Below, piece after piece: positions 1-64,000 of a stretch of 64,000 bases of DNA (position 1 is its first letter; the number at the start of each line of letters is the position of its first letter). Below the pieces are notes generated by a model. The model did no database searches. It had not been told where the DNA came from and worked only from the letters and a program-made list of their open reading frames with translations. Both the position numbers and the translations under genes were made by a program. Location: assembly GCA_965202585.1 (NCBI GenBank), contig OZ241827.1, forward strand, positions 57,660,001-57,724,000. Direction: 5' to 3'. Origin of the DNA: Thalia democratica (Eukaryota).

Positions 1-3000
1 TCTGCCTGCTTGTTATTGGTTGCGCAGCTGAGCCTTCATTTATGTGGCCTGCCTGGCTTGTTTCTCTTTTCATACAGCGTGTAGAGATAACTGTTCATAA
101 TAGCTAGTTTGATATGATTTATTTGTCATCATTTTGCATTGCTAAATTCTTTCTGTGAATGTTTTAACGGCTGAAAAGGGTTTGTTGAAAACATGTATTT
201 TGAAATTTTTGACTTGATTTTTAATATAACTTTTTATAGTTTTAAGTTGATCTCTCCAATAGTGCTTGACTGATTTAGTAAAATATCATTTATTTAATCA
301 ACCTTTAAGATCTACAAAAGATCTCAAAACTTCGTATTCATTAGACTATTTTTCTTGATTTTTTTAGACACTTGAAATATATAAAAATACTCTTAACACT
401 CTTAATAGATGTTGAGAACATTATAGAAACTTAGCTTAAAGTTAAATTAAGGTTTATGTTTGACACATATTACTATAAGCACAGTCTTCATAATAAAAAC
501 TATATATAAAAACAAGATGCTCAAAAGCTAATGCAAGTACATTTGTTTTGAAAATTTTTAAGCAAAAAAGCTCAATATAAAAACTGTCTTAACCTGTCTC
601 TTGCTTTATTGAAGAGCAACTGTTGTCTTTCACTAGTAATTTAATCTCTGAAATCTGCATGTCTGAAGAATTTCCCGACCTCAGTCGCAAACACCACTTT
701 TGTCGTTTATCTCCTCTGCTTTTGTTTTAATGGGGGCTTGAGAGGGATAAAGATTACGGCGAAATTACATCACAATCCATTCAAATCCCATCACAAATTG
801 CTCTCTAATGTCTCTCAGACGTCAGCAAATCCCCTGGTCGCTTGGCAAAACCGCTTTGTGTTTGTGCCCTTTACCCTGAAATTATGTAAAACAGTGTCAT
901 ATTGCGCCCACCGGACAGCTTCTCAGAAAACTGTGGCCAGGAATTAAATTTTTGTGCAAACATTATGACGCAACAATCGCTTACTGAGAAGGTGCATGTT
1001 AAACCATTCAGTATTAACTATGGGCCGAAACAAGTGAGAGCGTTTCTTAATACATTCCGTTTGTTTTTGGTAATTTTTCACTCTAGTTGAACCTCTGCAT
1101 GTAGGTTCAAGGAAGTTCCAAATCTGTCAAAACAGCGAGTTTAACGACGAACAATTAATGTTTCTAGTCATTAAAATCAAATTATTCAATTTAAAAACTG
1201 CCTTCCGAGTGTTTACGTACGTCCTTGTGTTTAGGTTTGTGTTAAAATTAAATGACTAAGCATGGTAATTTAATTAACGAATTCCAGCAAAATTCGGCAC
1301 AAAAACGTGATCGGAACAAAATAGGAAATGTTTTTGTTTTGTTTCGGCAACACTCTTATTTGTTTGGTAAACGGCAAACTGATAACAACTACTTTTTTAA
1401 ACAGTTTGCATGTTTGCGTTTTTTGTTGAAATGCGTACAGAAAGCACAAATAAGATAAAAATAAAAGTAAATTGATAACAACGCTGCTTATTTTCCCTTC
1501 AACTTTTTACTGAAGTGTACTAAAACATGATAACTGCAAACAATAAATCAATTAAAAGCGTTACGCATGAACAATGTCGAAGTTTTTTTTCTTTGAAACG
1601 TAAACATCAAATTTTATTTAATGCCTTTAGTGGCTTTTGTGGCCGATAAGTTTTGTTTTAGTACTTTTGGTTAAGCTCTGGGTTTTTATTAAAAAGTCAG
1701 ATTTGATATTTTATAAACAAATATTGATTTCTAATCAGTAAAGCTTTAAGATTTCAGTTTTAACATATACAAGTTTTAATTAAAAAATGAAGCCTGAAAG
1801 TGGCTTGGTTTGAAACAGTTTTATTGAAATTCTTTTTGAAGTATGCACACATAAATAATTTATAAGCAGTTTGAACTTTATAATCTGCTGCTGTAAAAAT
1901 GTGTTATGCAATAAATTTATTTTACAGTTTAATTCACTCATGTTAAATTTGCTGCAAACATTTTTGACGTCTTTCAAGAAAATACATTAATATAAGTGGC
2001 TACTAATCTTGATAGTTTGTGTTATAGAATAACTCAGCTTTAAGTGTTGATAACATTGGCATAAATACATTCATTTAGGCTGGGATTAATAAAAAAAAGT
2101 TAGCATGTTGGTTGAGAATAAAAACAAAGAAAACTTGCATATAAAACTAAAACTATAAATTATAAAACTCGCAAAAAACTTTAGACTCATTCAAATATAT
2201 GCAATTCGTAGATAAAAAAGTTAATTATAGTTTTTGTTAGTTGTTTTTAGACAAACTTTTTTTGAAAACTTCTATCAATAAAAGAACACATGAGATAAGT
2301 ATAAAAAGTACAAGAATAATTGAGAATCGTTTTAGAAGGAAGTTTCGATTTCTGTTAGGACATTTCTCACACTTGCTAAGCTCTGTATAAACTTTAGTAT
2401 TTAAAATTTATAGTTTTAAAAACGTTTACGTTAATAAAGTAATTGCATATAAAAGTTCCAGAAAACTGTCAGGTTATTTTTTCTAGATTTTATTTTATAA
2501 TTATGTCATACATGTTGTAAAACACGTTTATAAAAAACACATATTTTAAAAATTTTAATGTTTAAGTATGGACGATTATATTTAATATCAAAGTTAAAAA
2601 CAAAATTTACGAAATTCTTAAAATGTGTATTTTCATCATTGAATTTTGTAAAATAAATAAAAAGTAAATGTATTCCTCATATAAATATTTTAAGTTTCAT
2701 AACACACTTTAGTGCTTTAAAACAATTTAGAAAAGATACCACAAAAATATTTGTTAGCTTAATACCAACTGGTTTCAGACATTTTAAATTATAGTATTCA
2801 GTTTCACAGTATACCCTTTTACCTCTCAGATTTTACCTCATTTCATAATAAATTTATCAACTTAAATACGCTCTTATTTCAACTTTAGCGCATCTTCGTT
2901 AAAATCAAATTACCATTACCTTAAATGGATTTAGAGCAATTTTTGAATTTCGAACCGGTTTTTACGAGAAGCCAAGTATATGTTTGTGTAAAACATTTTG

Positions 3001-5856
3001 TAAACAAAAGCGTACGGAAATATCTTCTAATTCACAAAAACCTAGCTGAAACAAAAAGCTTGTGAACGCTTAAAAAAGTTCGTTACAAAGCTTCATTCTT
3101 CTTGCACGACAAAAAACCGATCATGCCATATGTCTTTTGCTAAGAAAAAAAAAGCACACACAGTTAAAAATATGCAAAGTATTTGATTGTGTTGATTTTT
3201 ATTGAGGCCGTAGTATCTCGCTCACAAAAGAGAAATTGCCAGGTTAAACTGATGTAAAGGAGCCCACTGTGCTCAGCTGTCTTGTTTTGCAGTTTGAACG
3301 TTAATACAGCAAAACACGTGCAATATGTGAGCATCTTTTCAGTTTTTTCGTTGCTCGAAACTCAAGCTTGCCTACTGCGGTTTGAATGAAACAAACGCTT
3401 AACACACGGATTAAATATAAATAAACGTTATTTGCATGCTAGTTTTTTTTTTGCCGAGAAATGAAAACAAAAGTTTTATATACAAACCGCTTTTGTCCCA
3501 AAAACTTGTTTGCTTAAACAGGTACCAAGCAAATATTTAACAGTGAATGAAACTGCACAGGTGACAAAAACACAAAAAAAAAAAACAACAGCTGTTGAAA
3601 AAAAACTATTAAAAAACCACAATGAAACAAAAAAATTCTTTATTTTTATCACCGCGCATTCATCCCACGCTTTTTGTTTACGGCGCGCGCTTTATAAGCA
3701 AAATTGAATTTTTTTCTGGTCAAAAATAATTCACTCCGTGATACGCGACCTTCGAATGCTTCCGTTCGCGGCAAGTTCATGGCTCAAATTTCTAATTTTA
3801 GTTTAAATATCAGCAGCATGAACAGCAGTGGCCTGTCAAGGCACGCGCGCAATTATAGTTAATTTATTTTTATTTTCTTTTAGTTAGAATTTTACTCAGA
3901 ATTTTCGCCATGCTGCGGATTTTACTTAATCTCGAGCCTTAAGCCTAGCATGTTGTTGGCTTTCTATTAACAATTTTGAATTTGTGTAAAGTTTTGTTAA
4001 ATATATTTCAACAGGCTTGTTAATACTTACAGTTAAGACGCTAATTAAGGAACAGACAAGCTTGAATATATTGTTAACTGCTTTTTTGCACTAACATGAA
4101 TTTTATTTCGAGTGTTGAAACAACTCAAAGCTATTACTTTGTCAATTAACCTCAATTAAAGAAAGTCTTTCTTTGGAAACACATCAGCTTCAAAGCTACC
4201 TAGGACGCCTGATGTTTACAAAACAGCAGTTTAGCAGCTAATTACGCTGAAATTTGCATTGAAATCATGTTAATAGCACCACGCAAGTCAGCCAAGGTTA
4301 TCTGCTTGTGAGATCTTATTTACAATTAATTTCCACAGTGATTAAATCAGCGAGCCACCTACTAACTCTTTCTCATCATCTCATCACTTCAACCGCTTCA
4401 ACTTTCTTGTGCTACTTTGCTACTTTATTTCGAAACGGTTTTTAATGCCATATATAATTTTGATCTGTATTTAATTGCAACACTAGCATATTGTGAAGTA
4501 GCTCTCTGCGAAAGGGAAAGGCATGGCGCGATTAAACTTTTAAATTTATATCTCATTTCAGTGGGTGGCACAGTTTGAAGTGCACTCGCTTTTGTGTTTG
4601 ATTCTAAAACTTTTCCTTTTTATCTCAGGGGCGTTACTCGCCTCTCGAAGAAGAATGAGATTAAGTCGCTTGACAGCTCCTTAAAAATTTTCACCACGAC
4701 AGCTTTGAAAACTTTCTTTTTATAAGATTCTTTCAGGGTCGAAGAATTTATTTCAGCTTCAAAACCCTTTCCAGACTTTTCATTTTTTCAAGCAACGGCA
4801 GACAAGCCCAAAGTAAAAATTCCCTGATGGTAAAAATTTTAAGTGCTTGAAAGGGAATTTCTAATGTAAACTGATGGCGTTTTTTGGGCTTAAACGCAAA
4901 ATTTTGAAAATAAAAAAAAACTATTTAAAAGGCACTCGAGTTGTGACAGAGAAGGATTGTGCGGTTGCAAGCGAATAAAAATAAAATAAAATTCAAATAA
5001 ACATTTGTCATTTCGCTGTAAACTCGTGACTGTTCGTGTAACGCCTACGCTTGTGATATTGTATACCCGGAGAAAGTTTTTTTGAACTTAAATAATATTT
5101 ATTTGCTTCTGGAATTTTTTTCTTTAGAAACATTTTTACAACGACTAATTCAAAATAAATTTCCGAGAAATAATACTTGTTTTTTTTTCATGGTCACATA
5201 CACTTAAATCTAATCTATTAATTACAAAAAAAAATCTAGTGCTTATACGTATTTTAATTAGATTCTCAAATAAAAAACTAAATTTGAAAAAAAAATCATT
5301 CTATTCATAGAAATATATTTTTAAATAAGCTTACAGGTGAATACTTGCTGCTATCTTACTTTTCTGTAGCGACCGAGCCAATTGAAAGTATTTGCTCTTC
5401 AAATAAAACGCGCTCCTAACTACAGCAATTAATAACTGTGTGCAAGATAACATCGTCTGCTGGTAAGTGACTGAGCAAAATGACAAGATATTACATGACA
5501 CTCGCTTTGTTATATATAGTGAAACAGCTTAAGTCTGAGAGACAATGGTGAAATTTTGACATTTTCCCATGTTTGATGCGATAACACATATTATGTTATG
5601 TTTAAAAGTAGGTCTTTCAATAATCGGTAATTATCAGTAATAACTTGAATTGGTAAAATTTTTGTTTTATTCACGAAAATGATTCTTTGTCGATTAATTT
5701 AATGCTTTTAAGTTTAAAAATAACCACGGTTCAGAAAATTGAAATTAAAGTTTCGGTTTTCGATGTTTTCATACTTAAAAGCTTGAAAGTATCTTTAATT
5801 TACATCAGTTTTAAATGAGTAAATATGTTAAAATATCTTTGTGGTATCATAAGCCC
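1..5856 (+). repeat. Segmental duplication copy A (upstream region of the ADAMTSL gene)
   Basis: Position 1 (tctgcctgcttgttattggttgcgcagctgagcc) recurs at 58140. Colinear similarity with small indels continues to gtggtatcataagc at about 5856 versus 64000. Confidence 0.97.
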
Positions 5857-6269
5857 ATCTGTCAGTACATGTTAAATGATTGATAGATTGTTAACAAATA
5901 CCTGATTTTATATGTCTGAATAATTGAAATTTTTCGTGCTCGTTTGCAGAAATTTAATGCTGCATTAATGGCACCCTAAGCAAAAAAATTATCAAACACA
6001 TCAAGTTTTTGTAAACAAAATTAATTGGGTTCTAAGTTATGAACTGGCTCAGTAGATTGATGTACTTTATTGCATGGTGTAAATAAAACCATGATAAGTT
6101 CGCATGAAAACATTGCGTGATAAATTATAACAAGCAAGTATTAGTTTACATTGAAACGCAAATTTAAAACCAGACAAGCCATTCACCTTCATAAACAATT
6201 AACAATCAGTAAACAAGATAATGCGCTCAATAAATTGCAAATTAAAGCGCGCAGATAAACACACAAAAT

Positions 6270-6607
6270 TTTATTTCGTAATTCGCGCGTAGTTTGCTCA
6301 TTTATTGAAGGTAAACACTATGTCGCTAATCGCCCGACAAAAAACAAAACAAAGTAGGTTACGCGGTCAACGTCGCCGTAAACAAAACTTGTCTTCGATA
6401 CAAAACAGTGATGTCACAAACAGAGGCTTTTGGCGGGTCTTTGTGACGTAACAACTTCTCACCACGTGCTGTTTGCTCGCCAACCCCCAGCAGCAGTGGA
6501 AGTTTGTGCGCGCAGTCACGCAAGTTTTTGTTTGTTGGAGCAATCACTTCTACCGCTTGCTTCTTTTTGTTCAACGATTTGTTTGAATTTTGAGGAATTT
6601 GAAATTT
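6270..6607 (+). promoter_or_regulatory. Proximal promoter / 5' UTR of the long ADAMTSL isoform
   Basis: CpG-rich patch in AT-rich DNA just upstream of the ATG. Contains E2F-like TTTGGCGG (6429), CRE-like TGACGTAA (6444) and E-box CACGTG (6463). Motif function is inferred only. Confidence 0.55.
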
Positions 6608-6652
6608 ATGAGATTATTGTGTGCCTGTGCAACTTTCCTTTTTGTTGTTTAC
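6608..6652 (+). CDS. ADAMTSL1/3: Exon 1 (proximal first exon, signal peptide [15 protein letters not shown])
   Basis: ATG plus hydrophobic run, then a phase-0 donor gttgat. Joins exon 2 ILVKA to complete a signal peptide. Confidence 0.7.
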
Positions 6653-9600
6653 GTTGATTTCAAGTGTTTTATAACGTTTGAATGGCTTTAAATGACCACT
6701 TTTCAAACAACAGGGGAATAAAAATTCCTTGCTTAAATATTTTTAAACATTTTTTAAACTAGAATTATTAAAAAATTTTAAAATAATAAAAGCTACACTT
6801 AAAACCATAAATTAAAGTAATTAAAAAAGTTATAATTGAGTTTCAAGAAGGTTTATGTAAAGCTAAGGTATTTTTTGATAGCTTATAAGTGACGGTTTTT
6901 TATAGAAAATAAACTTATAGTACTGACCATAAAGAATTAAAATATTTAAAAGTACAAAAATTAATTTATTCGGCAGGTGTAACATGAGCTTAGCGGCAAA
7001 AACATTTTTATTGGACTTAAATAATTGGCAAGTTTTTATTAATCTCACAGTTCATGATACCCCTTGTATTTCTATTTCTTTTCTATTTTTCATTAGAAAG
7101 TGATTGTATGAGCGTGATACCCCTTGTAATTAACTTTTAACTTTCTTGCAGATATTAGTCAAGGCAGATGAATTCGTGATGTCAGACGACGAGGATTATG
7201 ACGTGACAGGGGGAAGCGGCGATGATGAAGAGTGGCACAGCGCAGTCAAACATGTAAGATTGAAAAATTTTAAAGACTTTTTAAAGTATAAATGATTTTT
7301 AAAATATCTAAGAACATGTTTTTCATTTTTGTAATTTGTTGTTTTTCATATAATTGGATCTTTACATGTCGATTTATCATTGTAACGCATCAATTATTAT
7401 GATTAATTAATTTCAAATATCAATTATTGTTTAGTTTTTGAGCACTCAGAAATTTTTTATTGACCTACTAGTAGGTATTTATTATTTTATATTAATTGAA
7501 ATGTATATAGTGTTTGTAAATTGCATTAATTATATTTCATGTATTTAGTTTCTCATACAACATTGTTGGTTGTTACGTTTATAATGTCATTGAAAGTTTG
7601 TTTAGATTATTAAACAAATCTACAAACTTAAGTTGTAGTAAAATATTTAAAAATTAATTAAATGTAAATTCTAAATACCAACAGGTGCGCACTCTTTGGT
7701 CAGAATGGTCAACTTGGTCAGATTGTACAAAAACCTGTGGTTTTGGAATTTCTAAGTCTTCAAGATCTTGTTTAAATGGGTAAGAATTTTTTTTTTGATT
7801 TTAAATTTCTTTAGTTGTGGTGAATTATTAAACTTAAAAAAAAAAACTTTTTCTATAATTAAAGATCCAAAAATAAAATAAACACAATAAAATTCCCGTT
7901 AAATAAAAGTGTTTGATCTTTACAAATTGTTTGATCTAAGAAAAAAGCAAATTCATCAAAACATAAAGTTCGGTGTAATTTTTGTATAAAACATCTGTAT
8001 TACATTTGTATGCAACACTTTTAATTTTGCAATGTTAGTAAAAATCATAAAAAGTAAGTTATTCTGTAAAATGAAAGCTTTAAATAGGTTTGCTTGTTAT
8101 GTTATAAATTTTTAATAAAATAAGTTAAGATTTAAAAAGGCTCGTTTTTATTTAGTTTTAAAATTATTTAACGCAAGTGTTTTGCAGAACATGCATTGGA
8201 GAAAATCATAGATACAAACTATGCTCGACTGAGGTACGTTTTTTACCAACAAGTTACTAATATAAACTATTTGATCATAATAAGGTTAGTTATGTTGTTG
8301 TGAGTCATAAAAACCTGCAGACATAAGAAAAGCATTCATAAGCGCAAAGCAAACACTTTCCAGTGTGTTGGGGCCCAATAAGGGTATTAAAGTATTTGCA
8401 AGTTTCTTGATAACTGCGGTGCTTGAAAACAGTAGCCGGGTTTAAGTAAAGTTTAAAGTTTCACAACGTTTTGTTTGTAGAAGTTTTACCAAATCCTTGC
8501 ATCAACAAAGTCCATTATGCAGGCGTCCATTAAAGTTATTACCAGATAAGTTTTATGTATAATGGTGCCACGCTTTCAGCCCTATAGCGTAATTGTTACA
8601 CTGCTACTCTTTAAATAGTCATGATGTTCGTAATGTAAAAACATAGATTGAGGAAAAATTTAAAGTTAATTGTTATTTTAAGGTAATAGTTGAAAAATGT
8701 AATTAAAGCATGAAATCTTTTTGTATTAACTAGTTGTAAAAAAAAATTGTTAAGATACAGTTTAATATCATAAATATAGTTTGAGGTTGTTGATATAATA
8801 ACATATATAAAATAAAATCATTTAATTAAACAAATCTTATAAATTATATGCAGACAAAAAAGTTAAATTACACTCTTCTTTTATCAAAGCTTAAAGAAAA
8901 CATATTTAAAAAGGAAGCTACTTTTAATTCTAAATTAATTTTATTTGCTGGATTGATATAACATATAATTAAAAGAGGATCTTATTAAAAATACTTCATT
9001 TTATATAGTTTATAAACGTAGAATAAAAAAATAAATTCTAGATAATTTGTATTAAAAACATAAGCAAATTTCATTATTAAAATATAAATTGCAGGACTGC
9101 CCGCAGTTCTCTGTAAGCTTCAGACAACGCCAGTGCGAAAGTTTCAACTCGGCAACTCAAAAGTGGACGCTTCCCGTGCTGACCGCCTCCGACCTCATCG
9201 ACCACAGGCTGCAGAAGGACCTCAACTCCCACTGCTCGCTCCACTGCAGGTCGAGCGTGACGGGTATGGTTGCCATGGTAACCGACAAGGTTGTTGACGG
9301 AACCCGTTGCCAGGTGCAAAGGAGTTTCGGGGTTTGCATCGAAGGAAAATGCGAAGTGAGTGAATAAATAATTTTAATACTTCAGGATAGGCTTTAAAGT
9401 TTTCTCTTTATAAAATAATTTAATAAATTTCTAAAAACGCTTTTCATCACAATATTAAACAACGTATAAAAATCATGTTTTAAACAATCGTGTGCTTTGT
9501 TGTTCGCCTGAATTTGAAACAGTATAAAAATAAACGAGTTTTTAATCAGCCTTCTGATAGACACCCACAAATTTATATCTAAATTTTTAATTGTTTAGAC

Positions 9601-12600
9601 TAAATGGAGTACAAAGTTCACATTTTCTCCTTTGGCAATCAATTATAAAAACAGTTTTTTTTAAACGCTGGATTTCCTTGCGCACTTGAAACGAAAAGTT
9701 CGTCTTTTTATATCAAGTTGGGTTGGTGTGAGAAGTATTTGAGAATTTATTTCAAAGCAAAAAACTCCAGCTCTCTTGATTAAAATACCGTTCGGATTTT
9801 TGTAAATCTACCAAAAGTTCCATCAGTTTAATTAGGCTGTTAAGTGCATTTTTTTTGCTTTCAATAAAGTTGACAACTGTAATCTCCATTGTTTGATTTT
9901 TTTGTTCTTTTGGTTGTTTTAAACAAAAAAGTTGTGGTTGCGAATAATTAGCAACAACACAGCGTTCATAAAGAGATTGCGTGTATCTTGTTTGGTGAAA
10001 ATTATAAACATAATAAATCGCTTCATTCACGTGATTACTGTTCCCATCATTAACTTTTTGTCATATAATTTATTCAACCTTATATGGTTCACAAAGTAAA
10101 AAATAATACATTACTTTATCATTATGCTTATAAAATTATGAATAAAAAGTTGGAGTAGTTTACGATTTTAAACAAATGATGAAAAGGAAAAATTGGTTCT
10201 AAGCAAAAACTAAAAAAAAAAGGAAAAACTGTAATTGAAACAAAAATTTTTTGGTTTGTTTGCTAAATCATTTGTTTAACATAAATGCGATAACAATCAT
10301 GTTATTTTGCAATTTATATGTCTATGCGGTCTGCATATGTGATTTGTTAATGTAAATGTTTGCTTTATTAAGTCGTGAACTGAAGTTATTTTAGCGGAAA
10401 TTCAGAAACAATTGCATTGAGTTGAGATTTTTTTCGATTTAACACGATTTAAAACGTGTTACAGAGGTCGAAATTAAATTATTCGGAATAAGCCATAGCC
10501 AAGTTAGGAACAGCAAAAAAAAATTCTTACTGGTGTGTGTTTATTATACATACCGATGTCATGTTTTGTCGTTTTGTAATCACAAGACGCGATTACTCTT
10601 GTTTATAACTTCAGTAGTAGCTGAAAACATTGTGTAAAAAATACAGTGAGAAAAAAGCACATTTTTGCAAGAAGCTGTCTCTGAGTAATTCTAACTAAAC
10701 AATACCGAATGCTGTTTAAACAATAGTATTTGCACAAGTTGTTAAGATATAGCACAACCGGATATTTTGTTTGTGTTTTCTAGTTTGTTTGCTGAAAACT
10801 TTACTGTTGTAGTCATCTTGAGTCATACAGAAACTTGAAAGCCATAAACAAATGCTAAGAACACTTGTGTTCAGGATGTTTTTTACTTTAACAAAGTTAT
10901 ACTTTAAACAGGGTTTTATAATTTCTAAGAAACCTTTGATCTACTATACCTTCGGTTGTTGCTTTTTTTTAATGAACTAATTATGCAAAATGTATAAAAT
11001 TTATTTTGAAAATCTAAAGAATGGAAGTAAGTATAAGTTTAATTATTACTGTATTTTTCAGCTTTTAGTTTAAAAAACTATATTCAGTACATAAAAGTAA
11101 AAAAAAAATCTTTAATGAGTTTCTAAATTTGTTTTTTACATTAAATAACACAACAAGCTATTTATTACTATTGAAACTTTTTATTACATAAAAAAAAAAA
11201 TTTTCTACTCCACAGCGAGCGGGATGCGACGGAGTTTTGTATGGAGGAGAAGTTTTTGACGAGTGCGGAGTTTGCGGAGGAGACGGAAGTTCATGCAGAT
11301 TGATCAGCGGTATTGTGACGTCATCAAGCGATAGTGGTACATAGTAAGAAATTATATAACTGTGCTCGTTGTTCTTTGAAGAATATGCAAGTACTTGGTA
11401 TTATATACATAGGTTATAAAAGAAGTGTGTTTAAAAGATTACTGATCAGCATTGAAGATTAAAACAAAGATGTGTAGTTAGTATTAAATATATTTTTCAA
11501 TTACAAATAAATGTTTTTAAAATTTGTGCGAGATACGTTTTGCATGAATTTAATTAACTTTGAATTAAAAAAAATATTTTTTAATTATAAAAAAAGCGTG
11601 ATATTGCTAGAAATAAAAAAAAAATATCTAAACTGCAAATCCAAAGAAAATTCTCTCAATCTCTTAATAATGTTGAAAATTTTATTAAATAATAACGTAG
11701 CAAAAAAGAAGTTATTTCTAAAACATTGAAGCAGTAATGTAAATTAATGTGTTTTCAATTGTATGAAGAGTATAAACCTAATGATTTATAATATTCTACG
11801 AAGTGCATACTTAGAAAATACTTAAATTGAGTTTTAAATCAGTTTACAAGGCTATTAAACTGTATTCAACTCCTTAATCATCGTAAGTTACACTTTTTTA
11901 TACTGCTAGTAGTATTCTAACTATTTTAATAGTTACTTGTTTTAGTTCCAAGCACGGACGTAGCTGTTACGTATCTGCAAAAAACTAAAACATCTGAAAT
12001 GACGCGGGAAACGTCCTAAAGGGAAAACAGCAATTTAAAATACCTCTAATTTTATTGAATTTAATATGAAAACATGCAGTTATGTTGATTCTTTAAAGTT
12101 AAAGTATCGAAGTATGAGTGATAACTGTATACAAGGCATTTTATTTTGCTCCACACTCCCTATGACTCTTTATGTGTTGCCACTTGTGTAAACCAATAAA
12201 ACTTGCTTTGAAAATAAGTATAAAAATCACAATTTAACTCAAAAACAATTGTATTAATTAAAATCAAACATTTAAGGTAGTCAATAGAAATGTTTTTAAA
12301 TTATGCAAATTTTTGTAACACAAAATTGTTTTATTTTGATTTTTGAAAAAAAAGCTACAGTTTCCATTAGAATCAATTTTGCAATGCAGCTTTTTGACAA
12401 ATTAAATCTCTAAGGCGCTAAATTTATACAATTTAGATGCATTTAATTCGTTTAATTTTTACGACACTAAAAATGCTAGAGAATACATACATGTCGAAAT
12501 TATCTCCTAGGAGTGCATAACTAAGTTTAAATGAATACTTAAACCTAAGAAAGCAGAGTCTTTTCAAGCTGAAATAAAAGAAAGTTTTTTTGCACATAAG

Positions 12601-15600
12601 TATACGTTTCTGCAGATTTGCAGAAACGTGCCAAACTATGTGCCTGGTTTCAAGTAATTTTGATACTTTATCTTTTGTTGACGTTATATCTGTATTAAAT
12701 TGTGGACGTTACTGCAATTGACATTTACAAAAATACTTTAATATAAAGATTGATCATTTGATGAAGTTATACGTTATATCGCTTCATTAAAAGTTCAGTT
12801 TTAACGTCTTGAAGTAGACAAAATAAAGTGAAAATATTTTTTTTTATTAAATCATAGCTGTTAAATATAGTGAGCACAAAAATAAAATAACTTTCTATTT
12901 TTATAATGCATAGAATTTTACTCATATGTAAAAGTTTAAACAGGTTTGACAAAACCATTTATAACTTAATAAAATTAAAATCTAGTATTTTTTAAACAAC
13001 GAGTCATAAGTATTAAGTATAAGATAATTTGCTTAATTTATAGTGTAAAGTAGAATAAATAATTTTAAAAGACAGGAACTATTGTAGTTTTAAAATTTTG
13101 TTACGACAGATGCTAGTATTAATCAAAAGTCTATCATATTGTTAAAATAAAATTTTTACTTGAAAAAGTAAAAAATAATAATACAACGGTAACTATCGGT
13201 TAAAATTAATAATTTTTAGTTAAAATAAACTAACAAATTTTCAGAAACAATCACGGAGATCCCAGCATCAAGCACAAACATTATAGTTTCCGGGGATGTT
13301 AGCTTCGGTAAATTTATTTAATTTTTATAAGCATTGTATCGAATGCAATTGAAATCTTATTAAAGCTTCTTGTCGTTATTTCATTACAAAAAAAAACGAC
13401 TTTATCGCTCACTTACATAACATATACACTTTATAATATTTTAACTTTTGTAACAGCTGTTTATTCATGCTCACTTAAAATTATTTTTAGCAGCAATAAG
13501 TAACTGTTAATAAAATAAAAAACGATCAATACAAATGTAAGCTTCTTGATTTTACAAATACATGACAACTATGTTCGGCTTACATAACAAACTACATTGC
13601 AGATATAGTATCTGAGGAGAAAAACCTCAGCTTGATAGAAGTGAACGAAGAAGGAAAACAACCGCTAGCTGATGCCGAGGAGCTGTCAAATTTGGACGAC
13701 TTTGTTTACTCTCTCGCAGGGCCGATTAAAGAAAACGCGAAAGTTGTAGTAAGTTTGCATTTTGTATTACTAATAAAATTCATTTACTTATGTGCTTTTT
13801 CATTATTCATTGTTCCAAACTTTTTTACTACGTAGTATATTATCTATAATTTTACCACTTTTAAATAAACACTATTTTCTAAGTAATTCAAAGTATCACT
13901 AGAATTTTGTGAAGTAATGTTTTTTTAGTAAATTTTAAATTTTTAAAAGCGTTAGTTTAAATTTAATTTCTGCTTGTTTTTCTTTTTAAAGTAGGTATAT
14001 GATAATAAACAAAATAAAAGTTTTTTTATCAAAAACTATAAAGCGTATGCTTATGACCTTACAAAGAATACATGAAAAATTTTTGATAAGTAAAAATAAA
14101 ACTTAGAATAAAGAAAACATCAAACTTGCTGTTTTGTCTTAAAAACTTACGAAAAATCTAAAGTATTACACTTAAAAACCTGTAACACTTTTAATAAACT
14201 AAAACTTTTTAATTTGTTACTTTTGAAATGACAAGTTAAAATTAAATTTTCTAAATTATAGGTAAAATATTTTAATAGAAATATTTTACCCTAAATCAGC
14301 GTATAACTATAAAGTTTAAAAAGCATTTTGAGTTTGCATTAACTTTATTACATAAATTTTTTAATGCAGTTTTACTGTCAATGATAATTAAAAAATAAAC
14401 AAAACAAGGTATTTATCTTAAAAGCTGTTGGTAGTAGTTAACAAAGTAGGTAATTTAACAAGATTTAACATATGAAATAAAGGTTTTTAGTGTGTTAGTT
14501 TTAAGTATTTTGCGCAAGAATTTCAAAAAACCCTAAGTTATTTATTAAAATAAAGCATACGTTTCTTGACAATAAGTAATATAATGTTTTGTATGTTGAG
14601 TGTAAAATTCCAAAAAGATTATCTAACAAAAACCAGTAATTGAATAATTCATACTTTGTACAAGCTCCCATAAGCCTTACGAAGTAAATTTATCAGTACA
14701 ATGGCCAAAATTTTAAAATATGGTTTTAAGCATAGTACGAGCTTGTATTATTTCATAATTATAGTTTATCATACTTTCTAAGACTAAAATATACACATAA
14801 ATTAAGTTTTACAGCTAAAATACATTAATAAATAAGTAACCACAAAAGGCAGAAATATAATTTACAAACTTTTATTAATATACATCAATAGCTATTTAAA
14901 CATAGATTATCGTCATACGAGAAAAAGTTATACTTTAATATTCTCAAAAAAAGATATGTTTAAACTTTTTGTACAATAAAAATCAAATGTGTTATATAAC
15001 AAGTAAAAGAAATAACTAGACTAACATTTACAAACTAGTGAAAAAAAATGTATACAGCAAATAAAAATCTTGCAGTGTAGCAAGTTGTTTCTGGTTATTT
15101 AAATTCTTTTAAAGTTTAGCAAAGTATCAAAGCAACTTAAAGCTGATTAAAGATAAAAACTTTGAAAACGTTAAGGTAAAACGACAGACGATGTTGGTCA
15201 ACAGAATGTGCCCGTTCATTCAGGGATGCAAGCATCCGCACGAGGGCGCCAGAACCATCAGATACAAATACTATAAACTGAAACCCGTCATCTGGTCGCT
15301 GCCCATTGCTACTGGCAACCAAGCTCCTTGTTCTGCCACTTGCGGCGATGGTGAGTCACACTTTTTACATTTTAAGGAATTTGCAGTTCGACGAATTAGC
15401 AACTAACTAGGTGTCTTTGAATTTAGTTATATTAGTTGTATTTGTTAATTAATTTCTCATCTGATAATTTTAATAAGAGTTCATTACTGTTTAGAGTTAA
15501 GATTTAATAGATAGATAAGATGTTTAGAGTTAAGATTGTAATATGTAATTTTATAAATTAAGACTTTGTTTTATCATTCAACAAAGTTTCAAAATTAAAA

Positions 15601-18600
15601 ACTCCAGTATTTTACATTTTTCATGTAACATTAATTACTTTGTGCAACTATGAGTTCTATAAAGTATATCTTTACATGATTGAAAAAAAAAGATAAAACT
15701 ATAACAAAAAATAAAAAAGTTAAAACCTTTAAAAAAAAATTTACATTATCATGTCCAAAAACCAGTAAGTTTTAGTAATAAATATTAACAATTATAGTAA
15801 TAACTCACAGTCTGGTGTTAAAATCCATTGCCAAGCTTAAAATAAACAAAAACTATTCAGAAGGGTACAAAGTTATTCTAGTTTCATTCTGTAAAGAGGT
15901 TAAAACACTGATGTAGGTTTATAATTCAATTTTCTGTTTTTATATTTAAATTTGAATAACAAAGAAAATCTCATAACCTTAAAACCTGAACTAGTTAAGT
16001 TCAATTTCTGTCTTCGGTTTCAATTAAAGAAAATTACTTTTCCAAAATGTTGCAAATGGTCAATGCGGTTTGTGAACTAAACTAATATAAAACTATTGTG
16101 GTTTGAATTAAGTTTTGTAAAGCTATCTTTTATGAACCTATAAAACCTACATAACATCTTCTGAGTTTAATTTAAGCAGAATATATTTCATAGAAAATAG
16201 ATTAGTTGGATTAAAGTGAAATCACGTTATATATTTTTTTATTAACTGTAGCATTTACTAAAGTTTCAATTTACCTAGTTTTCTCAACAAACTTATGTAA
16301 ACTTATGCTATTGCATAAAAACAAAACCTGTTTCAAATAAGTTTTCAATTTAAGTACATGTTAAAAAATGTTTTCTTTTATCTGTAAATTTTCCTCAGTT
16401 TTTGCTGAAAGTAAAGATTTTAGATTTAAAATTATATAATTTGCTTAACATAATTAGCAATTAATAATAAAAAAGTAAACTTTACCTGAAGTGCTATACT
16501 TAAAATGAGTAAATTAAGTCTATACACTACTTTACACTACTTTACTACATTTCAGGCTACAAAGAAATGAGGCCAGTGTGCAAGTCTTCGAACAGCTCTA
16601 AAGTTTTTCCAGATTCCAGATGCATTGAGGAGGGTTTGGGTGAGGCGAAAATTCGCCGGGTTAAATGCGTGCTACCCCTATGCAAGGAAGCGCGCCCCTC
16701 CATAAACGGCACCAGGTATATTTAAAGCTCTTTTCTTATTTTTAAATACTATAGTTTTAGACTTACTAGTTGTAAGGATTTCTTACTGTTACAACACTCT
16801 ATTTAGAAGTAGTTTGGTGAAAAGTAGTTGTGTTATTAATAGTATAAAAAAAAAGAACTTTATTAACAAAGTCTGTTTTTTGAGTGATTAAAGATGCTAA
16901 AGGTAAATAAAATATATTTTAAGTCATTTAATATAAACTAAAGCTTAACCACTTACCTTTAAAAATTAACAAAATGTTCTATTTCAAATTTAAAATATTA
17001 TTTATTTCAAATTTCTATTTTTATGAAAGTGCCTAAATATTTTAAACTGAAAAGATTTCAAGATTTAATTTTTTTATATTTTACTTAAACGTTTTTAAAA
17101 AGTATACAGTTAAGCAATTTGACATAATAGTTATTTATCAATTTTTCACAACAGGTTTTACAAGTACCCAGAGCAACACTACGAATACTCGAGCATACAC
17201 ACGTGAGCTATTTTTCAATTACTCTTACCGCTAGGGCGTGCTACAGGACTAAAAATACAAAACAGATAAATTACTTGCTCTTACGTGTAATCGTTTTATT
17301 TATTCGCTCTATGACTAAAGACTCAATTTTGTAGCTGGAGGACGACCGAGAAGGGAGCGTGCAGCGTGAGTTGCGGGAACGGGACTCTGCAGAGGACGAT
17401 CAGGTGCGTTGAGGAGAAGTACAACGGAGATGTGATCAGGATCCATGAGGACGAGTCGGAGTGCGGGAACTTTGTGAAGCCGGAAAGCGTCGAAGCGTGC
17501 AACACGTTCGAGTGCCCGAAGTGGATCGTTGGAAACTGGTCCGATGTAAGTTGACTGGTTTTTTTAAACACATTATTTTTAAGATAAGATAGTTTTAAAA
17601 AACTAAAAAACAAAATTTATTATAAAATCATTGGCTTAATACTATTTTTCAATACTAATGAAGAAAATAAAAATTTGTTATTTATTACTTAAATTGTATG
17701 TAATAAGATAGTCTTGAATAACCACAAGCCTTTTTCTAGATACTCTATTGACACAGATCCTGTTTTTTATTTAACTTATTCACTTAAATGAACAGTGTAG
17801 TGTTAGTTGCGGTAGTGGAGTGCGAAATAGGTACATCATATGCGACAACAGAGCGACTCCTACAATAAATTGTGACACAAGACGACAACCCAACACTGTG
17901 CTGGAGTGCAACAAAGTCTGCAAGAAGGGTTAGTTTTTTCTAGAATTTTGTAAAATTATGCTTTTTGAACCATGTTTACAGATTCGATGAGTCACAAACT
18001 TTATTATAATTTCGATAAGTCTAACTTCTCATTTAAATGTAAGTTTTAAAATTAACAAGTATTTTGCTTTCAATATAAATAATGGTACTTCAATATAAAG
18101 TTTAAATATACAAACGTTATTTTAACTAGAAAATATTCTAGGCAATCAATTAGCTGAAAGTAACAAAGCTTAATTGTTAACTTTGTTTTTATGACGTATT
18201 ATTGCGGATGTAAAGCTGGCCTAATTGAGTGGAAAATGTTATAAATTCGTTTTTTTTTACCTTTCTTTCAGTGATACCTTATTATGGTTATTGAAAAAGC
18301 TAAGCTGTTGTTAGTTTTTGAAGATAATTTAAAAGTTTGTTGAAATTGACATAGCAAATCTTTTCCACTACAGCAAATAAAATGATTTTTCCCAGGTAAG
18401 AACGGCAGGAAAAAAAATCAGAAAACAAAATTAAAGAAAATGAAACAGAAAAAACCCTCAAATGTTGTGAAGTTCACCCCAGTTGCCAAGTAAGTTTTAA
18501 AGTTACTTTAGTTTTACTAAGTTGATAAATCTTTGAACATACTTTCAAAATATATGATTGAAGTTAAGTTTTTTTTAGCTTGACTATTTTATTATTCAAA

Positions 18601-21600
18601 AGTTAAACTAATCTACTCGTAACACTCTTTACTAACTGTGTTTCATTGAGATAACTTTTATTTTTTATTAGATTTTTTTTTTATCAAAGTTCCTTAACTT
18701 AAGTCAGTTCTGACGAGCTAACTTTCAAATACTAAAAACCTCAGCACTTTTGCTGATGCCAAACTATAATTTTGTTACTAAACACTTTACACAATTATAC
18801 TAGCAAACAGCTTTATCAAAACAGGTGGAAGGCGAGGGAGTGGAGCGCATGTTCGAAATCTTGCGGGATGGGAGGATTCAGGACGAGGAGGGTGGAATGC
18901 GTGGAGGAGGGGATCACTAAAGAGGAGGAATTGTACAAGAGCGAACCCAGGTGCAGGGGACCCGCTCCCGTTCACACCGAGGTTTGCGTTTGATTAGAAA
19001 AGAATTAAGTAGGTTAAGTTTTTGTGATTGCTTATGATATTGAAAATCTAGTGGCGACTTTAAAAGAAAATATTGAAAACTAAAGTATCAGGGATGAGAA
19101 TGCGGTAAATAATTTTTTAAGAAATAATGTACTTTTAGTAAACGTAGTGTATTCAAAATGACAGAACTAACAATTATATTAAATTATAAATGTTACCTAT
19201 TTTTATTTTATATACTTGAGCCAGTTTAATCTTTTCTCGAATTATGTTTACAGTTTTGAATAACTTGTTTTAGTATTTTTTGCTTGCTCTTTTTCAAAAT
19301 TTTATAGATTTAGAACTTTAATTTTGTCTTTGTTTTACTTTGCTAATTTAAAAGTGTTTTCTTTTTATTTTTTATTTTCATTACTAAACTTAACAATATG
19401 TTACAATAAATTAAATTTATTTCAAAAAAATTCAAATATATGTAATTTTAAAAAGTAGCATGTAAACTTAATTTTAAGAAAGTCGTATGTAAATTTAAAA
19501 CGAACAAAGTATTTTGACTGATTTTATTAAATAATATATCAGATAAGCTCAAAAACTTACCTTTGTGCACACTATATATTCTTTATAAAGAATTCAATCT
19601 AGTTCTGCAACAAATTGATAAAAAAAATTTTTGCAACGAATTTTTCCCATTGTTAAGGAATAACATGTTAAACTGAACTTAAAAAGCCATCCGAGTTTGA
19701 TTTTGGATTATCTGTTGCGATAAGAGTAAATACTCCAAATGTTTCTTTCGTGTTGCAGTTGGGTTGTGACCTTTTGATTAAACAAACTACAGTTTGTAAT
19801 GTTTGCTTGGGAGATTGTTGGCTTTGTAGTTTGTGTAAGACCGGTTTTTAAACGAGGGCGATTTTACAAACATCACAAAGCCGAAAAAGGGCTTCGCTTA
19901 AATCGCTCAAATGTTTTTTTAAAGATTACTTTGATGCTACCTATTGTAGTCTGAATTTAACTGAATTACTTTTTTAGTCGAAAGATAAATTCAAAGTGAA
20001 AAAAAAAATTATTGTTAAATTGTTTTCCTTTAGTTTTTTATCTAAACAATCATTGAAATTTATTTACAAAAGAAAAGTTGTACAACGTTAATACTTGCAG
20101 AAATGCTTTTTGGGTTTGTGCCCCTTCGACACGCATCGGCGGGTGAATGAGGCGATGGGATCGCCGATATCGGTTGTCAGGGTGATCGAGAAAGAGGTGG
20201 TGGTCGTCAAGGAGGAGTTTGTGTGGAGATTTGTCAAGTGGACAAGCTGCAGCGTCACTTGTGGATTTGGTGAGTTTTAAAAATTTACAAGTTTCAAATA
20301 CACAGATTTGTCTAAGTTTGTTCTAAAAACTCCTAACTGAATCATAGTTTTATTTTTTATGTTAAAGTTATTAAGTATGTTAGTATTATTAGTATAGAAG
20401 TTATACATGTAGTATGTAAAACCCAAGTAAAATTTGCGGGTATTTAAAAAGATAGTACACATACGGCTATTGTTATCTTATTATAGTATTGTTCTATGCT
20501 GTTTTTATGTATTTTATTTACAAATTTATAAATGTTACTAGATTCTGTGGACTGGTGTTCTGTAAAATTTAGTCAGTAAAATATAAAAACATTTTAGTAT
20601 TGTTCGCGTGCAAGCTACGCGTGTTACTAGTTAAAATATTTATCAGTAATCTTCTGTAAGCTAAAACTTAATTCTCACCTAATTCTTATGGAATGCGAAC
20701 TAGTTCTTTTTGCCACCAAATATAAAATATCTCTGCCTGTGTATTTTTGAATAATTGCACAACTATTTATTTACAACCAATAAAAATAAAATAAAATGTA
20801 AAAAGTATGATTACGTGTAAATATTTTATAATCAACACGAATTTGAAAAACATTTTGTTAAATACTAGTCGACAATCAAAAACTTACGTATCCATTTTTA
20901 AATATCAACTCAAAATAAAAATTTTTTAATTCTAATTTGATTAATATTATTATTTTAAAAAGTTTAGGATGTAACAAAAAACTCTTAATATAAAGTAAGT
21001 ATGTTATATGTATGCACACAATAGTTAATTACTTATGTTTATAAAAATTCAACTTCAAAAAGCGTAAACTAATTATACCTAAATAGTTCACACTCTAATT
21101 AATTAAGATTGATAAGAAAACAACAAAATTGTATTTTAACAATCTCTTTTTAATTTTAAAATGTTTGATATTTTTAACTGTCGCTTTTTAGATTTTTTCA
21201 GGTTAAGATAAAACACGTGTTTTAATTACTTAAAATTAACTTATGGTATAAAGTTTAGATTTTATAAATCTGCTTAGTAGTTGAAATAACCAGGCAAAAA
21301 ATTCGTTTGATCTTGAGTTTATTTCAATCGTTAATCATCACACTATCTGAATAAAATTAAATGTTAATTAAAATAAACTCGATGTGTAGCATACAGCTTA
21401 GCTTGCTAATTTTTATCACACATTAAAAAAAGCATTTTAGAAGATTAAACATTAATAGCTTAATTAGCTGCCATAAAGTTACTTTTAACTTTTAAATTAC
21501 CTTGATTGTTTACTTTCTAATTTCATATTTAAAAAATAATTAATAATGCTGATAGATTAATTATATATTTTTATAGATGTAGTATTTTATTTTCTACTTT

Positions 21601-24600
21601 GTAAATTTCTACATGTTGAGATAACCTTAAACTAAGTAAGCTTTATAGCATATTTTAACTATCTTTAAACTTTTTACTAATACTTATTTAATCAGAAATA
21701 CGTGTATAACTTATAGCATTAAGTAAACACTTGTAACCTCTAAAAAATTTTTCTACCAAAATTTAATTTTGATAATATGGCCAAAAATTACTCTTTTAAG
21801 TTGGTTTAAGAGAAAAATAAAAGTAACGCATCTTTTAATAGCTTTATTTACTCTAAATATTTCTATCCTAAAAATATTTTTTGCTGTTCTATAAAAAAAT
21901 ATAATTTTTATTTAAGCTTGTTATAAAGGCTAGTTTTGAAATTTATATATAAACATACTTTGATTTTATGTAAATTTAAATACACAATAAAACATACTAT
22001 AAGAAATTTAGATACAATTTTTACTTATAACGTAAAATAAAGTTTATTGCGCCATTTCGTGTAAAAAAGGCAAAAAGCCAGATTTTTTTCTAACAGCCGA
22101 CAAATTATACAATTAGCTCTTTTTGTGCACGCCATTACCTTTTGTCTGTACCCAACTTTGCGTGTCCAGACACCAAATTGTCCACTTTGGCGTTTGCACT
22201 TTAGCACAATTTCAGACAAACACTCCCCGGCAACGTGAAATTAAAACCTTAGTTTAAGGGCTTAGAGCGGGCGAAAAGGGATTTACAGATATTCGAAAAC
22301 GTTTGTCGTTCGGACAAATTGGCGTTGTTGGCGGCATGGAGCAAGGCAATTACGAGCGGATAATTCGATACTTTCGGCACAACTCGATACGCTGGCACCT
22401 GTTTGTTGTTGGGCCGGCACCTGCAAAAATACCTCCATCGTATCGGGTTGCAATTACATCGCGGCTTTGATCCGACTTTAAAAGGATGAAGCCCATAACC
22501 TGTTTTCATACCGTAAAAGTATGCTAGTAATAACGATGAATTGACACTGTCAACACAATTTTACTTGGACATTGAAGGATTTATATGAAATCACAGCGTT
22601 ATTAAAAGTTTTTGTTTGTAAACAGCGCATTACAAAAGTTGTGTTTTTCTGTGAGCATTCATTGGGCTGTTAAAAAAATACTAAATATTTTTTATACAAA
22701 TATTAGAGTTTAAAATAGTGTTTAAATAAATATTTTTTTTTATATTTTCATAGGAATGTCCGTATCAATACCGTTCTGCTACGACAACCTTACAAATCGC
22801 CAGGCAGCAGACAGCAGATGCGATCGATCGAAACATCCCCTTCCGAAGCTGGCCACCTGCAAGAGGGACCCCTGTCCCGTTCCATCCAAAACTGAAAACG
22901 AGACCAGGTAACTTTTATATGCGTTGAATTTATTATTTGATGGCGGTTTTTCTGTTTTTTAAAGCAAAATTGCATGAGAAATGTTAGTGAAAGGTTTACT
23001 GGGTTGCCTGTAAAAATTGACAATTGGTAAAATATGACATAATTTGTTGTAGAAGTGTTCTGATGGAAACAAAAGAGCCGTGTAATTGGCCTGTTTTCAC
23101 CACGCACTGCTTAAATAACAGTATTGAGGTATCATGTATCACTCTTAACCTTACTAAAATTAAATTAGCTATCGTTACGATCAAACTAAGTCAAGTGAAA
23201 CGCGATTGAATCGATAATAGACAAGGGAAAAGCAACACAAATATTTTTTAAAATAGTAACTCAAAACCTAAATAGTGAGAATAAACCATGTAAAATCAAG
23301 TTGAAATATCTTAGTTTGAAAAAATCCTTGGTATTTATCAAAATTTCAAACAAATATTGTATTCAGCTAAGTTTGTAAATTGATGAACAAAGTGTAAAAC
23401 AAAGCTTATTAAGATTATTGAACAAACATTTCTAAAAGTTTCTTCATTATTTACTCAACTTGTATTATAAGTTTACTAACTTTTAAGCTTGGTAAAATAT
23501 AGGCGTTAATATGCTTGAGTAGAGCTTCTTTGATCAGAGCTTTTAACTCTTATGATTGATGTTGTTGAGATCTTATCTCGCTCCTTTAGAGACTCTTATC
23601 GAGCGGCTCTAATACGTAAGAAGCTGTCAAAGCCAAGAGGAGTGCAAAACAGGTGAAATTCAATCACTCAAAACTTTTCTCAAGCACCCTTTTGAAGTGT
23701 TGCACCTCAATGTATTCATGCCTCGAAACAATACCTTTCATGTAGGGAAATTAGATATCATTTGTTCTGCAAACAGCAGGGATAAAAGGGTTCTTTTGAA
23801 ACTTCTTTAACTTGAGTCAGCTGATAAGATTTAAAAAGCTTCCAGTGATGTTCTGAAGGCGACCTAAAATACATTTGAAGTTTATATTTTGAATATTACG
23901 TTTTGCATCAATTTGTCTGCTTCTTAATGTTTATTTTTACACTTAAAATTTCAAACATTTAAGTTTATTTTGAATTACGTAACCAATTATAAAAGTTCTC
24001 AACTACAATATTTTTGTTAATCCTTAACAAGAGGCTTAATTTTTAACTTAAAGCGTTTCGATACCAAGTTCTCAACTTTGATTAAGAACAATAAGTTTTT
24101 AGAAAAATATTGTAAACATTGAAAAGTTTATATTCATAATGCCCTTAATTGACTTACTTAATAAAAACATTTGGAACAAACTATCATTTTTAGTTATACA
24201 GTAGATATTTTAATAAGTAGTTAAAACTTTTCAACAAAACAAAAAACTTTTGCAAATTTATAAAACTAAAACGACAACCGTTTTGAGTAAATAATTAACA
24301 CTTTTATTTAAAAATCTATAATGTTAAAAGAAGGGATTGTTGTAATATAATCGAACTACTTTCGTACATAAACTACTAATTTTGTTTTATAATTCTTATA
24401 TAAAACTAAGACAGCTATGTACATAGAATACTTCTAAAAACACTACACAGAAGTATTTTGTAAACAAAAGCTTCTTTATAGTTCAACAACACGATTAAAA
24501 CTTTATGAATTGTTTTAGACGAAAAACCGTAAAAAAATAACATTATTTGTAGTACAGGTAAATAGCGAACATGAGATAACTTTCCATGTAAAGGAAAAAG

Positions 24601-27600
24601 GCTAGAACTTCTTTGCTCACAAATTATTTTGAGTATGTAAGGCTTTGCTTAAGAATTTGTGTACGAGCAGAGTTAGACAAGAAATTTTTGAGTAAAACAA
24701 TTTTGGCTCGGCTGGTAAGCTAAAAAATTGCGTTTTTGTTTTAAGTTTGTTTTAGAGTGCAGATGAAGTTCAAAGACTGTAATACATTTTTATAGTGCTT
24801 ACTAAATCAGTATTGTTTTAATATTTATTTTTTAATTGAACCTGGATTAATAAAAAATAGTCTAGAAACTTTCCTTATAATTTTTTAAAGACGAATTTAC
24901 ATTAATCAAACTATCAAAAAAGGTTAAATCACAATACCAGTAAAAGTTTTCTATTAAGTTATGTATTAATCGGATTTCAACTCTTTAAAAAGTAAAAAAA
25001 CAGAAGGACAAAAGAAATTAAATTAATAGTGTAATATGTTTTAGTAAGCTTTTTTAATAAGTGCTAAGTTTTTATTAACTTGAACTTTTTTTTACCTAGA
25101 AAGACTTAAATTATTTTACTACTACAAGTATATTTGACTACAGCTTAAAGTAATTTAATTTACCTGTTTTGTTTGCAAGCTTTACTTGCTATGAATGTTT
25201 TTTGCAAATCTAAGCAGAACTTATAGCATAAAGTACAAACTAAATAATTGCTGACACATCAACAGCTATGACAGTGTACATTACACAATGTGAAAATTTG
25301 CACTTATTAAAACCAATTGCAAATCAAGGTACACAAAAACAATTAAAAAATTAATATATTTTCCATTGTAGATTAACGGCTAGACGCAAATAAACAAAGA
25401 ATTGCATTGTAGTCAGTTTTAATCTCATTTGCTTCCTGCTTTATCAAACTTATTAGTAAGTATAACATAATTAAAAAAAGCATATAAACTTGGACTCAGC
25501 CCAACTGGTTGTCAATTAATTTTCATCAATCAAAATCACCATTTCAACGATTAAAACCTAGTTGAATGTAAAAAAGTATACGAGCATGCTTATCAGCAAA
25601 TTATGAGGCAGAACTCCAGCAAAGCAGAGCACCGAGTAATTGTTCAAGTAATCAGATGATATCAAAAAATTTAAAACAATGTCAGCAGTTAGAAGTAGCA
25701 GCAGATTTTTATTATACAAATTTGTCATCTTTTTTGTCATTTCGCTCGAACCGCGTCTCCACGGCAACCTTATTGTCGCCGCCGTTCCTTGGCAACCAAC
25801 CGGCGATTGTTCCACGGCCAACAAGCCGCAATCAAACGGCTCGGGGGTTGAAAGCGGGAATGCAGGTACAAGGCTTCCATTAGAAAGTAGTTTCCCGCTC
25901 AATAATAAAAGGAGTTCTGTTGAATTTGTTAACGAGGCATCGCGTGAAGTCAGAGCCCAGTTAGTTTGTTGTTTTTTAAGGGAATACATTTTTAATAAGA
26001 AGAAATAGATATGATCACTTTGTAAATAATTTGATATTGCTTGAAAAAATATATTTCAAACAATTTATAGCTAATGGTGTTATAAAACAGTAAATTTCAG
26101 TCTGGTTTTAAAAAATATTTTAAAATAAACTAGTTTTGTAATTAAACTTACAGTCTTTAAAACAAAACACCCTTTATGAACTTCTTGTTAAAATATATCA
26201 TAATTTTTTTTTGTATTTTAAGTATCTTAAACTTACTAAGCTTGGTCAATTCAAAGAAAGTTTTGAATAAAGACTGCTTTTCTAATATTTAAATAAAACA
26301 AATATGTTGAAATTTTGTTTTTAAGTTTTTTAGCTTTGTGTTTGCCTCAAAGTTGCTCCAATGGTCAAATAAACTACAACAAAAAAATTAGAAATAAAAA
26401 AGAGCATTTTTTTTAGTAGAATACCATAGCTAGCTTTAGCTACAAATCCTTGCAAACAGATAGTCAAATGTAAATATTTGCATAAAAAAACCTTTTAAAG
26501 CGGGTTACTTGGCCTTCGCACATCGTTTCTTATGTGTTTTTGCTTTTTGGTCTATTTCTATCATTTAACACTTAAACACTCGTCGATATCATCTATTAGC
26601 TTTGCACAGTAGAGTGTTATAATCAAATTAACACGTTTCTATAATTGGCATCTATCAATTACAAAGTTTGATTTTAAAATATCAAAAAAGATATGAATTG
26701 TTGAAAGTAACGCAAAATAAGATGTGGAAATTTTTGAGAGCTAAATTGTTGAGATAAATTTGTGATTTTACATTGATGAAGATTTTAAATCTTTTAATAT
26801 GCTTACGGGATATTTTTGTAGTAATTTTAATTTGTTTTTACCTAATTAGTCTAAAACATTATATTTAATTTTTTTGCTGAGTCTAATAATAGAAAAATAA
26901 ATTAAATTAGTCTATGATGTTATAAAAAAGTAAGAAAATTTTAATTTTGTTTAAATTTTTAACTTGTGCAAGAGAATTTGTTTCCTAAAAAACGTATTTG
27001 AAGTCAAAATTACACGGTTTGAAAACTTTCAAATAGTTATTGTGAAAATTTTGTGTTTGCTTATTCATTAATGTACAAACTTTTATTTTAAATTTAATAT
27101 TTTTTTTGTCACTAAGCAGAAATAGATTAGTACTATTTGTTTAGTTATAACTGTCAAGATAATTTATTGGTTTTTATTTGCATTTTATCAGTTAACGGTT
27201 CAAAAGGACTTCTACAAACAAAAAGCTAGTATTACTTATGCTGTTAAGTAAAACTAATTGTAAACATTTTCACGTTAGTGAAAAGAATTGCTTAAAAAAA
27301 AACCAAAAGATAAGCCTTAAAGTTGCAATAAATCATGTAAACTTTAGACTTTAAATAGTTGTAGCAGAAAATTCATGCTGATAATAGACCCTAAATTAAT
27401 TGTAGATTATGATTCATAGCTTAAAACTTGATTATTATAAAGGTACATGGTACAATGTTTTGTAATTTATAGAATGAAAGACTACATTTTTTTTTCGATA
27501 CAATCTTTATAAAAATAATAGTCTCATTTTACAAAGATCTATTAACTATCAAGTTTGTTTTAAAACAGCATTTAGTTGTTCGCAAATAATATGTTTATTT

Positions 27601-30600
27601 TTTTAGTAAAAATCAAAGATAATTCTTTTTGACAACTCGAGGTATTTATTTAATAGTCGTTTAAAAACCTTCTTTTGAAGTTTTTAGGAGTTTAAGTATT
27701 ATTTTACCTAATAAAAGCAATGTTTATGAGATGAAACAACATTATTTTACAACCCTAAACGAGTATTAATTGTGTTTGACAAAAAACATCGTTAGATAAT
27801 AAAAGATTATGTAATGTGATTGTGTAAGCAATTTCATTATATAAAGAAATGTGAGATTAACAATATAACTTAGTTTTGAAGTTTTCTTAAAGCTAAAAGT
27901 TGATAGAGATCATTTGAAAATGAACATTAACTGGTTAATGCTTTTTTAAGTTTCAAATATTTTTTTATTACTACTGGTAATGCTTTTTAGACAATATTTT
28001 TATTTAAATGTTAACTCTTTAATCATCAAAGTTTATTGATGATTTTTTTAAACAAAGAGAACGTTGTGTATTTTTTTAAGATCTTACTATAATAAGGAGA
28101 ATAAATAAAAGAACGATTACAAAATAACAGCAAAAAAAAACTGCCAACAATTATTAAAGCATTTACTTTAAAACAAGTTTATCAAGATTTTCTAATAAGA
28201 CGTTTTTGTATCGAAGTTAGCACTAACAACTTTTGATAACTTCCGAACATAACAGAACCTTACAAGTTAATAACGCTAAAAGCTCAAGTAAAAACAAAAA
28301 TGATAATTTAAGGGTTTAGTAATAACGCAAAAGTTTCAATTTGGTTATTAAATTTTGAGGTTTTCAGCTTTGTTCGTCGGCACACCTTTAATTTGGCCCG
28401 GTGTCAGATCTTATGAAAATTTGTATTTATGTTGTTTAAAAACTACATTAATCCCATAACGCACTGCGCTGCTAATACACTGAAGTTTTCAGCTAAACAA
28501 CCTTGCATTTGTAAAATTTTTTTTGTGTTTTCACAAGGCATTTAGATTTTTATTACTAGCATGAAAAGCAGTTTTAATTATAAAGACCTTATTTTTTTGA
28601 TCAAAAACATCTTGGTTCGAAAATTTCAAAATTTAGAAAGCAGGCATCATCATTACAATGCTTACACTATGAAAAGTTTATAGTAAAATATAAAGATACA
28701 GTAAAACAAAACTGATAAATAAGCGTATTTTTTGTGCAAAAAAAAACGGACAAAAGTCTCAATTCTCCCAAAAATTTTAAAAAGTTACGTCATAGACCAA
28801 CTCGTAGTAAGTTAATCTTGTTGCGGCAATATTACACACAAGTTCATATAAAAACTTACTGGTGGTCTTTTGTCATGAAAAAACAACGAGTTGCACTTCT
28901 GTGCCACTTCAATAATTTGTTGTACTACGACCACCCCGACACACAAAAACCTTTTTTCTTTTTTGTTTTCGTCGCAGGCTCTGTTGTAGCACAATAGTGC
29001 GATGGCTGCGCTGTGTGTTAACAGTAGCTACTCGACAAAAGACACAAGCTCGAATAATTTGTGTTCAGATTTCTTTAAGTCGCTGCAAAGACTAGATTAG
29101 GTTTTTAAAAGATTTAGGTAATTGGAAGTTAATAGGTTTTTGAGGTATTTTTAAGTCAGTTATTTTTGTTTTGTTCCACGTAGATGTTTAAGTTTATTTT
29201 AAAGGTTGTAAATTAGGATAAATAAATAACTAAACAATAGTTAACTAGTTTCAAGTATAAGAAGCTTTACCAGTATCCATAATATTTTAAATAGGTAGAA
29301 CTAAAAACAAGTTTTTTGAAAAAAATTATCTTGATAGTTAGGGATTGGTTTAAAGTAATTTTTTATAATACTTTACTCTGAATATCTATTATTTAGCTAT
29401 AAGAATAAATAACGTCAATTGTTTATAATGAATAGAAGTATTTTCAGTTTTTTTTTCGCATTTTGTAAGTGAAAAAATGAATACTTTAAATTATATCTTT
29501 TTTCACAGCTAAATTTCTAAGCTTAGAAATTCAAAATTTATACCAGTGTGATACATTTAAAAGTAAAGCAATTTTTTTTAAGATGCTTACTTCCTTACGA
29601 AATTATACTATAAAGACTACCATAAAAAAGAAAGTTTATAAATACTAGCAAAATAATTAAAATTTCCAAAAAGATGGTTACCGCACTTGTTTACACTATT
29701 ATGGTTTAGATGGTTATATATTAGATGGTTACACTATTAGAAATATTTCTATTACTGATAATGATAAAACGTCGTGCAAATTTTTTACAAACAATTGAAT
29801 TTTAATTGCTTTTTAAAATACTAAAAACCATTGATTTGATAAATACATTTTATTCAAAATTAAATCGCCAGCAACGACGCTCTTATCCGTTTCAAACTCA
29901 GCAACAAAACGACGTCCATTAAGTTATTACAAATACAGTTTGTTTATCACTAAACTGTCACACGCAGGATACTGTTTATGAACGCCAGTATTACAACTGC
30001 ATTGTGTCCTTTAAGGTCGATTTCGGTTGTATAGGAAACGGTATGATGTATTTATACTGATGTGATCCATCACTCTAGTGCAACGAATAAGCGCGGTTTA
30101 ATCAACCGACGAGACGCTGTACTAACAGCATCGAGAGCAAATCCCCACCACTTTGTGTTTGCGCCGGTGACCGCTCATGCGGATCGACTTGAGAGTTGTT
30201 GATTTCACAACTCAATGCGGTCGGCTGCGCTCGCTAGTACTTTAATGCGCTCTCCGGTTCTGAAAGTTTTAAAACTGCTGTGCAGAAACGGCCAGGAGAA
30301 AGAATGAAGTATACCGACTTGTTGATGATAAAATATGATTTTACTAAACTGATGTTACTACGGTTTAATTGTAGTTCTTTGCATTCAGTATACAAAAGTC
30401 GATTAAAATTATAAACAACATTATTAGGAAGCATAATTGAGAAAAAATATATGATTTTACTATAAATTTTCTCAAACAATTTTTTAACTTTTTAATCTTT
30501 CTGAGAAATTCTCTAATACTAGCGCTTAAATAAAATTTTATAATTGTATGTATGACATTTCCAAAGTATAAATATAGCTTCTTTCATGTGCAGAGCATTT

Positions 30601-33600
30601 ACGTTCTACACATAAAAACGTTTTCGTAGGTAAACTTCACTTATATGTTGAAAAGCGTATGCAACAAACGCTTCACGAATATATAAATGCGACCGGTCGA
30701 ATTTTCCAAACAAAAATAAAAGGCACATTTACGAAACCAAATGCGCACTTTCCTAACCAAACAAAACGCGTTTCCGGCATTAAGCCCAGTCAAGACGGCT
30801 TTGCTGTTCAAACAGTCCTGTGCTTGTGATTCTACGCAGAATTACCCGTGTACAGAAATCCGTGAAAAGTTTTGAAAGTTTAAATCGTAGGCAGTGTAGT
30901 GGTGTAGCTCGGAAGTGAGTAAAAGTGCAAATAAAAACAAGATATTGTGGAGAATTAGAACGAATGTGAGCAAATATTTATTAAATACGTTTGTTCTTCG
31001 CCATTCAACTCGTGTTTGTTTTGGTTTTCGACACAGAAAAAGGTGAAAGCGTTTGCAGCGTTTTTAAACAGCAATAACTACGTTTTGTGTATCGTTTGAA
31101 CGTTCAGTTGCCGCAGACTTTGTTAGCATAGCAAGGTATAAAAAGTTGTGAGAATATGTTGCAGAATTATTTTGATGCACAAAGTTTTGTTGCACTAAGT
31201 TGAAATCAGTCGCTGTGCTCGAAACTACTTAAGTACTGCACTTAATTAGCTGAATTAGTGTTTACAGATGTGAAAATAGTAAAGCAGATATTCGTTTGCA
31301 CTAGATAAAAGATAGCAGCAATATAGAAAGTATAAAAAAAATGGTTTGTAGGTAAATTGTTCTTCAAATATAAACTATTTAGCATGATGTTAAGTTTTTT
31401 GAGTGTTCAGTTCATATTAAGAAATAAGGTTTTTGTTGTTTTTCTGTTATAGTTCAGTCGTATTTGTTTCCAAAGTATACAAGAAAGATATAAGTTCAGA
31501 AGAATAAAATGTTTTAAGTAATTACGCTGTACCTTTACGTTTTTCAATTAAAATTAAAGCTTCAGGTCTAAATATAGCTTTTTACCTTTGAATCAGACTT
31601 AAGCTGAAACAATTTTAATTAAATGCTGAAGTTTATGACATATATATTTAATTACATATTTTTTTCGTCAATGTTTTTGTTTTCTATCAACATTACAATT
31701 TCGGGTGAAACGTTTGAAATATTAATACTTTCTGATTAAAATACTTACTCATATTTTAGATTATTTTCAACTGACCTTTTCAAAGTTTTGTCGCGCTTTT
31801 TAATGAAAATCTTCTCTATACGTTTTTCAATGACAACTACATACATGAATATAGTGGTGTAAGCTGTTTACGCAAGACTAAAGATAATAAAATTTTGTTT
31901 TGGATGAGTTTATAAAATTGCATAGACACGAAAGCATATTCATTATGATGTCAATTCAATTTCAAGTAGTGGTGAATTTTATACAACTTTGATCTAAGCT
32001 TTCTGCAGAAAAAGTTGTAGTCAGTCTATATAAGGATTGTTAAACAAAGAAGCTTTAGCGTATAAAAACACGAAAATAGTATTTACACTAAATACTGTTA
32101 AGTTGGTTGTTAACAAGGTCAGAGAAATGTTTTACAAAAACTAGTTTGATTTGTTTTAGTTTGCAATTTAACTTCGTACTTTATAAATCATAGTAGTACT
32201 TTTTTTTCTTTATGATGTTTGCTTAACTTTTATATCGCAATAAAAAACAGCTTAGTACTTTTAAACGCTTTTGGAACAAAATAAACTATTAGAAAGTGTT
32301 CTATAACTACTACTTAACATAGATATAACTTAATACATTTTTTTTTCAAATTGTAGTTTTAGTTGAAAATAATACAAACAAACTTCACTTACATTTAGCA
32401 GTTTCGAAATGTTATGTATAAAACAAACATAATCTTTTTAAGTACTTATTATTGTTACTTAGCAGTTTTTTTAGTTGCTGTTGGACTCTGTCAAAGTATT
32501 CCAATTAGGTAAGTACCGTTTAGAAGCAATTAAAAACTATTTTTAATAATGTCATTATTTGTTGTCATAGTATAAGAATTTAAAACTAATTATGTAGCAC
32601 CTAATGAAAAATGATTGCCTACAAGTTTTATATAATGTCAAATGAAAACGTTTTAATGTGATATTATTTTAGCATTATGTTATGAATGAGAGAAGTTATA
32701 CGCTTAACATAAAAGTTTAATGCATTTAGAAAGGCTAAAAAACAATAGTAGTCAATAAAGTAGTACATGAGAAAAAAACACACTTCATAATTTGTGTATA
32801 TAGAGGGATTGATTCCAGTAAACTTTAAAAATGTTTACTTCGCATAAACTCATTGAACTTTAAACTACTTATTAGAAAAATAAAGTTTGTATAAGCTACA
32901 AGTAAGCCAATGCATAGTGTAATAAAGCATTTAATAATTATAAAAAAAATTTACCTGTTCAAAGTAAATTTTGATATTACTATATTTTGCTGTTTTACCA
33001 TACATAAGTTGACTTAAAATAATGATTAATGATTTCTGTTTTGATATGTTAATACAAAATAAGTTTGTTTGTTTTATTTAACCATATCTATATCATTTTA
33101 TTAAAACTTGCTTAGAAAATTAGAAAAAAACGAACATATAGAGTTTGAATTTTTATCAACAATTGTACTGCTTTTATTAAAAACTCTGAAAGTATACATT
33201 TTTGTATATGAAACATAGCCTTTTTAGTAAAATTTTTAATAAGTAGAAATAAAATGTGGATTGATTTGAAGTTTTTCGTATCTTTTCGATAGGCTCTCCT
33301 TATATTTGCTTAAAATTCATAGCAAAAACTTGAAAAATATGTTCCAACAATTTTTCAGATGGGAAATAGGTCAGTACGGTTCGTGTTCGAAAATGTGCGG
33401 CAGAGGGATCAGAAAAAGATCTGTCACGTGCAAGTTCATGCCTGAAAACTCCACTCACCACGTCACCAACAATGACGTCATGCCTGAAATCATGTGCCCC
33501 AACCCGAAACCTCAGTCGGTTGAACCTTGCGGGTTTGCCACCTGTCCCCCTGTCTGGATGAAGTCTGGTCTCGGGAAGGTTATTTTTCAAAAACATTTTA

Positions 33601-36600
33601 AAATTACATAAAATAGTTCTTGATATTAGGAACTTTTTTTTTTGACTATCAAACCAATTTAAGCAAGGTCTGAACATTTAACAAGGTTAAAAGACTAAGA
33701 CTAGTCATTTAGCTTAGCCTAGTAATTAAGCATAGTCACCTACTTTAAGGAGTATTTTTCATTCGAAAAATAACACTGTTTAGTGTTCTGAACAATGTGG
33801 TAACGGGTTTCGTGAAATTTCCTACTTGTGCAAGCAAAGAACAGGAACAGGCAAATTGATTCAGGTGCCTTCAAAATATTGTTCGCAGAACAAACCGTAT
33901 CGATTGACAAGGAGAAAGTGCAAAGTTAATGAGTGCGAACCGAAATTCATTGCAGAAGATTGGAGTGAAGTTTGTGTTTTTAACTTTAATTACTATTTTG
34001 CCTGTAATTGGCATAATTAGCAACACTTAAAACAGTTTTTAAAATTTTTTTATAGAAAAAGTGTTACTACAAGGTAATTTATAATTAAAACTCATAGATA
34101 ACATTATTATTTTTATTAAACTACTTTGTTAATTACTTTCAAAAACTCAAAAATGCACAGCTGAACTCTTTTTTTAGTGCAAAGGCGACTGCACAAAGTT
34201 ACGAAAAGGTTGGCAAACAAGAAAAGTTATCTGCATCTACATGAAAAATGGAATTTGGCACAAAACTAGTGCGACATCTAAACATTGCAAAAGCCTGAAA
34301 GCTTTTCCGGCTAGAAGAAGTTGCTCACTGCACAAGAAATGTATGTCCAGCTTGGGTTAGTCAACCATGTGTTAAATTCAAAAATAGTTTGTTTTTTTTA
34401 ACGTCTGAGTAATTTGTATAATGTTCTATTTAAATATTTTGTAGCTGCGAATCAAGAAGGGCAAAGCGTGATCAAAAGAAGGCCCAACCCGACCAAGATC
34501 AACGGAGGGCTGAGAGTATTCGTGCAGAAGAGCGCCAGAAAAATCCCCCTCCAACTGACCCTCCCGCTGAAGGCCTTCGTCATCCCTGGAACAACCATCA
34601 TCGCCAAGTGCAGCTTCAAAAAGTGAGTTTTAATGCAAACAACACCGTCACGCACAAGATCAATGCGCTAAAAAATAAAGTTTACTTATCGGCAAATGGG
34701 AGAGAACGATGGAGGCAATTAGCTTTGATTATCTGCCCCTTTGTTTGCTCATATGACGATTTGATGGCAAGTGGGCAAACAAGGTGACATCAATAAGAAG
34801 AAATTTCGCGTCCTGTTTGCCCAACAACTTCAGACGGTGGCCTAGTTTTAAAATTAAAAAAACAAACAAATTTTTGCAATTAACTTTTGTTATTTTTGCT
34901 TCAAACATTTAATACAGTTTGGCGCGCTATAATGAGTAATGCAGTGCGAATTTTGTAATGTTTGGTTAATTGGAGATATTTTCGGACATAAATCTTCCTT
35001 TTGGAGCTAATTAAAGCTGTTTTACATTGCAGCGGTCCTAAATGTTTTTTTCTTTATGCTAACTAGTACTATTTTTGCTCAGCGGTGCGCCATCAAAACA
35101 CGCGTGGTTTGTCAACAAGCGTAGGGTGAAGAGCAGGCGGGGGAAGGTGATGGTGACGAAGGGGGGCAATCTGAAGATGAGCAAGATCAGGATGAGGAGG
35201 AGGCAGGTGGTGAAGTGCCAGGGAGGACAGGGCAGGAGCAGGCTGCTCGTTCTCATCAACAAAAGTTTAAATTTGATTTTATTTCAAATAATCCTAATTA
35301 CCAAAAGAATATGTTAACTGGCTTAATTAAAAATTAAGACTGTTGTAGCGTTTTAGGACTGAGTTAGTAAAACAAATTCTTATAAATTTTAAATTGTGTT
35401 ACTATACAACCTTAATACTAAATTATACAATGTGTTACTTTAAAAGTTCAAGTTCAATCTGAGTAATAAATGCCGTTTAGATGATGTGTGTGTAATAAGT
35501 AACAAATTCAAATCAGCTTGAACTTCAGTAGTTAATTGAATTAAAGATTTGGAAAAAAAAGTTTGATTTTTGTGTTTTTCTGAATACAGCTCTTTGTGTT
35601 TACAAATTACGTCACTTTTAATTTTATTTACGGTTCAATTAAAATAAACAGCAATTTCTCAAACGTAATTTTTTAATTAAAAACGTGATTTATATGCTGA
35701 TAAATAATGTACAATGTTTGTAATGAGAAGTGCATTAAAAATTAAAAAACAAAAAACTTTACAAAGCAGGTTCATAATAAAAGTTCTTGAAAATTTATTA
35801 CCAGTTTATTTTCTCTTTAAATTTATCCACTGAACATGTTTTGAATGAGCTTTTGAATTACGTAATCCTTTGTAGGCTAATAAAGCTTTAAAATTTAACT
35901 TTATTTGTAACACAATTTCAACAAAAGGTTTTAAAAAAATTATGGTTGTAAAATTTTTTTATATTCCGTTAAAACTTTTGTTTTGAATAAGACCTGTATA
36001 GTATTTTTCTCAGCTATAATTAGTAGAAAATTATGAAAAAGCTTAGCTTTATAAAAGTTTGAAGTAGTTCAAAATCAAAGAATACTGTCTTTTTACGTAT
36101 AACAGCTTTACATTGCATGAAAACGCGTATAAGAACATGAAAAGCAACTAATTAAAAGCTTTTAAGATTAACTTCGTATCTAATTAACCTTTAGGAGCTG
36201 CCAGCGGATCGCATAAAGGTTTAGTGCAAGTCAAAGAGAACCATTTGAAAGAAGAGGGTCAAGCTTTTCAACAATCCATTACCAAGTACAGCGACAGAAA
36301 AGTTTGTCAATTTTGCACGTGCAAATTTTACATAAAATATAAAAAAATGCCTTTAGTTTTAAAAGACTTGAAATAGATTACTATTAAGTAATTTTGAATT
36401 TTAAAATCATTAGGTAATTTTTATTTGAGTTTGTAACAACAAGACCGAATAAGTTTAAATATTTGTTCAGTAAATTCTTAGCATAGGGGTGACTTCCATC
36501 GTACAAGCTAATCGTATTAAAATTCCAAGTATACACACAACTTCGCGTTTCAACTTTTAACATTTGCAGTATTTGAAGCTCGCATCTGGAACTAAAGCTG

Positions 36601-39600
36601 TGAACAAGAAGGTAATTAGAAAGAAACCTCACATAGTCAACGATTACAAAGTCGTCCAACTACAAGAAATTGTGCCTGCTAAAACTGACTTTTTAGGTAT
36701 TTTAAGTAATATAAATAGATATTTTCAAAACTATTGATTTCTTATATATTTTTTCTTTAAATTTAGAAAGTAGTTGTTTTCTAATGACTTAATAGCTTTA
36801 TGCTAACATAACATCCGTTAACAACCTTTCATAGAAAAAAATCAAAGTTATGTAATTAAAAAAAAATTCTCGGTTTCATTTACAAGTTTTCGACGAAACA
36901 TGTATTGTACTTTAAATTCTGTTTCTTAAATTAAAATGTACTTTAAGGCTACAGAGAAAGAAAGCACCTTCCGTTGGACTCAAAACAATCCACTGTGGTT
37001 GTCACGATAACGCCTCCCCCTACCAACGAAAACGGGGTGAAAAAGGCGCCATCTATTCATATTGCACCAACAATCGACCCCCTTCAGTACAGTGATGACG
37101 TCATAGTCAACGTCGGAGGGTCGGTGGTGGTAGTTGGGTCGCGACGGGTGACCATTTTGTGCGAGGTTACAGGGGAATACCCTATTAAAGTGAAGTGGAT
37201 GAAAGACGGGCAAGAAATTAAAAATAACGACAGGTTTGATTTATTAGTTACACAGCTTTTTTGTTCAAACTTTATCTACACCAGTGGCGTAGCGTGGTAT
37301 TTTGGTCAGGGGGTGCGCAAATTTTTTTCTCAAAAAATTCTCTAAATTAAAACTTTTGTAATTAGCTATAAAAAAACTTTTTATAAGTAATATAACTGAA
37401 ATAAATTTATTAAGTAAAATAAGTTCGTTAACTGTTTTAAAAAATATTTATATATTCCAAAATTAAACAATTAAATAAAAGTATAAATTTCATTAGAATT
37501 ACTTATACTTGCAAAAATGTAAACTTACTAAATAAAAATTGTTTTTATTACTTATAGTAAACTTAATATCTTTAAAATTTAATATATTCAATAAAACAAA
37601 AGTATCTGTTTTATTTACGAAAAAAAATATCAATCTCTTTAATATACTATACAACAGTGATAACAACACCTCATTGCACATAATTTTGATAAAGTTACAC
37701 AGAAGTTAAAATAGACCAACTTTATAACTGTTATTACAGTTTATTACAACTTTGTAAAATAGTTAAACGCATATTTTTTAAATTTAATTCATTTGATTGT
37801 ATTTGTTTAAAATAAAAATCACAAACAAAGTTTATTTCTCATAGGCCGACACGCTTATCTTGTATGTTTAAAAAAATAAAGTTCAGAAAACTAGCAGTAG
37901 TCTTAACAATATAGCATAAAAAAAAAATTGTAAAATTGTTTAATTTTTCTTTAAGCGTGACGTACTTATGTAAACTTTTTGTAGAAAAATAATCTGCCGT
38001 AAGTTTATACTACAGCGGTGCGCTATATTAATTGCGTGCTTTTTGAGTCTAAATTATTATTAAGTTAATGAACTTATAAAATTTTTCCTTATGGAGTTTT
38101 TGATCAACATCGGTGCGCATTTGCAATTACGCACCGAATCAATATATTGAGTAATAACATGTACTTTCTTAACTTGTCACTAATTGGTATTAAAAATTTT
38201 GTTTAACTTTTTGAATACTAGTTAAACATAGTTGAAAAAAGGCAAATTAAGCAGAAAAAATAAACTATAAAGGGTAATGATATTACATTCTTTTTTTGAT
38301 ACTTTTATTTTTTTGGGTGGCACGCATGCGCCAGTGTCCCTCCCCACGCTACGCCCCTGATCTACACTACATGAAATGAGTTCACGACTACTCAATTTCT
38401 GACAATTAAAATTCCGACATCTAAAGTTCTTATAACTTGTAGTTATTTTGAATTATGTATTTTAGTTAGCATTTTTTTTATATTGCGAAGTAAATAATAA
38501 GACCTACATGCACATTGTTGTTTGTTTAAAAGTATTTTAATTTTGAGATAGAGTTAAAAGCAGTATTAGAGTTTACTAAAACATATTTGTTTTTATTACT
38601 TAATTTTTTATTCTTAATAATCTTTCAATTTCTTCACATTTATAGTTTTATCAATTAGAGTTATTATAACTAAATGAGTTTTTTTAATAACAAATACTTT
38701 TTGAAGTTATAGCCCTTTACATTTTTATAAGAACCAGCTTCGTCGGAAAATAAACATTTAACCCCTTGAATTAGGTCTTAATTTTTAATCATTCATAGTT
38801 AAACATAGAAAGAAAATATTTCATCTTAAAACAGATTTATTAAAATATTTATTTTTTTATTATTCAATTTTTCCCTTAACAACTTTTCAATTTATTCACA
38901 ATTATAATTTCATTTACTAGAGTTATTATAACTATGTTGGCCTTTTTTTAACCTAAAATGTTTTTTGAAGTTATGGCCCCTTACATTTTTTGTAAAAACT
39001 AGCGTTGTCGGAACTTGAATAGTAATAGGTTCTAGTTTATAAACATTCGTAGTAAAACACATAAAGAAAATATTATATCTTAAAACAGAATGATCAAGCT
39101 TGGTGATGGATCCCTGAGAATTTTCAACCCGGAAACATCAGACGCTGGTAACTACGTTTGCATGGCAACCAATCAGTGGGGAAACGACAGCCGAATGGTT
39201 TCATTGTCTGTCACCAACAAACCCACGATTCTGTCCACGACCAGAGATATTGACGATTTTGTGTCCATGGATTTGACAGTGACAGTTGGGTCCCATGTCA
39301 GGGCAAGATTGGGGGCCCGGGTTGTTATCAGGTGCCCTACTAGAGGTTATTACAGTGAAATATTAAGTTTTATTAGTTATAAAATTCTCACTTTTTTTTA
39401 AGTCATAAGACTTTTTTCTTAACTCATTATAATTTTTTTTTAACGAAAGTTTTGATAGCAATTTTCTTTTTTAAAAATGCTTATTACTGGTTGTTAAACA
39501 GACAACGGCTAAAATTTACATTAGCTAACTAAGTACTTTATAATTCAATTCATACTTTCACGTTATTAAATTACGCAAACTTGCAAGATTTAGAAAGTAA

Positions 39601-42600
39601 GTCAGAGCATTACAAAACTTCTGCCAGACTATCTTTAATAAAAAAATTACGCAAGTTGTATTACATACACTTTACGAGTTTTCATTTTGTACATTATGTC
39701 AAAAAATAATGAAAATTACACCCAAAGCAGCTGCTATTGCAGTTTAAAATTAAATTTATATCTAGTATGTACATTGTGTGTAGCAACATTGAGTTTTCAA
39801 CAATGATGTTTTATTAAAATCACACAGTAGAAACATTGATTAATTTCAAAGTTTATTTAAGGTCTAAAAGACAAAATTTTATTTCATGATAAGTTTTATG
39901 TTTTATTAAAAATAAATATTACAGGCTCACCAGAACCATTTGTTCAATGGAACAAAGACGTCAACGGTCTTCAAAGAAACTCGCAAATTTTAATCGACAA
40001 TTCTTTGGAAATATTTCCCACCACTTTGGCTGACACGGGACATTTCAGTTGCTTAGCAACAAACCCTTTTGGTAGCTCTTACCAAGCAACTATACTAGAA
40101 ATTGTCGGTGAGTATAGATTTTAACTGCTTCAAAGATGGTAATTATTAACAAATCTTAAAATATACCGTCATGTAAAACCATTAATAAGTATAATTTTTA
40201 TTATTTTCACAATTTAAACTAGATTTTTTTTTTTCAAAATAAAAGTTTTAGTTTATACTTAGAATAGCAACTTCTAAAGAAGTTATACAAAAACCTCTTC
40301 ATTAGAAATCAAACGTTAATTTGGTATAAAAAAAGTTTTTTAGTTTAAAATTTTCTCTCACTTTAATTTAACTAGTTTCAATTATATAGTTTTGTTACTA
40401 AGAGTATTTACTGTAACCTTAATTTAAAAATTTTCTCTTACTTTAATTTAACTAGTTTCAATTATATAGTTTTGTTACTAAGAGTATTTACTGTAACCTT
40501 AATTAAATTGTAGAATGTACAGTACCTGTAGAATATTTTATCTGTTGTAGTACTGTAATAGTGGAGTTCAATAGAGTATAAATAAGTTTTGATTTTTATA
40601 CGAAATTAAGTCAAAGTTTTATTCAAAACTTTTTAAATTAAATAAACAGACCCGCCTCATATCTCAAATGATGGAGTAATTCTCAAACTAAATGAAATGA
40701 ACGGACTTCCAGAACTTTTGTTAAGCGATTATAATACTCCAGTTTACAGAGTTAAAGCGAACACTACTGTAATGATGGGTAGGTTTTATTATTGACCGAA
40801 CTTATTAAACAAACAGTAAAGATAAGTAGTTTAGTTAATGATACGTATAGGTTGTCCATTGACTGGGTATCCGGAACCAACAATAGAATGGATGTTCAAA
40901 GGAAGTGCAATAGAAACAACAAACAATTCGACAAAATACAGACTGATGCACAACAACAAAGTTCTTTCAATCAGCAATTTCAACAACGTTTCAGTTGGCA
41001 ATTACTCTTGCAAGGGAACAAACACGGCAGGATCGGCAGATGCTAGTCTTCAGCTGAAAATTACCAGTAAGTTTACATTGAAGCTTCAAATTTTTAAAGC
41101 TCTATCCGCTTTATTTTAAGGTTTTTTTTTACTATCATTTTACGTATACGATAAATAAAATTTAAATGTTTTTGATATTGTTAAAAATTCGTATTATGCT
41201 TTATTCCGTTGATATTACTTTTCATAACAATATTTAAACAAACATATTGTTTGTTACATTAAAAAATTTTTAAGATAAAACGTAAAAAGTATAACTTTCG
41301 ATCAAAAAAACAAATTGTTATGAAAAAGTCTAAAAACTACTTTCTTATTTATTTTCAGTATACAAGTACCGAAAGGAGGGGTTGACGGAATGCAGTGCAA
41401 AGTGCGGGAACGCGGGAACCATCACTGACAAGCTGGTGTGCATAGAAGACGGGGTGAGGACGGTGGACGATTGGTACTGCAAAGGAGTGGCCAAGCCGCA
41501 AGTTGAAACCCGGCCCTGCAACAGAAAAGACTGCCCGCCACAGTTGGTATCTTTTTTAACTTTAACAAAACAACAAACAAACAAGTACATTACAAACAAA
41601 TATTTTTATTTTTTGTTCTACAACAATATACAAACAAGTTTTTTTTATGTCTAGATAAAAGTTTTTGATAAACATGCCTATACAATACGTATAAAATGAC
41701 AAGTAAATGTAAGCGATTGCTTTATGCCTATATAAATACTGAATTATGGAAACACTTATGAAAATAAAATAGAAGCTAAACAAGCAATAAAAGCATTTTT
41801 TACATTTTTCAACAAATTTAGGTCATAGAAATTGTTACCTAGATTAGGCGGATTAGAGTTCAAACATGTTATTTAAAAATTTTACAGGAAATAATTGGTC
41901 TTAATGTCAAGTGCTGACTTCTTAATCACTCATATCTGGCTTTTATTTAACTTTTAGCGCATTTAAATCCTTATATTAAAAAGAATACTTTGAATTTGTA
42001 CTAAAACTACAACTTGTCTCATAATTAAAAAAAAAAAAAAAATTTAAGCAATAAGCATTACGTTTACATTTTGTAACCAATTTTAGGCTTTTCACAAATT
42101 ACAGAAAATTTACATGCAATAAGTTTTTTATACCACAAAAATTTATGCTTTATATTGTTGCGTACTTTTTAACTTAATTTAATTTAAAAATGTTGTAAAC
42201 AGCAGTAACATAAATATTTATCATATCAATGTCTTTAACAAGTACTATAACAACCATTAAAAACCTCTATATTAGAATCAAACTAATTACAAGAAATTTT
42301 ATAACAGATATTACGCAAACGAATGGAGCAAATGTTCAGTTGATTGCGGAAATGGAACAAGATTCAGAAAAATATCCTGCGTGGTTCTCATGTCAGACGG
42401 AACTGTTCGTCAGGTTGCCATGGAAAGTTGCCGTAGCAACCAGCAACTTCCGCCACAAAAAGAAACCTGTTTCAGTAACTCGTGCCCTGAGTGGAAACCA
42501 AAACCATGGAAACAGGTTAGATTCGGTGATTTTTTGGAGGGTTAAAATTATTGTACTCACAAGATTTTTAGAATTCTACTTTTGTTAAAGCTTCAGTATA

Positions 42601-43276
42601 AAAGTTCTAAAAATCTGGTTAATTAATCATGTAAGTATTTTTGTTTTTTTCTTTTTTATCAACAAACAAACTAAAACATTTTTGCTAAACTTAAGTTACA
42701 AACCAACAGTGTAGCAAGAAGTGTTACGGAGACGGAATTGGCATTCAACTGAGACAGGTCCGCTGCGTCGCTAATAACGGCACAATCGTCCAAAAGTCCC
42801 AATGCAAAAACCTGCCGAGACCAGAAAAGTACGTTTAAATAATAAAGCTGCATAAGCAACTTGTCATTTATTAACGATAAAAATTAATTTATCAGACAAT
42901 TTGAGTTTATTTCATTGAATCTACAAATTTTTCTTTATAATACATTATTTTTATAAGTAATGATTGAAAATGTTATCACAAAGCATATTTTATTTCTAAT
43001 TTATCTCACTGTACTTATATTAAAAATTTCACCAGAAAAAAAAACTGTCCAAACATCCGATGTCAGCCAGTTTGGAGACCGAGTCCCTGGTCCGTTTGCT
43101 CGGCAACTTGCGGCAGCCATGGCATAAAAACGAGAATTCTTGGCTGCTACTACAAGGGCAGGCCGAAGCAGACCGCCAGGGGGCGTTGCCTAGCGACGAA
43201 ACGGCCTCAGGTTTCCGCCCCCTGCAACAGAATCCCCTGCAGCAAAAATCTTGTTAGGTTGCAGGAAAAAATTTAG
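6608..43276 (+). CDS. ADAMTSL1/3: ADAMTS-like protein, ADAMTSL1/ADAMTSL3/MADD-4 (punctin) family; 33 coding exons, about 1726 aa
   Basis: All 32 introns are GT-AG with matching phases; summed CDS is 5181 nt. Domains: signal peptide, WxxWxxWxxC TSR1, Cys-rich DGTRC...CDG...[12 protein letters not shown], spacer ([19 protein letters not shown]), 12 further TSRs and 4 Ig domains. No prodomain or HExxH metalloprotease domain. Confidence 0.93.
7152..7253 (+). CDS. ADAMTSL1/3: Exon 2 (end of signal peptide plus acidic segment)
   Basis: ttgcag|[34 protein letters not shown]|gtaaga, phase 0-0. Confidence 0.85.
7685..7779 (+). CDS. ADAMTSL1/3: Exon 3 (TSR1, first part)
   Basis: [32 protein letters not shown], phase 0-2. 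Confidence 0.93.
8188..8233 (+). CDS. ADAMTSL1/3: Exon 4 (TSR1, second part)
   Basis: [15 protein letters not shown], phase 2-0. Confidence 0.92.
9095..9355 (+). CDS. ADAMTSL1/3: Exon 5 (ADAMTS Cys-rich domain)
   Basis: [18 protein letters not shown]...CSLHC...VVDGTRC...VCIEGKCE, phase 0-0. Confidence 0.95.
11216..11336 (+). CDS. ADAMTSL1/3: Exon 6 (end of Cys-rich domain)
   Basis: [40 protein letters not shown], phase 0-1. Confidence 0.95.
13245..13307 (+). CDS. ADAMTSL1/3: Exon 7 (spacer)
   Basis: [21 protein letters not shown], phase 1-1. Confidence 0.9.
13603..13748 (+). CDS. ADAMTSL1/3: Exon 8 (spacer)
   Basis: [18 protein letters not shown]...[16 protein letters not shown], phase 1-0. 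Confidence 0.88.
15176..15350 (+). CDS. ADAMTSL1/3: Exon 9 (spacer end / TSR2 start)
   Basis: [58 protein letters not shown], phase 0-1. An in-frame alternative acceptor would start the exon at 15188. Confidence 0.88.
16556..16715 (+). CDS. ADAMTSL1/3: Exon 10 (TSR2)
   Basis: [23 protein letters not shown]...[18 protein letters not shown], phase 1-2. Confidence 0.9.
17155..17202 (+). CDS. ADAMTSL1/3: Exon 11 (48-nt Tyr-rich linker, symmetric)
   Basis: [17 protein letters not shown], phase 2-2. Confidence 0.75.
17335..17545 (+). CDS. ADAMTSL1/3: Exon 12 (TSR3)
   Basis: [24 protein letters not shown]...[18 protein letters not shown], phase 2-0. Confidence 0.95.
17796..17928 (+). CDS. ADAMTSL1/3: Exon 13 (TSR4)
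   Basis: [44 protein letters not shown], phase 0-1. Confidence 0.93.
18374..18395 (+). CDS. ADAMTSL1/3: Candidate exon 14a (22-nt micro-exon, alternative to 14b)
   Basis: tcttttccactacag|CAAATAAAATGATTTTTCCCAG|gtaaga. Phase 1-2, encodes ANKMIFPR in frame between exons 13 and 15. Confidence 0.55.
18396..18489 (+). CDS. ADAMTSL1/3: Candidate exon 14b (Lys-rich linker)
   Basis: tttttcccag|[32 protein letters not shown]|gtaagt. Phase 1-2, in frame. Confidence 0.65.
18825..18981 (+). CDS. ADAMTSL1/3: Exon 15 (TSR5)
   Basis: [25 protein letters not shown]...[12 protein letters not shown], phase 2-0. Confidence 0.94.
20101..20269 (+). CDS. ADAMTSL1/3: Exon 16 (TSR5 end / TSR6 start)
   Basis: KCFLGLCP...[17 protein letters not shown], phase 0-1. 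Confidence 0.93.
22754..22907 (+). CDS. ADAMTSL1/3: Exon 17 (TSR6)
   Basis: [51 protein letters not shown], phase 1-2. Confidence 0.92.
23560..23870 (+). mobile_element. Possible degenerate Gypsy/Ty3-type integrase fragment
   Basis: Frame from 23613 reads [35 protein letters not shown], echoing the YVRSC..CQ...G.LQPL...PFE.VH.DF pattern. IRFKKLP follows in a later frame. Flanked by stops. Confidence 0.35.
25679..25959 (+). CDS. ADAMTSL1/3: Candidate internal alternative first exon with its own signal peptide (short isoform)
   Basis: aaaacaATG, then [39 protein letters not shown]..., open to GCC CA|gttagt (phase 2). This matches the phase-2 acceptor of exon 18. Confidence 0.62.
33359..33578 (+). 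CDS. ADAMTSL1/3: Exon 18 (TSR7)
   Basis: [24 protein letters not shown]...[28 protein letters not shown], phase 2-0. Confidence 0.94.
33784..33969 (+). CDS. ADAMTSL1/3: Exon 19 (TSR8)
   Basis: [16 protein letters not shown]...[20 protein letters not shown], phase 0-0. Confidence 0.93.
34178..34355 (+). CDS. ADAMTSL1/3: Exon 20 (TSR9)
   Basis: [19 protein letters not shown]...[24 protein letters not shown], phase 0-1. Confidence 0.92.
34445..34622 (+). CDS. ADAMTSL1/3: Exon 21 (linker / Ig1 start)
   Basis: ...[35 protein letters not shown], like the ADAMTSL1/3 pre-Ig1 segment; phase 1-2. Confidence 0.92.
35083..35264 (+). CDS. ADAMTSL1/3: Exon 22 (Ig1, very basic)
   Basis: [61 protein letters not shown], phase 2-1. 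Confidence 0.9.
36195..36301 (+). CDS. ADAMTSL1/3: Exon 23 (linker)
   Basis: [36 protein letters not shown], phase 1-0. Confidence 0.75.
36570..36696 (+). CDS. ADAMTSL1/3: Exon 24 (linker)
   Basis: [42 protein letters not shown], phase 0-1. Needed to reconcile the phases of exons 23 and 25. Confidence 0.75.
36948..37233 (+). CDS. ADAMTSL1/3: Exon 25 (linker / Ig2 first half)
   Basis: ...[28 protein letters not shown], phase 1-2. Confidence 0.92.
37282..38359. mobile_element. Non-autonomous hAT-family element (MITE), 1078 bp
   Basis: TIRs CAGTGGCGTAGCGTGG and CCACGCTACGCCCCTG match at 15/16. Perfect 8-bp TSD ATCTACAC at 37274-37281 and 38360-38367. No ORF inside. Confidence 0.9.
38570..39088 (+). 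repeat. Diverged tandem duplication, unit about 254 bp, including the exon-26 acceptor
   Basis: Shared blocks tagagttattataacta, ttttgaagttat(a/g)gccc, gtcggaa and aagaaaatatt..atcttaaaacag, ending at 38834 and 39088. Confidence 0.8.
39089..39345 (+). CDS. ADAMTSL1/3: Exon 26 (Ig2 end / Ig3 start)
   Basis: [27 protein letters not shown]...RVVIRCPTR, phase 2-1. Confidence 0.95.
39925..40107 (+). CDS. ADAMTSL1/3: Exon 27 (Ig3)
   Basis: [12 protein letters not shown]...[35 protein letters not shown], phase 1-1. Confidence 0.94.
40345..40504 (+). repeat. Near-perfect 80-bp tandem duplication (2 copies)
   Basis: ttttctct(c/t)actttaatttaactagtttcaattatatagttttgttactaagagtatttactgtaaccttaatt starts at 40351 and again at 40431. 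Confidence 0.95.
40650..40778 (+). CDS. ADAMTSL1/3: Exon 28 (Ig4 start)
   Basis: [19 protein letters not shown]...[11 protein letters not shown], phase 1-1. Confidence 0.88.
40851..41066 (+). CDS. ADAMTSL1/3: Exon 29 (Ig4)
   Basis: [18 protein letters not shown]...[35 protein letters not shown], phase 1-1. Confidence 0.95.
41359..41542 (+). CDS. ADAMTSL1/3: Exon 30 (TSR10)
   Basis: [10 protein letters not shown]...[26 protein letters not shown], phase 1-2. Confidence 0.94.
42308..42515 (+). CDS. ADAMTSL1/3: Exon 31 (TSR11)
   Basis: [24 protein letters not shown]...[18 protein letters not shown], phase 2-0. Confidence 0.94.
42710..42828 (+). CDS. ADAMTSL1/3: Exon 32 (TSR12)
   Basis: [39 protein letters not shown], phase 0-2. 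Confidence 0.93.
43036..43276 (+). CDS. ADAMTSL1/3: Exon 33 (TSR12 end, TSR13, then read-through to TAG)
   Basis: [29 protein letters not shown]...[18 protein letters not shown]. The 3' end is uncertain (possible donors after 43252 or 43257). AATAAA at 43821. Confidence 0.85.
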
Positions 43277-43978
43277 ACTTTATTTTATTTAATTTTACTC
43301 TATAGGAATGACCAAGAATATTATTAGCATATTTTTTTTCTGTAAATTTACATGACTTTTATTTATGTACGTTTATGAAACTGTAGTTGATGGTAGTTTT
43401 AAGTTATGACACTTTAAGCCTTTTATTTAATGAAAGCATTAATACTTGCTGAAATTTTTAACAACTTATTTTAAAGACTTTATTCTGACAAAATTTAAAC
43501 TTTTAAAGTTTATAAAAACTGCCTTTAATTTTTAAAAGGTATTATAGTCCTAATTAGTTTCTTATTTAATTTAGTTTAAAAAAATATACTTGTGTTTCTT
43601 GTTTAGCTTGCTGCTATTAAAAAAAAAACTTTTTTCAAGTTTCTTCAATCGTTTTTCGAAACAGCCTTTTCTTAACGATTTTATATAGCAAACGATAAGC
43701 TATTTAAATTAGCTTTAAATCTCAGATATAAAAACCTTGTTTTTTTTGCTTATCATACTATTTCGATTTAAACAAATCATATTTAGTTTTCTTTTACTTT
43801 TATATTTCATTTCACTGCCTAATAAACTCTTTAAACCTAAACAGTTGTGTCTTATTTAAATTACTTCTTATGTTTTTAAAAATCATACGATTGTAGGTTT
43901 TACTTAGATTTTGTTTTATTTCATACTTTTCTAAAATAAAACTGCTGTTCTACTTAAAATATTAACTAATTGCTAGTA

Positions 43979-44698
43979 CCGTAACCTCCCAACTAGGTAC
44001 GCACTTTGAACACTGCGCACAAATGCGTACCTAGAGAAATTTAATTACTAACATAAAGCCTGATACAAACATGTTAGAAGCCACCAACATTTACAAACGA
44101 CTACTAAAGCAAAGTTTTTAAAATTGTACTTCAATCATAAAGTACGAAAATGTCAATAGCTATGTTCTTTATATTCGTTTACTTCGGTTATTTATACGCT
44201 TTTTACATTTATGTTGCAATCATGGGTAAATAAATTTCAAATTGCACTGTTCATTGTTTTTACTTAAATAAATTTTACTCTAGGTTTTATTTTTATACCT
44301 ATTTTACATTTATAATTTAATCATTAGATATGTAAATGCCAATTGAAGTGTTCGTTATTTTAACTTTTTTTCTTTCATTTTTATCGTAGAGTATGAAGGT
44401 TTAAATCGCACTGTTTGTTGTTAAGTAAAATGACTGCAGTATGTTTGTTTAAAATATAGGATTTAATATACAACAATTAAGGCTATAATTTCTTTCTGGC
44501 TAATTAAGTTTTAATTAAATTTAATTTAATACAGTATAGTTTATGTTATAAGTTATTAATTTTTTTTAGTCATATTAGGATTATTTTAAAAATTTTAAAT
44601 TAAAAAAAGCGTTTTGAACATAGCGTTTTTCGGCTAAAAAAGCGTATCATATCGGCAGTTCGTACCTATGAAGTGCGTACCTAGTTGGCAGGTTACTG
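43979..44698. mobile_element. Tc1/mariner(pogo)-type MITE, 720 bp
   Basis: About 28-bp TIRs: CCGTAACCTCCCAACTAGGTACGCACTT and AAGTGCGTACCTAGTTGGCAGGTTACTG (2 mismatches). Flanked by TA on both sides. Confidence 0.88.
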
Positions 44699-45790
44699 TA
44701 TTAGCAACGTTTAAGCTGAACTTCGCTATATAAATTGATATAAATAAGGTTGTAAAGTTTTTATAACTAAAAGTAAATATTTTGACTGAAATAGGTTTAA
44801 AAAATGACCAATTTGTAGAAACTGTTTTCTAATAAAGTATTTTGTTATAAAATAGATTAAGAACAACACATACAACACGTGCTTGTCACATGTAACTTTA
44901 TCACGTGACGTTTACAAAAACTTGAATTTATTTAGTGCTTGACTTTTTTTTTCATTTACACAATCAAAAATATTACAAATTATCTAATTGCAAAACAGTT
45001 ATATGTTGTAAAAATAGTGGTAAACTTAAAGATATTGATTAATATTTTTTTAAATTTGTATCTAGATTAATAAAAAAATAACTTTTAGAAATATGCTTAA
45101 ATAGCATTAACTTCTATCTTTTTATGAACTAGTTTTATGAAGTACCAATAGAAGTATTTTATTTTTAATAGCTTTAATCGTATTGTTTTTCATTATTATG
45201 ATGAACAAAAAAGATTATAAGACCAGCTTCAGTTTAAAATAAAAAAGCTTTTATGTTCTTTCTTGTTTTTAAGTAAATTTCACTGTTTGTACATTCAATT
45301 TACTCTTTTAAATTTTGCTATGGTTAAAATAGTGAACTAATTCTAACTTTTGTACCGACTTTGATTTGTTTTTAATATGTTAATTGTGATAAAGCTTTTT
45401 TTTAATAAGGTTATATATGTTAAAGTTACTGTAAAACTACTTTTTCTAAACATTGAATACAATATCTTTCACAGCTTTTTGATGGAGTAAATTGTTAAAA
45501 AAAAGATTTAAATATAATATGTCATTTGTTTAATTTTTTAAGTTTAAGTTTTTATTTATTCTTTATGTTATCAAATTTACAAAAAACCACTAAAAGTAGG
45601 AACTAACGAATAGTTTTAGTTGATGTTATTTAATTTTTACATTACGAAACTTATATATCTTGTTTCATTATATTAAAAACAAATCAGTGAATAAGAAATA
45701 GCTTTATTTTAAAAATATTTGTATTTAACTATGGCTTACTTAACTTAGATAAAAAAGTTATATGTTTTAGAACACAAGTTTTTTTTATAA

Positions 45791-45890
45791 AATGCAAACT
45801 TAAATGGCAGTGCGAACTCAAGTATTTTAAAATTAATCGACTCTGCAAATTCACAAAACATGAATCCAACTGGCAGTCTACTGCATTTAG
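45791..45890 (+). pseudogene. Possible decayed PLAC-domain exon of the ADAMTSL gene
   Basis: Reads (E)CKLKWQCELKYFKINRLCKFTKHESNWQS, then TGC ATT TAG in a shifted frame. The would-be acceptor is ttttttatAA instead of AG. Confidence 0.4.
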
Positions 45891-46189
45891 AAATCACAAG
45901 TATTTTTTATGAAATAAAAGTAAACAATTTTTGAAAGTAAAATTTCAATAACCTAAAGAAAAGTATCAGAATTTGTTGTGCTCGGTTGCAAAAGCTATAG
46001 TTTTAGTATACAGTTATGAAAAAATTTACTTTCAGAAATTAAAAAAAATTAGAGAAAAACACTGTACTATAACTTTTCAACTGTAAGCTAAATCATATTT
46101 TGATAGTCAAAGACAGTCAAACTTAGCTCTTGGGGCGACACTTAACGATTAAAATGTTTTGTATTTCAAATTTTCTATTAAACTGATAG

Positions 46190-47119
46190 AAGGACAATAG
46201 ATAGCTATAAAGTCTAGCAACTGTGCCTCTGTTTCTTGAAAATTCGAGGAACAGCTATACAATAGAGTTGTTTTTGGAGGAAAGCTTGTACTTGCAAGGC
46301 ACCAAAGAAGACTACACTTGCAGCGACGGCTTTCTGATGATTCTACCTATTTTTGACGGTATTGTCTGCGACAAAACTGGATTATGGGTATCTCCTGAAC
46401 CTGTTAGATGTATTAGAAGTAAATAAACAAAGTTTTCAATTTTTTTGTTTTAGTGTATTGTAACTACCAGTAAAAAGTTTTTCAAATTGTACAATAAGTT
46501 TAGTATTTACACATGCTTTAAGTTTTATGAAACTTTACAAAATTTTACTTGCTTAATGTGATAGACGGTTAAGTAGAATATTTAGATCACTAACATCCCC
46601 TAGTTATCGTTTGCCTGAAAAATTTGTGCGAATAAAATGCGACGGCAATTTTTTTTATGACAGTAAAGTTGAATACGTGTACGAGTGTTTGGACAACGGT
46701 ACATTGTAACTCAGCAGAAGGAATCTGCATAAAAAGTGAGATAAAATAGTATACTTCTGTTTGAAATCAATAAAAGTAGTAACACGATATAAACTGCTTT
46801 ATAGGTCGTAACCACAGTTTTGGAATTTTTAAATCGTAAGTACTTTTTATAAAGCATTTTTGAACACTTTTTTTTTAGCTACTTTTGACAACTAAGCTCA
46901 TACAGAATTTTCCGAACCGCTTAAAACAGCTGATTACGGAGTTTTGTATGAATACAATCATTAAAATGATCAGTAATTTCTGACGACATTTGTCAACTAC
47001 ACTTCCTGCGCCGCTGACAACTACGAATTGTATCTTGAAGACGTCAGAAAGAAAATAAATCTTTTACTTTGCAGCAGAACTGACGAGTGGCCTGTAAACA
47101 GCCTCCATCTGCGGTCTAA
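46190..47119 (+). pseudogene. Three disabled Sushi/CCP exons (46190-46418, 46604-46735, 46906-47119)
   Basis: Each exon ends in a phase-1 GT donor. CCP motifs: YTCSDGF...IVCDKTGLWVSPEPVRCIR; YDSKVEY..ECLDNGT[fs]NSAEGICIK; FVNYT.C...LCSRTDEW[fs]ICGL. Every exon has an internal stop or frameshift. Confidence 0.75.
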
Positions 47120-50100
47120 GTGAGTTTCTTCTAATAAAAAGAAAAGACAAAAATTTCAGAGTTATAAATAATAACAAGGCTATTCAATACAATAAATTCT
47201 TTTAAGCGCGCTCTTTTGAACGTCAAACAAGCTCTCTGCCACTTTCAGTATTGATTGCAATAGGCTGCAACGTGGACCCTTATGGAAATTTGTCTACTAA
47301 TCGCCGTTTTGGCTGGTTCTGAAACGAGTTCGCCCCCTGATTAATTATATAGATAAATACTTTTCTTAAATGTAATTAATTATCATACCGATATTTTCTT
47401 TGTAATTTATTTCAATATTAAGTTAAACTAGTTAAATTAATATATGAGAACAGTATGATAGGTTTTATACCAGTGAAAACAACTACTTAATTTCATGTGT
47501 ATATAAATTTTTATGAAATTTGAAACAAACCCTCTAATGTGTTTAAGCAGCACAAATATACCAAACTTAATCATTTTATAAATAAAAGAAAGTAACTTTC
47601 CATTTAGCATCCTTTTGATAAGTATCATATTTGATAGTGTGTTTTAAAGTTATTAAACACCATATAATTGTCATTGAAAACCTATTTAAAAAAGCATTAA
47701 TGTATAAGAATTATTTTGTTCATAATTTTAGTTGTTATAAAAAGTAAAGAGTATCAATAACTGCTTTATTTATAATTAAAAACAGTTTTACTGGTTTGTT
47801 ACACATATAATTTACGTAAATATATATTTAAACATTTTTAATAAGTTTTAATTCATAATGTTGTTATTTCATGATAAAATTAATATTTGTTTCGTTACTT
47901 AGTTTAAATAAGTATTTACAGTTAAAGTGTAGAGAAAAACAAGTTGTTCTTGATTACAGGTTTGAATTAGCTAGCTAAGAGCTAGTTTAGGGTAATTTCT
48001 ATCACCAGCTATTGAAATTCACAAATAGTTAAATATTTTTATGTAATTTAACCTGTATTGAGTAAAAATATAAAAAGTTTTATGAAATTTGTTTTACAGT
48101 TTCTTCCATTTCATTAACACGCCGTTGAACGATAATGTTACTTACTTGTTTAATTTGAAATTACTAATTGAAAAACTAAGTTATTTTCAAGTGTTTATTC
48201 AATAAGTATTTATTTATTATCAAGGACAATAAAAATGTTTTAAGAAAATTTTAAGTTTGGTAAAACTAGGAATTTAATATTTTATTTATAACATTTATAC
48301 AAATTTATATAATTGACAGTTTAACACATTTATACAAATTGATATTCCTTTTTTTTTTTACTTTTTTTAAAATGATTATGTTTAAGTCGTTATATATACT
48401 TAAAGTTATAATTTATCTAACTTTAGAGTGTTTATGTAACTTGCGAAAATTAGTAATGTATATCACTGTTTTGTTATTTCTTTATTAAACCACTAAATTT
48501 CCTTAGTTTTAGACACAGAATAAAGTTTGTTGGAAACTATACAGCTACTATAAAACGTATGCAGGAAATTTCTAATCATAACCGGTCTATTTTATTCAAA
48601 AAGTTTTTAAGTATGGGTTTAATATAGGAAGTTAGAAATATTAATGTAGTTGTAGATTACTTTAAGAATTGTAGTTTAAACAAAATAGAGATTGATTACA
48701 TACCTGCGTATTAGTTTTGTTTTTTAAATCTTATCTTTACTTAGTACAAATATCTCTATAGAATGTATTTTTAAAAAGTGAAAACTACTAATAAATTGTA
48801 AAACTAAAATATCTTTGTCAAGTACTGATTAGGACATGGTGAAAAAAAAACAGGGTTCCTTTGTGTCTAAATTTAAAAGCGCTAAATATTTCTGATGTTT
48901 AAAACTTAAAGTGACTATTAAGTACACTAAATCAATCATTGAAAATTTTGCTAGTGATATTCCAAAACAGCAGTAAAATGTTTTTAGTCCTGTCTTTTTT
49001 GAAAACCAAATTTGCGCTTTAAATACATCTAATAATACTTTTAAAGTAAATACTGATTAGAATTGGTATCATATAAGACATATTAAGTTGAAGATAAACG
49101 TTTGGTTATTGAAACAGTAGTTTTCGTGTATAACTTTAGGCAAACAGTTTTACTTGGGGTTAGATTAATGGTTTTAAGTATCAATGATAATGTAAACTAT
49201 ACATGAAAAAGTAATCTATATTTCATATCACTACAACTAAACTTTAATAATTTTCTTAAGTAAGCCTCTTAAAGTATTATAAAAGTTTCTGATAAAACAA
49301 TAGATTCAGTGAATTATTTATAGCATCTTTTCTTAAATCTATAAACGGTATTTAATAATAAGATTTGATTTTTATTTTATTTAAAGTTTTGCCTTTCTAT
49401 AAATTTATTTTAAGATTTTCTCATAAATATTTTTAACTAAGCTTTTAAAAACATTTCTAATTAACAAAGTTTAAAAAATAAAAATAATAAATACTTCTTT
49501 AATTTATTTAAAACTAAATTATTACACTACGTGGTTAGCATCAGTGGTAAAATATGTAATATTTATATTAATAAAAAGCCTATTAATCTAACGTAAGATC
49601 CTTTTTTGAACATTTTAAAACACAAAGCGTATTTATAGAAAAATCTTTCAAAGTTAGAATTTAGTAGCTAAGTTCTAATTTAAGTTAACAGTAGTATAGT
49701 ACTTTTGCATTCGTTTACGATTGTTAATAGTCATACTATTTTGCATTATATAGTGAATCGTTAACAGTTGCAGTTACTTTTATCTGAAAAGAAGCTTCAA
49801 TAAGTTTTCCTAATAAGTTGATTATTAGTTTATGCATTAAAGACTAACAAATAAAATAATTTTCTTCTTAATCAAAACTGTATTGTGTTTTGATAAAAAA
49901 ACGTAAATATTGCTCACCCTGACCACAAAAATTAAAATTTTTCCAAATTTTTTCTATTTACCTGTTAAATTGTCTAAAAGAGGTGTTACCACCTTTTGGG
50001 AAGACAATGAGTTAGTAGTATATATTACCCTGTTTTATACCGAAAATTTTTGAAAATTAGTTCTAAACCGAAACTTAATATTTTAAGAGTTTATGTTTTT

Positions 50101-53100
50101 AATAGAAAAGCATAAAGTTCGTAAAAACAAACTTATTCTTTGTAAAAAGTTTTGAAATTTGGTTCGCAATAAGCTTACAATAAGTTTTTAGGCGGTTACA
50201 GTTTTTTTATTTTCAGGATTATTTTAAATGTATTAATGTCTAAGGAGTTTAAAAACTACTGGTTATAGGTTAGGACGTGTTTTGAACAATTGAAAGTTTA
50301 TTTATTACGGATTTTATCAATGTATTGGATCTGCTAATAACAATAATAAATTTTAATTAAATATTCTTCAGTATAACGAAAGCACTAACCGATGGTGTTA
50401 ACTACCTTTTAAATTACTGCTTATAAATACTTAAACTTTGTCAAACAAAAAACAAATACCAACTAAACCTCTTAAATTTATTGTGACCTTAAAGCCTTAG
50501 AGGAAATTAAACTTTGTTATTTTTAAATGTTTGTTTTATTTTTCTTGTGTTTAAGTTATTGTTTCACAGTAGTTATTATTATTCATAGTTTTTTAACTTT
50601 TTTGAATAGGTTAATCTACTTTTTATTTTTTTTAGTTAGCTTAAAGAATTTAAATTTCAAATAACTTTCTTTATCAATTAATATTTAAAAAAAAAACAAT
50701 TTTAAATTTCACAAAAATTATAAAAACTATAAACAAAAACAATGTTATTCTAAAACAATATTTTTTTTTGTAGAATTATTGTATAACTTAGTTAAAATAA
50801 TAGTTAAACTTTTTATTTTTTTGTTATTAAACACTGCCTTTTATTAATACAAACATATGTTTATTAGAAATACTGAGTCTTTTATTGAATTAAGCACTTG
50901 CTAAGCTGTTGACTGGCTATAAATGTATATCATATACTACACAAAAATTTAAAGATATATAGTTAGAACAAGTTTTGTATTTTAACAACTTTTTTTAAAG
51001 ATTTTTCATAAAAAAAACTGTTTTTTTATATGTAAGGTGTTTTAGAAACGAAAATTTAGTTTATTGGTTAGTCCTAAGAAAGTAGTTTTTTGAAAAATAT
51101 TAAAACAACTTATACAATTCTCTTTTTAGTACAACAAAAACTTTAAACTTATTTCATTAATAAATAGAATATGCTTCTAAAATTTGTGTGTTTTGTAAAA
51201 ACTTAATTGATTAAAAGACAACAAGTTTAGCTGCATTCAAACCATAACGCTTTATACGAAGTTTGCAGGAAAACTACTTTAGTTACATTTAAACGAACAA
51301 GTTTTATTTTAATACATTATATCATTTAAAATCAAAAAATCTATTGCAAAGCTTTATTTAGCATAAATTAGAATATTTTCTGTTTGAACAAGATTTTATT
51401 CAACTGATGATCTCGTTTGATTTGGTTCAAGCAAGTGAAACATTATTTTGTTAATAAAATTTAAAAATCGAATAAATTAGATTAGAGTGATTTAAAGTAA
51501 ATATATTTAACAAATTTTTCTTGAAATGTTTGTGTTTTCATTATGATAAGCAATAACAATTACTTTAATTTTTGAATTGAAAAGTTGTAAACAAAATTAC
51601 AACCTATAAATAAACAAAAGTATTTAGGTTCATACTAAAAGCTAATTAATAATAACAGTACATGTGTTTTTTACGTAATTACCTTAAAAGTTAATGTTTG
51701 TCAAAATAAGTCTTAAAATAAAAGCTCATGTGGTTTATCTTTAATCAGGACATCCAGTTAAAATTTAAAAATTATAAAGTATTTGTATTCTTTATTTAAA
51801 TTTTACATGATACTATAATAGTGGCAATTTTATTAACAGTATTTTGTATCGTTTAAAAATAAAATTCTATAAATTTTATTTTAAGAAAAGTTTGTTTACT
51901 TCAAAATTTAGATTGTTAAAGTTTTAATCATTTATATAATTAGATTATTAGTTTTTATATTCACTGTAACTTAATAATATTTTGAATTTTATGATAAAAA
52001 CGACCTTAAGATACTATATATTCTATTCTCATTAAAATAAATACTGCTACTAAAAACAAAATATAATTGGATAAACTGAAAACTGTTTTCAGTTTTTGAT
52101 TCTTCAAAAAATATTTAACTTTTTCACTACTTATGCTTATTTTTCACTACTACTTATAATTAAAAATTAAACAGCACTTTAAAGTAGTTATAAAATATTT
52201 CAATTTGGTATCAAAATAAATATGAAAATAAACTTAAAATCTAGCTTGTATAATTTTAACAAGATAAAAATTGTTGCATTTTTACTACTATATACTTTTC
52301 AACAAAGCAAAGGTTATCTTTATTATCTTTAGCGAAAATAGTTTAGTTTTAGTTCTATCAGCATTAAAAGCTCACAACTATATTTATCCAAAATTAGTCA
52401 AAGCAAACCTTCTATAAATGTTATACAAAAGCTTGAGCATTTCAAACTTTTTGCGACGACAACACCTAACAAATTAAATAAACGCTTTTTATTACTATGT
52501 AAATGATTTTAAGAGCAAGTTATCTGCCTGGCAATAAGAATGCCAAGCATCTTTATTAAGATCATTGTCTTAAACCCTATAATTTTAAGCCATTTAAAGG
52601 CATGAATGTGTGACAAAGATTTCGTACGTTCAACTCACGAGGCGCTTTCCTTATCTTTAGTTTAAATCAAGCAATTATTCCAGATAATGCCCGAAATAGC
52701 GCTGGCAGTGCTCAAAATCACTTTCCGATAGAATTCAACAAAAACAAGTATGAAAATTCAGCTGTTTTAGTGGTTTCTGATTTCTCTGAAAGTCGTTTGT
52801 TTCTCTATGACAAAGTGTTTTTAATAATACTTTTTAGAACTTATAAACTTGCACGTTTACTTTAGCGTCCAGACAGATAATTAAAGTACTGTAAACATCT
52901 TCAAGTACCACTAAACACATCGAGAATGCTCAAAAAACTTTGTTTGACATGTTATATAAATTAAAGACTAAAACCGCTCGTACTAAAGTGATTGAGTTCG
53001 GATAATTTGCTAGAATAAACAAATTAAGTTATGTTGTTTACGTTAGGTTTCGTTCATCATTACATGATAAGTATAAAGCACCGACAATTCTAATTTATTT

Positions 53101-56100
53101 TTGACAAGTGCAATTAAAAATTTAATGAACAAGTAGGCTATTGTTGAACGCATAAACAACGGTAGATAAATTTTACACATAAAATTTACAGCTTTCAAAT
53201 CTATACATAGCCTCTTATCGTGTAAACAAATAAGCTTAATAGAAAATAGCTTTGCTAAAACGTATCAGCCTTTGAACTATTTACTTAATGGGATAAAGTT
53301 AAATAAATAAAAACGACAGTTATATCACTGATAATTTTATTTGAATTGTGCATACAAGTGGTGTTATGAAATTTAATCTTATTTGTCAATATGTGCTTTT
53401 AAAATTCCACACTCTTCTTTGTGTGAGTGTGAAAGAATTAAATGACCGAAGTTATTATTTGTAAACTTGATTAAATCATATTAACTTTTGGACTATATAG
53501 AAATTTTAGGTTGTGATCACCTTATTTCAAATTAATTAAATAAAGTTTATTCATTATTTTGCCGCAGAAAATTTTATATAATAATGAAGGTAAAAATTGA
53601 CAAAAATTAAATACCAAAGGAATGATTTAATTTAATTACAATTCAAAGTTTCACTCAATTAGACTATTAAGCATTAAATTATAGGAAAAAATTCATTAAT
53701 TAAAAAACGTTCAATAAATATTTTCCTCTTTTCAAAAAAGGAAGTTTTACCAAATTCAACTTTTATTTTATTTATTTGCAGATTACATTTTTATATTCTA
53801 AAATTAATTAAAACCAAAATATAAATGCTCACTAGACTAGCTTAAAATAAAATTTTTATAATACAATTAGCTAATTAGCGGTTTAAAACATTAATAAAAA
53901 ATTTAGTCTAAGCACAAATAAACTGACTACTAGCATGGTTTATTTACTATATATAGGTATGCTACTATTTACAGGTATACTCTATATATAGATAAGTTAT
54001 TTTATGCGAAATTATAAAAGCCTGATGTTCATATAAATGCTAATAATAGCTTTTTATCTTCAGGCTGTTTATACATTTTAGTTTATTCAAAGCTTTATAA
54101 TGCTGTAACTAAATATTATTCACTAATTTTAAGTGTCTCCTTGATAATATAAAACGCTTAAAGCTAGAGGAAGATGTCTTGAAAATCCAAAGTTTTTGAT
54201 TTAAAAAAAATATAATAGCGTTTCATTCAAAACTTATTAAAGCTGACTCACACGAAACTTTGCATATTGGGAATTCAGACGTCTGAATATGAAACTTTAG
54301 AAGGTAGTTACGAGCTGCAAATCAAATTAGAAATTAATTCCTACAAACTTCCACACCGCCTTCACCCAATTACTCAGTTGTAAGCACATTAGAGGCCTCG
54401 TTAGCGCGACTGACACTCCGATGGTTGCAAGAATAATGGTTTTTGGTCGGGGAAAACCCCTTTCATGAGCAGCACGTGCCGCGATTAAATTTTTTTGTTT
54501 CGACAAAGAAACTTTTTTTTTTTGCAGGTGTTGCGGCAGTCTGCTATTTTTCACCATAGCGGTTACCGAGGTTTCCAGTTTATTAAAATTGGCGAATAAA
54601 CGAGGCCATTGTTTCAACTTGCCACTCGCTGAAACAGCAATTCCATAAACCTGCTGTTTTTATTGTGAATCTGACTGATTTTCGCGGAAAGTCGCTAATC
54701 TGCGATGGCATTTTGAGAGGATTTCAACGGTAATTAGCCGAACAAGCTGGTGATAAGGTCAATGTCATGCCGTCGATCCAGCGAAATATCAAACACGTTA
54801 CAGACACAATAAAAAGACTTTTTCAGCCTATATTTTTTAATTTATAATTTCGGTGTTTTGTAAACCTGGTCTGGAATAGACAACTACTTTTGCGTTTTTG
54901 TTCAAGACTGCTTTAGGAAATAAAACTAAAATTGTGTCTGTTGAATTCTTAAAAGCGTGCTAATTGAATTAGTAATTATAAAGTAGGAAGTAAAAAATAA
55001 GTATAAAGTGTCAAATTTCAATAAAAATTTGTTTGCTTGTTTATTAAAATCGATGATAAACAACGAAACATGAAAACGCTTTTAAACTAAAACTAGATGC
55101 TGAATCAAAGCAGCATAAAATAAATTGCAGTTTATTTTTGGTAACGCGTATTTACTATTACAATAAAAGCAATTAATTAAACAGTTAATTTTATTTGCAA
55201 TATAAAAACTGCTTAGTTTTTCTTGAAGCTATTGGGCTTTGAAGTACATATTTAGTTCTAGTAATTCTTTAAACTACTTTTTATAATTCAAGTTTTGTGA
55301 TTTTAGACGTGTATTGTACTTTTACAAGAACTTATAGATAAAAAGTCGGAATGTAGCAATAAACGACTTTTTTATATTCAATGTTTCAGTTTAACAAAAC
55401 GACTGACAAAAAAATTGGTGTTTACTTAAAAAAATTGAAAAGTTTAAACATTTTATTTAGGACTTGTTTAGCAAAAAACAAAATGATAATTTTCTGAAAC
55501 GAAATCTCAGTTATTTGTTTTTAAAACGTTAACATAGCAGAAATGAACAATTTGAATTTTTGTTTACAGTCAACTTAAAAGGTACTAAAGCCGCGATACA
55601 ACAAAGCGGTCACGCCAAAAAAGCAACCAGCAATTACTTAGCACCGAAAGAAAAACATTTTTTGCTAAATATTTATTAAACGCACTGAGCTTCGGTCAGC
55701 TCAAATTTAAAACGAGAGAACGCTGCTCGGCGTAAAAACAAAAGAAGAGAAATTTTTGAAACAAAGTAAAAGAAACGCGCTTAGCAGCTCGATATGTTAT
55801 TAAGGTATCCGTATAGCACTTAGTAGTAGTAGTAGTGCGTTTATACTTTGTACTTTTAATTAAACGAACGCTTAATTTCCTGCAATGTATGACAACCTGC
55901 AGGCATATTAGTTTTAATAAGATCGGTTAACGTGTGTGTGCTGCATTAGAGTCATTGCTTGAGGTGATGTTTTTTAAATAGAACACTTTGGTTGTTTATA
56001 CAGAGCTTTGTTTTACTACGTTTTTGTTTACAGTAGTTATTAAACAGATTACTTTAAGATCATATTTTGAATTGTAGCTAAAAGTTTTAGAGCTTAGTTG

Positions 56101-56687
56101 ATAAAGTTTGTTTGGTTTTAAAGAAATTAAAGTAATTGCAGACTTACTTTGTGAGTTTAATTACTTACTTTTTGTTTTTAAAATCCTGTAAATTCAACAA
56201 TGTTTTTTTAATAAATTTATTGCTTTACATTATTTATATGCTAAATAAAACTAGGGTTGAATAAATACGATTTGTAATAGCAGTTATGTTTTTCAAGAAA
56301 TATTTCGTCACACACTGGTTTTTCTTATTTTAATTGCAAACATAATTTAAAGGTTTACAATATAATAAAAACAAATTAAAATACTAATTATAAGTTTTAT
56401 GACCGCAAAGGAGCACCGCAGTGTTTATTTATAAGACAATAAAATTTATCATCACTGTTTATAAATTACCTTTGTGTCCTAAACAGCCCGTCATGAGCGC
56501 ACGCAAATTAACAGATTAATCGTTGAATTATCAATATTTCAGACGCTGTTTAGTCATTTAAACTTTCGAAATAAAAGAGATCAACAGCTATAAAACTGGA
56601 AACTGAAACTTTTTGCTGAGAATAAAATTTGTGCAGTGGAAAACAACAAAGAGACGAAAACAGCAAGAGTTGAGTTGATAAATTGGA

Positions 56688-56753
56688 ATGACTCGGGTTG
56701 CGAGTATTTACACGAAAACACATCACTGCTGCTGTTGCCTTCTCTTGCTGCTG
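56688..56753 (+). CDS. Candidate signal-peptide first exon (MTRVASIYTKTHHCCCCLLLLL), probably a distal exon of the next ADAMTSL copy
   Basis: ggaATG, 22 codons ending in a hydrophobic run, then a strong phase-0 donor CTG|gtaagt. Confidence 0.5.
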
Positions 56754-58139
56754 GTAAGTGCTTCATTACTAATTCACGTGGGAATTTTCCCCAAGTTTTA
56801 TAACAGTAAGTAGCTGAGAGTTAGTGTGAAAATTTCAGTACAATACGGTTGAAAGAAAGCACAAACTTTTAATGTTGCTTCGTGCTGAGAATAAACACCA
56901 AAACAAAGTTTGCTCATTCAATGCAAAACAAAACACCGCAGACTTTGTTCAGCGCTTTTTACGGCAACTAAATTTCTTGCACAGCCGTCGCAACAACTTA
57001 CATTGCACCGTTACTTAACAAAAATATATACAAAAAAATACGCAGTAATGTAAACTAAGGTCTTTTAAACTCTCCGCCAATGAATAATGACTGATCAAAC
57101 TTTTCCAGCGTCTATTTTTACCCTTTTGTATCGACTACTTTTGGTAAATATTTACATTAGAATTGATTACGCACGTATGCCATAATGTTAAAACTGTACT
57201 TGAACTTTATTGCTGTGTGTGTTTTTGTGTTTTTTAGAAATATGAGACACAGTTTTAACATAAATAGTTATTTTTAGATTATAAATTTAAATCAAATGCT
57301 TTACAAATACATTGAATTAATTTTTTCTTTATAAATTTTAACAACATGTTTTTTACTTAAATTTCCTCTTATATGTTTACCAGTAGAAAATTGAATAATT
57401 TGACTTAAAAATATTTAGTAATTTGGAGAGCGGGTCAGTGAAAGTCCATGCAAATTTTTTAGCGCTATATCAATATTAAAAACGAGGCCAATTCCACCGG
57501 TTTGCTCTAATAAAAGTCACACCTAGCACACAAACATATATACAGCGGGATAATATTAGGCGAGCAAATAGCTTCAAGTTCAACTTTAATCGATTATCTT
57601 GGAAGCATTCTTTGGGGCAGGCAGCGTTTACACACACATTGAAAAGAGAAAGCGAAAGTTTTTCTCTGCTGCTGAAAGTTTGCTCGGCGTCGCTTTTGCA
57701 CGTTTGAACGTTTCACTTTGTATGAGGTGGCCACCGCTGCTGTGAGGTGTTTGTTTAATACTCGACAGCTTTTATCTTGTTTTGAGCTCGAGCGCGATTT
57801 GGGTTTAGTTATTTTTTCTGATGGTTATATCCTCGTATCACAACGGTTATCCGCTGCGAATAGTAGCACTTTTGTTTTTATGTTACAAGCGAATTAAGCC
57901 GTCCTAAGAGAGCGCGGACCTCGATAAAAATATTCGGCGTCGCCTTGCACCCTGGCTGACCCCTGGTCCTCAAAACACTGTTGCTTTGTGTTTGACGTCC
58001 GCTTGCATCGTCTTGATAGTTTCTCATCACACTCGCCATTCAACACAATTATCTTGTAATCAAACGTCAGTCACATGCATTGACTATTCGGCGAGATGGC
58101 AGAACAAAGAGTCCACTATATTTTTACTTGACAGGCAGC

Positions 58140-61100
58140 TCTGCCTGCTTGTTATTGGTTGCGCAGCTGAGCCTTCATTTATGTGGCCTGCCTGGCTTGT
58201 TTTAATTTCATACAGCGTGTAGAGATAACTCTCGCTAATAGCTAGTTTGATATGATTTATTTGTCATCATTTTGGATTGCTAAATTCTTTCTGTGAATGT
58301 TTTAACGGCTGAAAAGGGTTTGTTGAAAACATGTATTTTGAAATTTTTGACTTGATTTTTAATATAACTTTTTATAGTTTTAAGTTGAGCTCTCCAATAG
58401 TGCTTGACTGATTTAGTAAAATATCATTTTATTTAACCAACCTTTAAGATCTACAAAAGATCTCAAAACTTCGTATTCATTAGACTATTTTTCTTGATTT
58501 TTTTAGACACTTGAAATATATAAAAATACTCTTAACACTCTTAATAGATGTTGAGAACATTATAGAAACTTAGCTTAAAGTTAAATTAAGGTTTATGTTT
58601 GACATATATTACTATAAGCACAGTCTTCATAATAAAAACTATATATACAAACAAGATGCTCAAAAGCTAATGCAAGTACATTTGTTTTGAAAATTTTTAA
58701 GCAAATAAGCTCAATATAAAAACTGTCTTAACCTATCTCTTGCTTTATTGAAGAGCAACTGTTGTCTTTCACTAGTAATTTAATCTCTGAAATCTGCATG
58801 TCTGAAGAATTTCCCGACCTCAGTCGCAAACATCACTTTTGTCGTTTATATCCTCTGCTTTTGTTTTAATGGGGGCTTGAGAGGGATAAAGATTACGGCG
58901 AAATTGCATCACAACCCATTCAAATCGCATTACAAATTGCTCTCTAAAGCTTCTCAGACGTCAGCAAATCCCCTGGTCGCTTGGCAACCAAGCGCTTTGT
59001 GTTTGTGCCCTTTACCCTGAAATTATGTAAAACAGTGTCATATTGCGCCCACCGGACAGCTTCTCAGAAAGCTGTGGCCAGAAATTAAATTCTTGTGCAA
59101 ACATTATGACGCAACAATTGCTTACTGAGAAGGTGCATGTTAAGCCATTCAGTATTAACTATGGGCCGAAACAAGTGAGAGCGTTTCTCAATACATTCCG
59201 TTTGTTTTTGGTAATTTTTCACTCTAGTTGAACCTCTGCATGTAGGTTCAAGGAAGTTCCAAATCTGTCAAAACAGCGAGTTTAACGACGAACAATTAAT
59301 GTTTCTAGTCATTAAAATCAAATTATTCAATTTTAAAACTGCCTTCCGAGTGTTTACGTACGTCCTTGTGTTTAGGTTTGTGTTAAACTTAAATGACTAA
59401 GCATGGTAATTTAATTAACGAATTCCAGCAAAATTCGGCACAAAAACGTGATCGGAACAAAATAGGAAATGTTTTCGTTTTGTTTCGGCAACATGTTTGG
59501 TAAACGGCAAACTGATAACAACTAATTTTTTTAAACAATTTGCATGTTTGCGTTTTTTGTTGATGTGCGTGCAGAGAGTACAAATAAGATAAAAATAAAA
59601 GTAAATTGATAACAACGCTGCTTATTTTCCCTTCAACTTTTTGCTAGAGAATTTTAAAACATGATAACTGCAAACATAAATCAATTAAAAGCGTTACGCA
59701 TGAACAATGTCGAAGTTTTTTTTTCTTTGAAACATAAACATCACATCTTATTTAATGCCTTTAGTGGCTTTTGTGGCCGATAAGTTTTGTTTTAGTACTT
59801 TTGATTTAGCTCTGAGTTTTTATTAAAAAGTCAGATTTGATATTTTATAAACAAATATTGTTTTCTAATCAGTAAAGCTTTAAGATTTAAGTTTTAACAT
59901 ATACAAGTTTTAATTAATAAATGAAGCCTGAAAGTGACTTTGTTTGAAAAAATTTTATTGAAAATCATATTAAAGTATGCACACATAAATAATTTATAAG
60001 CAGTTTGAACTTTATAATCTGCTGCTATAATAATGTGTTATGCAATAAATTTATTTTACAGAATAATTCACTCATGTTTTGTTTGCTGCAAACATTTTGA
60101 CGTTTTTCAAGAAAATACATTAAAATAAGTTGCTACTAGTCTTAATAGTTTGTGTTATGGAATACTCAGTTTTAAGTGTTAATAACATTGGCATAAATAC
60201 AAACATTTAGGCTGGGAACAAAAAAAAAAGAAAAGTTGGCATGTTAGTTGAAAATAAAAACAAAGAAAACTCGATAAAACTAAAGCTATAAATTGTAAAA
60301 TTTGCAAAAAACTTTAGACTCATTCAAATATATGCAATTCATAGATAGAAAAGTTAATTACAGATTTTGTTGGTTGTTTTTAGCAAAATTATCTTTGAAA
60401 ACTTCTATCAATAAAAGAACACATGAGATAAATAAGAAAAGTACATGAATAATTGAGAATCGTTTTAAAAGGAAGGTTCGATTTCTCTTAGGACATTTCT
60501 CACACTTGCTAAGCTCTGTATAAACTTTAGTATTTAAAAATTATTGCCTTAAAAAACTTTAAATTACTAAAGTAATTGCATATAAAAGTTCCAGAAAACT
60601 GTTCAGGTTATTTTTTCTAGATTTTATTTTATAATTATGTCATACATGTTGTAAAACACGTTTATAAAAAAAACATATTTTAAACATTTTAATGTTTAAG
60701 TATGGACGATTATATTTTGTATCAAAATTAAAAACAAAATTTACGAAATGCTTAAAATGTGTATTTTCATTATTGAATTTTGTAAAATAAATTAAAAGTA
60801 AATGCATTCCTCATTAAATATTTTAAGTTTCATAACACACTTTAGTGCTATAAAACAATTTAGAAAAAGATACCACAAAAATATTTGTTACCTTAATACC
60901 AACTGGTTTCAGACATTTTAAATTATAGTATTCAGTTTCACAGTATACCCTTTTACCTCTCAGATTTTACCTCATTTCATAATAAATTTATCAACTTAAA
61001 TAAGCTCTTATTTCAACTTTTGCGCATCTTCGTTAAAATTAAATTACCATTACCTTAAATGGATTTCGAGCAATTTTTGAATTTCGAACCGGTTTTTACG

Positions 61101-64000
61101 AGAAGCCAATTATATGTTTGTGTAAAAAATTTGTAAACAAAAGAGTAGGAAAATATCTTCTAATTCACAAACACCTAGCTGAAAAAGCTCGTAAACGCTT
61201 AAAAAAGTTCGTTACAAAGCTTCATTTCTTCGTGTGTGCACGACGAAAAACCGATCATGCCATATGTCTTTTTCTATAAAAAAAGCACGCACAGATAAAA
61301 ATATTCAAAGTATTTGATTGTGTTGATTTTTATTGAGGCCGTAGTATCTCGTACAAAAGAGAAATTGCCAGGTTAAACTGATGTATAGGAGCCCATTGTG
61401 CTCAGCTGACTTGTTTTGCAGTTTGAACGTTAATACAGCGAAACACGTGCAATATGTGAGCATATTTACAGTTTTTTCATTGCTCGAATTTAAAGCTTGC
61501 CTACTGCGGTTTGAGTGAAACAAACGCATAACACACGGATTAAATATAAATAAACGTTATTTGCATGCAAATTCTTTTTTTGCCGAGAAATGAAAACAAA
61601 AGTTTTATGTATAAACCGCTTTTGTCCCAACAACTTGTTTGCTTCAAGGCTTAAACAGGTAGCAAGCAAATATTTAACAATGAATGAAAGTGCAAAGGTT
61701 TCAAAAACACGAAAAAATACAACAGCTGTTGAAAAAAAACCTATTAAAAAAGCACAATGAAACAAAAAACTTTATTATTTTTAGCACCGCACATTCATCC
61801 CACGCTTTTTGTTTACGTCGCGCGCTTTATAAGCAAAATTCATTTTTTTTAAATCAAAAATCATTCACTCCGTGATACTTCGAATGCTTCCGTTCGCGGC
61901 AAGTTCATGGCTCAAATTTCTAATTTTAGTTTAAATATCAGCAGCAGTAGAAGCAGTGGCCTGTCAAGGCACGCGCGCAATTTTAGTTTATTTTTTCAAG
62001 CTTTTTTTTAGTTAGAATTCTACTCAGGATTTTTACCATGCTGCGGATTTTACTTAATCTCGAACCTTAAGCTTAGCATGTTGTTGGCTTTCTATTAACA
62101 ATTTTGAATTTGTGTAAAATTTTGTTAAATATTTTTCAACAGGCTTGTTAATACTTACAGTTAAGACGCTAATTAAGGAACGAACAAGTTTGAATATATT
62201 GTTAACTGCTTTTTTGCACTAACATGAATTTTATTTCGAGTGTTGAAACAACTTAAAGCTATTACTGGACAATTAACCTCAATTAAACAAATATTTTTTT
62301 TTGGAAACACAGCAACTTCAAAGCCATCTAGGACGCCTGATGTTTACAAAACAGCAGTTTAGCAGCTAATTACGCTGAAATTTGCAGTAAAATTGTGTTA
62401 TTAGTACAGCGCAAGTCAGCCAAGGTTATATGCTTGTGAGATCTTTTTTACAATTACTTTCCTCAGTGATTAAATCAGCGAGCCACCTACTAACTTTTTC
62501 TTATCATCAGACATTTTCAACCGCTTCAACTCTCTTGTGCTACTTAGCTACTTTATATTTTGAACGGATTTTAACGGCAATGCCAGATTTAATTTTGATC
62601 TGTATTTAATTGCAACACTAGCATATTGTGAAGTAGCTTTCTGCGAAAGGGAAAGGCATGGCGCGATTAAACTTTTAAATTTATTTCTCATTTAAGTGGG
62701 TGGCACGGTTTGAAGTGCACTCGCTTCTGTGTTTGTTTCGAAAACTTTCCTTTTTATCTGAGGGGCGTTTTACTCGCCTCTCGAAGAAGAATGAGATTAA
62801 GTCGCTTGACAGCTCCTTAAAAATTTTCACCACGACAGCTTTCAAAGCTTTTTTTTTTCAAGATTCTTTCAGGGTTGAATAATTTCTTTCTGCTCGAAAC
62901 CGCTTCCCAGACGACCGCTTCTTTTTTTTTCAAGCAGAGGCAGAAAAACTCAAAACAAGAAGTTCTCTGAAGGGAAAAAATTTAAGTGCTTGGAAGGGAA
63001 TTTCTAATGTAAACTGATGGCGTTTTTAGGGCTTAAACGCAAAATTTAAAAAATGAAAAGTGAACTGTTTAAAAGGCACTCGAGTTGTGACAGAGAAGGA
63101 TTGTACGGTTGCAAGCGAATAAAAATAAAATAAAGTTCAAATAAACATTTGTCATTTCGCAGCAAACTCGTGACTGTTCGTGTAACGCCTACGCTTGTCA
63201 TATTGTATACCGGGAGAAAGTTTTGTTGAGCTTAAAGTAAAATTTACTTGCTTCTTGAATTTTTTTGCTTTAGAAATATTTTTACAACGACTAATTCAGA
63301 ATAAATTTCCGAGAAATAATACTTGTTTTTATTTATATGGTCACTTACACTTAAATCTAATCTAACAAAAAATAAATTTAATGCTTATTCGTATGTTTAG
63401 ATTCTCAAATAAAAAACTAAATTTGAAAAAAAAAACATTTATTTCATAGAAATCTAATTTTAAATAAGCTTACAGCTGTAAACTTGCTGCTATCTTACTT
63501 TTCTGTATCGACCGAGCCAATTGAAAGTATTTGCTCTTCAAATAAAACGCGCTCCTAATTATAGCATTTAATAACTGTGTGCAAGATAACAGCGTCTGCT
63601 GTTTAGAGACTGAGCAAAATGACAAGATATTACATGACACTTGCTTTGTTATATATAGTAAAACAGCTTAAGTCTGAGAGACAATAGTGAAATTTTGACA
63701 TGTTCCCATGCTTTGATGCGATAACACACATTATGTTATGTTTGAAAGTAGGTCTTTTCATAATCGGTAATTATCAGAAATAACTTTATTTGGTAAAATT
63801 TTTGTTTTAACTTCACGAAAATGATTCTTTGTCGATTAATTTAATGCTTTTAAGTTTAAAAGTAACCGTTAATTGAAAAACTTGAAAGTTAAAGTTTTGG
63901 TTTTCGATGTTTTCATACTTAAAGGCTTAAAAGTATCTTTAATTTACATCAGTTTTAAAAGAGTAAATATGTTAAAATATCTTTGTGGTATCATAAGCTC
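58140..64000 (+). repeat. Segmental duplication copy B (offset 58139 bp from copy A), runs off the window end
   Basis: Colinear with 1-5856. Confidence 0.97.

Follow-up and report, generated by a model that had tools for sequence, protein, structure and literature searches.

In C. elegans, the long forms of madd-4 combine 10 TSRs with a Cys-rich module, a spacer, a single Ig domain and a PLAC. The short form (MADD-4B, also termed MADD-4S or PunctinS) is identical to their C-terminal portion and has 7 TSRs, the Ig and the PLAC (PMC9083331, PMC13142758, PMC11385328). The short form is produced from an alternative promoter and carries its own signal peptide, and the repertoire of madd-4 isoforms sets cholinergic versus GABAergic postsynaptic identity (PMC9083331, PMC13142758, PMC11385328). 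The vertebrate proteins ADAMTSL1 and ADAMTSL3 (punctin-1 and punctin-2) are called Punctin orthologs (PMC13142758), and isoforms that vary at the C-terminus, namely short punctin-1 and forms with a truncated PLAC, have been described for them (PMC10850197, PMC13668732). In addition, THSD4, also known as ADAMTSL6, gives rise to alpha and beta isoforms from one gene, which differ in tissue distribution (PMC10850197). The Punctin/MADD-4 isoform code is the best-understood case of a secreted protein that dictates which receptors are gathered at a synapse, and it has so far been based on one nematode gene.

Analysis of a 64-kb window, by which we mean the whole stretch of DNA under study, revealed an ADAMTS-like, punctin-type gene, the intron 17 of which (22908-33358, 10,451 nt) hosts an exon that we read as an alternative first coding exon and term exon 1b (Table 1). 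We propose that this gene has its own internal start and encodes a secreted short isoform, and we put the probability of the full mechanism at roughly 75%. Transcription would start in intron 17 at ~25370-25650, behind a conserved non-coding block of ~210 bp. Exon 1b would contribute an ATG in a good context, ~29 residues of cleavable signal peptide and a ~64-residue linker that evolves fast. Its GTTAGT donor is joined to exon 18 in phase 2, exactly at the boundary of a TSR. The predicted product is a secreted, N-terminally truncated protein of ~1,050-1,100 aa that consists of 3 TSRs, 4 Igs and 4 TSRs, and would lack TSR1, the Cys-rich module, the spacer and the first TSR block of the long form. 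We infer that the short form has its own promoter, that its signal peptide is cleaved and the protein secreted, and that the exon-1b transcripts reach the normal 3' end.

This arrangement resembles madd-4 in that one ADAMTSL gene yields, besides the long form, a short form that is truncated N-terminally, begins at an internal start and has its own signal peptide (predicted in the present case). Both short forms keep 7 TSRs and are devoid of the Cys-rich and spacer modules. Despite these similarities, the two genes differ in several aspects. The worm protein has one Ig and a PLAC, compared to four Ig exons in the present gene, for which a PLAC was not found in the gene model. The break points also differ, as three TSRs are lost in the worm short form, compared to six here by the earlier numbering (three upstream TSR exons are confirmed by Pfam), and the isoform-specific peptides share no similarity. 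Moreover, alternative promoter use and the cholinergic/GABAergic roles are established for the worm gene and would be predictions for the present one, the RNA of which comes from bulk or community samples. Compared to ADAMTSL1 and ADAMTSL3, the long form has a similar predicted layout, in which TSR1, the Cys-rich module and the spacer are followed by TSR blocks broken by Ig domains; however, the isoforms described for the vertebrate proteins in the papers cited above vary at the C-terminus, whereas the short form found here varies at the N-terminus. The beta isoform of THSD4/ADAMTSL6 is the N-terminally shorter form and comes from an alternative start. By contrast with the present gene, THSD4/ADAMTSL6 belongs to a separate ADAMTSL subfamily without Ig domains.

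By analogy with MADD-4S, the short form might, speculatively, have an isoform-specific role, with an isoform mix that varies between cell types. A broader scenario, which we hold to be doubtful, is that an internal start exon with a signal peptide might be an old feature of the ADAMTSL1/3/MADD-4 type, rather than one peculiar to nematodes, that was kept through the family expansion in this marine animal, giving cell types different isoform mixes, for instance at excitatory versus inhibitory synapses. If the truncated form with its own signal peptide from inside the gene, the selection on exon and upstream block and the presence of the exon in several paralogs hold, a second animal lineage would make the question of ancestral versus convergent origin testable. 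In any case, exon 1b belongs in the gene models of this family, in which the short form is otherwise invisible to annotation by homology to the long form.

Table 1. Features of the locus and the evidence for each, in coordinates of the 64-kb window
Feature	Position	Strand	Evidence or remark
Exon 17, last long-isoform-specific exon	22754..22907	+	RNA joins to exon 16 and exon 18
Conserved non-coding block, candidate promoter or 5' leader (outron)	25352..25560	+	77-97% identity to L002; X5 RNA
30-nt stretch invariant in all copies, AATTAATTTTCATCAATCAAAATCACCATT, candidate regulatory element	25514..25543	+	Longest invariant run in the alignment
Minimal 5' untranslated region with upstream ORFs at 25586, 25603 and 25656	25583..25678	+	X1 contig 25583-25839 colinear
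Exon 1b, alternative first coding exon (proposed)	25679..25959	+	ATG, 93 codons + 2 bases, phase 2; RNA depth, junction contigs, intact ORF in relatives
Predicted signal peptide, residues 1-29	25679..25765	+	Hydropathy and conservation
Splice donor GTTAGT	25960..25965	+	X1 and X5 loose ends at 25959; donor kept in L001, L003, L004 and L005
Exon 18, common to both isoforms, first TSR of the short form	33359..33578	+	Pfam TSP1_ADAMTS, E=6e-11; RNA joins from 22907 and 25959
Remaining shared exons	33784..43276	+	2 further TSRs, basic linker, 4 Igs, 4 TSRs; Pfam on single exons

Pfam searches with single exons reproduced the series of 3 TSRs, 4 Igs and 4 TSRs that had been claimed for the short product. 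PF19030 (TSP1_ADAMTS) scored above the cut-off on the exons at 17315, 18757, 33360, 41361, 42309, 42710 and 43037, and just below it on those at 33784 and 34178. The four Ig exons at 36947, 39090, 39927 and 40853, which are located between the TSR blocks, were matched by PF07679 (I-set). Upstream of exon 1b, Pfam assigns TSRs to the exons at 17315 and 18757, and to that at 20092 together with exon 17. The exon at 9056-9364 has no match in Pfam or PDB sequence searches, whereas its neighbours in a language-model Atlas are cysteine-rich domains of ADAMTS proteins (score 0.92, with 196 features in common). As to the modules that the short form was claimed to have lost, a putative Cys-rich-like exon (9104-9364) and TSR exons are found upstream, three of the six TSRs claimed being confirmed by Pfam. 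Exon 1b lies downstream of all these exons and has the same splicing partner, exon 18, as exon 17. It joins exactly at the TSR boundary, so the short form opens with an intact domain. The downstream exons are taken to be identical in both transcripts. A splice-aware dynamic-programming gene model, which is crude and unreliable for linker exons, gave a single frame that stays open from exon 1b until a stop located 7 codons past 43252, provided that the donor there is not used, which corresponds to ~1,050 aa. No PLAC exon appeared in this crude model. The length of the short protein, put at ~1093 aa beforehand, is ~1,050 aa in the crude model, and is predicted to lie at ~1,050-1,100 aa.

In agreement with the original prediction, the ORF of exon 1b starts at 25679 and runs for 93 codons, followed by CA and the donor GTTAGT at 25960, which leaves phase 2 as exon 18 requires. 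The ATG lies in the context AAAACAATGT, with an A at -3. Exon 18 starts at 33359 and is preceded by TTTTTCAG; the CA of exon 1b and the first A of exon 18 form a Gln codon ahead of the TSR. The GC content of exon 1b is 47%, compared to 27-30% in its flanks, and ranges from 40 to 53% in the remaining exons. An ORF of at least 93 codons starting with ATG arises in 7% of 300-bp block shuffles of intron 17 (p ~0.07), and thus the ORF on its own exceeds chance only marginally. Two further frames are open across the GC-richer patch, and were both set aside as its by-products: a 75-codon ORF in frame 2 from 25656, which is broken in other haplotypes, and a 165-codon ORF on the minus strand (25561-26055). 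As the ORF alone is weak and other frames are open as well, the case for exon 1b rests on RNA and conservation. The 93 residues have no family match in Pfam or the protein Atlas, as is expected of a signal peptide plus linker, and the whole window has no Rfam match at the gathering score. Searches by blastn and tblastn found no second copy of exon 1b and its upstream block within the 64-kb window, which shows that they do not form a dispersed repeat there.

RNA contigs were mapped over 22600-26400, exon 18 being outside this stretch and recognised from the loose ends of contigs. The two informative runs are X1, a marine metatranscriptome, and X5, which comes from a separate study with an unrecorded library type and was taken as RNA because its depth is 431 on exon 17, compared to 0-8 in the intron. 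Two other runs, X6 and X8, cover the intron evenly and thus behave as DNA. One contig in X1 and one in X5 stop at 25959 and continue with ATGGGAAATAGGTCAGTACGGTTCGTGTTC, which is identical letter for letter to 33359-33388, the first 30 letters of exon 18. The exact junction 25959-33359, which had been proposed as a check, is thereby present in contigs from two independent studies. Contigs that stop at the end of exon 17 (22907) continue with the same first 30 letters of exon 18, and the end of exon 16 (20269) is joined to exon 17. As the 22907 and 25959 junctions occur in the same samples, the long and short forms are co-expressed. In X1, the depth is 0 over 22981-25520, rises to 5.8, 11.4, 33.5 and 10.2 over 25521-26028, and then returns to 0, whereas in X5 it amounts to 87-140 on exon 1b. 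The junction contigs have depths of 29.9 for exon 17 to exon 18 and 22.3 for exon 1b to exon 18. The short form is more than a trace product, even if contig depth measures expression poorly.

The same RNA data bear on whether exon 1b is a first exon or an internal cassette exon of the long isoform with an acceptor at 25693-25699. Three AGs at 25691-25698 would indeed yield stop-free, frame-preserving cassette exons of 261-267 nt. However, no run shows 22907 joined to these acceptors, and the loose ends of exon 17 all lead to exon 18. Moreover, RNA contigs cross 25693-25699 unbroken, and a pyrimidine tract is absent before those AGs. The cassette reading was dropped on these grounds of RNA joints, read-through and acceptor context, and we consider it extremely unlikely. 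In addition, none of the mapped runs shows exon 17 (22907) joined to the 25.3-25.7 kb region; the contigs 25583-25839 of X1 and 25370-25543 and 25514-25688 of X5 are colinear with the genome and have no loose 5' ends; and splicing from exon 17 to any frame-compatible acceptor before the ATG would add 2-3 stop codons. Given the lack of an upstream joint, the colinear contigs and the stop codons, exon 1b is read as a 5' exon. The long/short design that had been predicted from the structure of the locus is thus borne out to the extent that RNA contains this exon joined to exon 18 as foreseen, with no upstream partner seen.

The expressed sequences are not all identical to the window. The junction contigs differ from it at 5 of 89 letters, and have at 25900, 25915, 25925 and 25927 the letters typical of L001, one of five related metagenome contigs (L001-L005), among which the L001 and L002 types could be paralogs of this genome or belong to other species. 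Accordingly, the junction contigs may derive from a paralog or sister copy, or from another allele. The X1 contig 25583-25839 has 7 differences and no indel against the window, and thus represents an intermediate haplotype. RNA pieces identical to the window are limited to 25370-25543 (X5) and 25810-25869 (X1). The depth of the exon-1b contigs and of the summed exon-17 bin in the DNA runs exceeds that of single window-identical intron contigs ~4-30-fold, which fits several gene copies that have these exons in common. For a sequence that shares 94-97% identity with the window, the junction is proven, and we strongly infer that it is also used in the exact window copy.

A HMMER search with the 93 residues against 1.84 billion representative proteins matched only two clusters, both composed of ORFs on short marine metagenome DNA contigs, several of which come from Tara Oceans. 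These ORFs read past the donor into the intron, indicating that the contigs are genomic. Three diverged versions of the exon are found on public marine metagenome contigs. In each of them, the ATG, the hydrophobic core and phase 2 are preserved, and the length of every indel is a multiple of three. Five related contigs have an uninterrupted ORF with indels in frame, whereas its disruption in relatives had been named as an observation that would speak against the original prediction. Compared to the window, L001, L003, L004 and L005 share 88% identity upstream, 80-96% over the last ~120 nt before the ATG and 91% in the exon, and only a weak residual similarity of ~62% in the intron past the donor. 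The most diverged copy, L002, shares 77-97% identity over 25352-25560, 33-73% over the last ~120 nt before the ATG and 70-87% over the signal-peptide codons, whereas the 3' third of the exon and the intron past the donor are not alignable. In L002, the ~210-bp upstream block thus exceeds the coding part in identity. Similarity that falls off at the donor and peaks in a non-coding block upstream is the pattern of a first exon plus control region.

The indels in the ORF are +6 nt in the L001 type and +3, +6 and -3 nt in L002, whereas those upstream of the ATG are not multiples of three (5, 2, 14 nt and others). The resulting exon lengths of 281, 287 and 257 nt each leave phase 2, the value for L002 being weaker, as its donor AA|GTTGGC was picked among several GTs. 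The dN/dS ratio is 0.19-0.38 against the L001-type copies and 0.85 against L002, which indicates that the linker is barely constrained. Against the L001 type, dS is 0.03-0.07 in the first 45 codons, compared to 0.24-0.32 in the second half. The low dS of the first 45 codons points to either nucleotide-level constraint or a gene-conversion tract, and gene conversion among copies could inflate the apparent conservation.

The conserved block is itself covered by RNA. In X5, this RNA, which is identical to the window from 25370, has a depth of 15-30, compared to 2-3 in the window-identical surrounding intron; by contrast, 25340-25580 is absent from four metatranscriptome runs that do contain exon 1b. 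A TATAAA at 25483 was set aside as a promoter element, as it is not conserved in L002 or L003. Inspected by eye, the invariant stretch AATTAATTTTCATCAATCAAAATCACCATT has TAAT-type and TGATTGAT-like cores. Between the block and the ATG, several upstream ATGs are found. That at 25566 is followed immediately by a stop codon, and those at 25586 and 25603 open ORFs of 6 and 18 codons, respectively, both of which are kept in all copies. The ATG at 25656 opens the 75-codon ORF that overlaps the ORF of exon 1b in the window. In the commoner haplotypes, 25672 T>G or a 5-nt insertion shortens this ORF to 5 or 13 codons, respectively, and it is absent from L002, in which the ATG is GTG. Among these overlapping frames, conservation is limited to the main ORF of exon 1b. 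RNA extending up to 25370, as seen in one run, would put four upstream ATGs in the leader.

These upstream ATGs and the 75-codon overlapping ORF of the window haplotype, together with the weakly constrained linker and the p of ~0.07 for the ORF alone, would suit a reading in which exon 1b is the product of a cryptic promoter within the intron, or of transcriptional noise, and is spliced to exon 18, yet no secreted protein is made. The transcript would then be non-coding or prone to NMD, or translation would start further downstream. However, the ORF, the ATG context, the hydrophobic core, the in-frame indels and the phase are kept in three diverged types, whereas the adjacent intron is scrambled. 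Moreover, the 75-codon ORF is itself reduced or missing in the other copies as described above, and the depth on exon 1b is of the same order as that on the long-form exon 17. We regard this reading as very improbable.

The 5' end of the short transcript could be formed in more than one way. RNA depth steps up ~three-fold near 25650 in both X5 and X1, a pattern that, together with the RNA from 25370 in X5 and the lack of 25340-25580 in the four metatranscriptomes, fits either dispersed starts with a major one near the ATG, or a long outron removed by spliced-leader trans-splicing. In the latter case, the short mRNA would have no promoter of its own, and its 5' end would be provided by trans-splicing just upstream of the ATG, for example at the AG at 25654-25655, with either the long-form pre-mRNA or a long outron including the conserved block as precursor. 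Consistent with this, AG dinucleotides are found 23 and 30 nt before the ATG, where the depth step lies, and 25340-25580 is missing from the polyadenylated-type metatranscriptomes and present in X5, as an outron would predict. Trans-splicing would also strip the upstream ATGs at 25566-25603. By contrast, neither X1 nor X5 has a leader-like loose end at 25649 or 25656, though single-contig loose ends appear elsewhere, and contigs pass 25649/25656 without a break. In addition, the AG at 25654 is GG in L002, and trans-splicing there would make the ATG at 25656 the first AUG. The coverage of 25370-25650, at 5-10x the intron background, further indicates that this RNA is not simply long-form intron RNA. 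On balance, trans-splicing seems unlikely to us, and a start within intron 17 behind the conserved block is preferred.

The N-terminus encoded by exon 1b has the basic n-region and hydrophobic core that had been noticed beforehand, the latter visible by hydropathy and invariant across the copies. The n-region contains R5, R9 and K14, and is followed by the h-region FVIFFVISL. The c-region reads EPRLHG, in which Pro occupies -5 and Gly -1. The maximal hydropathy is 3.2 in a 9-residue window and 1.49 in a 19-residue window, the latter being too low for a membrane span or anchor. All five sequences retain the segments LLYKFVI[F/V]FVISL and RLH[G/S] unchanged, and the sole change at -1 is from Gly to Ser, which is also small. 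Judged by these features, the N-terminus is compatible with a signal peptide that is cleaved after residue 29, despite a short h-region (9 residues after K14) and a Leu at -3. The remaining ~64 residues are of low complexity, in addition to two invariant motifs, WQPxxDCS and ESGNxG. In the former, the spacing from W to C is as at the start of a TSR, and the latter has a Ser-Gly beside an acidic residue.

The peptide specific to the short isoform, which is encoded from the alternative first coding exon 1b onward, contains two invariant motifs, WQPxxDCS and ESGNxG (see table). WQPxxDCS harbors the sole cysteine of this peptide. In ESGNxG, the position of the acidic residue makes the motif a possible site of glycosaminoglycan attachment.

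Synonymous divergence is unevenly distributed along exon 1b. Against the L001-type contigs (the related marine metagenome DNA contigs L001, L003, L004 and L005), it is ~0.03-0.07 over the first 45 codons (25679-25813), compared with ~0.24-0.32 for the exon's second half. The low 5' value could mean that the nucleotide sequence itself is constrained close to the start, or that this part lies in a gene-conversion tract. In the window haplotype only, an ATG at 25656 opens a 75-codon ORF (25656-25880) that overlaps the main start. In most reads and contigs this frame stops after five codons owing to 25672 T>G, or after 13 owing to a 5-nt insertion, and the most diverged contig, L002, has GTG in place of the ATG. 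Further upstream lies a 30-nt element, AATTAATTTTCATCAATCAAAATCACCATT, which may serve to regulate the short isoform. Inspection by eye revealed TAAT-type homeodomain cores inside it, in addition to the reverse complement of a PBX/HOX-like site, TGATTGAT.

Features of the ADAMTSL locus in the window
Feature	Position	Remark
30-nt element	25514-25543	No change across all diverged copies
WQPxxDCS	25790-25813	W-to-C spacing TSR-like
ESGNxG	25850-25867	Acidic residue adjoins Ser-Gly
Donors with +3 T	33579, 33970, 34356, 39346, 41543, 42516, 25960	GTTATT, GTTTGT, GTTAGT, GTTGGT, GTTAGA
Sushi/CCP-domain exon	46249-46418	Pfam E=1e-4

The splice donors of the ADAMTSL gene are unusual compared to the common GTRAGT consensus: T occupies position +3 in six of the nine well-supported domain exons, as well as in the RNA-confirmed donor of exon 1b. 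These donors emerged despite a scoring scheme that penalised +3 T. The Sushi/CCP exon, located 3 kb 3' of the last TSR exon, was linked to the ADAMTSL frame by the crude splice-aware gene model of the short isoform; it may be part of a separate gene.

In X6 and X8, two sequencing runs that behave as DNA, the depth of the exon 1b contigs (25739-25968), like that of the summed exon 17 bin (22727-22907), is ~4-30x the depth of intron contigs identical to the window. This excess depth suggests several ADAMTSL copies that have these exons in common. Elsewhere in the window, two near-identical stretches bearing ORFs (645-1256 and 58784-59397) are separated by ~58.1 kb.
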